Shown: positions 1 to 64,000 of the stretch, piece by piece
Numbering within the stretch: position 1 is the first letter of the stretch
How the letters are laid out: each line of letters starts with the position of its first letter
Origin: Caecitellus pseudoparvulus
Taxonomy: Eukaryota; Protista; Bigyra: Bicosoecida
Length of the DNA stretch: 64,000 bases
Reading direction: 5' to 3'
Assembly: GCA_965644315.1 (NCBI GenBank)
Contig: CBFFRQ010000044.1
Coordinates: forward strand, 310,001-374,000
Program-made: the position numbers and the translations under genes
Notes under the pieces: generated by a model
What the model was told of the DNA's origin: nothing
The model's input: only the letters and a program-made list of their open reading frames with translations
Database searches by the model: none

Positions 1-2
1 GA

Positions 3-1148
3 GGGCACTGCGGGGCCTTCCCCACGCCCACTGCGTCATCTGACATCGTCACATTGAAGTTTGGCACTGCTGTGGACATGGGCGGCGACATCCTCGTCAG
101 GTGCCTGCACATGCCAGGCAGCGTGGAGATTTGGCGCATCGCGTTCCACACGGCGTTTCTGCAGTTCGAGCCCATTCCCGGCGTCCTGCGCCTGACGCGC
201 GAGCAAATTGACTGCTCCAAACGAAACAAACGCATTGCCAAGCTCCTGCCGCCCGGCTTCATGATTGACTTGTTCTACGACTCCGCCACTGTGCGTGAGG
301 CTCACGGGCTGCCCGTGCTGGCACCGCAGGAACCTGCCAGCCCGACAGGCACGGGAGACAGCCTCCAACGCCCCCGCATGGCCAGCTCCATGAGCGAGGT
401 GGAAGTGGGCAGCCACCCACACAGTGGGCCCACTTCCTCCCCCATCAAATCAGCCCTGCGCCGCCCGCTGACCACCCAAGACGAAGCCGTCCCTGCCTCG
501 CCGAAGCGGGGTGCTGGTAAGCGCCTTCCACGCGTGGGTGCGGGCAGTGGCGCGTTCAGTGACGAGGAGGGCGACGGCAGCGACGCCGAGGCAACACCAG
601 GGTTGGCCTCCCGTCTGGACCGCCTTGCGGCGCTGCCCCGCGAGGCGGTCGCATCCACCGGCGAGCTGTTGCCTGACGTGGAGCAGCTTCGTGCCGAGCA
701 GACACAGAAGGCCGGCCCCCGTCCACGACAGCGCACAGCCAGCACCACCTCAGTCGCCACAGCTGCATCGGTGCAAGCCACGCCAGAGGAGCGTGCCGAG
801 GCGGCTGCCAGTGTGGGGCGCATCGCCAGTGACACAGTGCGTCAGGGTTGGCTGCGGAAGGAGGGGGGGTGGATCAAGTCCTGGCGGGACCGGTACTTCG
901 TGCTGCGGGGCGGGGCGCTGTCGTATTACGCGGACGAGGCGGCAGGCGTCCCGAAAGGCTCCATTCACCTGGGCGACTGCATTGCCGTGCGAGCCTGCCA
1001 GCCTGATGAGGTGCCGGGGAGACTGTTCTGCATTAAACTGCTCTTCCCCACACGTACATACATCCTGCAGGCGCCGTCCCAAACCGCCATGGAGGAGTGG
1101 GTGCTGGCACTCGCGACAGTGCACGGGTCACTCATGATGTGCGCCTGA
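3..1148 (+). CDS. PTEN/tensin-type C2 domain + C-terminal PH domain protein (5' end outside window)
   Basis: The frame is open from base 3. GDILVRCLH...IWRIAFHTAF...LTREQID...FMIDLFY matches the PTEN-C2 pattern. QGWLRKEGGWIKSWRDRYFVL...RTYILQA...MEEWV is a canonical PH domain. Confidence 0.8.
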   Translation, partial: GHCGAFPTPTASSDIVTLKFGTAVDMGGDILVRCLHMPGSVEIWRIAFHTAFLQFEPIPGVLRLTREQIDCSKRNKRIAKLLPPGFMIDLFYDSATVREAHGLPVLAPQEPASPTGTGDSLQRPRMASSMSEVEVGSHPHSGPTSSPIKSALRRPLTTQDEAVPASPKRGAGKRLPRVGAGSGAFSDEEGDGSDAEATPGLASRLDRLAALPREAVASTGELLPDVEQLRAEQTQKAGPRPRQRTASTTSVATAASVQATPEERAEAAASVGRIASDTVRQGWLRKEGGWIKSWRDRYFVLRGGALSYYADEAAGVPKGSIHLGDCIAVRACQPDEVPGRLFCIKLLFPTRTYILQAPSQTAMEEWVLALATVHGSLMMCA

Positions 1149-1161
1149 TGCGGCACGCCCG

Positions 1162-2810
1162 CTATGCGTCTGGGCTGGAGGTGTCAGCTGTGGCCAGCCA
1201 CGCCGCGGCCACCTCAGCAGCCGAAGTGACAGGGCCGGGGGCAGTCTGGGCAGTGGTCCCAGTGGCCTCGCGCTGCCGCTTTGCCGCCTCTCGCGCCGCG
1301 ACGCGCTTGGCCTCCGACGCGGCGGCGTCGGCGGCCTCCTTGGCAACCCGCTTCTCCACGCCCTCCTTGATGATGGCCACGATTGAGTCAGGCAGCTTCC
1401 CCTGTGGTGCTGGCCCTGTGAAGGCCGGCCAGGCGGTGAAGGGGTCCGGGTACTCTGCCCACTTGGCGGGGCCCTCGTCGAACTCCTCGTCTGTCAGGCA
1501 CGCCGCGTCCAGGGCCGCCGTGATGCTCGCCTGATCGTGGCTCATGCCGATGATGACCAGTTCCGTGTGGCGGTCGCCCACTGGCTCCGGCAGCCACTCG
1601 TGCCGCATGGACCGCCAGCTGGGCGGCCACATGGCGTAATGCACCGCTGCGTACCACGGACCCCCCGGCACGACCCGGTGCACACGCCCTGCATGCTCCC
1701 ACACACCGCCGGTGCTCTGCCGCGTGGCCAGCCACAGGAAGCCCTTCGAGCGCACAACACGCTTCAGAACGCTGCCGTCGGCCAGCGCATCCGCCAGACG
1801 CTGAGGATGGAAGGGCCGGCGGCGGCGGTACACAAATGAGCTGATGCCGTACTCCTCTGACTCTGGGATGTGCTCGCCTCGCAGCTCGACGAGCCAGCCT
1901 GGCGCAGACTCCGCCTCAGCCATGCTGAAGCGTTTCGTGTTGAGGATGCTAGTGAGCGGCACAGCGGACCGTGTGGCGGTGAGGATCTCCGCCTTGGTGT
2001 TCAGGCGCGCCAAGGTGGCCTTCACACGAGTCACCGTGGCGGCATCCACAGTGTCCACCTTGTTCACGATGATGACGTTGGCGAACTCCACCTGCTGAAT
2101 GAGCAGGTCCACCAGCCCTCGGGAATCTTCCGGCCCCACCTCCATACCCTTCTCCTTCAGCGTGGCCACGCTGTTCAGGTTGTCACTGAAGGAACCAGCA
2201 TCCACAACCTGGGGGGGGGGTGCGGGGTGCGGGGTATTTGCGGGGTATTTTTGGCGTGGTGTGGCGCACAACGCTGCTGACGCGTCAAACACACGAACAC
2301 CTACCGTGACGAGGGTGTCCAGGCGAGCCACGTCTGAAAGCGCCTGACCCTTGGGGTCCTTGAACGTGAATGTCTCCGCCACAGGCATGGGCTCGCTGAT
2401 GCCCGTGCTCTCGATGACGAGGTAGTCGAACTTTCCATCTTCCGCAAGCTCCCGAACCTGCTCCAGCAGATCCTCGCGCAGCGTGCAGCAGATGCACCCG
2501 TTCTGCATCTGCACCATCTTCTCGGTGCCCCTCTTCAAAGACGTCTCTCCTTGGGATACAAGTTCAGCATCAATGTTCACCTGTAGGAAGGCAGTGGGCG
2601 CAGTGAGCAGTGCGATGACCTTGGGTGCGGAACAGAAACGCCGATGAAACGCACATCGCTCATGTCGTTCACAATGAGCGCCACCTTGAGGGACTCCCGG
2701 TTGTGAAGGATGTGCTGCAGCAGAGTCGTCTTTCCTGCTCCCAGGAAGCCGCTCAGCACTGTCACTGGCAGGCGCCCATCTGCGCCAGGGCTGCCAGCTG
2801 AAGCTGCCAT
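1162..2810 (-). CDS. COG0523/CobW-family G3E GTPase (Zn metallochaperone, ZNG1/YciC-like); introns 2581-2654 and 2209-2304
   Basis: Motifs [22 protein letters not shown] (CxCC), IESTG, NKVD and CobW_C ([18 protein letters not shown]). Both GT-AG introns restore the frame. Confidence 0.93.
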
Positions 2811-3490
2811 TGCTGCTGCCGGGCCACTGTCCCCCTTTCCGGCACAGCCTCACTCCACTCGTGGATGAGAAGGTAAGGAGGACTGGGCGGGGGACACTTG
2901 TTCCAACTTGGCACTTCACAGCACAAATTTGGGCTCCGTGCGGCTCTGCAACTGGTCGCCAGGGTGGGGTCAGCAGCCTCCCACGCACAAAGTGTGCTCC
3001 ACCTCACAAGCTGCCCGGCACTGAAAGCGCTCTGCATGATTCCACGGCTGCAAAGGTCCTGAATCCTTGTGGCTTTCAGGGTTTCACTTTCTGGGGGCAA
3101 TTGCGCGTTGGGAAAACTTTTGTCTAGCTTTTCGCCAACCACTGCTGGGCCCACCAGCACACCTTCATGCAGTGCGCCACACCCCACAGCACAGAATACC
3201 TAAAAGTCCAAGCTATTAACTAGGTGGCCAGTTTCCTTTTTTGGTTTCTTGCTTGCACTGTGTGCTTCTGCGGAGTGCGTGCGTGAGGAGCGTGACCCCC
3301 CAACAAGCTGCCCCCCCCTCCCCTACCGCCGCACGCGAGACATGTGCTGTCAAAAATTACACGAAATACACCCCAAAGCTGTGGCGCGTTTCCTTTCAAT
3401 TCTTTGAGCGAGCATCGCGTCGAAATCCCCCAGTGGCAGGGGCACTCGAAACGCCGTCAGCTGACAACCCGCTCTCCTTCCCGGCCCACC

Positions 3491-3496
3491 TATAAA
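3491..3496 (+). promoter_or_regulatory. TATAAA candidate core promoter of the TmcB-like gene
   Basis: TATAAA is rare in this GC-rich DNA and lies 19-34 nt upstream of ATGs at 3510/3525. Confidence 0.3.
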
Positions 3497-3509
3497 CTGC
3501 GCACCCGCC

Positions 3510-6500
3510 ATGAGCTCGCGGAGCATGGGCGGCGGCACAGTGCGGCCCTTAGATGTGGGACGGAATGCAAACACCGAGCCCCCTCTCAAGGTCAAGGACG
3601 TGTTGTTCAAGGTGAGCAGTGCTGCGAAAAGGACACCATCAACTGTAGTCACGTCGCCGCGACCCGTCACCACTGCAGGTGTTATTTCTGGCTGCCAAGG
3701 ACTCCAAAGTCAGCAACATTACCACCATTGTGCTGACAAGCATTCGTACAGCACAAATGATGGGGTTTGCCGTGTCTGCCTTGCAAGTTGCGGCGGAAGA
3801 CGCGGGCCAATTCCGTGAGTTGGCACAAACACGCTACTTCTCCCGCAGTGCGTTTTTCATGCACCTCGAACGCCCCTCCCCTGCCGCAGAAAGCGGCATG
3901 CGTGCCCTGTCCAGCATTCTCAGCACTCTGAGTGTGGGAAACATGGTCTCCACGTTGCAGCTGTCTGCCGACCTGTCCCCTGCCCTGCTCTGGCTCTCCG
4001 TCGCGTTTTCACTGACGTCACTGGTTTTCCTCGGCTCTGTGACGATCAACATGTTGGCCAGCACGGCCCACTCCGCGTGGCAGTTGAAGACCATGCGGAA
4101 ACTCGCCCTGCTGGGCTCCACGGTCCTCTTCATCCCCGTCGTCAGTGCGTGCCCTGCACTTCGTCACAGCACGTTTCCCCGTTTTCACTTCACTTCTCGT
4201 TCGGCACATGCCGCTCCGCACATGCCGCCCGCTCGCCGCGCCACTTCGCAGGCTTGCAGCTGAACTGGCTTGCATGCCGTGACCCAGCCTTGCTTGCCTC
4301 GATTGGGAGTGCTGAGCAATGCTACAACGGCTTGCACCTGGCCGGCGCCATCGTCATCTTCCTCACGCTACCGCCATTCATTGGGGTGGCCGGAGTTACA
4401 GCTGCCTGCTACGTAGACCATGCCCTGCGCGGCGCCACGTACAACACCAAGACCCACGGCCGGGCGGACACGGTGCTGCTCATCGGACAGGTGCTGGCCA
4501 TTGCCCTGTTCGAGCTGTCTGAGCCAAGCAGCAGCATGTGGTTCAAGGTGCTTGTGCTGCTGGCACTCGGCGTGTACTGGGTGCACGCGTTTGTCATGAC
4601 ACAGCCCCACGTTATTGGGCACATGAACGACATCCGGGCGGCACAAGGCGGTGCCTATGCCTGGGCAGCCTTCAGCCTGTTCATGGCCGCCGTGTACCCA
4701 GCTGGTGACTCGGGGCTGCTGCTCCTTGCCGGGGTCGCGCCCTTCGCTGGCCTGTGCGCTGCAGCCGCCCACATCAGGCGCACTCGTGTTGAGATGGCAG
4801 CCTTCATGGACCTGCACAGCATGGCAGACATGCACCGGTGGGGGCTAGCACGGGTACGGCAGTACATGGCGGTGAAGGGGGAAGGCGGAGCCAAAGCGGA
4901 GTTGATCACCCTGCTGCGGGATGTGGGGCTGACGCAGACGACATCCCTGCAGCTGCGAGGCCGCAGGTCCACCTTGCAGAGCGAAGTCAAGGCTGATCAG
5001 GCGCCCCAGAGCAAGCCGGCCGCCTCCACTGCCGTCGCGCCAAAGGGCGCTTCAGCGCCCGTCATTGACGATTCGAAGCCGCTGCCCCCCCGGCCAGCCA
5101 CCCTGCACCTCGCACGCATGGCTCGCACGGCATCTGTGGAGTCCAGTGCCATTCCAGGGAGTGTCATGGAGCCGGGCCAGTCTGTGGCGCTGGAGACTGT
5201 GGCGGAGGAACGGGCGCCGTTGAAATCGGCGCTGAAGCAAGTGGAGCGGGAACGCCGCGATTCCACCATAGAGCCCGGCCAAGCAAGCAGTGGCCCTGCC
5301 ATGACCTTCCAAGTCGGGCATGAGCGATCCATCTCCTCCGCCAACCGGCACATGGAGCGTGCCTTGTTGACAGCGGCTGACCGTGCATTCAAGGCTGCAG
5401 CCGCGGTGGCGGGCGCCAGCACCCTGGCGCACTTCACGAAGGCGTCCTTCTATAGGTACTACCGCTCCAGCCGCTACATCGAGTATGTCGCCTTGAATGA
5501 TGCCAAGGCGGGTGGACCTCCTCTGGATGTCGCTTTCTTTGTGTACCAACGCACACGCCAACTGCAAGAAGCACAGGCCGAGTTTTCGTCAGTGGGGGAA
5601 GCCAAGCTGTCTGCCATCGACCGGGTGCTATACGACCAGCACTGGACCGCTGCAGTCAAGGCGGAGGTGGACTGGCACACGGCACAGGTGCGAGTGTGGA
5701 GCGTTCTGGCCACGCCTGACCCCAGCGCGGAGGAGCTGCACGAGGCTGGCATCCAGCTGGCACGTGCTCTCATCACAGCCCAGACGTCATACGACGCCAT
5801 GCTGGCCATGAACCCCAACTCTTCCCGCCTCCTGCGCGCCATGGGCTCCTACCGCATCCGCATGTGTGGCGACGTGGACGCCGGCAACGCGTTGCTGTCC
5901 CGGGCGGAGCGCATGGATGCGGCGGCCTTCCAGCGCAGCCAGGCCGAGCTGCCCTTCTTCCAGTACGGCGCCCACATGCCCACAAAGAGTTTTGTCGTGG
6001 ACGAGTCCTGTGCCCTCATCACTGCCTCTGGGTCCCCCCACAGCATCGGGGAAGTCACTGACGCCAATGCGACGGCAGCTCGCATGTTCGCCTGCACCGT
6101 GCCCACCCTCATCTCCAAGGCACTGCCAGACCTGCTGCCGCCCATTCTGGGGGAAGCCTTCGAGGCATCCATGCTGCAGTACACGACTTCTGGCGACGGG
6201 TTGGCCTTTGACAAGGTGCGCCTGATGCTGATGGAGGACGCTTCCCAGCACCTGCTGCCTGTGGCGGCCCTGCTGCAGGAGACGCCCAGCGTGGACACCA
6301 GCATGACCATGAACTTCACACTGGCCCTGCAGAAAGTGAACACGCCCTTCGACATGTTGCTGTGCGCGGGGCCGGACAATGACTACCGTATCATTGGCGG
6401 GACCAGCGCCGCCTTCACCATGCTGCGCACGACACCCCAGGCCATCCGGGAGCAGACAGAGCCTGCTGCGGCGTCTGTGCTGCGCTTCATGCCGCAGCTG

Positions 6501-9482
6501 GACATGGCAGCTGCGCGGGATATGTACGGCTGGGGCTCTGTGGAAGACATGGTGTCCGCTTCTGACACCCGTGACGGGTCGAGACCCGGCTCCCCCGCCC
6601 ACGGCAAAGCTGCCAAGACGGATGTGCTGCGGCGGCAGCAGCTGGCACGGAACGGCTCGTCGGTCTCCATGCGATCTGACGTCGCGCTGCATGGGGCCCT
6701 TCGCGCAGCAGGGTACGTTCTCGTGGCTGACATGCAGGAGGAGGCTCCCGTTCCCCACGCCCAGCTGCAGGCTCAGACGCAGGAAGTGGAGTCAGGCCAA
6801 GTGCCGCTCATGCTCATCATGTGGCCTTCCAGCACTGTGCGGCGGCTGAAGTCTGGACAAGCCAGTTGCCGGTCGCCACCAGGAGCCCTGCAGAAAGTGG
6901 TACAAGCTGCCATGCAGGCGGCGGCGGCGCAGCGCAAAGTGCACATCCAATCGCCCACCAGCATGGCTGCACGCGAAGGTGCAAGGCAGCACCCGGGCCC
7001 GCAGCATGCAGCCAAAGGTGCGCCACGGGCATTGTCGCCGGCCCCCAGTGCCAGCGGCAGCAGCACACCCAGCAGTGCCTTGCCAATCATCCTCCCCACT
7101 ACCGCTGGTGGTCCTGGTTCAAGCCACCTGGAGATCTCAGCGGTGCAGCAGGCGTCAGGAGCTGCAGGGGCCGAGTCAAAGTTTGGCCCACGAACACTGC
7201 AGCCCCTGAAAGTGCCCACACGGTCCGACATGTCCTATGCCACGCTGGCGGAAGGCGAGTCGCAGCTGTCGGACATCTTGTCGAGGCCTGAGAACCCGCA
7301 CACTGGGAGGCGGGTGTCTGTGCCGGGAGCAGCCCCATTCAAGGTGGACGCGGCAAAGCATGCGGATGGCAGTGCGCCTCAGCTGCCTGAAGGAGGGAGC
7401 ATGACTCCGCCGCCGGGAGAAGACGAGGCAGGGACGTACATGGGGGGCGCCTCCTCTAGCGGCGTGTCGTCAGTCAGCTCTCACACACGCCGAACACGGT
7501 TCTTGCTGCGGTCCGTCCTTGGCCAGGGCAAGCACCCCGCCGTGGCGGCAGTGCTGGTTTCCCTCGGTGTGCTGTTTGGGACGATGGTGCTGCTGGCCCT
7601 CGTTTTCTGCACAGTCGTTGTCGTGGAGCGCGAGACCTCGGAGCGGTCAGAAGCCTCCCTCGTCACAGGCTATGCCCGCACGACGCACATGCTGTCAGGG
7701 TCTTCCCACGTGCAGCACCTTCTGCTGGAGAGCCAGGAACACTTCCAGCTGCTGCCCAGCGGGCTGATCCGATATATGCTCACGTATGACCAGCAGCAGT
7801 TGTCCAAGGAGCAAGAGCAGCTGTCTGGAGACCACCGACTGCTGTACAACACAGACGGCAAGACGGTGCTGGATGGTGAGCGGGTGACAGTGGTGGACCG
7901 CACTGATCAGGGCAGGGCAGTGAACGTGACACTCACTGTTCCCGAGGCGGTGCAGTGGTTCATCTCCCAGCTCAAGCGCATCGCTGACCTTGCCCGGAGT
8001 CAGGTGACTCCTGCTGAGCCGCACGTCGCTGCAGCAGTGCACAACGCACTGCCCGTCATGCTGCCGCTGCTGGAGGAGAACAAAGACCTCGCGTTGAAGG
8101 CATACCTGGACAAGGAAGAGGAGCATGATTTCCTGCTGTATGGCAGCTACCTGGGCCTGTTTTTCGTGTGCGTCGTTGGGTCCTCGGCGTTCCTGTGGTG
8201 GCAGCTGAACGCTCTGCGGCGCCACCGCACGATGCTGCTGGACGTGTTCACGTTCGTTCCCCGCAAGGTGAGCAAGAAACTCAAGAATATCTCCCAGGTG
8301 GCGCTCCTCGCATCCATGAACCACGCACAGGCCGAGCTTGGGGATGCGGAGCTGGAACTGGGCAAGGCAGCAGGTGCAGGGGAGGGTGACGGGGAGGATG
8401 CAGCTGCCGCCAAGCATGTGAGCGAGGGCACCACTGCACTGGACATTCCCCGCATCACGAAGCTGGCAGACCGAGCGTCTCGCCGGGCACCTTTCGAGCA
8501 CCCCTGGAAGACCGACTTGGCGGCAGGATTCCGCCTGTGGCTGCCCGTCCTGTTCATTGGCGTCTTTCTCGCCGCAGTCTTCGTGCACTCGCAAGACCAC
8601 CGCGTGAGGCGCAAGCAGATTGCACAGCGAGCGTACTTCTCCGAAGCCCTCCTGGACAGCCTGCTCACGCTGGATCTGCGCCTGGCAGCGGCACTGTCCG
8701 ACGACGTGCGGGCCATGCAGAGTGACGTGCAGTCGATGACCGACCTGCGTGCGTCATTCGACGCCGCCCACGAACGCGCCCATGTAGACTTGACCATCAT
8801 CATGCAGGGCGTGACCAGTGGGCCCATCGACGGTGTGTCCACCCCAGGCCCGGCCCCGGGGGATGACCTGTTCACGTTGATCTTCAAGGATGCCTGTGCG
8901 TACATCGACAGCCACACACACTCCTTGAACAATGCGACGTACTTTTCCGCCGCAAGCTGCGCGGCCCTTGACGATGGCGTGCTGCGCTCGGGGCTGCAGG
9001 CGGGCGTATTACGCTACCTGTCCCTGGCCACCCGCGCCTTCACAGACGCCCTCGCGTCGCGGGCCGAAAACGGCGGCACCCTCCCCCCCAACTTCAACAC
9101 CACAGCTGCTGCGGCCTCGGCACGCACAGCCACGCGCCTGCTGCACCCGTACTTGCTGGAACTTGGCAGCATGGCCACTGCCCAGACTCGCATTGAGGTG
9201 GCAGCTTCCTTGACAGAGGAAGCGGCTGTGCTCTTTGCGATTTCTGCCAGCCTGGTGCTGGTGCAGCTCATCGCGCTGCTGGTGTATTTCTTGCCGCACT
9301 TGAAACGCCACGGGGAGGACACCGTTGCCACGCAGATTCTGCTGACAGTGCTGCCTTCTGCGCTGCTGACGGCAGATATCGACATGCACGAAGCTGTCGT
9401 GGAGGCTGTGGAGAGTGTTGAGGCTGCCTTTCCCCAGGCGGGCGTGCTCTCCAGTGCCCACAAGTACATCGCAGCAGCGTAG
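3510..9482 (+). CDS. TmcB/TmcC (tiny macrocysts)-like large membrane protein with PAS domain; introns 3612-3678 and 4145-4251
   Basis: N-terminal multi-TM block, a helical TPR-like region (NPNSSRLLRAMGSY), a PAS-like segment (IGEVTDANATAARMF...LPDLLPP), then C-terminal TM pairs around loops with a C...C..G.L..GL motif. The introns join three ORFs in frame. Confidence 0.7.
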
Positions 9483-10016
9483 GTAGCACACGACTTGCTG
9501 GCGTGCCGCTGCGTTGCGCTGGCTGCGCTGCACGAAAAATGTACATACATCGACGGCACTCTAGCGCATCGCAAAGCAAACCCAACAGCAAGAAAGTGTG
9601 TGGCAAGGGCGTGTAAATTGTGAAAAAGGAGGGGCATGTTGCGTTTGAGTGGGAACAAAGCCACTGTGGAATTCAACTCGAGGGAGAGGTTGTCTGTGGG
9701 TCACGTTGACACGCCGAGGCAGTGCTGCATATTTCGTAGTAGACAATGCGTTGACAAACGTGACAATATTCTTCAGTCGAGCCGCCAGCAGTAATCCCCC
9801 CTAGTCTTCCGTTGTACACTGCTCGCTCCCATCCCCCCCGCGCACCCGGTGCGCCGTTTTCGGCTCCTAATCGAGCGGGCCTTTGTTCCCTGATTTGGCT
9901 GTCTGCCGCACTGGGGCTTCCCCCACGTGCAGCGGCTAAGGGAGGCGCAGTCAGCAGCAGGCGCCGAATCCAGCTTCTGTTTGACTCAATTCTGCTTCCT
10001 ACACCCACTGCACGTC

Positions 10017-11987
10017 ATGGGGAACGCTGCGTTGGTGAGTTGTCGCATGAGGTGCTTGCTGTCGCCGCGACATGGCCAGGCCATGCAGGCGCTGCGGCGC
10101 AGCTTGCATGTGATGCTCGTGCGCTGTGATGCGGAAAAAGAAGTAGCCATACTCACAGCACAACAGGCCAAAGTCAGCATTTGCCATCGGCGTCTTGTGT
10201 CGGGCGGAGCAGGGCAGATTGTGTTTGGTGAAACGGCACTGAAACGCGCGCACGCCCACCTTGCACAGGCTGTGTTCACGGGCGACCTTGCGCAGCTGTG
10301 GGCCATTGAGGGGCAGCCTGAGGCGCCATTTTGCATAGTTTCCGAGATCCTCACCGCCCTGCAGTCCAGGGATGAGGCACTGCGGACACCTGGCCTGCTC
10401 CTGACGCCAGCAACACTGTCGGTGGTGGTGAAGGTGGTGCTGGGCAGTGGCGCGGCGGGGGGCGGCGCAGGCCCCGAGCGCAGCCAAGTGGGCGACGCCA
10501 AGGCGGACAGTAGCGTCATGAAACGCATCTCGTTCTCCAGCATCCCCTCTCGCTCCGACACGGCCGCTGTGCGCACGTACATCCAGAGGCGCCCCGAGCT
10601 GGCCGTGCGCGTGGCTGCCTCCCAGAGTCTGGTGAAGGAGCTGGAGTCAGTGATCCGGGGGCATGTGGCTGAAGTGGCCAAGGGTGGTGCAAACCCACCT
10701 GCGCCTGCACCCCCCGGGCCAGGCGCCGTGGAGCCGGTTGGCGGGTTCGCAGTGCCCAGCGACGGCGGAGCGGCAAGTCTCGCTGCGAGCTGGCCCCACA
10801 CACAACTCCGCAAGGCCATCGCCCCTTGCATCGCCAAAGTGGAGGATGTCCACGTATTGGCGGGGGTGCTGCTGCAGTTCCTGGCGTCGCTGCAAGTGCC
10901 CCTCATCCCACCGCTCATGGTGCATGCGTTTTTCACGGCGGTCGTCACGCGCGACGCGCACGCGCAAATCGTCGCGCTGCGGGCAGCTGTGGCGTGCCTG
11001 CCACCCCCCCATTTCCATGCGCTGCGGGCGCTGGTGGAGTTCGCGGCGCTGGATGTGCTGCACGCCGACAACGCGTCAGAAAACGGCGTGACTCTGGACG
11101 TGCTCAGCGATGTGCTGGGGCAAGTGGTGCTGCCCCCCCACACCATCACGCAGCCCCAGGCGGCGACGCAACTGCAAGGGCAGGGAGGGGAGGAGTCACA
11201 GGGTGGTGGGCCCACCCCTGGCGGGCCACCCACCACGCCCGGCACTAAGGCAGCCCGCATCGCAGTGACTCCCGCCCTTGCCAGCAGCTATGCCTCCCAG
11301 CTGGTGGGGCTGCTGGTGCAGCAGTACACGACTCTCTTCTCAGGCAGCAATGTGCAGGACCTGGTCACGTCGGCCATCAGCCTGCAGTCTGCGCAGCGTG
11401 CGTTGGCGGCGAGTCAGGCGGCGCACCGTGCGGCACTTGCGGAAATTGCAGCGGGCGAAGATGCGCGGGTGATGATGTCTGCCGTCGCGCTGCAGCGGCT
11501 CAAGCTGAAACGCGTCATGGCCGCGTGGCACGCCCAGGCCAGTGTGGGGCGGGGTCGTGCTGCGTTGCACGCCCGTGTGCGTGTGCTGACGGACCTGGCC
11601 ACAGAGCTTGCAGGGGAGGTGGAGGAGCAAGCCCTGCTCATTGAGCGCCTGCGGGGGCAGTTGGAGGAGGCTGGCATTGTGGGGGCGTTGAGGGGGGGTG
11701 CGACGGTGACTGGCGCCGCCCCACCCCCTGTGCCGCATGAGCGGGTGCAGGCTGCCCTGGAAGCGCAGCAGCGCCCCACCACGCCCCAAACGGACCATGG
11801 CTCACCCGGCACGGCACACAGCGCTATGGACCTGACGAGCCCCTCCCACACACGGGCTGCCGCGCGGGCGGCTCAGCTGTTCGCGGAAGGAGCCCCAGGC
11901 AGCTTAGTGGCGCAGGCGATGCCCCCTGCACCAGCCCACAGCGTGTCCAGCGGAGGGTACCGGGTGCCCGCTCAATATTCGCAATGA
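10017..11987 (+). CDS. RhoGAP-fold protein with C-terminal coiled coil; probable intron 10035-10268
   Basis: LAGVLLQFLASLQVPLIP...LPPPHFHALRALVEF...N...L..VLGQVVL matches the RhoGAP core. The start MGNAAL is followed by a GTGAGT donor. Confidence 0.7.
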   Translation: MGNAALVSCRMRCLLSPRHGQAMQALRRSLHVMLVRCDAEKEVAILTAQQAKVSICHRRLVSGGAGQIVFGETALKRAHAHLAQAVFTGDLAQLWAIEGQPEAPFCIVSEILTALQSRDEALRTPGLLLTPATLSVVVKVVLGSGAAGGGAGPERSQVGDAKADSSVMKRISFSSIPSRSDTAAVRTYIQRRPELAVRVAASQSLVKELESVIRGHVAEVAKGGANPPAPAPPGPGAVEPVGGFAVPSDGGAASLAASWPHTQLRKAIAPCIAKVEDVHVLAGVLLQFLASLQVPLIPPLMVHAFFTAVVTRDAHAQIVALRAAVACLPPPHFHALRALVEFAALDVLHADNASENGVTLDVLSDVLGQVVLPPHTITQPQAATQLQGQGGEESQGGGPTPGGPPTTPGTKAARIAVTPALASSYASQLVGLLVQQYTTLFSGSNVQDLVTSAISLQSAQRALAASQAAHRAALAEIAAGEDARVMMSAVALQRLKLKRVMAAWHAQASVGRGRAALHARVRVLTDLATELAGEVEEQALLIERLRGQLEEAGIVGALRGGATVTGAAPPPVPHERVQAALEAQQRPTTPQTDHGSPGTAHSAMDLTSPSHTRAAARAAQLFAEGAPGSLVAQAMPPAPAHSVSSGGYRVPAQYSQ

Positions 11988-12481
11988 AGCTGCACGTGTA
12001 CAGTGTTTGGATTGGGTGTTGGTTTGCGCCCGCTTCGCGCTTGTGGTGCAGGTGGTCGGCGAGGCGTTGCGCCGGACTCGCCCGTTTCACGCTGAAACTC
12101 CGCACGACACCGCGGCAACCGTGACACAACAACTGCAGGGCCGGCCCAAAATTACACCCGTCCACGCACTACACCAGTCATGATTACTCGTCTTCTTGCT
12201 CGATCTCTGCCCCAGCCTGTGTTGCAGGCCGGCCTGGTTCGTGCCAGCATTTGCCGCTTCGCTTCACGTTTGAACGCCCCCACCGCCACGCTGCCGGACC
12301 AACCCCCCCCCTCCCCAGGGACTGTCGAGGCCCCTCGTTGCTCTTTCCAGCTTCCACACTTCAGTGTTTACATTTGAGCCTGTGAGTGCCCTGGTTCGGC
12401 TTGCCTTGGGCGGCGCAGGAGCCCCGTCGTTTCACCGTGAAACTCAAATGGACCGCGCCCCCCACACCGCAGCCAGCTGGC

Positions 12482-15226
12482 ATGGCAGACGCGAGCTCCC
12501 CTACGCGGGGCAGCAAGCGCACACGAGACGCAGGGCAGTCCTCAGCACTCTTCTCCACGGAGTCATCGGATGAAGACGTGCCTGCTGCGTCAGCGGACGG
12601 TGACGTAGACTTGTCGCAGTCCAGGGCAGCAGATGGCGCGCCGCTCGACGGCGCCGCCCCCCCCGCACCCAAGCGCCCTCGCTCACAAGGCACCCTGGCA
12701 GCCTTCTTCCAGCCCCGCAAGGCCGCCTCTGCCCCGGCTCAGCGCCAGTTCACCTCCACGGCTGCCGCAGCGGTGGCGGCGGCGTCCCCTGCACCAGCCA
12801 AGCGCAAAGTACGCCAGGCGGCACCCGCTGCTCCCCAGGCCGCAGCAGCTGCAGGGATCGAGTCAGCAGGCAGCGACGACGACGAGGAGGAGGATGATGA
12901 GACGCCTGTGGCTGCTGCGGTCGACAGTGCCCCGCAAGTGTCGGACACGGTGTCTGGCCCGGTGCTGGGGGAGTACCACCCACTGGAGGCAGTGCAGGAC
13001 CTGTGGAAACCGGGCGAACCAGTGCCCTTCCGCGCCCTGACACGTGTGCTGCGGGAGGTGGAGGGCATCACTGGGCGGCACGCGATCCAGGAGCTGGTGC
13101 GGAATTTCTTCCGATCTGTCATCGCGTGTTCCCCCCAGGACCTCCTCCCCGCCGTATACATGTGCAGCTCCAAGCTGGCGCCCGAGGTGGACGGCATCGA
13201 GCTGGGCATTGGCGAGAGCATCCTGACGAAAGCCATCTGCCAGGCCACTGGCCGGCAGCTGAAGGACGTCAAGGCGGCACTGAAGGAAGCGGGCGACCTG
13301 GGGAAGGTTGCGGAGGCGTCCCGCAGCAAGCAGGCGACGCTGGGCTTCGTGGCGGCGCCCAAGCCCCTGCTGCTGCGTGACGTCTTCGCGACGTTCCGGG
13401 ACATCGCCACGAAAAGCGGCAAGGCCTCCCAAGACGCCAAAATATCCCTCATCAAGCGCCTGCTGGTGAAGGCGTCGGGGCAGGACGCCGAGCCTCGGTA
13501 CATCATCCGGGGCCTGCAGGGCAAGTACCGCATCGGTCTGGCAGCCAAGAGCGTGCAGACGGCTCTGGCGCAGGCCGTGACCATCACGCCCCCAGCGGCG
13601 GGGTGCGAGGGGGAGGGCGGCAGTTTCGCGCGGCGCCTGGACACGCGCGTGTCGCCCAGCGGCAAGGCCCGCCCCGCAGAGGCAGTGGACGCGGAGCTGG
13701 CGGCTGCAGATGAAACGCTCAAGCAGGTGTTTTCAGAGCTGCCCTCGTATGACCTCATCGTGCCTGCACTGCTGCGTGGTGGCGTGGCGGCGGCTCGCGA
13801 AGCCTGTTCGCTCACACCCGGTATGCCCGTGACTCCCATGCTGGCCAAGCCCACCAAGGGCGTCTCTGAGGTCTGCACGCGCTTGGAGGGGGTGGCCTTC
13901 ACCTCTGAGTGGAAGTACGACGGCGAGCGTGCTCAGGTGCACAAGATCCCCCCTCGGGCACAGGGCGAGGGGGGTGTCACTGCCGCTGCTGCCGCGTCAG
14001 GCGGCAGTGCGCATATGGGGGAGGCCCGGGGGCAAGGGCACCGCATTTTCTCCCGAAACCACGAAGAAACGACGGGGAAATACCCCGACCTCGCCGCCAT
14101 CCTCGCCAGTGCCGAGCATGCGGCGGGGGACAATTGGCGCCCCTACCCCGATTCCGCAGTGGTGGGCAGCGAGCCGGGGGACATTCTCGCCGACGACGCC
14201 GAGCTGGCCATCGCCGCCAGCAAGGCTGCCTACGACGACTCCCTGGCACTGTTCCCCCACGGTGCCGTGGCCGAGTTGGAGGACTACATCATTGATGGCG
14301 AGGTGATTGCGTACGACCCAGACACGGACGCACTGCTGCCGTTCCAGCGCCTCAGCACGCGCGCACGGAAGGACGTCACGCTGGCCAACATCACAGTGCC
14401 TGTCGTGTACGCTGCGTTTGACTTGCTGTACCTGCAGGGCAAGAGCCTGCTGCAAGTGCCCCTGGAAGTGCGCCGGGCGTTGTTGAAGCGTTTCTTCAAA
14501 GAAGTCCCCGGGAAGTTCCGCTTCGCTGTCGGGTACGACACGTACAGCGGCGACATGGACGCTCTGCGGGGACAATTGGACGCAGCAGTGGAGGGGCACT
14601 GCGAAGGGCTCATGGTGAAGACGCTGCGCTCGAACGCCACATACGAGCCCAGCAAGCGCAGCCTGAATTGGCTGAAGCTGAAGAAGGACTACATGGACGG
14701 CCTGACAGACTCGCTGGACTTGGTGGTCGTCGCGGCGTGGTATGGCAAGGGCAAGCGCACTGGCACGTACGGTGCGTACTTGCTGGCTTGCTACGACGAG
14801 GAGGAGGGGGAGTTCCAGTGCATTACCAAGGTGGGCACGGGTTTCTCCGACGCCGCCCTCGCGTCACACACCAAGTCCTTCAACGAGGACTTGGACCTGG
14901 TGGTGAAGGAGAAGCCCCGCAACGTGAACGCCAGCCCCAACATGCGGCAGGTGCCAGATGCCTGGTTCACGCCGCGGGTTGTGTGGGAGGTGAAGGCGGC
15001 TGACCTGAGCATTTCCCCCATCTACACTGCCGCCATCGGGCGGGTGTCTGCCGACAAGGGCATCGCCCTGCGTTTCCCTCGCTTCCTGCGCATTCGGGAG
15101 GACAAGTCGGCCGAGCAGGCCACCAACGCAGCACAAGTGGAGAGCATGTACCGAGCGCAGCCACTGGCAGGGGGGTCAGGTGGGGGTGTGAGCGTGGAGG
15201 ACGGCATTGGGGAGTACGCCGAGTGA
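12482..15226 (+). CDS. LIG1: DNA ligase I
   Basis: PIP box QGTLAAFF, DNA-binding domain (ELGIGE, RIGLA), motif I EWKYDGERAQ, IIDGE, AFDLLY, EGLMVK, WLKLKKDY, and OB fold ALRFPRFLRIREDK. Confidence 0.97.
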   Translation: MADASSPTRGSKRTRDAGQSSALFSTESSDEDVPAASADGDVDLSQSRAADGAPLDGAAPPAPKRPRSQGTLAAFFQPRKAASAPAQRQFTSTAAAAVAAASPAPAKRKVRQAAPAAPQAAAAAGIESAGSDDDEEEDDETPVAAAVDSAPQVSDTVSGPVLGEYHPLEAVQDLWKPGEPVPFRALTRVLREVEGITGRHAIQELVRNFFRSVIACSPQDLLPAVYMCSSKLAPEVDGIELGIGESILTKAICQATGRQLKDVKAALKEAGDLGKVAEASRSKQATLGFVAAPKPLLLRDVFATFRDIATKSGKASQDAKISLIKRLLVKASGQDAEPRYIIRGLQGKYRIGLAAKSVQTALAQAVTITPPAAGCEGEGGSFARRLDTRVSPSGKARPAEAVDAELAAADETLKQVFSELPSYDLIVPALLRGGVAAAREACSLTPGMPVTPMLAKPTKGVSEVCTRLEGVAFTSEWKYDGERAQVHKIPPRAQGEGGVTAAAAASGGSAHMGEARGQGHRIFSRNHEETTGKYPDLAAILASAEHAAGDNWRPYPDSAVVGSEPGDILADDAELAIAASKAAYDDSLALFPHGAVAELEDYIIDGEVIAYDPDTDALLPFQRLSTRARKDVTLANITVPVVYAAFDLLYLQGKSLLQVPLEVRRALLKRFFKEVPGKFRFAVGYDTYSGDMDALRGQLDAAVEGHCEGLMVKTLRSNATYEPSKRSLNWLKLKKDYMDGLTDSLDLVVVAAWYGKGKRTGTYGAYLLACYDEEEGEFQCITKVGTGFSDAALASHTKSFNEDLDLVVKEKPRNVNASPNMRQVPDAWFTPRVVWEVKAADLSISPIYTAAIGRVSADKGIALRFPRFLRIREDKSAEQATNAAQVESMYRAQPLAGGSGGGVSVEDGIGEYAE

Positions 15227-15343
15227 GGCAATTCAATGTGGGCGCTGTGGTGTTTGGCTTGCGTCGCGCCCTGGCTGGCTCGCTCGTGTTTGGACGCTCA
15301 GTGCCTGAGTGTGCGCATTCGATTTCCGCATCGTGCCAGCGAC

Positions 15344-16518
15344 ATGTCGGCTGCCGCCCGTGCCTTGGCAGGGCTCCCCAGCGCTGCTGCCTACCTCGCA
15401 CGGCACTGCAATGCACAGGGGAGCGTGAAGGCGGGGCTGCTCACCTCAGAACACGGCTCCTTCCTCCTTGCCCAGCTGAGTGCGCCTGCCGCCAGCAATG
15501 CCCTCTGCCCGCGCATGATGCTGCAGCTCGGAGGCTTGCTTGGGACGCTGCAGCAGACGACGCCTGATTGCTGGGGCCACCCCAGTGTCGTGCCGCGGGC
15601 CTTGGTGCTGTGTGGGGAAGGGAGGCACTTCTGTGCCGGGGCACGCTTGGACCGCATGATGCAGCGGCAGACAGGTGAGCGCGGGGCGCACCTGGCATCC
15701 ATGGACTGTGCCGCAGCCCCGCCCAGCCCTGTGCAGTGCCCAAGGGCCAAACGTTCTTCCGCACCCCCTCCCTGCACTTCGCAGGTATTCACATGAACGT
15801 GTTCATGCAGCACATCACCAGCGCGCTGGGCACTCTGCCGCTGCCCAGCATCAGCCTCGTCGGCGGCGCGGCAGTTGGCGGTGGGGCCGAGCTGGCCTCG
15901 GCGACATGCTGGAGGTTCGGCAGTGCTGCCACAAAGGTGCACTTTGTGCAGACTTCGAAGGGCCTGCCCACTGGCTGGGGTGGTGCTGCTGCGTTGTGCC
16001 GAAACGTCAGTCCGCGCGCCGCCAAGCGACTGCTGCTTCCTGCTGGGTCCTCGGCAGCTGAGGAGCTGGCTCAGCTGGGGTGGCTGGATGACGTGCTAGT
16101 GGATGCACCAGCTGATGCCATCGATGGCGTCCACTGGGATGTCAGCAGTGGAGCCCTGGACGCTGTGCGTGGAGCAGCCGTTGGCGGCCCCTCCGCGCTA
16201 CGCGACGCGGTAACGGACGCATGTGCTTCGGAACACGCCAGCACCGACGCTGCAGACTGGCCGACACCGCTGCACAGTGAGGACATATCCGATTTAAGCA
16301 TTGCATTGTTGACACGGTGCGTTTTGCCGAGGTTTGGCTCTGCAGCGGGCGCGCCAGCCTCCATTTGGCGGAGCCATGCGGTGCTGGCCGCTGGGGCAGA
16401 GCCACTCGGCGGAGTGGGGCCTGCACTGGAAAGAGAACGCCAGTTGTTCTGCGAGGCTTGGCGGGGCCCTGCTCACGACGAGGCGCTGCAGGCCGCGGGT
16501 GTGGCACTGCCAGACTGA
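15344..16518 (+). CDS. ECHDC1: Crotonase-superfamily protein, ethylmalonyl-CoA decarboxylase (ECHDC1)-like; intron 15675-15784
   Basis: Motifs FCAGARL, LPLPSISLVGGAAVGGGAELA, KVHFVQ..KG..TGWGG and C-terminal ERQLFCEAWRGPAH. Confidence 0.7.
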
Positions 16519-16530
16519 CGCGCAGGTCGG

Positions 16531-19500
16531 TCACTGCTGTGCAGCGTCTTGCAGCGTCACACAGGACGCCGAGTCGTCCACATCCACGCCACTGGCCACA
16601 CGGTGAGGGATGGCAATGGGGGCAAGGCGCTGGGGCGGCAGGGTCACGTGGCCTGTACGTGTGTGTTCGCCTGTCAGGGCTGTGTCTCTCTCTGGCACGT
16701 CGGCGGGGGCGCCGTCCAGGGTGGGGGACAGTGGGTGCATGTCCGAGGCGCTGACGGAGGCAGAGCGACCATGCCGGGGGCTCATGCCTGAAATGTTGGG
16801 GTCCATGGTGGTGCTGGTGTCGCGGGGCGCACAGCCCATGGCGCTGCCACCAGTGCACTGGCGCAGCAGGCCATCTGGCGGTGGGCTGAGCCCCGTCGCA
16901 GACTCGACATCACTGACCCCAGCAACGTGCAGCGACGTTGCTGGGGCACCCCCGCCGTCCTTGCCCAGGCTGGACCTGTCGGGCAGGGCGCCCCGAGTGG
17001 ACCCATCCACCACCGGCTCCCGCAGCGTCTCCACGACAGCCAGGAGTTTGTGCAGGATGGGCACGGGCGCCTCGGGCAGGTGGTGCAGGATGGCAGACAC
17101 CAGCAGCGCCACCGTCTGGTCAAATACATCGTCAGTGATGCCCAGATGTGCGTGCCCCGCCGCCATGTCCTTCCCAGAGTACTTCACATCGCCAGCGCCC
17201 AGAACGGTGGAGATGAAGGTTTCCTGCAGGTGCCGCATGCGGCCCATGGCGACGTTCTTGAAGAACGGCGCCGTGGCGGGGTGTGACACGAGGAAGATGT
17301 AGAACGTGTCCACCACGGCGTGCACGGCGGGGGCACCGCCAATGGCCTCGTAAATCGTCTTGCCACCCAGCACTTCAGCCAGCGCTGCTTCGTTGGCCTC
17401 TGCCTGCTCAGCCAAGGTGGTGGAGGCAGGCAAGCCCGCCGACAGCAGCTGGCTCAGCTGACCCTTGAGCTGCGCAAAGGTCTGGAAGGGGATGTCGTTG
17501 CAGTGCATGTGCAGGGCCAAGGGTTTGGGCAGCGCGGCACAGCCATCGCGGTTCACGGCGTTCAGGACGGCTGTTGCACCTTGCAGCTGCAGGCCGCACC
17601 AGGACACATCCAGATGTTGCAGCTGGCCCCGAGCGGTGCAGTGGGCGATGCCAGGCGCCATGAGCTCTGCGCCCGCGGGGGCAAGGTCCTTGTTCCCTGT
17701 CAGGTTCAGGTGTGTGAGGGTGGTGCTGTCAGACAGCAGGCGGGCCAGGGCTGCGCCGTGCAGAGGCGTCAAGCCGCAGTGGGCCAGGCTCAGCTGCGCG
17801 ACGCGGCTGTGCACGAGGGCCGTGACGAGCGTGTCCAGCGTGCCCGGGGACAGGGGGATGTGGGACAGGTCCAGCTTGGTCAGAGGCGTGTACTGCACCA
17901 GGAACGCCCCAAGGCCGGCAAGCGGCGGCACGGAAGCCGAAGGTGAAAGTTCGGGCGCCGGGCCGAGGCAGTTCAGTTGTGCGGCGCCAGTCTTTTCAGT
18001 GGGCGGCAGAAACAGCTCTTCGTTGCCTGCCAGGGACAGGCCCGAGACCATGATGGCAGCGTTGGTGGAGATGGCGCCGAGGGTGAGCTGCATGTTGGCG
18101 GGGGACACCTCGTTGAAGGAAAGGTCCAGGAACATTCCCGACACGGCGCCTGACGCGGCGCGGGAGGTGGCTAGAGCACGGTACAGCGCGCTCCAGGTAG
18201 AGTCGGGGAGGCCCACGAGTGACCGGCGTAGGTTCACCACTCGCGTCTGGGGCCCAGGGACAGCGACAGCGCCCTTGGCGGCGGGGGCGTCCCCCGCTGC
18301 ATCCCCTCGCGGTGCCGAGGCAAGCAGCCCAAGCGTCTTGGCTTCCAGGCCAGTAACAAAGACACCGAGGGCGATGTTGCGGGTGGTGAATGCCACAGGC
18401 AGCAGCAAACCCAGCCATGCGGTGGCCAGGATGTACTGTGCGTTGGTGGTGGGGAAGGCCAGCGACAGCAGCGCCATGGTGTTTGTGAACAGGATGGCTG
18501 CCAGGCCGCCCAGGACATAGGCATTCCAGGAAGTACTGAAAAAAGGCTGGCTCAGGGCCACGGCCGCCGCTGTGATCACGCCCAGCGCCAGGAGCAGGGC
18601 GATGTTGACGGCTGATGGCAGCACGTCGCGAAGCAGCCCCAGCACGAGCGCCATCATCACCTTCAGAAGCATCATGGCCAAGGCGAAGCCGGGGTTGCGG
18701 TCGGCACCCAGCGCCAAGGCGGTGCCCAGGCGGGCCTTGGAAATGGCGTCATGCCGGCTGTGCTCGTGGTGCCAGCCAACTGCGACAAGGGCAAGCACCA
18801 GAGCCACGGCGAAGGTGGAGGAAGCTACGTGGGCTGGGCTTGCACAATCAACGTCAAGGAAGCTCGCGACGCCGCCGGCACAGCCACAGGCAGAGAAGAG
18901 GAACCTCGCTGCAGGGATAGCCAGGAAACTCTGCTTCAGGGTCAGGTTCAAGTGCATGCCTTGCACGATTGTGCTGCCCAGGCTGGTGTGTAGGTGCTGC
19001 AGCGGCACCAAAAGCAGGACGGCGTCTGCCGCGACGAGCGCAGCCAGCGACACAAGCACCGCCAGGTTCACAACAGAGGGCAAGGGGACCTGTACATGAT
19101 TGGGAGCGGCGGTACTGCGTGATTTCTAGCGCACAGGTGCGCGCTGCAGAGATTCGCACCTCCAAGTACAGGACTCGCCCTGCCCCGCCAACGAATTGCA
19201 CGAGGGGGTCAGGGAAGCCGACTTCGAACTGGAATGGCGCCACCATGATCTGAGCAACAGTGGCCAGGAACCCTGCGAGGCAAGGCACGCAGCGTGGCGG
19301 GCATGCGCGTGGCTGCCGCCTCGACTTCCAGTGCACTTCGCGTTCACGAACCCAGGGCTGGTGCAGCTCGAAGCACCGTGCTCCACCATGACGCCCACGA
19401 CGCCTGCTTTGACAGCGCAGCCCTCCCAGCAGGCGTGTTTGTGGAAGGTAGGCTCCGTTGGCGCAGCAGCATGCGACGAATGGCTTCGTCTGCGCTGTTG

Positions 19501-19589
19501 CGGCGGTGTCTTGACAGCCGCCGTTTCGGCACAGCTGACGCAGGTCCACCAGACGCAGGCGCCAGCGACGGCGACTTTGCCTCCTCCAT
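16531..19589 (-). CDS. Multi-pass membrane protein + RNI-like LRRs + group I (2/2) truncated hemoglobin; introns 19273-19351 and 19090-19159
   Basis: About 7-8 hydrophobic segments, followed by LRRs (LTKLDLSHIPL, LSLAHCGL, LTHLNLTGN, LQHLDVSWCGL). The globin domain reads TIYEAIGG...VDTFY...APFF...LQETF...LGAG..YSGKDMAAGHAHLGITDDVFD. Confidence 0.85.
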
Positions 19590-19629
19590 GGCAGCGGGCT
19601 GGAGGTGACAGGCAACGTACAAAGGCGCC

Positions 19630-19637
19630 TTTATAAA
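19630..19637 (-). promoter_or_regulatory. Palindromic TTTATAAA, candidate TATA box of the globin-fusion gene
   Basis: Lies ~41 nt upstream of the predicted ATG at 19589. Confidence 0.4.
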
Positions 19638-20766
19638 GTGGGTGGGGTTGATGGTGCATTGGTGGGATTTTTGTCCAGCTAGTGCGTGTTTGGGCGCCCG
19701 ACTTCGGATGCTTCCGAGTGGCCGGGTTGATGAGGAGGCATCAATCGACGCCGCTGGAAGCGCCTGGGCCGCGCCAATGCGTCGCGAGCCTGCGTCAAGT
19801 GGGGCTGGTCGCTGGGCCCCGATCCGGCATGGACGGAGTGGATGCTAGGGAACGGTGCCAGTGCGAAAGGTCATGGCTGTGTCGAGCATTGGCAGGTCAC
19901 GCTGCTGCCTCAGGTCTGTGAGTCTGAGCTCCTGTCAAGCTTGTGGTCGGCTTCACACGCACGTATCGGCTTCAAGGAAGCGTGGACCCGAGGCAACCAA
20001 TGCAGCTTGGATGTTTGCGTGGCCTCTGGGTGCTGCTGCTGTGTGCTGGCGCTCACATGGTGGGGCTTCGTGTCGGTTCGCGGCCAGGCATCGTGACGGC
20101 TTGTGCGTGCTCGCAAGTCCCCGAGCAGACAGGAGCTCGATGAGCCCCCCCCGCACAACTTTCAGCGCAGTGTACCCACCTAGGGGGCTCATGTGCACGT
20201 GCTCGTTCAAGCTTTCGTTGCATGAGGTGCGTCCTGGGCGGGGGTGTGCGGGAGTGAAACGCATCGCCACCTCGCCTTCTGCCTTCAGACGCCAGAGGGT
20301 AGCCTTGCGTGGGCTCTCAGTGACTCAGAGGACACCACGACCAAACATACTAGGCGTGAGTACCTAAACTTAGGTCGAACAGTGCCCCCACTGCACATCT
20401 TGCGAACAAAGGCGCTCATGGGTTGCAGAGGGTGAAACGGCAGGTCCTCTGGTGGTGCCTCCGCTGTCTGCAGATATTGCAGCTCGTGGCGGCAACTAAA
20501 ACACACACATCATTGGAGTAAACTGATCAGTTCTCTGTGGCAGCGTTTTTGTGTGCTGCACCGCTGTTGCTTTCGCTGAAGGTGTCGCTTCTGCGGGGCT
20601 GAGCCTGCAGCTCGCTGGCAAGGTGGGGCATTGGCGTGGCAGACAGGCTTTATTCTGTTCGCTGTGACCAGGACAGGAGTAAAGAAATCTCATCCAAGTC
20701 GATTCTTTTGTCGGTTCGTGCTGTCGTCTCCACGCTGCGGAAGGCGAACCTCCCCAGCTGTCCGAC

Positions 20767-21664
20767 ATGGTGCGTGCTGCACGGCAGGCCTGAGCTGGTG
20801 TGCTTGGCAGATGGGCAGCTTCCCACGCTGTGCACGGCGCAGTTTGCGCTATTATCTGGTCTCATTGAATGGAGCTGCTCCAAGACGCACGCGTTCGTTC
20901 CGATCCTGGGGCTTGACCATGCTGGAAAGACGGTGTGTGCTGGCCTGAAACGTGCCTGAAACGTGGCACCCCCTGCAGGCGCTCCTGGCGCTTGAGCGCA
21001 GACTCTGCTGGAGCAAATGAAAGGGATGTACATCGATGATCGTAGACGGGCTGATCTGGACCGCATTCCGCCCACGATCGGCATGAACGGTGCGTGCTGA
21101 TGCCTGCGCCGACCTCGACACTCAGCAGCCACCCGGCCAGTGGCCACTCTCCCGTGCTCAGTGGGGAAAATGGACATCCTCAGCACGACAGTCACCTTCC
21201 AGGACCTGGGCGGTCACATGCGCAATATTTGGGGTCAGTACTACCAGGAGGCGTCAGGAGTCATCGTCGTGGTGGACGCAGCAGATGGCCGCCGCTTGCC
21301 TGAGGCGGTTGCGGCTGTGCAGGGCATCCTGTCGTCACCCCACCTGGCAGGCGTGCCTGTCCTGATCCTGGCCAACAAGAACGACAAGGTCGGTGCGCTG
21401 GGCGCGAGGGAGCTGGCAGGCTTGCTGAGCCTCCACAGCCCAAGCGGCGGCGGTGGCGGTGGCGTTTCTGCTGCAGCCACAGCGGCTGCCGGCACCAGCA
21501 AGCCTGACGCTGGCACGCTACTGGATGCCTCCAGTGCTGACCGACAGCTGGTGGTGGCGTCCACCTCCACCCTGGCGGGGGAGGGCATTGCAGCGGCGCT
21601 GGCGACATTCATTCCCCACGTGCGGAGTTTAGCGGCCAGTGGCAAGCGGGAGGTGACTCACTGA
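20767..21664 (+). CDS. ARFRP1: ARF-related small GTPase ARFRP1/Arl3p; introns 20770-20842, 20933-21001, 21090-21161
   Basis: Spliced protein reads M|FALLSGL...ILGLDHAGKT|TLLEQ...PTIGMN|V...DLGG...ANKND. The non-myristoylated MF-x-LLSGL N-terminus is typical of ARFRP1. Confidence 0.85.
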
Positions 21665-21731
21665 TGGGCCCAAGCGTGCGCTGTGACTGCTGCCATCCCT
21701 AACCTACTGTCTGCGTTGCATTGGCGCGCAG

Positions 21732-23537
21732 TTATGGGGCATTCGCCTTGCCCTTGCGAGCCTGCAGGCGTGACTCCAGCCAAGACAGCACCGCCAGGGA
21801 GATGGGACCAGGGGCACCGTCGGGGGGGGGCTGCACCTCCACCCGAGCCCCAGCACTGCCGTGCTGTCCACTAGCCTGGCCAGCTGCCGCAGCCTCGTAG
21901 AATGCACCCCGTGCTGCGCGGCCGGCGTGGCCGATTTTGCCTGTGGTTGGCGGCAGTGCGTGGGCTGCGCTGGGCACGTGGATGTTGGCTGTTTCCTCGT
22001 GTTGCAGGGGAAACGCCGGCAAGGCAGGTGTGGCGAGCTGTCCTGCTGGTGAGGTGATGGTGAGGGGCGGCGGAGGCGAGCCTGTGTCCCCGCTGGGCCC
22101 GTGGGAAGGTTGCGCTTTCGGCGCCATTTCCGCCCACGGGTCAGGCGTGGATGTGGCGGGGGGAGGGGTCGGGGCAGAGGGGGGGAGGTCCACTGCCAGG
22201 TCCACAGGGTGCCCTGAGCAGTTGTGCAGTGCCAAGGTGGCGGGGGCCGCAGCGGCGAGGGACGTGGGCGAACCAGCAGGCAGTCGAAGTGTGGAGGTGC
22301 CGGTGGGCGGCAACTCGTCCCAACTCACGTGGGCAGTGACTGGCCCTGCCTCCGCTGCGCCGTGCAGGTGCACATGCCCCTTGAGGCCCGTGACATCCAC
22401 GCTGGGCGCCGGTCCGGCAACGCAGCATGTCACCTCGCCGTGAGTCACCCGGCTGCTAAACCTGTCAGCACAGTGCACGTCTAGCCGCTGCCCGTAGAAC
22501 GCGCGGATGTCCACTGGGCCTGCTGAGTGCAGGGCGGCGTTGAACACGAAGATTTTCTTGGCAGTGATGGGCCCACCTGCCGTCACGTTGACTTCCCCCG
22601 ACAGCAACGCAGCAGACACGCTGCCGCCTGCGCGCAGGGCCACCTGCAGTCCTCGTAGCTGGTGTGCGGAAATGGATCCCCCTGTGGCGACGCTGATGAC
22701 CCACGCATCAGCCTTATCGCTGATGGTGACGTCCGTGTCGTGGTGGCTGTGCACGGCAAAGGACTGGCGCTGGGGCAGTTGGATGCGCAGTTTGCAGGGG
22801 GGGCAGGGGGAGTCACCCAGCTCCAGGTGGGCCTGAGTGAAGCGCTGCCCCTGCCGCCCCTCCATGGGCTGGGCGATGTGGAAGGCCTCCCACCCCGGCT
22901 GGTCGGGGGTGAGGGCGGGGGGGGGGGGATTGGAGGCGGCTTCTGCGCCAGCCTCTGCTGCGTGGCAAACCCGGACGGCTGCGGTGGGCACGGCAGCGTC
23001 TGGCGAGGGCGTGACGATGCTGGCTTTCAGGTCTAGAGTCCAGGTGGGGATGATCTGTGCTCAGGTGCGCCCTGGGGGGTGCCGTGGTCCGCTTGTGGCG
23101 GCGTGGCTGTGCGCCACGTCAGGCAGCCGAGGCGGGGCACGCACCTCCACTTCCGTCACGCAGGCTGGAGGGTTGATGCACAGCAAGGCGTCAGCCTGGA
23201 CCAGGCCCCGAACATCTAGTACGTGTCCAAACTCGTGACCTCCTGGCTCAGCCACTGCGAGGGCGTGCAAGTGCTGGAGGTGGGGCGCATAGCAGAGACG
23301 GCTGAAACGCCGAGGAAACGCACGCTCGTCATTCAGCGCGTCCCTGCGCGAGCCAGTGTTCACCACTGGAGCTTGGGGGGCGCTTTCTGTGAGACGTTTA
23401 CTCTCAACTCCATAGAAACGGGTACCCTCAGGGGCAGGCAGCAACGAAAGGCAGGGTGCCCGGGCACACCGCCGTGCCGCCCTGTGAGTTACCTGGCGCA
23501 GAGCTGCCCCTGCTGCCCTGGCGCCTGTGCGCAGCAT
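21732..23537 (-). CDS. DUF4097/FAM185A-like beta-repeat protein, possibly mitochondrial; 5' exon structure uncertain
   Basis: Repeated 'T-G-G-x-I / A-G-G-x-V / G-P-V-D-I' beta units in ORF 21732-22991. The upstream MLRTGARAAGAALRQ is presequence-like and is followed by a GT donor. Confidence 0.45.
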
Positions 23538-25125
23538 TCTGCCTGGCTTGATAAAGCAGGGGCGCAGCAGAGGGGGTACGTCACTTCCGGTCACAGTGGA
23601 GTCGAGGTTTTAGGAGACCTGTCGTCCGATTCGCTAGGCAGTGGCCCTCTCTCTTGCGGGAGTTTTCTGTGTGGCTGCTGGTCTGGCTTTGCCGGCGCAG
23701 GTGGAACTTCGGCGCGGCCTCGGCAGCCCCCATAGCCCAACCATGGGTTCAGGTGGGCGGGGAGCAAAGCGCCTGCCCTTGGCTGCCACGTTGGATGGGG
23801 AGTGGGGACGGAGGCGCCTCCAGTCGCACTCTCGCCACCCAACGCGTGCTGGCGGGTCGGAGCGCTTGGGAGCTTGGAACTGACAGAGCAGGTCTGCTGC
23901 TAAAGGCGACGTTGAAAGGCATAAGGAGCCCACCCTGGGAGGCTTGGCTCTGCCACGCAACGGCGCAGGCAGCGGCTCAGCAGCATCGCAAGTGCACTGC
24001 ACAACGTGTCAAGCCATCGGCGCAGGCCTTTCAGCTTCCACCTTCCACACGTGCATCTCTGCTCGCGACGAGCAAGGGTGGGCCATGATGACATGATAGG
24101 TGTTTTGAGAGGCCCCGGGTACACCTTATAGGCCCTCTGGCCGGCAGTGGCGACGTTCGCGTGGCGTTGGGCATCCAGCGGTATGCACAGGTTTCGCTCG
24201 GCGCAAGAGGTGCCTGTTGAAACCCCTGTCTCTGCGCTGCAGGCGCCTCTGCAGCAAGGAAGGGGATGGATAGTTGATGGAGCACAAACCAAACCTGTGA
24301 ATGCGTTCCAATCGCGTAAGTATCCTGCGCGGAGGCCCTGCAGGGCCTTGGCAGCGAGCAAGGTGGCATGCTCGGCCGGTTGGCGAGCGTTCAGGGGGCA
24401 GTCATGGCCCACTCTCCGCGTGTGAGAATAAAACCCACGCAGGCCTCAAGCACAGGCAAATTTCTTGCAGCATATGCAGACAACCTTGTCTATTGCGCCC
24501 CGTTTCAACTTCCCTGGCCAGGGAGTGGCCACCGCTGCTGTGCGGCGCGTTTCAGCCGCCACCCCCCAGCGCGCTGGCCAGGCTGCCGTGCGCTTGTGAT
24601 GGTACGTGCTGCCACAAAAAGCTGGCTGGCACCAAGGCGAACAGCTGCTGTTGAGCCTGGCGCAACGTACCAAACGCTGGGGCCAGTGAGGAGTCGCTGC
24701 TCGGAGCACGATGAGCGTGCACTGGCAGCAGCGGCTCCAGGCTGGCGCGATGAGTGGCAGCGAGGCAGTGTGGCGGTAATTCTTCCGGCCCTCGCACAAC
24801 CCCAAGGCGTCGCTCGCAATTCTTCCTTTCATGGCCTCCTTTTCCTGCCCCCGTTTTCGCAGCGTTCTTCCCAGGCATGCATTCCCACGAGCACTCTTCA
24901 TCGTGGCACCCGACAAGCACACCTGCTGCGCCAGCACCCAAGAGCGCACACTTGCCAGGGACGCAGTCTTGTTTGGCACAGCCTAGCGACAAGCTAGCCA
25001 TTTCCAGCCATTGCCCGGCTCATGCTATTGAGTCAGGTTTCTGGCATCACTTCGGCAAGCGACTCGAAACGTCACCGACTGCCGCGCACCACTTTCATCA
25101 AGTGGGAGGCTGCAAGCGGCCCAGG

Positions 25126-26857
25126 ATGCCCCGGCCTCCGCACCATCCTGGCACATGGGACTTGCATGCTTGCTCTGGATGGTATGGTGTGCTCCCAGAT
25201 GACTCCATCGGTGCCGGAGGAGTGGCAGCGCTTGAGTGCGCGCCGGCTGGGACTGCCTCCACCGCAGCCCGCCACTCTTCCTCACTGCAAGCACACAGCG
25301 CCAGTGCACACACCTCCCGCCTTCAGCAGTCGAGTACGCCGAGTCTTGGACCCACGTTCCGCGAAAGCTGGTCACATTTCCTCTGCGATGCCCAGGCTGG
25401 GGGCGGGGTGCACTCTCGACTGGCTCACGTCGCCGCCTCACTGCAGCCAGCTCCAGCTCAGCAGCGAGCCCGCACGACGGCACAAGAACCCGCCCCCCTC
25501 CCTGCTCCGACCCTGGGTGCGCCTTGTGTTGGGCCTGCCTTCCTGGGCTGTGCCCCAGACGTGGTTGTTCCTGGCATGCCTCCCGGCAAGCGTCTGCCAA
25601 GCAGCTCTCCTGACCCCCCCCCCAGTTGGAGGCGTCCCGCCCCCCGCCCAACGCCGACGGCCACACCACAGCACATTTATCAGCTGGAACATGTACATCT
25701 GGGGCCTCCTTCTCGCCCTGCTCCCTGCCCTGCGCCAGCCAGCCACAGCGGCGAGGAAGGCAGCAGCACGGAATTCGGTCAGGACACAGGCGTCGTCGAG
25801 GTCTCCTTTCCATCGCGTGGCGAGGTAGTGCACCCAGGCAACACACATGCACGGACACTTTCTGCCGTGAACACGGCGTGTATGGTCTCACAGCACGGGA
25901 CTGCGGCGCGTGGGGTCGGTGGGGAGCCGCCTTCACAGAGCAGTTTCCGCGACCCTCGACCAGAAGTCTCTGCTGGACATGGCGCACCCTGCCCCAGCCA
26001 GGCGGGAACCAGTAGCGACTGTGTGGCCCCAGCTTGGATACCGCAGCCAATGGAGGCCCTTGCTGCTCCTTTTTTGGCCCGCACGGCCACGGCTGCAGCC
26101 TCGGGGGGCAAAGGAGGTTTGAGCTCGCGTGCGACTGGCCGGGCGACGAATGCGTCGTCGAGCCGGCGAGCCGACAGCCGCTCCGCCCAGCTCACCAGGC
26201 ACATCGAGGCGAGGCTGGGTATCGGGCCACACAAGCCCTCAGCGCACGACGTGCTCGGGCGAGAGGCTGCCGCACTGCAGGGTGGGGACGCGGCCTTGCG
26301 AGCAGAGGAAGCACGGCAACGCAGCCTCTTGCCACTTCAAGTGAGTGACCCTGGCACTTTGGCTGCAGCCAGCTCGTTGCACCGCGCCCTACACTGCGCC
26401 TGCCACTATCTGCCCCCATCCCACCCCCCCCCTTCCCTCCCTCCTCCACGCACAGTTTCGTTCGAAGCGAGTCTTGGCGTTTCAGCCTCGTGAGAACCGG
26501 TGGGTGTCCACCTTCACGGAGCTGCAGAGTCGACGGCAGATGCGGCTGTACGCCTCCTCTGCCCTGCTGTGCGCCCTGCGCCGGGACTTTGTGCGCCTCG
26601 CCGATGGCATCCGGCCCCGCAAGGGCGAGTCTGAGACCAGCACGACGTGGGTGGTTCTGGCCAACCCACACATGACGTCGTTCTTCGTGCAGCGAGTGGG
26701 CACGGGCACCATCCAGGGCAAAGGCACTCTGCAGTACCGCAATCTGAGGTGGGTGGGACCACACCCAGATGAAATGGAGGCCGCTTCACGCCGCATGGGC
26801 GCACTGGTTGACATGGACAACTGGCGCGACATGCTGCGAGCTGCTGGGTGGCTATAG
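25126..26857 (+). CDS. Paralogue 1 of an unrecognised family: low-complexity N-terminus + conserved C-terminal (AP2-like?) domain; intron 26341-26455; start uncertain
   Basis: PLQ|FRSKRVLAFQPRENRWVSTFTE...RLYASS...LRRDFVRLADGIRPR...WVGPHPDEME...DNWR is shared with the two downstream genes. Confidence 0.7.
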
Positions 26858-27462
26858 GTTGCAGCAGCGGGCACAGAGCTCACGCCCGTGGGGGGTTGCC
26901 TGCCTGCTGCTGTGCCGCAGGGGCTGTGGTGCGTGCCCTTGGGCACCCCAGCACTGCCCTTCCCAGCGGTGCAGGCTTGATGTGAAGTACCATGCTGGGT
27001 CGCCCCAGCAAACCCCACCGAAGTCATTGGTAGGGACTTGCAACCGTGCAAAGCGAGCAGTGGCACTGCCTGCTGCGCTTAAGGGTGTCGGAGGCTCCCC
27101 AGGGCAGGCTCGTCGAGCAGGGGCTTCGTGCACCTGCTCTCCGAAGCCTGCCAAGCGTTGCTCGCCGTCGCTGCAGTCGTCGCCCTGTGACCCCGCCGAA
27201 GCGCGGTGCCCTGCGCCACGCCGCCTGCGGCGCAAAGTCAGCGTGGGTGGAACGCAGCTCCATTTGATCATGCCGACCTGCACCTCTTTGCCACACCCTT
27301 TGCTCTGGGAGCCATGCGCAGCGTCTGTGTCCACCACAGGCACGCCTCTTCCCGAGCTTCTTGCGCGGCAGTGCGCCAGCTGCATGGAAGGCTGAAGCTC
27401 GCTGAAACATGCTGGGGCCGCGCGGAGCACGAATGGAGGGAGGCAGGTCTTGCCCTCCCCCC

Positions 27463-27470
27463 TATAAATA
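27463..27470 (+). promoter_or_regulatory. TATAAATA candidate promoter upstream of paralogue 2
   Basis: Perfect TATA consensus in a long GC-rich spacer, but ~700 nt from the likely ATG. Confidence 0.3.
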
Positions 27471-28160
27471 CACTCAAGCCTCTACCCTCTTCGTCCCTCG
27501 GCCTAAAGCAAGCTAGCAGCGGTGCAGCTGGCACCGTGCGGGTGTTCAGCTCCACGCCTCCGCACTTCTGCGCCTGCTGCCACACGGTGCGACGAGCTTT
27601 GCGGCGGGGCAGGAGCCGTGTGCGGGACAGTGGATCAGCCTAAAGCACCTGTGACTCCCTGCTGGCTCCAGCCCTCGCTGCAGCACTGGCAGTGGCGTGG
27701 GACGGCGCGGGCGGCCGAATCAGGCAACGTGAGCATGTGCTGGACTGTGGCGCTTGGCAGCTGACACGCCGCGCGCAAACGTCGCGACGCCAGGGGCAGG
27801 GCGTGCGGGAGCAAGGCAAGCCCGAATCCTGGCCGACACGGGTGGGCCACTTGCTCTCACCCTTCATCGAGCGGAGTTCGTGAGGTTGGCTTGGCAGGGG
27901 CGGTGTGGGGGGGGGGCGCGGCGCGCAGTCACGCAGCTGCCTGCCAACACTCTTCTGGCGCGCCGTCTCAAATCCAAAGCCACCTCTACCCCGCTCAAGA
28001 AACCACAAGAATCCACTTTCCTTCTCATCACTTATCGCCCTGTGCACTCTTTGTTGCGTGTCCGTGCCACCTGCCGGTGTCACGACCACATCCGTTCCGT
28101 GTGCGGAAAGCTTCGTTGGGAAGCAAGGCCTCTCACCAGCTGCCAAGCCCCACTCACGCC

Positions 28161-29699
28161 ATGGCCCAGCGCCACACTGCCACCCTCAACCAAACAACCG
28201 ACACGCACAGCATGCTCGGTGGGGTCAAACGAGCCCGCCCTGAGCTCCCCGATCACGCTGCCTGGCTGCCTGGTGCTCGCGGTGGCAAGCGAGCTCGCTC
28301 AGCCGCCGCTGGCGATGCGCTCACAGCCAACTGGCGATGCGCTGCCCCCACCCAAACCATGCCCTGGCCGCCGGCACCGCCTGTGCAAGTTCGAGCAGCT
28401 TCACACAGTGTGCCTGTTGGGCATTTCATGCCGCAGGCTCGGCGCACGGAGGGGGGGGGCAGCGTTCCGCCCTGTAAATGGAGCCCTGCACCGCTGGCCA
28501 CGAAGTTCGCCGGCGAGGCACTCCTGCCGCCCCACACCTTCACCTACTGGGCGGTGCAACCAGGCCCAGCACAAGCAGGTGTCCCCAAGAACATGCCCGC
28601 ATTCCCGTTGCCGCAGTGTGTGGGCGGCCTCCCCGCCCCCGGCGCTGCGTCTGGCGTGTCAGGCTGGCGGGGGGTCATGCACCCCCCTGCACCGGATTCT
28701 CAGCCAGGGACAACCAGCCACATGGCAGGGGGCGACCCCGCTGGCCTGGGCGCCCACCCAAGCAGCTCGCCTCGCCTGGGCACGCCCCTGGGCTCCTGTG
28801 GCCCCCCTGCACCCTCCTCGCAGCCCGTCGCTTGGCAGGGCGCTTGGCCACCGCGTGCCCTCGCAGGGCCTGCGTTGCACACGCAGGGCATATCCGACGC
28901 AGAGCTGCTGCGCCGCGCAGCTGCCGGTGCTGCCTTGCGAGGCATGCTCGGCAGCAGTTCTGGCAGGCCGGCCATGCTGCTGTTGCCGCGCAGTGTGCGT
29001 GGTTCGCGGCTGCATCGGTCGCAGAAGCCGGCTTCGTCGCGCTCGGCACCGGGCGTGCGGGCGCAGTTTCTGCAGCTTCGACAGGCGGTGGAAGCGCAGC
29101 GCCTGGAGCTGCCGTGCCAGTTCCAGGGCTCCCGAGTGCTGAGCTTCCAGCCCACTGAGCGCAGGTGGTTGACTGTGTTCACGGAGTTCAAGACACGCCG
29201 CCAGGTGCGCCTGTACGGGCCGTCGGCGCTTGCGACGTGCTTGCGGCGGGACTGGGCGCGCCTGAGCAGTGGAACACGCCCACGTCTGGGAGGGGCCTCC
29301 CGTCGATGCACTTGGATCACCATGATTTTCCCAGAGATGTTCGAGGAGTTCTGTCGCATCGAGCAGGAGAACGGGGGGGGCAGCAACCCTCGCGAGCCCA
29401 CGTGCCCTGCGCAAGAATGTGCAAGCAGCACAAACCACACGCTGTGCACGCGCAGCGGCCTGGCCCTGAACCGCCCTTCCACACCCACGTCTGTGAGCCG
29501 ACCTTCCCTTCGCACGGGGCACGTGGTGTGGGTGGGCCCCACTCCTGACGAGCTGGACGCAGCGGCTGAGCGTCTGGGCATGCCCCTGCGCCTGGGCAAC
29601 TGGCGCAGCGTGCTGGCAGAGGCCAGGCGCAGCCCCAAAGGCACTCTCTCGGCTTGCACACCCTCTGATGCCAGCTCCTGTGACAGTACGCACTTCTGA
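28161..29699 (+). CDS. Paralogue 2 of the same family (start uncertain)
   Basis: LPCQFQGSRVLSFQPTERRWLTVFTE...RLYGPS...LRRDWARLSSGTRPR...WVGPTPDELD...GNWR. The N-terminus is Pro/Gln/Ala-rich with two KRAR NLS-like motifs. Confidence 0.7.
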   Translation: MAQRHTATLNQTTDTHSMLGGVKRARPELPDHAAWLPGARGGKRARSAAAGDALTANWRCAAPTQTMPWPPAPPVQVRAASHSVPVGHFMPQARRTEGGGSVPPCKWSPAPLATKFAGEALLPPHTFTYWAVQPGPAQAGVPKNMPAFPLPQCVGGLPAPGAASGVSGWRGVMHPPAPDSQPGTTSHMAGGDPAGLGAHPSSSPRLGTPLGSCGPPAPSSQPVAWQGAWPPRALAGPALHTQGISDAELLRRAAAGAALRGMLGSSSGRPAMLLLPRSVRGSRLHRSQKPASSRSAPGVRAQFLQLRQAVEAQRLELPCQFQGSRVLSFQPTERRWLTVFTEFKTRRQVRLYGPSALATCLRRDWARLSSGTRPRLGGASRRCTWITMIFPEMFEEFCRIEQENGGGSNPREPTCPAQECASSTNHTLCTRSGLALNRPSTPTSVSRPSLRTGHVVWVGPTPDELDAAAERLGMPLRLGNWRSVLAEARRSPKGTLSACTPSDASSCDSTHF

Positions 29700-32197
29700 A
29701 GCGTGCATTGCGCAGGTGCGGGGCGCACGTTGCGCCGCTGGCAGGCTGTCCGCGAGCGGGGCACCCCCCCCCCCCCCTGACCATACTCGCCGCAAGCTCA
29801 ATGCAGCTAACCCTTCCCCAGCCACCACAACAGCTCGGCATGGTAGCTTGCCGCAGTTCCTTCACCGCTCTCTGCGCAGAGGCGCGCCCCTCGTTGAGAC
29901 TGCTGCATCTCAAGGAGAAGGCGAGAGAAGGCCGGCCCGACGCAAGACTGACACCCCTGCGCAGTGCACACACAGCACCACATTAAAAGGAAACAAGGCC
30001 ATTGGGTTTCACCCGATCCATTGCAAAGCCCACGAACTCCCTGCCGCTATGCTGAGTGTGCCAGCCTGTCCAAGCCCCGGTAGCAAGCGGAAGAGGCAGA
30101 GAGAGACGGCAGCGGCATAAGGTCCTTCGAGCATCAGCTGGCGGTCACCCCCCCCCCACCCCCCATGCCACGTCGCGGCGCAGCAGCTGCAAGTTCCAAG
30201 CCTGACGAGCAAGGCTCAGCTCTCCATGGGCACTCCCTGTGCCCTCCTGGGCGGCTGTGGTAAACAGCGTGCAGGTCATGGGCGTGGCGAGGAGGAATGG
30301 GTGCTGGTGTGATGGGGCAGAGAAGTGGGGGAAGGGGAGGTGGGTGCGGTTTGTACACTGGCACAGCAGCGGAGTACGTACAGGCGTGAACAGGGAAGAG
30401 CTTCGCTGAAATGACACGTGGAAGGGGCTATTGGAGCAACCACCTGATGCCTGGCACGCTGGCGCACCCGTGCGCGTCTGCGCCTTGATGGCTTTCCCTC
30501 TCCACCTTGCGCTGCCAGTGCGAAGTGGACTGCCGCCGTTCCAAACGTTACAGGCAGTCACTGTAACGTCTCCTCGTCAGAAACAGACCAATTCGCGCCG
30601 TGCCGGGCTTTGGGGCCGGTCCACACGCCAAATGTGCTGATATTCAAAGCATGGCTTGTCTGGGTGCGCTGGGCGGGGCTGAGCACGCCGTACAAGGCCG
30701 CGGTGAGCCGGCGTTGTGTCGGGCAGATGGAGTGCGCCAGCCACGTCGTGCGGTTTGGCCTGCTGAGCGCCCTTCAAGAGGAGTACTCAGTTCAGTGGCG
30801 GAAGGTGCCCATGTTCGTGTCGCTGAGACCAGGCAATTGTATCACGGCGCATGGGATGGCGAAAGGACACGCCGCGGCGTCTGAGATGTCGACGGGATTG
30901 CCGAAACGCTAAACGCGAAACGCGCCGCAGGTGAAGTGAACGCAGTTCGCGCTCGCTGCTCGATTCCTCGACTTCGCGGCAGCCTCAGCACAACGCCACG
31001 TGTTAGCAGAGCTGGCGACCACACGCGAATGATTCGGTCCCACTACTGTCCTTGGTATAGCGCTCCAAGAAAGGCCTGGGGAGAAGCTGAGCGACGCAGC
31101 GGCTCCAGCGGGCACGTGCCCTCCAGCTGGCTTCGCCCAGAGCGGAGCTCCTCTGAGGTTGAGCTCGGGAAAGCACTGTGTACGGGTGGGAGAAGGCAAG
31201 CGCCCTGTTCAGTCCCCCTCTCGTCGCTTGTTTTGAGCTCAGAGCTGTGCGTACGTCACAGGAAGGTGACACTGCACTGATGCGTTTTTGATGTGGGCGT
31301 GTCCATCTACTCGCCGCACGGCGGAGGCATTCCCGCGCCATGCTCGCGCCCTGTCCCTTCCGACGCTGCTGCCGGACGAAGTTGTGTTGTTCGACGTTGC
31401 CATATGTTGGGCAGTGTGCAGCTTACCTCGCTCCGCCCTCGGCGAGTGCGCCTTGGTCTACTTTCTTCAAGCTGTGACATGGCAACTTCTGCACAGCGCT
31501 GAGCAGTGTGGGCACATCAGAGAGGTGCCTGCAGCGCGCAAGCCGTGCGTCCGGAGGCGACGCCGCTTCTCAGGCCGACGACCACCCCGGAAAAGCTGCT
31601 TCTGGCACTGCTCATGCGGCACTTTACTTTACACGCGTCTCGCTGTGCTGCGGCGCGCGCAGGCTGGGAAGTTGCTCGGCGGCGGGATGGCAGCCGCTGC
31701 CGCCTTCCTTCCGGCCGCTGTCTCAGTGCCGAGCTGGGAGTCCACAAAACACCGGGCCACCCCGCCGGGGAGTCAGCTGCGCGCATATGCGTAGTCCGGG
31801 CACTACCCCGCGCTCCACATGCAAAACCACATATTTTCACCTACTTACAAGCAATTCGCCCGCCAGCACCGCCGCCGGTCGCCTCAACGCTCGTCCAGCA
31901 GCTCTGTCGAGGCCCAGCAGGTGAGTTTTCCCACGGTGTGACGGCGCAGGGACAGCGCAGGCCGGCCCTGAGCAAGGACGGCCGCGCTGCTCCCATATCC
32001 GCAAACCACACCCATGCTTCCTGCAGCAGCATTCTCACCTCCCCGTGCCCTTTCACTCTCCCACGCACAGACGCGCATACGCGCAGCGGGTCGTGACAAG
32101 CCGGGGTGCACTCAGGCGCACTCCCAACCAACCCTGCAGCTCCCTGCCCCTTGAGCGGCAGGTCAGGACACAAGCCACAGCCCACACTTCGCCCGAA

Positions 32198-34007
32198 ATG
32201 GCAAGCACCGGCGAAGCCTTGCTTGCGAAAGCGGCGGTGCGTGAGCGCTGGTGCCGCTTCCGCGTGGCGGCACGCCTGACGCGTGCCTCACTGCCACCTC
32301 CCCGCCGCTCTTTGCACAGGCGTCAGCGCTAGCGCCCACCTGCCCCTGGGCGATTGGCAGCCCTGCGACCGTGTTGTTGCTGCACAGTGCGGAGGATTCC
32401 CCCGAAGACGTCGTGCTGCACGTGCCGGGCGGCGAGCCGGCCCTGCCCAGCAACCAGGCAGGTGCAGGGAAGTGGCCAACCGTGCCATGCCCACGCCAGC
32501 CTGATCAGTCCAGGGAAGACAGCCCCTCGCCCGTTGCCTGGGCACAGCAGACACAGCAACGACTGCAGCAGACCCCTCCGCTGCCCCCTTCCATGCCTGG
32601 CTTGCATGGCAGTGGCAGTCCTGTGTATTCCGGTCCCCAGGCAAACCTGCAGGCTGCGTCAACCTCCGCGCACGGGGCAGAAGGGCTCTGGCAACCCCAA
32701 GACGGCACGCCAGAGCCGCAGGCCCAGTGGGAGTACCCGCAGTGGCAAAATGCCGTGTCCCAACCGTACACTTCGATGCCTTCTGCGCAACTGCAGGCTC
32801 CTAGCCCTGGCTTTGCCGGCGGGTCTTTCACCGTGGCGCCGCCCGCCATTGGCCAAGGGAGGGCACCCGCTCCCATGACAAGCCAGGGGGGGGGGCTGTT
32901 TGCAACGGGACCCCTGCCCCCACATGCCGCTTGGCCGGGGCAGGCACCGCCCCATGCCGCCGCCAAGATGCATGCGCAGGGGCAGGCGTGGGCGTGGCAA
33001 GGAAGCTCAGCGGGCTATGCCGCGCAAACAGCCCCCGGCGCCGCACCTTACCAGGCACCGCAGCTGACGGCAGGGCAGGGCATGCCTCAACCAAAATGCG
33101 TGCAGCCAGGCCAGACTCTGGGCAAGGCAGAGGTTGCGCGGCAGCGCAGGTTGGTGCCCAATCAGTTTCGGGTAGGTGCAGGCGGCTAGCCACCCGCAAT
33201 GCTGCCTCTGCGCGTTTTCGCCTCAGCACCACTCACGAGCTCCCCCCTCGTCAATTTTACGCAGTCGGACCGTGTCGTGACGTACCAGCCCAAGCTTGAC
33301 CGATGGGTGCGTGCCCAGAGCCCCGTGTGGGCCGCAGGCTGGGTCGCCAGCCTCAGGGGCAGCTTTGGCGTGGCGACACACGCGCCGTTACACGACAGCA
33401 ACTGTCCACCACACTTTGCACTGCCCTCCCGCTCCTGGCACAGGTCACAACCTTCACCTCCATCATCACCGGGCGCCAAGTGCGCGTGTACGGCACGTCC
33501 CTCTTTTCGGCCGCCTTGAAGCGCGACTTTGTGCGCCTGCGTGACGGCATTCGGCCTCGCACTGGCGCCTCCTCACTTTCCTGCTCCTGGCTTGTGCTGA
33601 GCGTGCCAGGCCTCTTCTCCTCACTCTGCCGCCGCAGGGGCACGGGCGTCGTGGAAGGCAACGGCACCCTGCGGTTCCAAGACTTCGCCTGGCTGGGCCC
33701 TGACCCGTGGGTGCTGGAGGACGCTGCGAGCGCAGCGGGTGTTGCGTTGGACGGGGACAATTGGCAAGCTATCTTGCAGTTGGCAGCCAGGGCGACAGGC
33801 TGCCCGGCCAACGCAGAGCATGCGCCCCCTCTAGCCCAGGACATTGCAGAGGGCCGCCTATACACCCAGCGAGAAGCTGCCTCCGTCACGTATGCCGGCG
33901 TGCAGGGTGGCGCGTTTCCTGGCCGCCCAAGCACCGTCGGTGCCTGCGGCGCCAGGCCACTGCTCCTGCCCAGCCGTGCCGGTGTGGCTTCCATGACACC
34001 CATGTAG
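32198..34007 (+). CDS. Paralogue 3 of the same family; introns 32237-32319, 33172-33264, 33307-33443
   Basis: Spliced VPNQFR|SDRVVTYQPKLDRW|VTTFTS...RVYGTS...LKRDFVRLRDGIRPR...WLGPDP...DNWQ. The N-terminus is Gln/Pro-rich. Confidence 0.75.
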
Positions 34008-34186
34008 CCGTGGGTGCTTGGTTTAGGCTTGTGTCTGTGCGTGTGTCAGTGTTTGCTTTCGTCGGCAATGCATCCGGCTGTCAGGTCTGGTCACCCACTC
34101 GCTCGTCAGCGCATCTCTGCATTCATGCAACATGCAACGTGATGGCACCCCCACGCGCGCGCCCGCTGGCAGCTTGCTTGCCCCGC

Positions 34187-36663
34187 TCACGCACTGCCCA
34201 TCAGCTGCCCTGTCACAACCACTCGCCCCTCGCGTAAGTCCGCCTCCATCTGCTGGGCGCGGAAGCTGAGCCGGTTGCCAAAGTACACGTCGGCCAGCCC
34301 AGGCACAGCCTGCACCGCTGCGAGGGCTTCCAAAGCTGCCGGTGTGTCTCCCGCCTGGGCGGCCTGCGCAGCTCGCTCAAAGTGGTAGAATGCGGGGCCC
34401 CAAAACGCGTGGCTGCTGGGTGAAACGCGACCCTCCTGCACCAGCTCTGCCACGGCGCCCAAGCAGCGCACCTGCTGCTCAGGCCGCTGCACCTCCCGCA
34501 GCGCAGCCGCTTGCACAAGCTGTGCAGCTGCCAGGTCTTCGTCTGCAAAGGCACACTGTGGCGGCTTGGCGCCAATGCCCAGGAACCCTGACGAGGCAGC
34601 CTTGTGTGCTGTGTGTGCAGGAATGTAAAGTGCCGCAACACGCCCCTGGCGGTGTGCCAGCCACCCCGTGGTCCACTGCAGGGCATACTGCACAAGGGGC
34701 GTGGAGGTGGGGAACGTGTTCCACAGGTACGCCAGCTCCAGCGCCGGGGAGAAGAGCAGAAAATCCGCGTGACCAGGAGTGTGCGTGGGTTGGCTGGTGC
34801 TGGCGGCGTCAGCCGTCGCCGCCGCTTCCGAGCCGCCGCTGGCGCCAGGCGCTGCTCCTGGCAGCGGGCTGGCACGTGCGACAGAGTTGGCATCCTCCCC
34901 ACTCAGCAGAGCGGCGATGACCCGTGCAATGTGCCGCACAGGGCCACCAGCGTGGGCGGCAGCGGTACCAGCAGAGGCACCGCCTTCACCGCTGCTCGCA
35001 CCAGTGGCAGGGCTCAAGGCCGTCTCCACATCGGGCCACTCGACGCTGGTCGCAGAGGCTGCTGGCAACTTGCTGCGGAGACCTGCGTAGGCTTCCCCAA
35101 AGCGCTCCGCGCGGGCCACTGCCCACGCTTCAAATTGCGGAGTGCGGCCGCCTTTCGTCGTGGCCAGGCCTGGCACTGTGGCGAAGACAGTCGCTGCGAA
35201 GTGCACATCCCCCGACTGCAGGGCAGCCGCCGCCTGGGCAAAGGCACAGAAGCACTTGGACCAGGAGGACTCTGCTGCCAACTTGCCGAAGAGCACGGTG
35301 GCGGTGCGGAAATCCACCTGCAGCAGCGCGCACCATGCCAGCTCGTACTCACACAGCGCACGCAGGGAGGTCCACTGGCTCTGCGCAGCGTGAGCACGTC
35401 TGTAGGCTGCCGCGGCCTCGTGCACCGCCCCCGCAGCCCGCAGCCACCGGCCCTGGTACCACTGAAAGACGGCTGATGCAGGGTACAGAGTCAAGCAGCG
35501 CTGCAGAATGCCGCCCGCTTCGACGAGCCCCTTGCCGTCCCCTCGCGTGTGGAACATGGCCATTGAAGTATGGAAGGACATGAGCAGGAAGGAGGCGAAG
35601 ATGGCGTTCATGCTGCCGGTGCCCAGCGCCAGGCGCAGGGATGCAAGGCCGTACTCGCGATCGCCACTGAAACCCCACCACTGCGCGACAGCTCGGCGTG
35701 AGGGCGGCAGCAGGGCCAGCAGCAGGTTGAACACGCCAGAGCCAAATGCGATGCCACCAGCCACGACTGGGTGCAGGTTGGGCAGGCGCTTCCGCAGTGC
35801 AGCGCCGATGGTGCAAGGGAACGTGCGTGGTGTTGCGGAGCTTTGGTGCGGTGGTGTTGGCGGTGCTGCACCTTCACTGGGCGGCTGCGGAGGGGGGGCA
35901 CCCGCTGCTTCAGACGGCAGGACACCGTACACAGCAGCCACGTCCCCTGTGAAGGGTGGCAGGGCGTCGCCCAACTCAGCCACCAGCGCCGGCGTCAGGC
36001 CTGCCGACTTAGCAAGGCCGTTGAACGAGTTGTACGCTGAGCGCAGCAGCATGGCACCAGACAACGCCTCGCTCCACGTGGGCTCCAAGAACATCAACAA
36101 GGCGGACAGCACGCTGGCCTGGGCTTCCACCTGCTGGTACAGCAGTTTCTCGTTGTCTGCCGCGCCGGCGCCAGCGACTGCCTTGCGCCCGTCAAACTTG
36201 GCTGCGCGTTCTCGAACCGCCTGGAAAGGGCGACGCGCTGGAGTGCAAACACGGCGGTGTCGCATGCAGTGCAGTTCAGCATGCCCTCGAGTCATTCATG
36301 AAGTGGGGGTGTGGAGTACGCAGCACCTGCCGCTGCCAACCCTTGCTTTGGCAGGCGGACTCACTTTCAGCTTCGCTTTGCCCTCTGCCAGATCGTCAGG
36401 CTCCTGTGTGAGAAAACCCCGGATGAAGGCGTAGAAGGCGTCCGCGAAGGCGCCCTGGATGCTGTGCATGCGCGTGTGGCGTGGTGGTGAGCTGCGGATT
36501 GTGCACGGCTTTGCACCTGCCAGCACGGCACACACCTGTGCTCCGCCAACACGCCCAGCTGCGCCCGGGCCTCGTCGAACTTGTTGGCAAACACATTTCC
36601 AAATGCGACGGCGGCTGACTCTGCCGCGTCGTGCATGAAATCGCGGTCTGCAGCGGCTGCCAT
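34187..36663 (-). CDS. TTC39/IML2-family TPR protein (two 5' introns)
   Basis: Motifs F.NKFDEA, FGSGVFNLLLALLPP...GFSGDREYGL, LYPASAVF, LCEYELAW, ESSWSK and C-terminal FGNRLSFR. Confidence 0.85.
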
Positions 36664-36813
36664 GCCGGCTGGTCTGGTGTTGGTGAGGCACACGAGGTGG
36701 GGCAGGGAAGTTGGTTGAGGGGCCAGGCGGAACAGCAGGCTTGGACAGCGACGAAGATGGTGCCGGAATCGTGTCCTTGTTGAATTGCACAGGGTAGTCC
36801 CCGCTCACCTCCT

Positions 36814-38052
36814 TCACGGTGCCGCAGCGCCCTCCTCAGAGTCACTGCCGCCACCACCAGACACCCCAGACAGCGTGTCTGTATCACTGCTGTCATCAGA
36901 CGCAGCTGCCTCGGCTGCCATGCGCTTCCCACGCTCAGCTGCTGCCTGAGCCGCTGCCGCCTTGGCTGTGGCTGTGGCAGCAGCACTGCCGCTCAACGCC
37001 AACTCGTCACTGCTCACACGGCTGTTGGAGCGGCGGTTGGCACGGGCAGGTCCACGAGCACCCCCCCCCTCACCCCCCTCCTCTTCTTCCTCTCCCTCGT
37101 ACGTCGTGTCACGCCGGCGGTGCAAGTACCACGCGTCATCGTCCACGTCATCGCCGGGCCCACGCAACTTCCCAGCACTTGCTGCCACAGGGCCCCCCTC
37201 CCCTGCGTCACCCCCCCTCTCCTCCAGGACCAGGGGCCCTCCCCGAAACGTCACACTGGCACCTCGCGCCTTCGGTTCAGGTGACGCGGGCGGTGACTCG
37301 CCCGCTGCACCCTGGGGGCTGGGCGGCGCCACATCGGGACTGCCGTCTCCATCCCCACCGCGGCCCCCGCCCAGCGTGATGGCAGGGGGATGGGGTGCCT
37401 CGGAGGATGCTGCCCGGCCCGTGGCGGGGGCGGGGTCCCCCAGGCTGCTGCTGGAGAAGCGGTACCCAGCCGCCAGTGCAGGACTGCCGCCGGCAGCTGG
37501 GGCAGAGGGGGGGGCCACGTGCAGGGCTCTTGCTCCCACGGCGTCCCCCTCACCGGGCTCTGAGACAGGGGGCGCTGCGCTCTCTGCAGCTGCCTGGGCG
37601 GCCTGTGCAGCCGGGCCTGGGTGGGGCGGCGGCAGGGCAGTGGAGGGGGGAGACGCCGAGCCCAGCTGCCCTGTGCTGTCAGCTGACAAGAGGGGGGTGC
37701 GCGAGTTCGCCAGGGTGGAGTGCTGGGGGTCGTGAGGGGGGGTCGCGGCAGCCTCCCCTCGTGCGCCAGGCGCCGGTGGCAGCGGGAACTGAGCCGGCGT
37801 GGCTTGAGACCGCAGGCGGTCCTGGCGCACACGGCAGAAGAAAATAATGCCACATGCAAGGACCATGAGGCCCACAAGTGCGCCTGTCAGGCCGAACGCC
37901 ACCTTCTCGCCCTCTCCCAGTGACAGACGCCGCCGCAGTGTCGGCGTGGCAGGTGGTGAGCCAACGCCGTCGCCCGGCTCCAAGGCGGAACCCGCCACGC
38001 TCCAGGCAGCGCCTGCCAGCAGCAGCATGCAAAAGGGCGCACATCTACGCAT
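36814..38052 (-). CDS. Type I single-pass membrane protein with long disordered cytoplasmic tail
   Basis: Signal peptide MRRCAPFCMLLLAGAAWSVAGS, a short ectodomain ending in LRRRL, TM VAFGLTGALVGLMVLACGIIFFC, then a basic stop-transfer sequence. Confidence 0.6.
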   Translation of the reverse strand: MRRCAPFCMLLLAGAAWSVAGSALEPGDGVGSPPATPTLRRRLSLGEGEKVAFGLTGALVGLMVLACGIIFFCRVRQDRLRSQATPAQFPLPPAPGARGEAAATPPHDPQHSTLANSRTPLLSADSTGQLGSASPPSTALPPPHPGPAAQAAQAAAESAAPPVSEPGEGDAVGARALHVAPPSAPAAGGSPALAAGYRFSSSSLGDPAPATGRAASSEAPHPPAITLGGGRGGDGDGSPDVAPPSPQGAAGESPPASPEPKARGASVTFRGGPLVLEERGGDAGEGGPVAASAGKLRGPGDDVDDDAWYLHRRRDTTYEGEEEEEGGEGGGARGPARANRRSNSRVSSDELALSGSAAATATAKAAAAQAAAERGKRMAAEAAASDDSSDTDTLSGVSGGGGSDSEEGAAAP

Positions 38053-38339
38053 TGTGTGTGCAGTGCTGGCCTCAATGTCCAGGCTGGCCAGCGCGAGAGG
38101 GCTGTGTCGCGGCCGATAGGACGGCCGTCGCCGCGACTGCCACACCACCCGCAGCCTCACCTTGTGGGGGGCTCCCTTTGGCGGGGCAGGGGCTTGCGAA
38201 GGGGGCGGACCACGGCACGAACTACCAGGCGGAATTTTTGTGCCAGTTTCGAACATTTGCATTCGCGGACGGTAGTTGAATTTGCCCGTGGCGCGCGGCA
38301 TGTGTGAGGCGAGAGCACGAGCAGCGTCAGTCCGCCGCC

Positions 38340-39758
38340 TTATGCGGCCGCGGCAGCGGCTGGGTTGTAACTCCACGCGACCACCTGCCCCTTCTCGTAG
38401 CAGGGGAAGAACACGGTCGCGTAGCCCTCTGCGTCGTACAGCACGCTCTGCCACCCAGCTGTGCCGTGGCATGAGCCGATTTGCGTGAGAGTGTAGTCCC
38501 ACGGGTCACTGGCGCCGGCGGACGGGGGTGTCAGGATGTACTGCCCCTCTGCGCCGTCACCAGCCACGGAGATGAGGGGGCGGGGGGAGGAGGAGCCCAC
38601 CGCTGCGTTGGTGGGGTGAAACGCAGCAGCACGCCCAGGCGACGCCTGGCCGATGCCTGGCAAGATGGTCTTGAACCCCACGAACAGGTCATGCCGTGTC
38701 CAGGCTGCAGGGTCTGTGAAGGCGCCCGGGCCCGAGGGCACCTCGTACGCGTACACGCCCGACAGAGATGCGTTGTTGACGTGGTTCGTGACGAGCACCT
38801 CCGTCTTGCCGTCGCCGTCCAGGTCCACGTGCTCCAGGGCAAAAGCAGTGCCGATGGATGCATCCACCACGGTCTTCACCACGGTCGCAGGCGTGACGCC
38901 CGCCCAGCAAGCCATGCTGCCGCCTGCCGGCTCTGCTGTCGTGGTGGTGAAGGCGGGGCCGCCGCGAAGGCGCTGTCCCTGCGCAGAGCCAGGCGCGCCG
39001 GCCTGGCCAACTGACAACACTGCGAAGCCCGGGCCCCCGAAGAAGTCCGCGAAGGTGATTTCTTCACAGCCATCGCCGTCCAAGTCCTCGGTCTGGAAGA
39101 ACACGCCCGGGGAGTGTGTTCCGTTCGCGATGACGTGTTCCGTCCAGGGCCCTGAAGTGGTGGGGTTGCTTGCCGGCTGCTCCAGCCACAGCATCTCAGC
39201 TGCCTCGGCGCCGATGAGGGGCTTGGTGGCACGCGCCGTCAGGATGTCCAGGCGCCCGTCCCCATTCATATCGCGCAGCAGCGTGTGGTGGTAGAACCAG
39301 CCGCCCAGCCAGTTGCCCTTGGGCGCTGTCAGCGTCACGGTGCGCTGCAGGCTCCAGTCCGCGTTCAGCTGCAGCAAGCGCACGGCACCCTGTGACTTGC
39401 CTGGCACCAGGAAGCCATCTCCCAGCAGCAGGGCTGGTTGCGGGCCAATAGCGCCAGGGGGCACGCTGGTGACGGTGTTTGGCCAGGTGAGGTTGGAGGT
39501 GATGGTGGTGGCGTGCACCGAGGCGGGGAAGGGCGTGGATGTCAAGTTCCGCACAATGGTGAGGGCGCCTTTCTCAAAAGGGTCCCCTGTGAAGGACGTC
39601 ACCACCATGTGTGGCCCTGGCTCCGTGCCTGGCAACGAGTGCAATGACGTGAAGGCTGCGTTGGCCACGCTGAAGTTGCCCAAATTCACTGGGACCTGGG
39701 ACGCGCTGCTTGCCGCGACAGATGCCGCTAGAAGAAGTACTGACGCAGAGGTTCGCAT
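38340..39758 (-). CDS. Secreted FG-GAP/VCBS-repeat beta-propeller protein
   Basis: Signal peptide plus DxDGDG Ca-binding loops DMNGDGRLD, DLDGDGCEE and DLDGDGKTE. Confidence 0.8.
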   Translation of the reverse strand: MRTSASVLLLAASVAASSASQVPVNLGNFSVANAAFTSLHSLPGTEPGPHMVVTSFTGDPFEKGALTIVRNLTSTPFPASVHATTITSNLTWPNTVTSVPPGAIGPQPALLLGDGFLVPGKSQGAVRLLQLNADWSLQRTVTLTAPKGNWLGGWFYHHTLLRDMNGDGRLDILTARATKPLIGAEAAEMLWLEQPASNPTTSGPWTEHVIANGTHSPGVFFQTEDLDGDGCEEITFADFFGGPGFAVLSVGQAGAPGSAQGQRLRGGPAFTTTTAEPAGGSMACWAGVTPATVVKTVVDASIGTAFALEHVDLDGDGKTEVLVTNHVNNASLSGVYAYEVPSGPGAFTDPAAWTRHDLFVGFKTILPGIGQASPGRAAAFHPTNAAVGSSSPRPLISVAGDGAEGQYILTPPSAGASDPWDYTLTQIGSCHGTAGWQSVLYDAEGYATVFFPCYEKGQVVAWSYNPAAAAAA

Positions 39759-40034
39759 GGTGCAGGGTGCTGTGACGGCTGGGGGGGAGTGTGGAGCCGG
39801 CAGCGGGTGCGTGCGGAAATTGAATGCACTCCTCGCTGGCACAGTGTGACGTGGTGCTTTGGCACAGCGCGGACAGGGGGCCGGGCGCTGTCTAGTGCTG
39901 GGTGTGTGCTGGAAGATGTGACGTCAGGCATGGCTGTAGCCATGTGCCGCACGTCTCCATGTTGGTGTAGTTTTGAGTGTGCGGGTGTGCTGCCTTGCTT
40001 GCTCCTGGTCGTAGCTGAAGATTCCGCAGTGCAT

Positions 40035-42113
40035 TCACGCAGCAAGCACACCAGCCGGCACACCGAGCCAGACATGCGCCAGCCCTTTTCCTCGCATCAA
40101 ATCCGCCAGCTCCCGATTGTCCACAGCAGTGCGCGGCGCTTGCAGCGTCCCGCCTGCCTTGGCACAGGCAGCCGCCCACTGCGACGGCACGTTGTGCTCT
40201 GCCTGCGCCCTTCTCCCCGCCGAGCTTGCCGTGGAGGGCGCAGGGACGAGGAACCAGCCCATGTTCCCTGGCGCTGCGCTGGCCCCTGCACAGGCGAGTG
40301 GGATGCCGTGCTCCGAGCAGGGCAGCGTCACCCAGCGCCCGATGGCGGCGGCCGCATCCCACACTGCACCGTGAGACAGGGGGGGCAGAGGCACCGTGGC
40401 GGCCATGGCAGGGCAGGCAGACGTATTACGCGGCTCAAAGGGCGCCCAGGACCACACCGCCGCCGCCGCCAGGTCAGGGCTGACAAGGTCCGCCTTGGCC
40501 ACAGACACGCCACACGCGGCAGCAGTGGCCAGGTTGGGCGGGCCAAGCAGCCCGTAGTCAGCGGGGCCCTTGTAAAAGGGCGGCAGGTTCATGCTCTCAC
40601 CGTCCAGCAGGCGCCAGGAGCCAGGGAACGGCCCACCCGAGCCTGACCCGCACGCCGGGTACGCCTGCAGGTGCGGCAAGGTGTTGGCGGTCCACCCAGG
40701 CCAGGTGGGGTCCAGGAACACGGATCCCGTGGCAAGTGTTCCTCCTGATCGCGCCATGACCTGGGGTCGCACTGCAGACCCGTTGAAGCTGCGCACTCCC
40801 CGCATGGCAGCGGGGGATGGCCAGGAGCCGTTGAACAGCTGCGTCTGCATGGCAGGTGTCAGCAGGCGGGGTCCCAGGGCAGCCTGCAACGCATCATGCA
40901 CGGCCTGCTCCCGCCCCAGCAGCTGGTGCTCTGAGAAGTCGTTGAGACTCAAGAGGAGCGTCGCGTTGGGGTGCTGGTCCACCCACTGCCCCACCTGGGT
41001 CAACGCAGCCGTTAGTGGCGCGTCATGGGGAGTGCAGCCGATGTCCCAAGCTGAGAAGGTGGTGTTCCAGTGCAAGGCGCGCTCGATGGCTGCGATGATG
41101 TCTTGCAGGCCTGGGATGTCGCCTGCGCCGCCGGCGTGGCAGACGCGCACCTCGCCGAAGACGAACCAGGGATCGAACATGACCCCCCGCACACCCATGT
41201 TCAGCTGGTCGGGCACTGCGAAGGACTGCTGGTTCCACACCCACTGCGCCGAGCCGTTGGTGGCTGCGGCGATGGCGTCGTGCAGGGCACGGAAGAAGGC
41301 CACCTCCCCCGCCCACACGTCTGGCGCTGCGTTGAAGGAGTTGTGACTCGTCAGCCACTGCACCCACGGCAGCGGCAGGGAGTCTTGCAGTAGGCGCTGC
41401 GAGCTCAGCGCACGGCTGGCCCAGGCCCTGTAAGGCGTGCTTGAGACGTTCACCGTGCCTGCCTCGCACAGCCCCCATGCGTCCAGAGTGCAGGGCGTTT
41501 CGGCACCGGTTGCCAGGAGCCAGGGCAACAAGCCAGCGCCAATGTCCAGTTCGTCGCCGGCAGAGGGGGCTTGACTGCCCCTCGCACGTCTGAAAGCTGC
41601 TTTTCGCATGTGCATGGAAGTGGAATAGCTTCTCGTCGCCTCTTGTGCTGCCAGTTGCTCAGCGTGTGTGGGCCGCACCGCTTGCACTGCAGTGCCGTGA
41701 TTCTGGTGCAGTGCAGCACAGGGCGCCGACGTTGCCCGCCGCACCATGCAGTGCAGAGTGGTTTCTGAGGGAAAGGCGATGTCGGCAGGCGTTGAAACGT
41801 GCCATGCCCGCACAGCCACACCACCCTGCACGCTCCTGACTGCCCCCGACAGCCTGCACACCGCCTTGCGTTGCGCAGCGCCCAGTCGCCCTGGCACCTC
41901 ACGGCACTCCCGCGATAGAGGGCGTTGTAGCCAGACGTGCTGCTCTGGCGGGCGCCCAGCATTGTGAGCTGCCAGGACAGACATCCACAATGGCCAGCTG
42001 CGCACGGCCTCGGCCAGGGCCTGGGCGTGGTCATCTTGCTCGCCCGTTGCCAAGGCCAGCCACGCTGCGAAGCCGAGCAGCAACGCCACTGCCCTGTGAC
42101 CCGCCATTGCCAT
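40035..42113 (-). CDS. Secreted PI-PLC-like phosphodiesterase (PLC X-domain TIM barrel) with Cys-rich C-terminal domain
   Basis: Signal peptide; LTSHNSFN, NQQ...DQLNMGVRGVMFD, VCH; then a WSWAPFEP...C...GRW...C...AC C-terminal module. Confidence 0.75.
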   Translation of the reverse strand: MAMAGHRAVALLLGFAAWLALATGEQDDHAQALAEAVRSWPLWMSVLAAHNAGRPPEQHVWLQRPLSRECREVPGRLGAAQRKAVCRLSGAVRSVQGGVAVRAWHVSTPADIAFPSETTLHCMVRRATSAPCAALHQNHGTAVQAVRPTHAEQLAAQEATRSYSTSMHMRKAAFRRARGSQAPSAGDELDIGAGLLPWLLATGAETPCTLDAWGLCEAGTVNVSSTPYRAWASRALSSQRLLQDSLPLPWVQWLTSHNSFNAAPDVWAGEVAFFRALHDAIAAATNGSAQWVWNQQSFAVPDQLNMGVRGVMFDPWFVFGEVRVCHAGGAGDIPGLQDIIAAIERALHWNTTFSAWDIGCTPHDAPLTAALTQVGQWVDQHPNATLLLSLNDFSEHQLLGREQAVHDALQAALGPRLLTPAMQTQLFNGSWPSPAAMRGVRSFNGSAVRPQVMARSGGTLATGSVFLDPTWPGWTANTLPHLQAYPACGSGSGGPFPGSWRLLDGESMNLPPFYKGPADYGLLGPPNLATAAACGVSVAKADLVSPDLAAAAVWSWAPFEPRNTSACPAMAATVPLPPLSHGAVWDAAAAIGRWVTLPCSEHGIPLACAGASAAPGNMGWFLVPAPSTASSAGRRAQAEHNVPSQWAAACAKAGGTLQAPRTAVDNRELADLMRGKGLAHVWLGVPAGVLAA

Positions 42114-42393
42114 GGTGGCAGGGTGTATACGAACAGTGCGGGGCAGAAAGGGGCGGCCAGAGACGTCCCAGAAGCTCGCGCGTGTCGGACAGGCGTCCTG
42201 AAATTGCGATGCCACCACAAGGTGCCTGACACTAGGCAGCGCTGCCAGCTTCGTCTGGCAGTTCGGACGGCCCGGGAACGCACAACCGGTCACCAGGCAC
42301 TTTCACAAAGACGACAGCAACCGTAACAGGACCACACGAACGGTCCGGAGCGAGTTTCCAAGTTTGCTGAGACAGCCCACCCCCTCTCCCACC

Positions 42394-43891
42394 ATGGGCG
42401 CAGTGGCTTCCCGGGCAGCGCCAGGTGCCGCTTGCGCTGCAAAAGCTGTCTTGCCGGCCATGGCTGGCGCAGCTGCCATGACGTGGCTGCCTGCTGTGCA
42501 GTGTGCTCCCAGCATGGATGCAGTACGTGGTGCCGTGGCGCTAGCAGTGCTTGCACTTGCACAGAGCGCGCGTGGGTGCCTGCACAGGCGTTGGCTGATG
42601 TGGATGCGGATTTAGAAGAGGACGGCGAGGGCTGGGAGGGAGGCATTGAAATCCTGGACTACGCCGAAATGGCGGCGGAGAAGACCATCTCAGTGAACCA
42701 CACGGAAGGTCTCACTGCCATCGTCAGCGTGCCCTTCACTCGGCTGGAGGACTTGGACGCTGTGGCCACGACACGGCCCAACTTCCTCCTGCAGCACCTG
42801 TGAGTGCGGAATACGAGGGGGACTGCGGACGCAAAGTCTGCACACGTGCGCCCTTCCCACTGCACAGGATGATGCTGGGGGGCCCCAATGGCAGCCAACT
42901 GCAGTCCACCATCATCAACCAGCTGGATGAGAAGCATGTGCGTCGTGTGGCGCCGAGCCGCTGCCACCCTCGCCTGCCTGCACTGGCTTCTGCGCACCCG
43001 CCCAGGCCATCACCCTCACGGCCATTTCACACGGGCCCGGCACGCTCATGTTCCTGCCCAACATCTCCTACCCCATCCTGGACGGCGTCACTGCCAAGTA
43101 CCAGTGCTTCGTGCGTGTCCCAGCAGCAGCCTGCACAGCGTGAGCGACAGCTCGCACACTGCGCCCTGCCCCTCCTCCCCCTCAGTTCGCGAACACAAGC
43201 GGAACACCGGGCATCGACGCAGGGCAGTTGTCCCTCAGCACCAAGGGCTCGGACTACGCTCTGGAGGCCACTGCCACGCGGGGTGATCGCATGGGGGGTG
43301 ATGCGTTCAAGGTGACGTACTTCCAATCCGTCGCACGTGCGCTGGCCCTGGGCGGAACACTGAACATGCAGGTGGCGAAAGGCTCCTGGGCGGCGCCAGA
43401 GGCCGTGTCTTGGGGCCTGAACGGGGCCTGGCAGAGCGCTGACATGTCCCACGCAGTGCTGGGAGAGTACGATTCCGCACAGAACGAAGTCATGGCCGCG
43501 TGAGTGCGCTCGCCGGGAGCACCCCAAACCGGCACGGTCAAACACCACAATGACGTCTTTCATGCGCAGGTACCACCGGCAAGTCACCGAGAAGCTGCGC
43601 ATGAGCGCCAAGTGGACGCGTTCTGAGGCGCAGGGTGACGTCGTTTCATTCGCGGCAACGCAGCCTCTGCGCATCGAGCGCATGCTGGGCAACGCGCCCT
43701 ACACCACCGTCACGGGGCAGGTGGACGTGCACGGCCTGGCTGCGTCCCTTTCCGCCAAACCTCACGCCATTATCAAGGCCAGTGTGGATCACATGACGCT
43801 GCAGGGCATGGGGGCGTTTGCGCTCAGCGCAACCTTCGACGCACACCGCAAGGAGTACTCATTCGGAACACAGTTCCGCCTCAGTGCTTGA
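42394..43891 (+). CDS. TOM40: Divergent Tom40 (Porin_3 family) mitochondrial import channel, ~5 introns
   Basis: Alternating beta-strand pattern, YFQSVARALALGG, YHRQVTEKL, and C-terminal beta-signal D...KEYSFGTQF. Exons join through GT-AG introns (e.g. 42800-42867, 43500-43570). Confidence 0.7.
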
Positions 43892-44007
43892 AGAACACGC
43901 GGTGCATTGGGTGGGTGGCGTGCTGCGCCGGGCGGGGCAGGCCGCTGTGCAGCCGGCAGCGAGTCACACTCACCGCGCTGCGGTGCATCGACAGCCGCAG
44001 TGCAGCG

Positions 44008-44474
44008 TCAGGGCCACAGCAGGGCCAGCCAGCCGAAGATCATGCAGTAGCCACCGTAGGGAGCCAGCTTGCCCACCGCCCTGTCCCCTGCCAGGGCGAC
44101 GGCGTAGCACGAGCCAGAGAACAATGCAACGCCGACAGACATGAGGCCGATGCCGATGGCACGGCTTTGCACTGGCCAGTTGGGGGATGACGCCAGTGCC
44201 ACGGCATGCAACAGCTGATACAGCACTGCAGTCTTCCAGATCTCAATGAATTCCTGTCGCGCGGGAGCGAGGGGGAGGGCGGTGCAGAGCGGCGTGGTGA
44301 GGTCGGACACAAAATCCGCACCTGCGGCGTGCCGCCCACCAGGTCCTCCCGTTTGGCAAGGATCTTGGGCAAGGCATGGGAACCAAAGGCACCCAGGAGG
44401 ATGCCCGACGCGCCCAGCACGCCTGCAATTTGCAGCCCACTGGGGGCGGACTTCAGCAGTCCAGACCACGACAT
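44008..44474 (-). CDS. TMEM256: DUF423/TMEM256 small membrane protein; intron 44254-44321
   Basis: Motifs GAFGSH, WKTAVLYQLLH, LFSGSCY and APYGG...GW. Confidence 0.9.
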
Positions 44475-44777
44475 TGCACAGTGACGCAGCAGCGGAGGAC
44501 GGCAGGGAGGTGCAAAGGGGCCAGTCACTGGGGACCCTGCAAGCATGAAAAGGGCGTGTTGGCGTGGTGAAGAGTGCACTGGGTTTTGTTCCAGCCATGG
44601 GGTGGCGCGCAGTGCAGGTGTGCAGACGTGGCAGTGTTTCGCCGTGTCAATTACCGCAGCAGGCACTCGCCGCCGACACAATTCACTGCAGCAGCGCTCG
44701 CCTTCCACCTGCCCGCGCCCTCCTGTGCACGTCTACACTGACCTGCTTTGGCTGCCGCCTTCCGCCCTCCCTTCGTC

Positions 44778-46120
44778 ATGCTGGCTGCTGTTGCTCGGGC
44801 CCACGGCGCCACCGCAAGAGTGGCTGCCAGCTGCCTTCGTTCTGTGTCCACGGCGCCGTCACTGGCAGGCGGCAAGGGTAGCTCTGGGGGCAGCGGGCTG
44901 CCCCAAGCTGGATCGTACCCTGGTGAAATGGGTGCCGCCTTTTCCAACAGCAACCCTCGCGTGCTCGTGACAGGTGCGTGCCTGGCGCGAGCGTAAGCTC
45001 CAGGTGCACTGCACTTGGCTGCAACCCTGACACGGCAGCGTGCTGAGCCGTCGACCTGGGTGCAGGGGGCTGGCATGGCACCCGCCCCTGCACATGCAGG
45101 AGTCACTTCAACCTCAGCCGGTCGCCTCTGCTGTGCACCACGCTCGTCCTGACGCCGTGCACAGGTGCTTCTGGGCAGGTGGGTATGGAGCTGGTGCCGT
45201 ACCTGCGTGAGCGGCTGGGGACAGAAAACGTCATCTCCAGCGACATCAAGGCCATTCGCGACGTGGGCAGCGCCGGCACGCGTGCCTCTGAGGGCCCCTT
45301 CGTGTACTGTGACGTGACCAGTGCTGACATGGTGTCACGGGTGGTGCTTGAGAATCAGGTGGACATCGTCGTGCACCTTGCGTCACTGCTGAGCGCCATT
45401 GGAGAGCAGAACCCGCAACTGGCGGTGAAGGTGAACACACGCGGAACAGAGAACGTCCTGGAAGCCGCCCACCACAACAACCTCACGGTGTTCATCCCCA
45501 GCACCATTGGCGCGTTCGGCCCCAGCACGCCTCGTGATGCAACGCCAGACCTGACTGTGCAGCGGCCCACCACCGTGTACGGTATCAGCAAGGTGTACGC
45601 AGAGCTGATGGGGGAGTACTACCACCGCCGGTATGGCGTGGATTTCCGTTCTCTGCGGTACCCGGGCATCATCTCCAGCAAGACGCTGCCAGGTGGCGGC
45701 ACGACTGACTACGCCGTGGAGATCTTCTACGCAGCGTTGCAGAAGGGTCGGTACACGTGTTTCCTGCGGGAAGACACTGCCCTGCCCATGATGTACATGC
45801 CAGACTGCATTGAAGGCACTGCTTCCTTCCTGCTGGCCCGGCAGGAGCTGCTGAAGCAGCGCACGTACAACATGACTGCGCTCAGCTTCACGCCTGCGGA
45901 AATGGCAGAGTCCATCCGCAAGTTCATCCCAGGCTTCACCATCGACTATGCGCCGGACTTCAGGCAGTCCATCGCCGACACTTGGCCGCGCAGCCTGGAC
46001 GACCACCGTGCCCGCGAAGATTGGGGGTGGCAGCACAAGTTTGACCTGGATCGCATGACGGAAGACATGCTCACTGCGCTGGAAGCCAAGTTGAAGAGCA
46101 GTGCCGCAGGAGCCGAGTGA
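44778..46120 (+). CDS. TDH: Mitochondrial L-threonine 3-dehydrogenase (extended SDR); intron 44974-45164
   Basis: Presequence, [36 protein letters not shown] and [10 protein letters not shown]. Confidence 0.95.
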
Positions 46121-46218
46121 GGGGCTCACCAACCGGGAATGCATTAGATTTCATACACTAGACAGCCCACTCACCGTCCACCCCACGACGGGTGTGCTTA
46201 TACCCCCCGCCCCTCGGC

Positions 46219-47311
46219 TCACGCCGAAGCTGCCTTGCGCCGCGGTTTTTTGTGACTGCCGCTGCGCTGCCCGCCAAACACCGCAGCGAGCACGTCGGGT
46301 GCAACGTCGCCCCCTCGCCGCCCTGCATCGCCACGTTCAAAGCCATCCTCTGCTACGCTTGTGAAACCCATGACAGCACGCCCCTCGGCGTCCAGGGGCG
46401 TCAGCTGGTTGAACGAGCGTTTCACGCCGCCCATGCTGTCGCCGGCGGCAGCAGCAGATTCCCCGGCACCTTGCCGCTGCAAACGCTTGGAAATCTCAGT
46501 GCGAGTCTTGTAATCCTCCGTCTCGGCGCGCACATTGGCCACACTCTGTCGAACCTTGGATGCTCGCATGCGCTTCTCATAAGCTGGGGAGGAGCGCGCG
46601 TGTGAGTGGCGGTGCCGCGGTGGCAGCGTTTGAGGGCCACCCGCCGTCGCCTCCACTCACCTAGCTTCTCCTTCAAGTGCGCCCACTTGAAGCCAGACAA
46701 GTACTTCATCGTCCACAGCTCACCCCCATACAGGCCTTTGCCCTTGGGGTCTGTGCGGGCACGGGTTGGAGTGCAAGCACGTTGCCATGCGCAGCAGTGT
46801 CAGGCGCTGGCCCGCGCACGCACCGACTGGTGTGGTGTTCAGCTGACTCGCCACGAGCTTGGCAGTTTGCTTGTCAGCGTACTCCACCCACCCCTCGATC
46901 CAGTTCTCCCGGCGGCTGCCGCCCTTGCGCACTCGTGCCGCTCGCACCGCCGATTCTGTGCTCCGGCGCGCATGGCCACACGTGCGGTGCAGAACATGCG
47001 GCAGGAGACGCCGGCCTGGCAGCGCGCACGACGCACCCTCCGGCACGATGTAGATGCGGGTCACTTCCCCATACCGAGCCAGTAGCTGCCGCACTGTCAC
47101 TGGCTTCATGAAGCGGGGGATGCGTGAGAGATAGATCTGTGACGGAGAGCAGGCTGCATGCGGAAATTGGTCCCTCCACGCGTGCCCTGTTGCCACGCAC
47201 AATGCCCCGCTTCTTCTGTTCCTCCACGAAATCCCGCGCATGTTTGTCACTGATGACCTTCCTGCCTTGCACCTGGGGTGCCCCCAAGGCAGCGGGTGCT
47301 GGGGCTGACAT
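46219..47311 (-). CDS. ESF2: Pre-rRNA processing protein ESF2/ABT1 (4 introns)
   Basis: Exons read KRGI|IYLSRIP..MKP, YGEVTRIY, EGWVEYADK..AK.VA..LN and LWTMKYLSGFKWAHL.EKL. Confidence 0.92.
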
Positions 47312-47733
47312 GGTGCCGGAGCACTCGCGTGCAGTGTGCAAACGTGTGTGCGTGCGGTGGAGCAGGCTGCCTGGCGCCTGAGCGGGGTGCTGGGCCACAG
47401 TGCACGAATGCTAGATGTTGCTTGGTGTGAAGACTGATTTGTGGTGCGTGAATGACTGGGACGCTCACTGCTGTGGCGTGGGCGCTGGCCAGTGCGCGAG
47501 GAGCCCCGTGCATGCAGTGCGCCGATTTGGCTCAGAGCACTGCCGCGGAGTGGGCAAAATCCACCCTCCCAGAGGTTGCCAGTGTGTGCACACTATTGGA
47601 TGGTGTGTACTTGGCCTGCTGCCCCGTGCGGCTTCCCGCCCGTGGCAGCCCCTGCAGCGAGCAGCGGCAGTGGCGTTTCGTCGTGTGCGAAACCCCCTCC
47701 AACACCCACGGCCTACGACGCAGCACTGGCGCC

Positions 47734-50700
47734 ATGGCGGCTGCAGCTGCCCGGGTACCTGCGGAAGAGTCAGGCCAGCCCCACGCACCAGCTGAGGCGC
47801 CTCGCAGTGACTCCAAGTCGCGCGACCTGTGGCAGCGCCAGGCCCGTCCCATGGTGTATGAGCGAGGTGCGGGGCTTGTGGGCCTGTCCAACCTCGGCAA
47901 CACCTGCTTCCTGAACAGCGTCCTGCAGGCGCTGGGCGCCATCCCGGCCTGGCAGCGGTACTTCTGCGAAGTGACCTTCAACAGCCTTCCAGCGCTGCAG
48001 CCTGGCCGCAGTCACATGGCATCCGCCCTCACCACCCTGCTGCTGCAGCAGTGGGGCGGCAACAGCCACGTGGCTGCCATCCAACCACGGGGCGTGCTGC
48101 GACACCTGGCCAAGTCCAACCCTCTCTTCGGCGGGTTTCAACAGCAGGACGCACACGAGGCGCTGCGTTTCCTGCTCAACATAACGCACGACCTGCTGGC
48201 CGTGCAAGTTCCGCAGCCGTACCTGGCGCTGGTGACCAGCCCCCCCGTGCGTTTCGGGGACCCTGCACAGGAGGGAGGGGGCAGCACCCCCCCTGCACAC
48301 CCCTACATGGACCGTTCCTGGCTGCGGGAAGGGCCGTACGTGCCCCCCCCCCACACCGAGGCATCAGTGGTGTCGGATTTGTTTGAGGGCATTCTGGCGA
48401 GTCGAGTCACCTGCGCTGCATGCCAGCGCGAGTCAGTCACGTTCGAAACCTGCTTTGATCTGTCCCTGCCCATCGCCACCTCCAGGCACCGCAAAACGCA
48501 GCAGGGGGCTGCGCCAGCACAGGCTGCTTCAGTGGCGGGGCCCGCATCTGTGTGTGCTGTGCGTGGGGGGGGTGCAGGGGGGGTGCTGGCAGCGCGGGGC
48601 GTGTCAGCACACCCCCCCCATCACCCAGGCGGGCCTGCCCCCCCCCCTTCCTCCTCTGCATCCAAGCAGGCGGACTCAGGGCGGAGTGTGGGGGTGGAGT
48701 CACTGCAGGTGACTCCCATGTCTCCTTCCGCAGCCACAGCTGCTGGCAGCAGCACGTCGCGGGGAGAGTGGGGGGAGGGGGCAGTGCAGAACACACACTC
48801 GGAACACGTGAGTCTCTGTGTCTCCCTTGCCGATCTGCCTACGTCCCCCCAAGCCCTGCCCAGCGGCGTCACTGCCGAGGGAGCTCTGCCAGCGGTTCGC
48901 GTGGAAGTGCGAAACGCTCGAGCCGCACCTGTGCACCTGCACGCCCCGCCTGGTGCGTTGCGCCGTGCTGAGCCTATTTCCACCGCCCAGCTCATGGGCG
49001 CCTTTGGCAGTGGGGGGTCTCCTGCAGCTCCAGCACGCGCTGCTTCAACTGCAACTGAAAGTGCAACTTCAGCGGCAGAGCCGTCGCCCACCCCATCCGG
49101 CAGGGTGGCGCCCGTGATAGGGGCGAGTGACCAGCCAGGCGGCTTGACGGGGGAGCTCAGTGACGGCAGTGACTCAGGGGACGAAGAAGTGCCGCTCACG
49201 TGTTGGGAGCGGATGTTTTGCGGAGGTGGCGGCGGCGGCAGTGGCGGTTGTTGGGGCGGCTGGGGCACCCCTGTCAGTGTCATGGACTGCTTGCACCACT
49301 ACTTTGAAGCAGAGACACTGTCGGGATCCAACGCATACGCGTGCGGGCATTGCGCGCGCAAGACTCCTGCGTTACGGCGTGGAGCAGTCGCGTCCCCGCC
49401 CCAAGTGCTGGTGCTGCATTTGAAGCGTTTCAGCCACTCTGGCACGTGGGGGCAGAAGCTTTCGACGCGGGTGACGTTTCCACTGACAGGCCTGGACATG
49501 ACGCCCTTCATTTGGCCTGATGCGGTGCACGCGGCATCTGCTGCGTTGGGCGAGGCGCAAGCAAGTGCGCCACCTGCGGAGGCAGGCACCGGGCCGACAC
49601 TGCCGCCCAACCCGGCGCCATTCGCGAGCCCCCATCCATGCGTGCCGCGTGCGACGGAGTCACCCTTCAGTGACTCGATCGCACACCGACTGGTGGGCCA
49701 GGCACACGTGTCTGCGGCGGTGGGCGCTGCGCACAGTACAGCGCTGGCTGGTGAGCGGTTGGGGGGTGCCGCCCCCCCCACCACGCTACCCACGCCCCCC
49801 CCCCACACGCACAGAGCCGTGTACAATCTTGCGTCCGTTGTGCGACACATCGGGGGGTATGGCGGCGGGCACTACATCGCATTCGGTCGCAACGACCAGG
49901 ACGGCGGGGAGGCGCTGCTGACGACGCCGCCGCCCGGCACGCCCCCCCATGCCCCTGCCGGCACGTGGTACCGGTACGACGACAGCTCAGTGTCACGTGT
50001 GTCAGCAGACACGGTGGCGGGAACGGAGGCGTACATCCTCGTGTACGTGTTGACTCGGCCAGCCGCCGACTTCGTGCCAGCTGCCGCTGCTGCGTTGCAG
50101 CCCGCCCGTGGTGCGGCGAGCTTGCCGCGACCCCTGGCTTCCATCCCCGATGTAAGATCGTTGATTTCTGCGCCCCTCGTTTTAGCCGGCGCCGCCACCC
50201 CCCCAGGCTCCGTGGCTGTGTCCGTTCCGCTGCCGTTTGCGCGGCACTACCGAGTGGTGGCGGGGGGGGCGGCCGGTGTGTCAGAGGCCCCCCCTGGGTG
50301 GGTGCACGTGTCACGGTGGTGGTGGTTGAAGTTGCAGTGCACCGCCCACCCTGGTCCTGTCACCAGTGCTGACATCGCGACGGACCATGGTTGTTTGAAG
50401 CCGGAGGTGGTGGCTGCGTGGGGGGATCAAATTCCGCACGGCGTCGTGCGCCTGCCCCTGGCCGTGTACGAGTGGCTGGTGCGGCACTACGGTGCCGCGG
50501 GGCCGCCGCTGTGGAGTTTGGCGCCGTGTGCGGAGAGTTTGCGCGAGGCTCGTGCCCTGGCCGAGCGCCGAGCGGCGGAACAGGAGCGGGTCGCAGCTGC
50601 CGACACGCGCAGCGTCGGCGCCGACGGCGGGGTGGGGGAGGGTGCGGAGGACCCAGCTTGGTACATTATCAGTGCCGCGTGGCTGCGGCAGTGGCGGCGT

Positions 50701-51075
50701 TTCATCGGGAACAAGGGGCCCTACGACGGCAGTGGGAGGGGGGCTCTGCCGCCGGGCCCGGTGGACAACACGGCGCTGCTGCGACCTGACGGCAGCCCTG
50801 CGCCGAACCTGCGACCACACACGCACTTCCGGGGTCTGAACAGCAAGGTGTGGGGCATGTTCATTGCCATGTACGGGGGTGGGCCCACCATCCGCCGCGC
50901 GACCATTGACATGTACGACGCCACGCCGCTGCCGCCGCCCCCGCGCGACATTCTGGCCCTGGCACCTCGAGACATCTCGCACATGGGTTTTCCACGTGGC
51001 ACTAGCTGGTTCATCCCACCCCCCCCTGAGCGGCGGGCGAAGGGGGGGGCAGGCAGCCGCAGGCCCCGCCCGTGA
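47734..51075 (+). CDS. Ubiquitin-specific protease with two C-terminal DUSP domains (USP20/33-like)
   Basis: Cys box GLSNLGNTCFLNSVLQAL, QQDAHE, LHLKRF, His box GGHYIAF and WYRYDDS. DUSP motifs PGPV and WYIISAAW...PPGPVDN...YGGGP. Confidence 0.92.
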   Translation: MAAAAARVPAEESGQPHAPAEAPRSDSKSRDLWQRQARPMVYERGAGLVGLSNLGNTCFLNSVLQALGAIPAWQRYFCEVTFNSLPALQPGRSHMASALTTLLLQQWGGNSHVAAIQPRGVLRHLAKSNPLFGGFQQQDAHEALRFLLNITHDLLAVQVPQPYLALVTSPPVRFGDPAQEGGGSTPPAHPYMDRSWLREGPYVPPPHTEASVVSDLFEGILASRVTCAACQRESVTFETCFDLSLPIATSRHRKTQQGAAPAQAASVAGPASVCAVRGGGAGGVLAARGVSAHPPHHPGGPAPPPSSSASKQADSGRSVGVESLQVTPMSPSAATAAGSSTSRGEWGEGAVQNTHSEHVSLCVSLADLPTSPQALPSGVTAEGALPAVRVEVRNARAAPVHLHAPPGALRRAEPISTAQLMGAFGSGGSPAAPARAASTATESATSAAEPSPTPSGRVAPVIGASDQPGGLTGELSDGSDSGDEEVPLTCWERMFCGGGGGGSGGCWGGWGTPVSVMDCLHHYFEAETLSGSNAYACGHCARKTPALRRGAVASPPQVLVLHLKRFSHSGTWGQKLSTRVTFPLTGLDMTPFIWPDAVHAASAALGEAQASAPPAEAGTGPTLPPNPAPFASPHPCVPRATESPFSDSIAHRLVGQAHVSAAVGAAHSTALAGERLGGAAPPTTLPTPPPHTHRAVYNLASVVRHIGGYGGGHYIAFGRNDQDGGEALLTTPPPGTPPHAPAGTWYRYDDSSVSRVSADTVAGTEAYILVYVLTRPAADFVPAAAAALQPARGAASLPRPLASIPDVRSLISAPLVLAGAATPPGSVAVSVPLPFARHYRVVAGGAAGVSEAPPGWVHVSRWWWLKLQCTAHPGPVTSADIATDHGCLKPEVVAAWGDQIPHGVVRLPLAVYEWLVRHYGAAGPPLWSLAPCAESLREARALAERRAAEQERVAAADTRSVGADGGVGEGAEDPAWYIISAAWLRQWRRFIGNKGPYDGSGRGALPPGPVDNTALLRPDGSPAPNLRPHTHFRGLNSKVWGMFIAMYGGGPTIRRATIDMYDATPLPPPPRDILALAPRDISHMGFPRGTSWFIPPPPERRAKGGAGSRRPRP

Positions 51076-51091
51076 GGCGAGCAGGGGACGT

Positions 51092-52237
51092 TCACGATGA
51101 GTCACCGTGCGCAAGTGCTGCGTTGCTGAGGACGTCGGATACAGCTGCAGTGTGACTCGCTGCCAGGCAGCTGGCGAGGGCGCGAGTCACTGCCCGTGCC
51201 GTGACGTTCGACCACGTGGGGTCGCCTGACGCGACCAGCTCGGCGTGCAGCGACCCCGCATCCAGCGCGGCGGGGAACTGCAGCGCTTTCGCCAGTGCTG
51301 CGTTGCACATGGGGGGCGCAGCCGGAACACGGCTGCCGCCCCTCGCGCCAATGGCATCTCGGAACACCTCCATCGCCGCCGCACCCTTGGCTTCAGCGGA
51401 GGCTGGCTTCGGCAACACATCCGTGAGACTGCGTGTTCCAGGTGTGGGGGGGGTCAGGGGCAGTGGCAGGGGGCCCCTTGCCGGGCCAGGGCTCGGGTCA
51501 CTGGCCATGCGGCCAGAAGTCAACGCCTCCAACGCAGCACGGCGCAGCGCGGCCCCCCAAGCACCCTCCAGCACCTCCAGCGCAGGCGCGTCGGCTGCGG
51601 CGACGACTTTTTTTGGGAAATGGGACAGCAGTGGTGGCGGCGTGCCCTGTCGCCGAGGCTGCAGCAGCCGCGCAGCGGCGGTCAGTTGCACGGCGCCGCT
51701 GAGCCCGGCCACCAACGCATCAGCGCGGTCCCCTGCCAGGGCGGCGCTGCGGGAGCCCTCCGCGCCCCATGGTGCGTTGGGAAACGCAGCACGGGCGAAT
51801 GCAATGGCCTTGTCTTTGCCGCTGGCCCCTGCAGCACCCCCCCCTCCCGAAATACCCAACCGTCCGCGAAGTACCGACGGCACGTCAGTGTGTGTGTAGC
51901 AAGCTCGCTGCCACAGGGCGTGTTGCAGAGCGCCTTGCACCTGGTTCAGCACGAACAAGCCCTGGGTGTGGAAGCGCCCCGCCTGAAAACCCTTCAAGCA
52001 CTCCTCCACCACCGCGACGTGGTGTTGGCCGGGAGGCACCAGCGCGTGAGCAACGCAGGTCACTCGAGCCACCAGCTCGTGGGTGCAGCCGCCAGGCGGC
52101 AGGGTGCAGACAGTGGAGCCCAGGAGTGTCATAGAGGGCCAGGCGATGGCAGAGATGCCCACCGCTCGAGTGCTGACGTCGAAGCCCAGCACGGTGAGGG
52201 GCCGCAGCGACTGCATTGCGGAAATTGAGGCCTGCAT
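51092..52237 (-). CDS. RuvC-like (RNase H fold) nuclease / putative Holliday-junction resolvase
   Basis: VLGFDVSTRAVGISAI (D), VAVVEE (E), KDKAI and DRADAL (DxxD) follow the RuvC catalytic order. Confidence 0.7.
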   Translation of the reverse strand: MQASISAMQSLRPLTVLGFDVSTRAVGISAIAWPSMTLLGSTVCTLPPGGCTHELVARVTCVAHALVPPGQHHVAVVEECLKGFQAGRFHTQGLFVLNQVQGALQHALWQRACYTHTDVPSVLRGRLGISGGGGAAGASGKDKAIAFARAAFPNAPWGAEGSRSAALAGDRADALVAGLSGAVQLTAAARLLQPRRQGTPPPLLSHFPKKVVAAADAPALEVLEGAWGAALRRAALEALTSGRMASDPSPGPARGPLPLPLTPPTPGTRSLTDVLPKPASAEAKGAAAMEVFRDAIGARGGSRVPAAPPMCNAALAKALQFPAALDAGSLHAELVASGDPTWSNVTARAVTRALASCLAASHTAAVSDVLSNAALAHGDSS

Positions 52238-52376
52238 TGCCGCGGTTCTCCGAGGCGTGTTGGCGGCGTGGGGGCAAAGTGACGCGTGCAGTGCACGGTA
52301 CAGGAAGTTCTTTGAAAGTACACGTGAGTGGGGCGATTTGGGAGTTTCTGGATTGTGCTGGCGGGGGGTGGCTGCT

Positions 52377-53630
52377 TCAGTACAAGGCTTCCTTGCGCGT
52401 CTGGCCAGCGGCTGGCTGTCGACACGCCGCTCTCCAGCGCAGCAGCGGCAGGCGAAAATCCACCCAAGCACAGGCCCGCTGAAAGAGAGGGTTGGCTTCA
52501 CAAGGCTGTGGCACTGCCGCCACACAAGCTGCTCGGTGCAGCTGCAGCATCGCTCGAAGACACGCTGCCGCCACGGCAGCTTGGCTCGGCGAGGCACTGC
52601 TGCAATCGACCAAACACTGCCGCAAGGCACATTCGCTCACATGCCACCCATGCAGCATATGGGTGGCCATAGCATGCACTTTGGTAGGTGTGCTGCTGCA
52701 CAACAAGGTCTGCAGGGGCGTCTGGCCGCTCGGCAGTGCTGGCGTGAGCGGCGTGCAGTGCAGCTGAAACGTGGCAGACAACCACTGCACCCAGCCGACG
52801 TGGCAGCGCTGCACCGCGCAGTGCAGGAGCTGAGAGCGCCATGAAGAGTCGCTCAACACACTTTGCGGGCGCAGCTGCACCAGGGCAGCACCAAAGTCTG
52901 GCTCAGCGTGCCCCACCGCCACATGAAGCGACTTGCCTGCTGCGTTGCTGCAGTGCACTTGGCACCCCGCCGCACACAGCGCTTTCAGACACGCAACACT
53001 GCCCCCCGCCGCTGCAAAGGCCAGGAGGCCCCACTGCTCCGGGCTCGTCCAATCCACTGGGCTACCTGCTTCCAACAACGCAGTGAGGCAGTCTGCCGCC
53101 CCAGCCGCAGCAGCGATGGCGAGAGGGCAGGTGCCGTGGAAGTGGTCAGGGGAAGTCACTGCCCCTGCCGCCAGACACGCGCGCACAGCGGCGGCATGTC
53201 CACCCCCTGCAGCGTCGCACAGGGGCGTGCACCGCTCGGGCCCCGCTGCTGCGTTGACGTCTGCACCGCGGGTCAAGAGGTCACTTGCCAGAGTGGCGTT
53301 GCCACGCAAGCAAGCGTAGTGCAGTGCGGAGCGCTGGCCGCACGCACAGGCGTTGACAGAGGCACCAGCCTGCAGCAACACCTCGACCACGTCCCACGCC
53401 CCCACCCGGCTGGCTTCCACGAGGCGCGGTGAGGCGCTGTCCCCGCCAGCTCGAGCGTCAGGGCTTGCTCCTTGCGCCAGCAGGCTTGACACTGTGGCAG
53501 CAGCACCAGGCTGCAGCAAGGCTTGCCCCCGCATGGTCCGCAACGCCTTCGATGCCCGTGCAGCTGTTGCCTTGGGGGAAGGTGCGGGTGGGCGCAGGGG
53601 CGGCCGGGGACCACGAGGAGGCGGCGGCAT
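52377..53630 (-). CDS. Ankyrin-repeat protein
   Basis: Repeats LLQAGASVN, SALHYAC..G, GADVN, TPLCDAA..GH and PLAIAA. Confidence 0.85.
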   Translation of the reverse strand: MPPPPRGPRPPLRPPAPSPKATAARASKALRTMRGQALLQPGAAATVSSLLAQGASPDARAGGDSASPRLVEASRVGAWDVVEVLLQAGASVNACACGQRSALHYACLRGNATLASDLLTRGADVNAAAGPERCTPLCDAAGGGHAAAVRACLAAGAVTSPDHFHGTCPLAIAAAAGAADCLTALLEAGSPVDWTSPEQWGLLAFAAAGGSVACLKALCAAGCQVHCSNAAGKSLHVAVGHAEPDFGAALVQLRPQSVLSDSSWRSQLLHCAVQRCHVGWVQWLSATFQLHCTPLTPALPSGQTPLQTLLCSSTPTKVHAMATHMLHGWHVSECALRQCLVDCSSASPSQAAVAAACLRAMLQLHRAACVAAVPQPCEANPLFQRACAWVDFRLPLLRWRAACRQPAAGQTRKEALY

Positions 53631-53908
53631 GGTTTGCGGAAATTGGGCCAGCACTCTCGGCACAAGAGCTACCCCCCTTCGCAGTAAAGAGGCCGCAACT
53701 GTCAGGCACAGAGCCTCTTGCAGGGAATTGTAGTCAAGGCGCGTGTGCCACACGCTTGGGCGTGCTGCCTCGTCTGGTCATTGTGTATGAGGCTTGCATT
53801 TGTGAGGCGAGGGTGCCTCCCAGTCACAAGCCGTGCTTCCGTTGAGGGCGGTGGATGAGGGAGGGATGTGCCTGCCCAGCACCCCCTCCCCCTGCCAAGC
53901 CACCTGGC

Positions 53909-56224
53909 CTACAAGTGTGCGATGACGGCTGCTGCAGAGGGGGCCTTGGCGGGGCTCAGCTCCTCTGCGTCTGCCCCAGCACGCAGCAGGGCCATGACAC
54001 CGCCCAGTGCAGCCGAGTCAAGCGGGTCAGCCCGTGCTGCCGACAGGGCCAGCTGCAACGCCACACACTGCAGGGGCGTCCACCCGAAGTGCGCAGGCAC
54101 AGTGACATCCAGTTCCAACGCATCAGCGAGCTGCACCACCTGCACGCCGTCCAGTCCGTGCAACGCAGCAAACGTCAGCAGGGTGTGCCCCGCCAGCTCA
54201 GCGATGGGCGACTTGAGGTCGTGCGTTGCCAGCACAGAGCGCAGCAATGCCACGTCCCCGCCTTGCAGCAGCATGGCCACAGCGACGGCCTCCGGTGACC
54301 CAGTGACTCGCATGGGCGCCTGCAGAGTCAACCCGGCGGCGGCGGCGGTGGGGTGGCCCCGAGCGGCGGCAGCCCACAGGCGCAAATGCCGGGCAATTGC
54401 CAGCACCGTGTCCGCCGCCACGCCCCTCCCCTCCTTGCTCGGCGGCTGCGGCGCACCCGGCTGGGGCGAGCTGAAGTCTAGTGTTCGGGGCGCGGCAGTG
54501 GGGGATAGGTGGCCTTGGGACCTGGGCAGTGTGGCGGGGGCGGCCACATCTGCGGCGGGGGCCGTCAAACCAGAGGGTGGGGGGGAGGCGGGCTGCTGCG
54601 TTTCGTCATGCGCCATGCCTGGCGGCAGCGGCTGAGCAGGGGGGGGCTGGCCGCTGCCTGGTCGGGGGGGGGACGCCAACACAGACTGCAGACTGTGCAG
54701 CAGCGTAGGGGGGGGCGCGTCCTCGCCAAGGGCCCCTGCACCCCCCAGAGCACCCCCCCCCGCGGCGCTGCCCAGACTACCTCCTGCCAACCCCCCCGCC
54801 CACACACTGTGCCCCCCCGGCAACCCAGTGGCCATGCCCAGCCCGAACAGTCCCGAAGAAACGCCCAAGTCATCCAGGCCCAGCCCACGCAGTGCAATTG
54901 GCGCCGGGGAGGGGGATGAGTCACTTGCCGCGGCGGGCAGGGACTCATCGGGGATGGTCGGCGGGGCAGACGGGGAGGTGGGCGGAGAGTCACTGGTGGG
55001 TGCCAGGGGAGTCACTAGACCCCCCAGATCTGTCGGGGAGGCGGCAGGTTCCTTGGCGGACCCTGCTGCGCTGTGTTTCAACCGCAGTGGCCGGGGCGGT
55101 GATGCGCTGCCGCCGGAGGGGGGTGCCCGTGAGTCACTTCGCTTGCCCTTCGCCAGTGACCCACGCACAGCACCGAGAAAGGAGATGGGGGAGGAGGAGG
55201 AGCCTCGCTCAGCGGAAAATGCAGGCGGGTTGGGGGTCACTCCCGCTGAGTCACCTGGCACTGTGGGCCCATCGGTGGACCCAGGGCTCACCCCCTCCGC
55301 CTGCAGACTTCCCCCTTTCCCAGCGCTGCCCAGGGCCATTCGCTGCCCAGCCGATGGGTGTGGCAGGCGAGGGGAGCTGCCTGGTTCGCCCATGTTGCTG
55401 CTGCGGTATTTGGCCAGGCGCTCCACCTCCTTGCGCAGGTACGAGTTTACCTCCCGGATGGGTTCCTGAAACGTGCTGGAGTTGCGCTCTGTGCACGGCA
55501 GGGGCAATGCGGCAGTTGTGTGTGGGTGGCTCGCGTGTCTGCCCAGCAGGGGCGCCGCTGCCCTCTCACCCTGCAGCAGCCACAACAGGCCCAACACCTG
55601 GTGGGGAGTGCACCGTCGCTCCAGCACTGCAATGACGTCCGGGCGCAGCTTCATGGCGCGTTCAAGGCGCCTGGCCTCGGCTTCGGGGGCGGGGGGGTCT
55701 CTGCACCACCATTCGGGCTGCACAAGGGAGGGGGGAGGCGGTGCCTGCGCCGTGCCAGGGCTGCCGTCACACCATCAGCGGGGCAGGCGCACTGCAAGGC
55801 TGGTTGCGGCAGCTGTGGGGCACACACCTCCTCGGTCATGCGGCGGAAGATGAGACGGGAAATGTAGCTGCTGCAGTTCTTCACTGGGTTTCCCTGGCAA
55901 GCGGAGGGGGGGGCAAGGGCGGGTGTCTTGCTGTGGGCGTCGGGTTCAAACGCCATGTTCCGCAGGTTGCACGGCAGCGGCAACAGCGGCGCCGACAGCC
56001 AACGCAGAGTCAAGAGCACTCACCCTGCGCATGCGGTTTACCAATACCTCCAGCATTTGATACTGCAGCGTGGGTGGGCAGATGCCTAGGAGGAAGGAGG
56101 CGTCCTTGTCCAGCGGCACCTGACTGCGCATGCGGCGAAGCTCCGCCTTGCCGGGCTGGGGGCCGCGCAGAGACTCCAAAATGGCATCACTGTTGACAGT
56201 CTTGAGTGTGACTGGACTGGCCAT
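53909..56224 (-). CDS. Protein with two N-terminal helical repeats (hnRNP Q acidic-domain-like), disordered middle and C-terminal ankyrin repeats; introns 55894-56023, 55718-55827, ~55489-55569
   Basis: Spliced repeats LDKDA..LL..CPP.LQ..ML..L..R...PVKNCSSYI and LRPDV..VL..CTPHQ..LL..L..R...PIREVNSYL. Ankyrin motifs GHTLLTFAA, GWTPLQ and LLRAGAD. Confidence 0.6.
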
Positions 56225-56496
56225 GGTTTCGTGTCTTTCTTCGAGCCTGGTGCGTCCTCGGCGTCAGGCAGGCGGCAGAAACCTTTCGTTCACACCACGC
56301 CGGTTGCGGGGCGGCAAGTGGACAAGCAGGGCCCAAGCAGCAATCAGCTGCGTGACTCGCTGCCGATAAGGGAGGGGGGTGCAGCTCATGTGGCCAGGGG
56401 GGCAGACTGTGTTGATTGCTGAATTTTGGCACACGGATGCCCCGGGGTGTTTGGTGGCCACTTCGGGCTCTGGCCTCAGCAACACATGCCGCTGGG

Positions 56497-59400
56497 CTAC
56501 TCATCCCCCTCAAGCCAGCCAGCCAGCACCTCTTGCACATCATCCTTCGTCAGAGGCGCAGCGGTGACCAGAAGTGGAGCAGAGCGCCATTCGCGCTCTG
56601 TGCCTGCCTTGAGTGGCTCTGGCACTCGGGGGCGTTTCGACGCTGGCCCATCCCCTTGCAGCAACGCTGCTACGTGCTGCATCAGCTCAGGTGTGCCACT
56701 GTCCCACACACGGGAGGGGTGTGGGAACCCCCCCCATCCGCGCATGTACCGATTCCACTTGCCCAGTCGACTGGTTGGTCGCCACAGACGGCGCAGGTAC
56801 GGGTCTGTGAAAAGAGCTCCATGCACAACTGATGTGGCAGCCGGTGAACCTGCAAGCTTAAAACTCCCGACCGACACGCCTGGGACCGCCGGTGGCTCCT
56901 CTATGGCACTACTTGCATCATATTCGCCGCCCTGCAGTTGCCCATCCTGGGCTTCTGCCGCCTCACCAGCAGCTGCAAGCGACCCCGGTGCATCGTGCAA
57001 TCCCTGAAGCAAAGACGCTCGCCGGTGGGCCTCTCTTGCTACCTGCCCCTGCACACTCAAGCCCACAGCTGCCTCAAGGGCGTGTGTGTACACAATGGGG
57101 AGGCGCTTGCCGGCACCAGTCAAAGTCCACGGAGGGGTGCGCGCTGCCAAGTCGGAACCGCTCCCCTCCGCCCAAAGTGCGAACCGACTTGGGGCGTCGG
57201 TGGCCTGCACCACCCATGCAAATGCTTGAGATGGTGGTGATCCAGGCACCAAACAGGTACAGAACAGGGCTAGTGTGTCGGCTTGTCGCACGATGCGGTC
57301 TGGCGTGAGTTGTGCCGCCAGGTCAGCGCCCAGCTCAACGCGAGCTCGAGCAACTAGTGCTGCCAACGTTAGCGGCACGGTGGCGGCACAGCGCACCCAT
57401 GCCGCCGCAGTTGGATTCATGGGAGCAGCCGCGCCGGCCACCGCATACTTTTGCACGTCTTGTGTTCTTGGGACAGCAGCCCGGGTGTCGCTTTGTGAAG
57501 TGGCGACGAGCGACTCGCTGGCCAGACCAGCAGTTGTAACGCTCAATGAGGCGCCCGCCATACCCCACTGAAGTCGTGCCAGGCCAAGGGATGGGCGCAC
57601 GACATCTGTTTGAGACCCACTCAGCAGTTGGCCCACGTCTCCTGCGCGAACAGTACCGCGCGCGCCATGCAATGCTGCTCCGCCGACAAAGCGAGCGAGC
57701 GTGCTGCGAGAAGCCAGCACTGACCAAGCCCAGCCCTGCGATGGGTGGCTGTCCATCACGGCCCGCATGTTAAGGGCCACGCATGGCCCATCACTGCTGG
57801 GCTGCCCCACAATGCGCAGCGGAGGGGGGGTGGCATGACTTGGGGGAGCAGCCTCCTCACCACTGCTGGACGTATCCGAGAAGTACTCCTCCAGCATCCC
57901 ACTTCCTGGCGCCCCCGGCACGACGAGCCTGGCCAATTCCCCAGCCACACGCAGCAAGCCGCTCTCTGGTTCCTCCGAGACTTCTGGCACAGCGTCTGCA
58001 CCTAGCAAGGAGCGCAAAGTGTCGCTCAGGCCCGGGACACTGACTCCAGCAAGAGTCAGCAAGGCAGGCGCAACAGCACGCGCACTCTCACACCAGGCTC
58101 GCAAGATAGCTGCAGTGACTTGCACTTGTACAGCTGGCGACAAGCCCACGCGGCAGGCTGCAGCCACAGAGTGCCAGTCGACACTGCCGATCACCGCATC
58201 GATGTGATGTTGCATCCACGCTGCGTCCGCGCCAGCTACCTCCTTTTCGCGGCTTTCGACAATATCGCACAGCTCCTCCAATGCCTGCACTTGCGTTGCA
58301 GTGGCATGGTGTGCGGCGCTCACCACGGCATCCACCCTGCGCTGCAAGCGCTCGGGCAGGCTGCACTCCTTCTGCCACGCAGCCGAGATGCTGGGGGGCA
58401 TGCCGTCGGTGCACGCGACCTGCTGCAGGAGCGGACCTGGCTCCCGCATGCCTCGTGTCGCTGGTAGGGAGCTCGCAGTGCTGTGTGCATCAGGCCACAG
58501 CGCATCAGGGCCGCCAGAGGCCGCCTCATCCTCCTCCACTGCCCCCGTCATCGCCACCTCACCCCCGCCGGAACCCAGCCCAGCGTCAGACTCCTTGTCG
58601 TAGCTTGACGCCCCTCCCAGTGCAGACGATGCCTCGGCCAATCCTGCGCTTCTGTTCCCTGCGCTCCTCGCATCTGGCGCTGGGGATCTGTCCATAGCAG
58701 CAATAGCAGCATCAAACGCGTCGTTGGGCTGGCAGGCTCCGGGCGTCGTGGGTTCTTCAACAAAAGACAACGTGGAGGTGTTCAAATCGCACGACATGGC
58801 AGCATTTGCCACCCGTGATACAGCTGCGGCTGTCTGCAGCGGGTCGTCTGCCACCGGGGCTGCGACTAGCACCGAGTCCGCGCACCGGACTGCTGCCAAG
58901 CCGTCTGCAGATGAGTGGCGGACCACATTGCCTGCCTGCTGCACTGCGCAACGCAGGGCAGCTAGTGCCTGGAACGCTGGACGGAGAGCTCGCCGGACCG
59001 TGCGGGGAAGAGCAGATGCAGCTGCGCTATTATGGGGTGAGGAGTGCAGCCTGTGACAGATGGGGGCTGACAGCTTTGACGCCCTTGCCAGCCAGCCGTT
59101 GCTTGCCGATGCCTGCACTGGGGGCGGTGCTGGTGGCTGGAGGCGGGGGCCACCTTTGGGGCGTGTGGACATTGGCAGGCACACTGCTGCGCGAGCAGCC
59201 CACTCAAAGGCAGCAGCCACGGCGCATGTGGCTTGCGCTGGAGCATGGCTCAGAACATCGTGCAAGGCAGACCGCAGCGGAGCCGGCAGTACGTCCCAGG
59301 GCATCGCTGTCGATGAGGCACTACCTTGATGCAAGCGATTCGCTTCTTTGGCTGCTAAGACAGCCAAAGCGGTCGCGGCAGATGTGAAGACGGGGCTTTG

Positions 59401-61713
59401 CGAGGACAAGCCAGGCCACGCACCTGACCCAGCAAGTGCCAACAGGTACGGGGCACACGGGTCCTCAGCAGCTTGCCGCTTGCCTGCCGAGTCACTGACC
59501 CACTCTGCTAGACATGACAGCCCTGCACTGTTGCCCAGGCGCGTGAACCTGCGGTGGTCGGAGGCTGCGACCACCTCGCGCTGCCACGTCGCCACTTGAG
59601 AGAGTACAGTGCCGGTAGAAGCACCGCCCCCACCCACTTGCACGTGCACATCTACGATATCAGAGGTTGGTGCTGAAAGCTTGCTGCTGCGTCGTTTACG
59701 CGGGGAGCAAGCCGCGATGACTGACGCAAAGCGCCTCACGCTGCGCTCCCACAGAGAAGTGTCGTTCAGCACGCCGAACGCCTGGCGAAGCACTGCGCCA
59801 CAGTCGTCGCCCCCCCCACGCGCCACACGACGGAAATGCGCAGCGTGCTGCAACAGAGAGGCTGAGGTGACTGGTGGTGTGTGCGTGACGCTCCGGTGAG
59901 GCCTGCTCAAGTCGACGCCCTCGGAGCTCTCGGGGGAGGAGTGGGCTTGGGCTCCTCCCTCGTGAATGAGCTGGGGCTGCAGGGAGGTGGATGCTGTCAG
60001 GCGCAGCACCGTGCCCTGCCGTGTGACAGCTACAATGCTCACACTTGCCTGTCCACCCACATCGCTGTCCAGGCTGTCGGCCTGCCACGCACGAAGAGGG
60101 TTGAACTGTGCGGTGCAGGCCTCCCTGGGGGGCAAGGCTTGCAGTCGCGCAATGTAATCATCGATGTATACCTTGCAAGTGCCTCCTGCCTGCGTCCCAA
60201 TGCGAGATGGGCCAGAAGCCTGCAGGCGCAGCTGGGGCGGTGTGCTGCGGCCGGCAAGCATGCCGCTGCTCATGGCTTCCAGTCGGGTCCCAGGCCCGCT
60301 GGTACCGGTGTTGTAGGTGTGCAGGAGGGCAAAGACATCCGTGTCACTGTGTCCTGCGGCAGTTCCTGGCGTTGATGGGGGGGCTGGCAACGGAGCCCTG
60401 GGCTCCGGAGGTGGCACGTGCACCGCAGGCACGGCCCAGGCCTCTCCAGATTGAAAGCTGACGTTGAGCTGGTCAGCGCTGCCTTGGGAAAGAGCAGACT
60501 CCTCACGTGGGTCTTCAGGCTGCTGACTTGTCGTTATGCTGAGAAATGTGATGGTGGCGCCATGGTGCACAAGGAACACCCCGCCAACCAGCCACCGCCC
60601 GGGTGAGTCAAACGTTGGCTCGGCCAAGCAAACAGCGCTTGGCAGCTGAACTGCCTCTGCCAGTACGCCACAGCCATCGGTGTGCACAGCGCTGTTGGGG
60701 GCGTCTGCGTGCTGGGCGGGCAGATCCAGGGCGGCGAGGCAGACAGCGAGGGGTGGCCCGCTTTCTCTGGCATGCAGCTGCAGCAAAGTGACCGTACCTG
60801 CTGCCACAGCCACGAGGCATGGCTGGGCACAGCCTACAACCACAGCCTTCGCAACGCACTGTAGGGCATCTTGCCCAAGTGGTGCTAGTGGGTTGGGGGA
60901 TTGCAGTGCGCGATTGGGGGCTTGACTTTGCGCGTGTGGAAGCTGCCAAACCCAGACAGGCTGCAGACCTGCCCTGGCCCAGAACACTCCTTTGCGCCCC
61001 CACCAGAGTCCAGGAAAGCCGGGACAGGGGTGGGTAGGAGGTATGTCACAGCAGAGGCCCTCTGCCGAGAATGAGAGGCTGCGCTGCATGAGCGGCAGCA
61101 GTGGGTGGGAAACGACATCCTGGTCGTCAGGGTTGGGGGGTTCGCTCGGCCAAACAGTCGTGGCTAGACTGGCCCAGGAACCACCAGCACAGGTGAGACA
61201 ACAAGCTGAAGCCCTGCCTCGCACCCAGAGTTGGTCGTTGGTCTCCCATGCACACTCTGTAAAGTCACCACGTTCTGAGTGCTCCAGGGAGATGCATGGT
61301 GTAGGGTGTCCAGTGAGGGTGTAGATTCTCACCTGGCTGCTGGTGAACACTGCCACAGTGCCAGCGCCCGGCGCACTTGAGAGGTGCTGAATGTGCTCGC
61401 TTTCCTCTTGTGTAACAACAGCGCGCATCCCTGATTGGGCGAGGACAGCCACGGCCCAAGTTGTGGGTGTGGCCTGCACAGCGACCCAGCTGGGTTCCGA
61501 ACTCGCACCCTGCACACCAGGCGAAGAAAACTGCGAGGCAGCGGGGGATGCTGTCACAGGAAGAGAAGATTTGAGGTGTTTCTTGACTTCTCCTAACTCG
61601 TGAGCAGTGATCCAAGGGAGCGGGGAGGGCACTCCTGCGCGGCGTGCGGATGCGAAACTCTGAAACGCTGCCACAAGGGCAGACCCAGCTCTCAGCCGTC
61701 TCACCTTGGCCAT
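56497..61713 (-). CDS. Large (1738 aa) hypothetical protein, possibly a highly diverged RIC1 (Rab6 GEF subunit)
   Basis: 5.2-kb stop-free ORF. N-terminal AVFTSSQVRIY..P..I...G.F...W...L.V and C-terminal VARARVE...ALFCTCL weakly resemble RIC1 motifs. Confidence 0.45.
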   Translation of the reverse strand: MAKVRRLRAGSALVAAFQSFASARRAGVPSPLPWITAHELGEVKKHLKSSLPVTASPAASQFSSPGVQGASSEPSWVAVQATPTTWAVAVLAQSGMRAVVTQEESEHIQHLSSAPGAGTVAVFTSSQVRIYTLTGHPTPCISLEHSERGDFTECAWETNDQLWVRGRASACCLTCAGGSWASLATTVWPSEPPNPDDQDVVSHPLLPLMQRSLSFSAEGLCCDIPPTHPCPGFPGLWWGRKGVFWARAGLQPVWVWQLPHAQSQAPNRALQSPNPLAPLGQDALQCVAKAVVVGCAQPCLVAVAAGTVTLLQLHARESGPPLAVCLAALDLPAQHADAPNSAVHTDGCGVLAEAVQLPSAVCLAEPTFDSPGRWLVGGVFLVHHGATITFLSITTSQQPEDPREESALSQGSADQLNVSFQSGEAWAVPAVHVPPPEPRAPLPAPPSTPGTAAGHSDTDVFALLHTYNTGTSGPGTRLEAMSSGMLAGRSTPPQLRLQASGPSRIGTQAGGTCKVYIDDYIARLQALPPREACTAQFNPLRAWQADSLDSDVGGQASVSIVAVTRQGTVLRLTASTSLQPQLIHEGGAQAHSSPESSEGVDLSRPHRSVTHTPPVTSASLLQHAAHFRRVARGGGDDCGAVLRQAFGVLNDTSLWERSVRRFASVIAACSPRKRRSSKLSAPTSDIVDVHVQVGGGGASTGTVLSQVATWQREVVAASDHRRFTRLGNSAGLSCLAEWVSDSAGKRQAAEDPCAPYLLALAGSGAWPGLSSQSPVFTSAATALAVLAAKEANRLHQGSASSTAMPWDVLPAPLRSALHDVLSHAPAQATCAVAAAFEWAARAAVCLPMSTRPKGGPRLQPPAPPPVQASASNGWLARASKLSAPICHRLHSSPHNSAAASALPRTVRRALRPAFQALAALRCAVQQAGNVVRHSSADGLAAVRCADSVLVAAPVADDPLQTAAAVSRVANAAMSCDLNTSTLSFVEEPTTPGACQPNDAFDAAIAAMDRSPAPDARSAGNRSAGLAEASSALGGASSYDKESDAGLGSGGGEVAMTGAVEEDEAASGGPDALWPDAHSTASSLPATRGMREPGPLLQQVACTDGMPPSISAAWQKECSLPERLQRRVDAVVSAAHHATATQVQALEELCDIVESREKEVAGADAAWMQHHIDAVIGSVDWHSVAAACRVGLSPAVQVQVTAAILRAWCESARAVAPALLTLAGVSVPGLSDTLRSLLGADAVPEVSEEPESGLLRVAGELARLVVPGAPGSGMLEEYFSDTSSSGEEAAPPSHATPPPLRIVGQPSSDGPCVALNMRAVMDSHPSQGWAWSVLASRSTLARFVGGAALHGARGTVRAGDVGQLLSGSQTDVVRPSLGLARLQWGMAGASLSVTTAGLASESLVATSQSDTRAAVPRTQDVQKYAVAGAAAPMNPTAAAWVRCAATVPLTLAALVARARVELGADLAAQLTPDRIVRQADTLALFCTCLVPGSPPSQAFAWVVQATDAPSRFALWAEGSGSDLAARTPPWTLTGAGKRLPIVYTHALEAAVGLSVQGQVAREAHRRASLLQGLHDAPGSLAAAGEAAEAQDGQLQGGEYDASSAIEEPPAVPGVSVGSFKLAGSPAATSVVHGALFTDPYLRRLWRPTSRLGKWNRYMRGWGGFPHPSRVWDSGTPELMQHVAALLQGDGPASKRPRVPEPLKAGTEREWRSAPLLVTAAPLTKDDVQEVLAGWLEGDE

Positions 61714-62015
61714 CGTACACCACCAGCGGAGAGGGGAAGAAATTCATCCTTTCAACTCCTATGTGTGCCCTGCCCTTCTCGCCCGCTCGTCGTTTCTGGG
61801 CGTCTGGGAGCGCTGGGCGTGAAGCATATGAGACTGGTTCGGGCAAGCTTTGGCGTGAAGGATACGCCCAGCACACTGCCTTGCAGCAACGCTCAGCAGC
61901 GAGAACGGCACGCACGGCCCAGTCTCCTGTTGACCGTTGCATTGTGTTCCCTGTCTGAAAGCATCGCCCCCCCCCCTGACAGCATCACGACGCAGCCCCC
62001 GAACGCGACAGCGAG

Positions 62016-64000
62016 TCACAGCCTGGCCATCATGGGCAGCTCAGCCGACACCGTGAGGGAGAAGGGGTCTGACCTCAAGGGAACAGGGGCGGCCTTGCGG
62101 AACTGGGCGATGGTGCTGGCCAGCGCGCTCAGCGCCTTGCGGGAGGCGTATCGCGGCGCCAGCGCGACGCAGGGCACACTCTTCTCCCGGAACCGCCGCT
62201 GGCCAGGGGCCACTGTGCCCTGCCCCACGCTCGCCGACACCTCGCTGGGCTTGGCTTGGGCAGTGACGAGCACACCCCAGTCCACCAGGGTGGCCATGGC
62301 GTTGTTGAGGGTTTCCAGCGCACACGCCTCATAGTAGCTGATGATGCGCTGGTGAAAGAGCGTCTCCGCAAGCCACTGTGTGCGCCCCGCCAAATCGGCA
62401 CGGGGTGCGAAGCAGGTGAGGGGGATGCCGCCCACACTGCCGGCAGCGGAGGTGTCTGCCAGCCCAGCGGGCGCCATGGGCAGTGCCGCCAGCGCCAGCA
62501 CGGTGACCCAGTACGAGTCCAGGAACGGCCACAGCATGGAGCATGCCAGGGAAAACGCAGGGCCTCGCGCCACACACACCTTGGCTGCAGGGTGCAGCCC
62601 CGCCGCCTCAGCACGGCCCTGCACAGCCTGGGGCAAGCTGCTCGGAACCGATGGAGCACCTGCAGCTTCAGAAGGCGCTGCACCAGGGGTGGCAGCAGCC
62701 CCTCCAGAGCCCATGAGCGCAGACCAGGCTGCAGAGACGGCGGTGGTGGAGGTTTTCGCCGTGTCCGGGGTGGGACGGGGCCCGTCACTCTCCGCACACG
62801 CGAGCTGGAATGTGCCCTGCTCCAGTGCGTCAAGCAGACCCCCCACTGCGTCACTCACTGTGCATGGTGCCGCTGTGTCTGCGACAGCTTGCACCGTGGC
62901 CTGCCGCTGTCGAAGCGGCGCCAAGCAGGAGAACGGGTGCGTGTCGGCAACTGACACCATGGACCGCTCACGCACCAGTTCCCGACGCAGGAGGGCGTCC
63001 AAAAACAACACGGAAGGCAGAACAGCCGACCAGGCAACGCAGTGCTGCCCTGCATCGGAGTCAGAGTCCAGGCCGTCTGCTGCAGCCTGCAACTGGCGGC
63101 CCTCTGCCACCGCTGTGGCTGCGAACATGGCAATGGCCCAAATGCCCTCCAGCGACCACCACTGCAGCAGCTTGTTCCGGTAATAGCCCAGGGCGATCCA
63201 GCGACCGTAGTCCTCCCGCCGCGACACGTTGGGCGCAAACACTTGCCGGCCCTCGGCATCAGTCACGAGAGGTGACAGCAGGTCCAGCGCGACCTTCGGC
63301 AGTTGGCGTCGCTGCTGTCCTTCAGTGCACGCGACTCGCCCACCCCGGGCGACCACCTGCCGACGCAGCCACTCCACCTGCTTGACAAGACTGGCCATGC
63401 CGATGCCCTGGCGGTACTGCAGGCACAGTGTTGCGACGAGGTGTGTTGGCATGGCGGCCGTGCTGCCGTGAATGGCGCCCACCAGGCGGTTCGCGACAGC
63501 ACGCATCAGCGGTGCACGGGCAGCTGACTCGCGGTACGCCACGTTGCAGTCTGTCGGCCCTGGCGCAGGTTCTCCAACACAGGTGATGCGTGGCATGTCC
63601 AGGTCACGTGCTAGCTGGGGCAGGAGGGAGTGGGCCGAGATGGGCGCGCCGAACGTCAGCGCGATGCGGCCGAAGGACTGGGACAGCACTTGGGCAGATT
63701 TGAGCAGGTTCCCGAGGGTTTCCTTGGGCTTGCGCTGACCCAGGAGCTCAGACGAATACAGAAGCGTCTCCAGCGGGCGCTCGTAGTCAAGGGAAATGGG
63801 CACGATCCAAGCCTTGGACAGGCGGCCGTCAAGCAGCGGTTCTAGGGCCATATCCAGCATTCCATACCGCGGCAGCAGCATCTTGCCACTGCGGCTGCGG
63901 GTGCCCTCGATGAAGAACTCCACCACTTGGTTGTGCACTAGGAGAGTCTGCATGTATGCGCGGAGGATGGCGGAGTACAGGGCGTCGTCGCGAAAGGAGC
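62016..64000 (-). CDS. GNPAT: PlsB-family acyltransferase, likely peroxisomal DHAPAT/GNPAT (5' end outside window)
   Basis: Acyltransferase blocks EFFIEGTRSRSGK and IVPISLDYE, plus YYRNKL. The protein ends ARL*, a PTS1. Confidence 0.8.
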   Translation of the reverse strand, partial: SFRDDALYSAILRAYMQTLLVHNQVVEFFIEGTRSRSGKMLLPRYGMLDMALEPLLDGRLSKAWIVPISLDYERPLETLLYSSELLGQRKPKETLGNLLKSAQVLSQSFGRIALTFGAPISAHSLLPQLARDLDMPRITCVGEPAPGPTDCNVAYRESAARAPLMRAVANRLVGAIHGSTAAMPTHLVATLCLQYRQGIGMASLVKQVEWLRRQVVARGGRVACTEGQQRRQLPKVALDLLSPLVTDAEGRQVFAPNVSRREDYGRWIALGYYRNKLLQWWSLEGIWAIAMFAATAVAEGRQLQAAADGLDSDSDAGQHCVAWSAVLPSVLFLDALLRRELVRERSMVSVADTHPFSCLAPLRQRQATVQAVADTAAPCTVSDAVGGLLDALEQGTFQLACAESDGPRPTPDTAKTSTTAVSAAWSALMGSGGAAATPGAAPSEAAGAPSVPSSLPQAVQGRAEAAGLHPAAKVCVARGPAFSLACSMLWPFLDSYWVTVLALAALPMAPAGLADTSAAGSVGGIPLTCFAPRADLAGRTQWLAETLFHQRIISYYEACALETLNNAMATLVDWGVLVTAQAKPSEVSASVGQGTVAPGQRRFREKSVPCVALAPRYASRKALSALASTIAQFRKAAPVPLRSDPFSLTVSAELPMMARL

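What the first reader, a model, noticed from the sequence alone, without database searches (positions are those of the whole stretch)
16531..19589. Membrane-anchored LRR / truncated-hemoglobin fusion: a candidate O2/NO receptor
Seen: most of the TM block, ~6-8 RNI-like LRRs and a complete group I trHb (~17000-17365) lie in one exon (19089-16531), so the fusion is not a splicing artefact. The globin keeps the GG motif, PheB9-TyrB10, PheCD1, GlnE11 and proximal HisF8 (GKDMAAGH), with Met at E7. Known: trHbN proteins are mostly small and soluble and act in NO dioxygenation or O2 binding, and classical globin-coupled sensors use 3/3 globins. I do not recognise this architecture. Inference: the heme ligand state is relayed through the LRR to a membrane transducer or channel, or NO is detoxified at the membrane.
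Basis: partly seen in the sequence, partly recalled or inferred. Interest (0 to 1): 0.85.

Follow-up and report, generated by a model that had tools for sequence, protein, structure and literature searches.

The report
Channel-like membrane protein carrying a truncated hemoglobin
This protist gene really does encode one protein that joins a channel-like eight-helix membrane domain to a cytosolic leucine-rich-repeat arm and an intact heme-binding truncated hemoglobin; it belongs to an uncharacterised family found across distant eukaryotes and is a good candidate for a heme-based gas or redox sensor wired to a membrane protein.

Summary
Window 19089-16531 (minus strand) is one open exon. It encodes seven TM helices, eight RNI-type LRRs (Pfam LRR_6), a linker helix, a group I truncated hemoglobin and a 152-aa tail. 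The globin (aa 573-698, window 17367-16990) keeps GG, PheB9-TyrB10, PheCD1, MetE7, GlnE11 and HisF8. A small upstream exon (to 19160) adds TM1.

The fusion is not an artefact:
- A second strain's scaffold carries it.
- A paralogue 36 kb away carries it.
- Homologues occur in Phaeomonas (a single transcript), Cymbomonas, Paraphysoderma and metagenomes. All 14 globin-bearing members keep the heme pocket.

New findings:
- The TM block is a remote homologue of the PF06011 "TRP-like" Flc/Pkd2 putative channel domain and of the TM module that heads TmcB-type proteins.
- Topology puts the LRR and globin in the cytosol, so this is not an LRR ectodomain receptor.
- The two paralogues are old, but their LRR4-8+globin cassette is homogenised by ongoing gene conversion under strong purifying selection.

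An LRR + T1-globin chimera was noted in Allomyces in 2012. I found no description of the TM-linked form. Function is inferred only, and RNA evidence could not be obtained.

The parts
19347..19589 (-). Putative exon 1 region. ATG at 19589-19587 opens an 81-codon frame for a basic, probably cytosolic N-terminus. The true donor site inside it is not determined.
   Evidence: Sequence reading. Only weak, non-significant similarity to the paralogue's upstream region. No RNA evidence.
19160..19291 (-). Exon 2 (5' boundary approximate). Encodes TM1 and the following outer loop (CVPCLAGFLATVAQIMVAPFQFEVGFPDPLVQFVGGAGRVLYLE).
   Evidence: Conserved in the paralogue (tblastn) and in all full-length homologues (alignment A1).
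19090..19159 (-). 70-nt GT..AG intron with an in-frame TAG. Its removal joins ...VLYLE to VPLPSVV.
   Evidence: The junction matches contiguous homologue sequences. The intron is not conserved in the paralogue.
16531..19089 (-). Large exon 3 (stop codon at 16531-16533). Encodes TM2-TM8, LRRs, linker, globin and tail.
   Evidence: Open frame. Contiguous in second-strain scaffold L001 over 18663-13359 and in the paralogue.
18316..19083 (-). TM block within exon 3 (aa 1-256): seven helices, the outer loop C-x(10-12)-C-x4-H, and the conserved QPFF motif.
   Evidence: AF2 helices, family alignment, homology to TmcB-type and PF06011-type TM modules.
17494..18255 (-). RNI-type leucine-rich-repeat solenoid (aa 277-530) with 8 beta-strands and a variable insert at aa 355-392.
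   Evidence: Pfam LRR_6. AF2 strands. Foldseek matches to ribonuclease inhibitor and NLRP3/NLRP14 LRRs at E about 3e-5.
17368..17493 (-). Helical linker and pre-A region between the LRR and the globin (aa 531-572).
   Evidence: AF2 helices 533-548 and 557-572. The L-x-E-x-L motif before the globin is conserved across the family.
16990..17367 (-). Group I truncated hemoglobin domain (aa 573-698). Y595 (B10) is at 17299-17301, M616 (E7) at 17236-17238, Q620 (E11) at 17224-17226 and H644 (F8) at 17152-17154.
16534..16989 (-). Non-conserved C-terminal tail (aa 699-850), Ser/Thr/Pro-rich, probably coding and disordered.
   Evidence: 152 stop-free codons (chance about 0.02 at this GC content). Only 2 substitutions in 456 nt against the second strain, compared with about 2.8% in the intergenic region downstream (Poisson p 3e-4). 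Unrelated to the paralogue's tail. Variable tails are typical of the family.
16991..17907 (-). Gene-conversion tract shared with the paralogue at G000:C44:288528-290615. It is 98.6% identical and covers LRR4-8, the linker and the globin.
   Evidence: blastn. 12 synonymous against 1 nonsynonymous changed codon. dS 0.054 inside the tract against about 1.6 outside. Second-strain alleles at aa 400, 415 and 444 equal the paralogue's.

Best explanation
The gene encodes a single integral membrane protein with three conserved modules:
1. An 8-helix membrane module (N-in, C-in). It is a remote relative of the PF06011 TRP-like Flc/Pkd2 putative channel/transport domain, and it is the same module that heads TmcB-type proteins.
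2. A cytosolic RNI-type LRR solenoid joined to the last TM helix.
3. A C-terminal group I truncated hemoglobin with a complete, HbN-like heme pocket (TyrB10/GlnE11 distal pair, hydrophobic MetE7, HisF8).

Shown: the architecture, its conservation across distant eukaryotes, purifying selection, the predicted fold and the predicted topology.

Inferred: the globin acts as a heme-based regulatory (sensor) domain. Its ligand or redox state (O2, NO, possibly CO or Fe2+/Fe3+) would be passed through the rigid LRR arm to the membrane module, changing ion flux or transport or the partners bound by the LRR. Confidence in the architecture is about 0.95. The figure given below is for the sensor-coupled-to-membrane-module mechanism.
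For: Architecture:
- One open exon with Pfam LRR_6 and Bac_globin.
- Confident AF2 model with pTM 0.84, which suggests a fixed domain arrangement.
- trHbN and RNI structural matches.

Not an artefact:
- Same sequence in an independent scaffold.
- A paralogue in the same contig.
- Homologues of 800-970 aa with the same TM+LRR+globin order in Phaeomonas parva (an MMETSP transcript), Cymbomonas, Paraphysoderma and metagenomes.

Selection:
- 12 of 13 changed codons are synonymous in the conversion tract (binomial p 2e-6).
- 15 of 21 differences between strains are synonymous, with none in the globin.
- dN/dS is 0.37-0.45 in the old 5' half.

Heme pocket: B9, B10, CD1, E7, E10, E11 and F8 are identical in 14 of 14 globin-bearing members.

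Channel-like TM module:
- The profile of the family's TM block finds TmcB-type giants in the same genome (E 2.6e-7 and 7.4e-7). Five of the six I scanned carry Pfam TPR_TmcB.
- hhalign against PF06011-type TM domains gives 94%, E 1.4e-7. With foreign sequences only it gives 84%, E 8e-6. Reversed controls give 0.1-0.2%.
- ESM-atlas shape match at TM-score 0.65 over 255 residues to a PF06011+TRP_N cluster.
- Pkd2 is reported to be Ca2+-permeable on membrane stretch and to have a cytoplasmic tail (PMC9727806, PMC6727746).

Sensor rather than enzyme:
- Close relatives P0022 and P0026 keep TM+LRR and a globin-length segment but have lost every heme-pocket residue. That fits a regulatory add-on better than a catalytic core.
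- The same TM module carries other cytosolic modules (TPR, PAS) in TmcB-type proteins.
Against: - There is no functional, expression or heme-binding data.
- Known trHbN proteins with a TyrB10/GlnE11 pocket (M. tuberculosis HbN, Chlamydomonas THB1) are best known as NO dioxygenases, not sensors (my own knowledge of the field).
- The PF06011 link is remote. No Pfam hit to PF06011 reaches any threshold on the TM blocks. PF06011 proteins themselves are only putative channels, and some are described as flavin or heme carriers (PMC9600462, PMC6727746).
- No solved structure resembles the TM module (best Z 9.7, generic helical bundles).
- pTM 0.84 is a prediction, and I could not inspect the inter-domain contacts.
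Confidence: 0.42

Rival explanations
1. Membrane-tethered NO dioxygenase or nitrite reductase. The globin is a catalytic trHbN that detoxifies or produces NO at a particular membrane. The LRR recruits a reductase or client, and the TM module serves mainly as an anchor or as the protected target.
For: The distal pocket is HbN-like: TyrB10, GlnE11 and a hydrophobic E7. The best structural matches include M. tuberculosis HbN. Chlamydomonas 2/2Hbs with extensions show nitrite reduction that is modulated by their termini (PMC7082302).
Against: An 8-TM module conserved at motif level across supergroups is far more than an anchor needs. Relatives without any heme-pocket residues keep the rest of the protein. 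No reductase domain is present.
Confidence: 0.27
2. Heme or flavin handling. The PF06011-like membrane module moves heme, FAD or a related cofactor, and the cytosolic globin is a heme acceptor, buffer or heme-level sensor for that transport rather than a gas sensor.
For: The TM module is homologous to the Flc/Pkd2 domain. The FLC family was found in a heme-uptake screen and is needed for FAD import into the ER (Protchenko 2006, as cited in PMC9600462 and PMC6727746).
Against: trHb globins hold heme tightly with HisF8 and are not known as heme shuttles. The invariant TyrB10/GlnE11 pair is a ligand-stabilising feature for diatomic gases. The Flc link to heme transport is itself indirect.
Confidence: 0.1
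3. Gene-model or assembly artefact: two genes (a membrane protein and an LRR-globin) merged by a stop-free GC-rich spacer, or a hidden in-frame intron.
For: At 65% GC, long stop-free stretches arise easily. No RNA data were available. The aa 257-280 and 355-392 linkers are poorly conserved and have low pLDDT.
Against: The same contiguous arrangement occurs in an independent scaffold, in the paralogue and in distant homologues, including a Phaeomonas transcript that also has long linkers at the same two places. The last TM helix runs continuously into the cytosolic part in the model. Substitutions in the linkers do not disrupt the frame.
Confidence: 0.04

Closest known systems
Allomyces macrogynus 1129-aa LRR + group 1 T-globin chimera (AMAG_16521T0; Hoogewijs et al. 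2012, PMC3287990)
   Same: An RNI-type LRR lies immediately N-terminal to a group I truncated globin, followed by an unassigned C-terminal tail. It is eukaryotic and uncharacterised.
   Different: The paper describes its N-terminal 560 residues as RNI-like (FUGUE) and mentions no membrane domain. The protein here, and its 800-970-aa homologues, have an 8-TM TRP-like/TmcB-type module instead.
Single-domain and extended group I truncated hemoglobins (M. tuberculosis HbN; Chlamydomonas THB1, THB4, THB11; Tetrahymena and Paramecium trHbN)
   Same: The 2-on-2 fold (TM-score 0.87-0.92), GG motif, PheB9-TyrB10, PheCD1, GlnE11 and HisF8.
   Different: Those proteins are soluble and small, or carry short extensions. 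THB1 uses LysE10 as the sixth ligand, while this protein has LeuE10. MetE7 is invariant in this family. This globin is the C-terminal domain of a polytopic membrane protein.
PF06011 TRP-like family (S. pombe Pkd2; S. cerevisiae Flc1-3 and Yor365c; Cryptococcus Flc1)
   Same: The membrane domain is remotely homologous over TM3-TM7, including the outer C...C-x-P-x-H loop, a Lys in TM5 and the 'PF' motif. The C-terminal part is cytosolic.
   Different: There is no signal peptide or ML-like/TRP_N ectodomain. No Pfam-level match is found. This protein has 8 helices and an N-in topology, and its cytosolic tail is an LRR-globin rather than a coiled coil.
TmcB family (Dictyostelium tiny-macrocysts protein B; Pfam TPR_TmcB, PF25474), including the neighbouring 1801-aa ORF at window 4077-9482
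   Same: An N-terminal multi-TM module of the same family (profile E about 1e-7 to other TmcB-type ORFs in this genome), followed by cytosolic modules.
   Different: TmcB-type proteins carry TPR_TmcB (and here sometimes PAS) after the TM module. This protein carries LRR + trHb and has no TPR_TmcB.
Globin-coupled sensors, including the membrane-bound GsGCS of Geobacter sulfurreducens (PMC8076648)
   Same: The logic is the same: a heme globin fused to a membrane or transmitter part, with ligand or redox state proposed to control the output.
   Different: GCSs are bacterial or archaeal. They use a 3/3 sensor globin at the N-terminus and have defined outputs (MCP, GGDEF, kinase). This protein is eukaryotic, uses a 2/2 group I globin at the C-terminus, has an LRR as linker and a TRP-like TM module.

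Membership tests
Group I truncated hemoglobin (trHbN / T1 globin) | Pfam Bac_globin match above the gathering score | tested here: met
   34.1 bits against a cut-off of 21, aa 576-665.
Group I truncated hemoglobin (trHbN / T1 globin) | 2-on-2 helical fold | tested here: met
   The AF2 globin region has pLDDT about 90. Foldseek TM-score (by target) is 0.91-0.92 at rmsd 1.4-1.5 A to Tetrahymena and Paramecium trHbN, and 0.87 to HbN.
Group I truncated hemoglobin (trHbN / T1 globin) | Proximal HisF8, TyrB10, PheCD1 and the Gly-Gly motif | tested here: met
   H644, Y595, F608 and G582-G583, by alignment to THB1. Invariant in 14 of 14 family members, except that the second Gly varies in four.
Group I truncated hemoglobin (trHbN / T1 globin) | Closer to group I than to groups II or III | tested here: met
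   Group I chains score E 2e-11 to 2e-6. Group II chains (2bkm, 1ux8) score only 3e-4 to 0.03.
Group I truncated hemoglobin (trHbN / T1 globin) | Binds heme b and diatomic ligands | not testable with these tools
   Needs recombinant protein and spectroscopy.
RNI-type leucine-rich repeat (LRR_6) | Pfam LRR_6 above the cut-off, and about 28-aa repeats forming a strand/helix solenoid | tested here: met
   33.5 bits against 23.4. Eight strands spaced 27-36 aa, apart from one variable insert. Foldseek matches to ribonuclease inhibitor and NLRP LRRs at E about 3e-5.
PF06011 TRP-like (Flc/Pkd2) family | Pfam PF06011 match at the gathering score | tested here: not met
   No PF06011 hit on any family TM block, even at E up to 10. 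This locus is not among the genome's 26 PF06011 hits.
PF06011 TRP-like (Flc/Pkd2) family | Homology of the TM domain at profile level | tested here: met
   hhalign 94%, E 1.4e-7, 166 columns. With foreign sequences only: 84%, E 8e-6. Reversed controls: 0.1-0.2%. Shape match at TM-score 0.65 over 255 aa.
PF06011 TRP-like (Flc/Pkd2) family | N-terminal signal peptide plus ML-like/TRP_N ectodomain | tested here: not met
   No such Pfam domain is present. The TM module is N-terminal, preceded only by a short basic segment.
PF06011 TRP-like (Flc/Pkd2) family | Ion permeation or transport activity | not testable with these tools
   Needs reconstitution or electrophysiology.
TmcB family (PF25474) | TPR_TmcB domain after the TM module | tested here: not met
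   Absent from this ORF and from all family members scanned.
TmcB family (PF25474) | Shared N-terminal TM module | tested here: met
   The A4 profile hits TmcB-type ORFs at E 2.6e-7 and 7.4e-7. Five of the six frames I scanned carry TPR_TmcB. The direct comparison with the neighbouring ORF at 4077-9482 alone was weak (8%, E 0.004).
Globin-coupled sensor (GCS) | N-terminal 3/3 sensor-family globin | tested here: not met
   The globin is a C-terminal 2/2 group I globin. The Protoglobin Pfam match is only E 0.23.
Globin-coupled sensor (GCS) | Recognised transmitter domain (MCP, GGDEF, kinase, STAS) | tested here: not met
   Pfam finds none.
Eukaryotic LRR + T1-globin chimeras (Allomyces type, PMC3287990) | RNI-like LRR directly N-terminal to a group I globin in one polypeptide | tested here: met
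   Single HMMER stretches span LRR plus globin in many homologues.

The most novel reading that the evidence does not exclude
This family is a eukaryotic heme-gated membrane channel or transporter. A truncated hemoglobin senses O2, NO or redox state in the cytosol. Through a rigid LRR lever, it gates a TRP-like (Flc/Pkd2/TmcB-type) membrane domain. If so, the TmcB/PF06011 superfamily would be a modular 'one membrane output, many cytosolic sensors' signalling system (globin, PAS, TPR) spread across protists, algae and early fungi. The paralogue pair that shares one converted sensor cassette but has diverged TM halves might form a heteromer.
Probability: 0.3. Interest if true: 0.85.

Novelty: new variant of a known kind. 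Interest (0 to 1): 0.66.

Why it matters
Truncated hemoglobins are regarded mainly as small soluble NO or O2 enzymes. Heme-based gas sensors built on globins are known mostly from bacteria, where they use the 3/3 fold.

This finding differs in four ways:
- A 2/2 globin with an intact pocket is hard-wired to a polytopic, channel-like membrane domain.
- The family is conserved in stramenopiles, green algae and blastocladiomycete fungi.
- A pseudo-globin branch exists alongside the heme-competent members.
- The sensor cassette is kept identical between paralogues by gene conversion.

If the globin gates or regulates the membrane module, this would be a new route for O2, NO or redox signalling in eukaryotes that lack HIF-type systems. 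It would also give the poorly understood Flc/Pkd2 and TmcB membrane domains a tractable handle: a ligand-controlled version. The prediction can be tested directly with a roughly 140-aa recombinant domain and a heterologous expression assay.

Tried and rejected
- **Word-indexed homologue search with the whole ORF** found only the same species' ORF call. The exhaustive HMMER search was needed to find the family.
- **Direct hhalign of the TM profile against the neighbouring TmcB-type ORF** was weak (8%). The link became clear only with genome-wide profile hits.
- **Pfam scans of the TM blocks at E up to 10** gave nothing meaningful.
- **PDB-wide structural search of the TM module** gave only generic helical bundles (best Z 9.7, spectrin), so there is no solved relative.
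- **The ESM feature search** scored below 0.9 and is a lead only.
- **Codon-position GC** could not settle whether the tail is coding, because a convergent gene on the other strand confounds the control.
- **My first guess of a green alga is rejected.** The neighbouring LIG1's nearest relatives are unnamed (75% identity), and every named relative listed is at about 50% identity or less. Earlier notes call the organism a marine stramenopile-like protist, which I did not verify.
- **Misassembly or merged-gene artefact is rejected** (see the rival explanations).
- **An extracellular LRR receptor reading is rejected** on topology.
- **Spliced model:** Exons were searched and aligned separately by reference.
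Full report
**What is in the sequence.** The window comes from a GC-rich (about 65%) 30.6-Mb protist genome. Window 16531-19083 on the minus strand is an 850-codon open frame.
- Pfam finds LRR_6 (aa 453-476, 33.5 bits against a cut-off of 23.4) and Bac_globin (aa 576-665, 34.1 bits against 21).
- A sequence search of the PDB puts group I truncated hemoglobins first: Chlamydomonas THB1 at 2e-11, then THB4, C. eugametos LI637, M. tuberculosis HbN, and the Tetrahymena, Paramecium and Synechocystis globins. RNI/NLR-type LRRs match aa 390-520.
- Hydrophobic segments fill aa 1-250.
The globin lies at window 17367-16990.

**Gene model.**
- The open frame cannot extend upstream, because there is an in-frame TAG inside a 70-nt GT..AG interval (19159-19090).
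- Removing that interval shifts the frame by one and joins an upstream hydrophobic exon (about 19291-19160, ending ...VLYLE) to VPLPSVV at 19089.
- The joined junction matches the uninterrupted sequence of homologues (for example P0007, LVFVELPLPSVA). Exon 2 is conserved in the paralogue, and the intron is not.
- The ATG at 19589 opens a basic 81-codon frame that could be exon 1. It is not conserved, and I could not verify it.
I did not try another route.
- Exons were used separately by reference.

**Not an artefact.**
- An independent metagenome scaffold from a strain 98.7% identical carries the same contiguous sequence.
- A paralogue at G000:C44:288528-290615, 36 kb away and convergent, has the same TM-LRR-globin order in one open frame.
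- The exhaustive HMMER search found 1334 hits. Among the best were proteins of 800-970 aa in which one HMMER stretch spans LRR plus globin and a homologous TM block lies N-terminal to it.
- These include P0005 from Phaeomonas parva (an MMETSP transcript, so one mRNA), P0018 from Cymbomonas tetramitiformis, P0059 and P0095 from Paraphysoderma sedebokerense (accessions two apart on one contig, so probably in tandem), and several metagenomic proteins.
- All 14 globin-bearing members keep PheB9, TyrB10, PheCD1, MetE7, LeuE10, GlnE11 and HisF8.
- Two relatives (P0022, P0026) align to the LRR region at 34-36% identity and also over the last TM helices. They keep a globin-length segment but have lost every one of these residues.

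**Selection and gene conversion.**
- Between the two paralogues, the 5' half (TM block and LRR1-3) is old: about 34-44% amino-acid identity, dS about 1.6-1.7 and dN/dS 0.37-0.45.
- A sharply bounded 917-nt tract (window 17907-16991; LRR4-8, linker and globin) is 98.6% identical. It has 12 synonymous and 1 nonsynonymous changed codon (binomial p 2e-6), dS 0.054 and dN/dS 0.03. There is no difference at all in the globin codons.
- After ...VVDGSTRG the tails are unrelated.
- In the second strain, the three differences inside the tract (aa 400, 415, 444) are exactly the paralogue's alleles, so conversion is ongoing.
- Between strains, 15 of 21 ORF differences are synonymous, and there are none between aa 547 and 709.
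- The tail has 2 changes in 456 nt, against about 2.8% in the intergenic region downstream (Poisson p 3e-4). It stays open for 152 codons (chance about 0.02). It is therefore probably coding, as variable tails are in the rest of the family.

**Structure.**
- AF2 with a 44-sequence alignment gives pLDDT 88.9 and pTM 0.84 for aa 1-700. The model has seven TM helices, a long last helix running into the cytosolic part, eight LRR strands, a two-helix linker and a 2-on-2 globin.
- Foldseek matches the LRR to ribonuclease inhibitor and NLRP3/NLRP14 (E about 3e-5). It matches the globin to trHbN structures (TM-score 0.87-0.92).

**Topology.** I combined the AF2 helix boundaries of a full TM block with the family alignment. 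The loops predicted to be cytosolic hold 72 Lys+Arg in 472 residues. The opposite loops hold 23 in 445. With TM1 from exon 2, this gives 8 helices, N-in and C-in. The LRR and globin are therefore cytosolic, and a conserved acidic loop, C-x(10-12)-C-x4-H between TM3 and TM4, faces outward. This rules out an LRR-ectodomain receptor.

**Identity of the TM module.**
- Pfam has no model for it, and no solved structure resembles it.
- A profile of the family's TM blocks, searched against the window's own genome, found the two paralogues. It also found several giant open frames at E 2.6e-7, 7.4e-7 and weaker. Five of the six I scanned carry Pfam TPR_TmcB 300-450 aa downstream, and one also has a weak, sub-threshold PAS match.
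- This supports an earlier first-reader note (s1-652748) that the globin fusion and TmcB-type proteins share a membrane scaffold. My direct comparison with the neighbouring TmcB-type ORF at window 4077-9482 was weak on its own.
- The ESM-atlas shape search matched the module to a fungal PF06011 (TRP) + TRP_N cluster at TM-score 0.65 over 255 residues. The same family appeared in the feature search.
- The genome has at least 26 six-frame PF06011 hits in giant ORFs. One of them was also hit by my TM profile.
- Profile-profile comparison of the family TM blocks with seven PF06011-type TM domains gives 94% probability, E 1.4e-7, over 166 columns (TM3-TM7). The C...C-x-P-x-H loop, the TM5 Lys and the PF motif all align.
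- Reversed-alignment controls give 0.1-0.2%. Removing all rows from this genome still gives 84%, E 8e-6.
- PF06011 is the TRP domain of the fungal FLC proteins (Flc1 and its homologues); S. pombe Pkd2 is their homologue with a TRP-like TM domain. These proteins are implicated in Ca2+ homeostasis and stretch-activated Ca2+ permeability, osmotic regulation and FAD or heme transport, and Pkd2 has a cytoplasmic tail (PMC9600462, PMC6727746, PMC9727806).
- Dictyostelium tmcB is linked to cAMP signalling in macrocyst formation (PMC12750705, citing earlier work).

**Prior knowledge.**
- Hoogewijs et al. 2012 (PMC3287990) reported, as an unexpected by-product of a census, an Allomyces macrogynus 1129-aa protein with an LRR (578-800) followed by a group 1 T globin (826-944). 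They mention no membrane domain and give no function.
- Known 2/2Hb fusions listed in the THB11 paper are kinase, nitrate reductase, monooxygenase and multi-globin proteins (PMC7082302).
- A 2020 globin review does not contain the words leucine, LRR or transmembrane (PMC7475203).
- My searches found no description of a membrane-anchored trHb. The nearest analogue in logic is the bacterial membrane-bound 3/3 globin-coupled sensor GsGCS (PMC8076648).
- The library holds only open-access papers. The 2013 'Microbial eukaryote globins' chapter could not be read.

**Interpretation.** The architecture and its conservation are shown. The function is inferred.
- I favour a regulatory (sensor) role for the globin acting on the channel-like membrane module or on LRR partners (0.42). 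The reasons are the rigid predicted arrangement, the pseudo-globin relatives that keep everything else, and the use of the same membrane module with other sensor-type cytosolic domains.
- A membrane-tethered NO dioxygenase or nitrite reductase is the main rival (0.27), given the HbN-like pocket.
- A heme- or flavin-handling role is a minor rival (0.10).
- An artefact is unlikely (0.04).

**Verdict.** The gene is a new variant (the TM-linked form) of a barely described kind (LRR + T1-globin chimeras). It belongs to a cross-kingdom, uncharacterised family. Interest is 0.66.

Noticed in passing
L003:1246-3855 (G000:C44:288273-290882), outside the window: Convergent paralogue of the TM-LRR-globin gene. 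The 5' half is ancient (dS about 1.6). A 917-nt LRR4-8+globin cassette is kept 98.6% identical by gene conversion, and the C-terminal tail is unrelated and acidic.
   Followed up: yes
window 4077-9482 (+): An 1801-aa open frame with an N-terminal multi-TM block and Pfam TPR_TmcB (aa 508-616, 3e-14). It is one of many TmcB-type giants in this genome whose TM module is related to that of the globin fusion.
   Followed up: partly
G000-wide; e.g. L017-L024, including G000:C44:307493-307903 just left of the window: At least 26 six-frame hits to PF06011 (TRP-like Flc/Pkd2 domain). Nearly all lie in open frames of about 1,000-6,600 aa, and in the seven I examined the TM domain sits at the C-terminal end. 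This is a large expansion of a family described mainly from fungi.
   Followed up: partly
P0022 and P0026 (metagenome proteins): Relatives that align to the LRR region at 34-36% identity (and over the last TM helices) and keep a globin-length C-terminal segment, but have lost B9, B10, CD1, E7, E11 and F8. They form a pseudo-globin branch of the family.
   Followed up: partly
window 15736-16518 (+): A convergent enoyl-CoA hydratase-like ORF (ECH_1 in the call on scaffold L001) ends 13 nt from the globin gene's stop codon, so the two 3' UTRs must overlap.
   Followed up: no
window 18760-18830 (-), aa 85-108 region; alignment A4 loop L3-4: A conserved outer-face loop, C-x(10-12)-C-x4-H between TM3 and TM4, is shared with PF06011-type domains. 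It could be a disulfide or a metal-binding site.
   Followed up: no
P0059, P0095, P0158 (Paraphysoderma sedebokerense KAI9145190-92): The fungal homologues have consecutive accessions on one contig, so they probably lie in tandem. They carry an extra conserved C-terminal region after the globin that is absent here.
   Followed up: no
window 12386-15226 (+): DNA ligase I ORF. Its nearest relatives are unnamed metagenome or assembly proteins at 75% identity, and every named relative listed is at about 50% identity or less. The organism's lineage therefore stays unresolved and is not a green alga.
   Followed up: partly

Follow-up and report, generated by a model that had tools for sequence, protein, structure and literature searches.

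Three neighboring genes in a 64,000-nucleotide stretch (the window) of the genome of Caecitellus pseudoparvulus, a GC-rich marine protist, raise the question of whether they encode a family of DNA-binding regulators that has so far gone unrecognized. An earlier note, made from the sequence alone, described them as co-oriented paralogs that share a domain whose first half follows the AP2/ERF pattern. Our results point, with a probability of roughly 0.4, to a family that is small and restricted to one lineage and whose members are probable nucleic-acid-binding regulators, most likely nuclear DNA-binding proteins. As described, the three genes are all on the + strand, at ~25126-26857 (copy 1), 27891-29699 (copy 2) and 32198-34007 (copy 3), respectively, and a C-terminal domain of ~135 amino acid residues is common to all of them. 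Their N-termini, which the same note regarded as unalignable and Pro/Gln/Ala-rich, are rich in Pro, Ala, Gln, Gly and Ser (54-64% P+Q+A+G+S), and no pair of them aligned better than E 0.5. The features of the three genes are as follows.

25126-26340, + strand: copy 1 upstream coding exon, encoding a low-complexity Pro/Ala/Ser/Gly-rich N-terminal region that ends with QRSLLPLQ.
26341-26455, + strand: putative copy 1 intron of 115 nt (GTGAGT...CACAG), phase 0, directly before the FRSK of the domain.
26456-26857, + strand: copy 1 domain exon, encoding the entire 133-residue domain (contiguous at 26456-26854) and the TAG stop.
27891-29699, + strand: copy 2, a single long open frame whose first ATG is at 28161.
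30033-31920, + strand: transcribed leader 5' of copy 3, from RNA contigs of runs X1 and X2.
32071-32236, + strand: copy 3 start exon with an ATG at 32198 (MASTGEALLAKAA); splice joints in X1 and X3, reading frame tracked exon by exon.
32320-33171, + strand: copy 3 main exon of the N-terminal region, rich in Pro, Gln and Ala, 284 codons, with QRRLVPNQFR as its last residues.
33265-33306, + strand: copy 3 micro-exon of 14 codons (SDRVVTYQPKLDRW), its joints 33170>33264 and 33305>33443 both being GT..AG in X1 and the cDNA run X2.
33444-34007, + strand: copy 3 last exon, encoding the remaining domain (VTTFTS...NWQAILQLAA, to ~33800), the tail and a TAG stop.

The genes are real, given that copy 3 is spliced in RNA data and that the domain exon of copy 1 has a dN/dS of 0.18. 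Splicing of copy 3 was seen both in metatranscriptome data from seawater and in a cDNA run, and its GT..AG introns, identified from RNA-derived contigs, are at 31921-32070, 32237-32319, 33172-33264, and 33307-33443. The domain of copy 3 is thus encoded by three exons (one ending at 33171, the micro-exon at 33265-33306 and one starting at 33444), of which the micro-exon supplies strands 1-2 of the predicted AP2-like sheet. An alternative in-frame ATG of copy 3 is at 31787 in the preceding exon. The leader is covered by contigs of X1 and X2 at 30033-31258, 30382-31645, and 31253-31917, the last of which is splice-joined to the coding exons of copy 3. The leader may be one or more long 5' exons of copy 3 or a separate transcript upstream of 31253. 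In a strain variant of copy 3 (P0008), the domain part is identical and the part of the ORF that derives from an intron differs at several residues.

For copies 1 and 3, searches and alignments of the spliced models were made one exon at a time. The start codon of copy 1 is uncertain, as either ATG at 25126 or 24877 might be used and the reading frame is open from 24754. Comparison of copy 1 with its 93%-identical strain variant showed that indels were confined to the intron and its flanks and that the exons were free of them. The intron was 88% identical with 20 gap columns, whereas the upstream exon had 0 indels over 1217 nt. The dN/dS of the upstream exon was 0.46 and that of the domain exon was 0.18, and purifying selection acts on the latter. 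The copy 1 intron was placed from the sequence and from the homologs P0001-P0003, which read through the join without interruption (LPxQF/RGSRV, the slash marking the join), and its position is putative. Positions ~26456-26620 encode the basic, AP2-like half of this domain, and ~26627-26854 its C-terminal half (C-half).

The domain of copy 2 is at 29109-29642 inside the ORF and is broken by a fast-evolving insert of 54 codons at 29358-29519. The strain variant P0009 differed from copy 2 at nine places in the insert (8 substitutions and 1 inserted residue) and at one in the remaining domain. The insert may be an intron or a loop. Metatranscriptome contigs cover copy 2 at 28461-29287, and no RNA-derived contig was found on 29400-29999, a range that overlaps the insert. 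Among the three copies, copy 2 is the closest to the outside homologs P0001-P0003 (43-47% identity, E 1e-40), with which the N-terminal half (N-half) of the domain is the best-conserved part. The KRAR motifs resembling nuclear localization signals (NLS) that had been reported for copy 2 were seen in its ORF translation near 28210-28300 (VKRARPE...GGKRARS). Basic NLS-like patches, such as KRKRTR, KKRRR, and KRPAE...KRAA, also occur in many relatives.

The three domain copies are 41-45% identical to one another, with 30 invariant positions over the stretch present in all three. Their proposed consensus proved correct, i.e., (QR)xxxPxQF, RVxx(F/Y)QPxxxRW, xxFT, RRQxRxY, L(R/K)RD(F/W)xRLxxGxRPR, W, WxGPxP, G, and NW. 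The three genes are part of a larger family within the genome, in which ~6 genes with at least 8 domain copies form three clusters, with additional copies located on contigs C42 and C67. Across 1.84 billion representatives, an exhaustive search by profile yielded ~25 real clusters worldwide, in line with the suggestion of a lineage-specific family. Two other sequences from that search, P0028 and P0029, were rejected as false positives (bacterial cadherin/RTX and low-complexity giants). The suggested origin by old duplications agrees with the finding that a relative with 55% GC already has two tandem copies of the domain and that the locus is syntenic in another relative. As judged from these sequences, the three genes probably derive from an old tandem duplication.

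That the domain had gone unrecognized was borne out by searches against known families, as those of Pfam, PHROGs and PDB sequences were all empty. In Pfam, the exons and ORFs of the three genes were all without a family at E up to 10, and no domain was found in the eight relatives checked or in any of the ~25 clusters. A lone Pfam row, LAL_C2 with an E of 0.054, was rejected as noise. Similarly, PHROGs returned nothing, and a PDB sequence-profile search with the whole domain gave 0 matches. The same search with the C-half gave only a protelomerase and a dynein-like chain, both with E above 1. The former is a 23-residue stretch matching TelA at E 1.1-1.6, which is the sole sequence match to a tyrosine recombinase or protelomerase and was rejected as chance. 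Tyrosine recombinase/Cre was rejected as chance too, with Cre alignments at an rmsd of ~13 Å and no Phage_integrase match in Pfam. Finally, the best scores in the ESM Atlas feature search (0.80-0.81) were to isocitrate-lyase fragments, which were rejected because such scores are at the level of shuffled sequences.

The AlphaFold2 (AF2) model of the copy 1 domain has a pLDDT of 83.6 and a pTM of 0.77, with block pLDDT of 91-95 at residues 11-50 and 67 at residues 1-10. Its elements are strands at residues 7-10, 15-21, and 28-33, helices at 36-49 and 66-77, four strands and helices at 104-114 and 123-129. The strand-strand-strand-helix order is that proposed in the earlier note, and the predicted structure of the first half is that of the AP2-type fold of ~60 residues, in which a three-stranded antiparallel sheet lies on one C-terminal helix. 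The best structural matches were to AP2/ERF proteins. Of the solved structures, 1gcc_A (AtERF1 on GCC-box DNA) matched best, with a Z of 4.5 and an rmsd of 2.6 Å over 58 of 63 residues, although, according to the guidance of the structure-search tool, a Z below 8 may stem from an arrangement that is common. When 48,161 PDB representatives were scanned without bias, the top rows were WRI1 (Z 3.8), the AtERF1 domain 2gcc_A (Z 3.8, 60/63 residues) and Toxoplasma gondii mitoribosome chains (9hqv_Yn, Z 4.0; 9g6k_Lk, Z 3.2; 9i05_XH, Z 2.9). The top 50 also contained ERF96, TEM1, the AP2 domain of PfSIP2 and the N-terminal domain of Tn916 integrase (Z 2.3-2.9). Models from phages and giant viruses, dozens in number and in many cases named AP2/ERF-domain proteins or HNH endonucleases, superposed over ~48-50 residues at 1.5-2.4 Å with Foldseek probabilities of up to 0.99. 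An AP2 cluster of the ESM Atlas matched at a TM of 0.43, and an HNH_3 phage cluster and a cluster of tyrosine recombinases are also among the Atlas structure rows. Double-stranded RNA-binding domains (dsRBDs) matched residues ~3-53 weakly, with Z of 2.2-2.9, slightly below the AP2 chains; unlike the alpha-beta-beta-beta-alpha fold of dsRBDs, the copy 1 model has no helix before strand 1. The structural scores are weak throughout, with Z not exceeding 4.5 and Foldseek E no lower than 0.05, and the strand-strand-strand-helix unit is generic. The C-half (WxGPxP...NW), to which the earlier note could assign no family, matched no known fold, the best match of its model being to small helical domains at a Z of 2.4.

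The AP2 likeness claimed for the first half held for the predicted fold and its best structural matches and failed at the sequence level, with no match in Pfam and an hhalign probability of 0.9%; the predicted fold is the only support for the AP2 reading. Five canonical AP2 domains elsewhere in the genome were found with the Pfam AP2 profile PF00847 at 25-32 bits, whereas none of the exons or ORFs of the copies, nor any of the relatives, matched PF00847 at or near its gathering score. Alignment of the family N-half (A4) with the AP2 domains of the genome itself (A3) by hhalign gave a probability of 0.9%, an E of 0.063 and a score of 12.8, in the expected register. Moreover, the A3 profile retrieved plant AP2 structures at 1e-24 to 1e-10, whereas the family profile retrieved none. 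The canonical AP2 domains of this genome are clearly plant-type and unrelated in sequence to the family. Similar to AP2/ERF domains (PF00847; AtERF1, 1gcc/2gcc; WRI1, 7wq5; TEM1, 7et4), the first ~55-60 residues are predicted to form three antiparallel strands and then an amphipathic helix that ends near a Gly, with Arg and Trp on or beside the strands, and they are of similar size and strongly basic. Different from AP2/ERF domains, however, they have no detectable sequence relationship to them and lack YRG, WLG, and RAYD as such, L(R/K)RD(F/Y/W) being found where RAYD would be. In addition, the module is fused in one globule with an extension of ~75 residues that is absent from AP2 proteins.

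Conservation and charge are distributed differently over the two halves. The residues that are invariant across the family, L41, R43, D44, R47, P54, W65, W99, G101, P102, P104, G115, W123, and A130, are located in the helix and the C-half. R5 and W16, which are on or beside predicted strands, are invariant in a 10-sequence alignment of the N-half, and R15, R26, R27, and R30 are common in the branch of the three genes. The N-half of the three proteins and their closest homologs has a pI of 11.4-12.0 and a net charge of +8 to +13 in 60-65 residues, that of the more distant L004-type branch has a lower pI of 9.8-11.2 and a net charge of +3 to +5, and the C-half, with a pI of 4.3-10.3, is in most cases acidic or close to neutral. 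The family-wide core may be other than the AP2-like sheet, as the sheet is degenerate, missing or unrecognizable in some distant paralogous repeats (the second domains of L007 and L008), whereas the helix LxRD(F/Y)xR and the C-half are kept in all, including the distant repeats. This loss of the sheet and the location of all family-wide invariant residues fit a protein-protein interaction or structural module that has no nucleic-acid role, whose core would be the LxRDFxR helix and the WxGPxP...NW half and whose AP2 resemblance would be convergent or generic. AP2 scores that are all below the usual significance levels and a C-half without a fold match are in keeping with such a module, which we consider possible although the odds are against it. 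The extreme positive charge, however, is restricted to the N-half, which is strongly conserved in the subfamily of the three genes, and AP2-type matches consistently accumulated among the highest-ranking hits in three independent structure libraries.

AP2 folds are also able to bind RNA, as the T. gondii mitoribosome holds four AP2 proteins (mtAP2-1 to -4) that bind rRNA fragments via arginines (PMC11652630). Like them, the proteins of this study would be protist proteins with an AP2-fold module, which is predicted here, but those of T. gondii are recognizable ApiAP2 domains. An AP2-like half that binds RNA instead of DNA, with a role in RNA metabolism that is possibly organellar, would be consistent with the T. 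gondii mitoribosome chains, possibly AP2 proteins, among the best structural matches, with the dsRBDs among the matches and with the N-terminus of copy 3 (MASTGEALLAKAAASALAP...), which is Ala/Ser-rich with few charges. Long Gln/Pro/Ala-rich regions with KRAR or KRxxxxKR basic patches are, however, more typical of nuclear regulators, and we regard an RNA-binding role as unlikely. An origin by domestication, in which the family would descend from a mobile element or a virus and have kept only the DNA-binding part, for example of an HNH-AP2 homing endonuclease or of a tyrosine recombinase/integrase with an AP2-like arm-binding domain, is quite improbable. In favor of such an origin, viral AP2-type models were the most numerous compact structural matches, HNH_3 phage and tyrosine recombinase clusters and Tn916 integrase were among the other matches, the last two helices weakly match TelA (E about 1), and the family occurs in clustered, duplicating copies. 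The strand-strand-strand-helix fold predicted for the family also occurs in the AP2-type DNA-binding modules of HNH homing endonucleases from phages and giant viruses and in the N-terminal arm-binding domain of Tn916 integrase, at sequence identities of 6-20%. However, no nuclease or recombinase domain was found in any member with Pfam, the Cre alignments are meaningless at their rmsd, the protelomerase match is at chance level, and the members are eukaryotic, spliced cellular genes at a locus that is syntenic among relatives and not mobile. Domestication would also be compatible with a DNA-binding regulator, as a domesticated protein would still bind DNA.

In the preferred explanation, the proteins would bind nucleic acid, be located in the nucleus and act as regulators. 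In each of them, a long and disordered region rich in Pro, Gln and Ala would precede a C-terminal domain of two parts. The first ~55 residues would form a strongly basic three-stranded antiparallel sheet on a helix, of AP2/ERF-type fold, and the Arg- and Trp-bearing sheet would contact nucleic acid as in AtERF1. The next ~75 residues would form a new alpha/beta module with two short helices, four short strands, the WxGPxP motif, a helix, NW and another helix. This module is predicted to pack with the first half into a single globule and might stabilize or extend the binding surface or mediate contacts with partners. After the old tandem duplication, the three genes would have been retained under purifying selection. 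Somewhat speculatively, they may represent an undescribed class of sequence-specific DNA-binding transcription factors in one GC-rich aquatic protist lineage, in which an AP2-fold module, either too diverged for sequence methods or independently evolved, is combined with the new WxGPxP...NW alpha/beta module and which diversifies by tandem and internal domain duplication.

In marine picoeukaryotes, regulators are for the most part recognized through their homology to families of plants, animals, and fungi, so that lineage-specific DNA-binding families are overlooked. The domain is a concrete testable candidate, as it is small, soluble-looking and confidently modeled, has a basic half of predicted AP2 fold and is without database annotation; it is also transcribed in seawater and evolves under purifying selection. 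Were the domain to bind DNA, it would be a new branch of the AP2/Tn916-integrase fold class or a fold that has converged on it, and would open a way to study how genes are regulated in this lineage. Otherwise, it would show the limit of inferring function from a strand-strand-strand-helix motif.

The VARL/RegA clusters of volvocine algae are SAND-domain regulators, in which tandem paralogs share one alignable domain of ~100 amino acid residues with Gln/Pro/Ala-rich low-complexity flanks and have a W..P...(K/N)W-like motif ahead of the last helices. The family of this study is not a member of SAND/VARL, and this assignment was rejected for the C-half. The three genes had no SAND match in Pfam at E up to 10, and no chain of the SAND fold, which has a five-stranded sheet with helices and a KDWK motif, was among the structural matches, whether for the whole domain or for the C-half model. 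Compared by gene organization only, the VARL/RegA clusters are nevertheless similar to the three genes, which also have a W..P...(K/N)W-like motif.

The trio of paralogues (copies 1, 2 and 3) spans approximately 25.1–34.0 kb of the window (GC approximately 65%), which comes from a 30.6-Mb eukaryotic assembly, and all three genes are on the + strand. In the alignment of the three copies, the C-terminal parts shared approximately 130 alignable residues with identities of 41–45% and 30 invariant positions, counted over the region present in all three rows. The domain consensus proposed in the earlier note was correct. The N-terminal parts, of which Pro+Gln+Ala+Gly+Ser made up 54–64%, are unalignable as that note had described, with no pairwise E-value better than 0.5, and the KRAR...KRAR motifs it had reported for copy 2 were located inside the open frame of that copy. 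The observation of three genes with a common domain is confirmed and extended. For the spliced copies, exons were searched and aligned singly.

End at 26340, +, copy 1 upstream exon, last residues ...QRSLLPLQ
26341–26455, +, copy 1 intron, 115 nt, GTGAGT...CACAG
26456–26857, +, copy 1 domain exon, encoding the entire domain
27891–29699, +, copy 2, single open frame
29109–29642, +, copy 2 domain
29358–29519, +, copy 2 insert, 54 codons, in frame, splitting the domain
31921–32070, 32237–32319, 33172–33264 and 33307–33443, +, copy 3 introns, GT..AG, from RNA-derived contigs
32071–32236, +, copy 3 coding exon, ATG at 32198
32320–33171, +, copy 3 coding exon
33265–33306, +, copy 3 micro-exon, 14 codons
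33444–34007, +, copy 3 last coding exon

The model of copy 3 was based on RNA-derived contigs from a seawater metatranscriptome (runs X1 and X3) and from run X2, which was regarded as cDNA because of a loose end that we take to be the SMART template-switch oligo. An alternative in-frame ATG of copy 3 is at 31787, in the exon preceding 32071–32236. The apparent spacer 5' of copy 3 (30033–31920) was also transcribed, with metatranscriptome and cDNA contigs on 30033–31258, 30382–31645 and 31253–31917. The last of these was joined to the coding exons by splicing, so that either copy 3 has a leader of up to approximately 1.9–2.1 kb or a separate transcript lies upstream. The copy 2 insert is positioned at a loop whose length varies across the family. 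Inspection of 29358–29519 by eye found no convincing splice sites, and no RNA-derived contigs crossed it; the insert may be an intron or a disordered loop.

The three genes are real and constrained. Copy 1 was compared with a metagenome contig from a strain with 93% DNA identity. Exon 1 (1217 nt) and the domain exon (399 nt) contained no indels, the intron contained 20 gap columns, and the dN/dS values were 0.18 for the domain exon and 0.46 for exon 1. The domain of P0008, a strain variant of copy 3, was identical throughout, and several residue differences fell in that portion of its ORF which derives from the intron. In P0009, a strain variant of copy 2, there were 9 differing positions (8 substitutions and 1 inserted residue) in the 54-codon insert and 1 difference in the rest of the domain; the insert thus changes much faster.

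The domain of copy 1 was modelled with AlphaFold2 from an 8-sequence alignment, with a mean pLDDT of 83.6 and a pTM of 0.77. The model possesses strands at 7–10, 15–21 and 28–33 followed by a helix at 36–49, and then short helices at 66–77, four short strands at 78–99 and helices at 104–114 and 123–129. No significant whole-domain match was found in any structure library (PDB, viral models and ESM Atlas). The compact partial matches were remarkably uniform across libraries. In the PDB, Foldseek returned the AP2 domains of TEM1, AtERF1, PfAP2 and WRI1 (E 0.6–2.3), with 45–53 columns at 2.4–4.2 Å for TEM1, AtERF1 and WRI1 and 44 columns at an rmsd of 12.0 Å for PfAP2 (3igm). On re-examination the top was AtERF1 on DNA (1gcc_A; Z 4.5, rmsd 2.6 Å, 58/63 residues), and an unbiased scan of 48,161 PDB representatives was headed by a Toxoplasma gondii mitoribosome chain (Z 4.0), WRI1 (3.8) and AtERF1 (3.8, 60/63), all of these Z values being low in absolute terms and, according to the tool, possibly reflecting a common arrangement when below 8. 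Further chains of this mitoribosome were among the top rows, and ERF96, TEM1 and PfSIP2 were within the top 50. The viral matches were mostly AP2-type models (approximately 48–50 residues superposed at 1.5–2.4 Å, probability up to 0.99). The first half of the domain (approximately 55–60 residues) is thus predicted to take an AP2/Tn916-integrase-type DNA-binding fold.

The AP2 likeness suggested for this half by the earlier note is supported by the predicted fold; no sequence method linked the two. Pfam gave no AP2 match for the trio, nor any other family; the family profile had 0 matches in a PDB sequence-profile search; and hhalign against the canonical AP2 domains of this genome gave a probability of 0.9% (E 0.063), with the alignment register as expected. 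As a profile, the AP2 alignment of this genome recovered AP2 structures from plants with E-values between 1e-24 and 1e-10. Those canonical domains, on contigs C17, C46, C69 and C96 (L011–L015), are plant-like in sequence (WRI1 at 8e-24, ERF proteins at 1e-10 to 1e-13), and each fell below the Pfam gathering cut-off in a six-frame search. In more distant repeats of the trio family the AP2-like sheet is degenerate, and the family-wide invariant core consists of the helix LxRD(F/Y/W)xR, a Pro and the second half (W...WxGPxP...G...NW). The family is not demonstrably a member of the AP2 family.

The earlier interpretation of the trio as DNA-binding regulators is partly supported. What is said of function we infer throughout, and nucleic-acid binding in nuclear regulation would be the likeliest role (probability about 0.4). 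In the subfamily to which the trio belongs, the first half is the best-conserved part and is extremely basic (pI 11.4–12.0, net +8 to +13 per 60–65 residues). In the L004-type branch it is less basic (pI 9.8–11.2, net +3 to +5). The second half is for the most part acidic or close to neutral (pI 4.3–10.3). An interaction module for partners other than nucleic acids is a serious though somewhat less likely competitor. RNA binding is clearly less probable. It would fit the double-stranded RNA-binding domains that appeared in the unbiased scan at Z 2.2–2.9, lower than WRI1 and AtERF1, and the T. gondii mitoribosome, which is reported to contain four rRNA-binding AP2 proteins (PMC11652630); the matched chains may be among these. 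Least probable is a DNA-binding module domesticated from a mobile element, which overlaps with nucleic-acid binding as the best explanation. It would fit the Tn916 integrase N-terminal domain (Z 2.9 in the same scan), the many viral models named as AP2/ERF-domain proteins or HNH endonucleases, and an HNH_3 cluster and a tyrosine-recombinase cluster of the ESM Atlas, which were found together with a Streptophyta AP2 cluster (all at TM approximately 0.4).

The second half of the domain (approximately 75 residues) is new. Modelled alone from a 26-sequence alignment, it had a pLDDT of 78.1 and the same secondary structure as in the whole-domain model. Foldseek gave no credible match for it (E 1.1 or worse, rmsd 8–15 Å), and the best of the unbiased PDB scan were small helical domains of replication proteins (Z 2.4). 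Kinship with SAND/VARL, prompted by the motif and gene organisation, was unsupported by the fold searches. Profile positions 47–69 (approximately 26760–26830 in copy 1) matched residues 228–250 of the Agrobacterium protelomerase TelA (KMEKIANKHGALITFENYRQVLK), a neat 23-residue stretch on the last helix-loop-helix, yet at chance level (E approximately 1).

The trio family is unannotated and lineage-restricted. A search of this genome with the second-half profile gave 8 matches, namely the trio on contig C44, 3 on contig C42, where each gene carries two domains, and 2 on contig C67 in one 833-codon frame, and hence approximately six genes. The L004 frame holds one more repeat, degenerate and noticed only by eye, which would raise the domain copies to nine. 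Outside this genome, a word-indexed search found 3 proteins (E approximately 1e-40, 43–47% identity to copy 2). When 1.84 billion representatives were searched exhaustively with a profile, 27 reached E ≤1e-3, of which 2 were false positives (bacterial cadherin or low-complexity proteins) and several of the remaining 25 were fragments of C. pseudoparvulus' own genes. No Pfam domains were found in the family members searched, copies of the trio and relatives alike. The homologues were all from metagenome contigs or fragmented assemblies with a GC of 55–60%, whose genes were mostly without introns.

Similar to the trio, family genes of relatives also lie in tandem or close together. L009 carries two in tandem on the same strand (L009:6791–8198), a copy 2 orthologue followed by a copy-1/3-like gene, and L016 carries P0024 and P0018, 6 kb apart on the same strand (L016:10001–20692). 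Moreover, L010, a metagenome contig from a relative, shares synteny with the window: DNA ligase I, enoyl-CoA hydratase, Arf and a 430-aa gene are followed by a family gene. The duplications are therefore old, as the earlier note had proposed, and clustering is a habit of the family. The conserved order covers 12959–22790 of the window and L010:124–7788, with 74% identity for DNA ligase I. A REX1B-like gene of L010 has no counterpart in the window. The enoyl-CoA hydratase and Arf genes are adjacent in L010 and 4.7 kb apart in the window, where the gap contains an LRR/truncated-globin gene (16531–19589).
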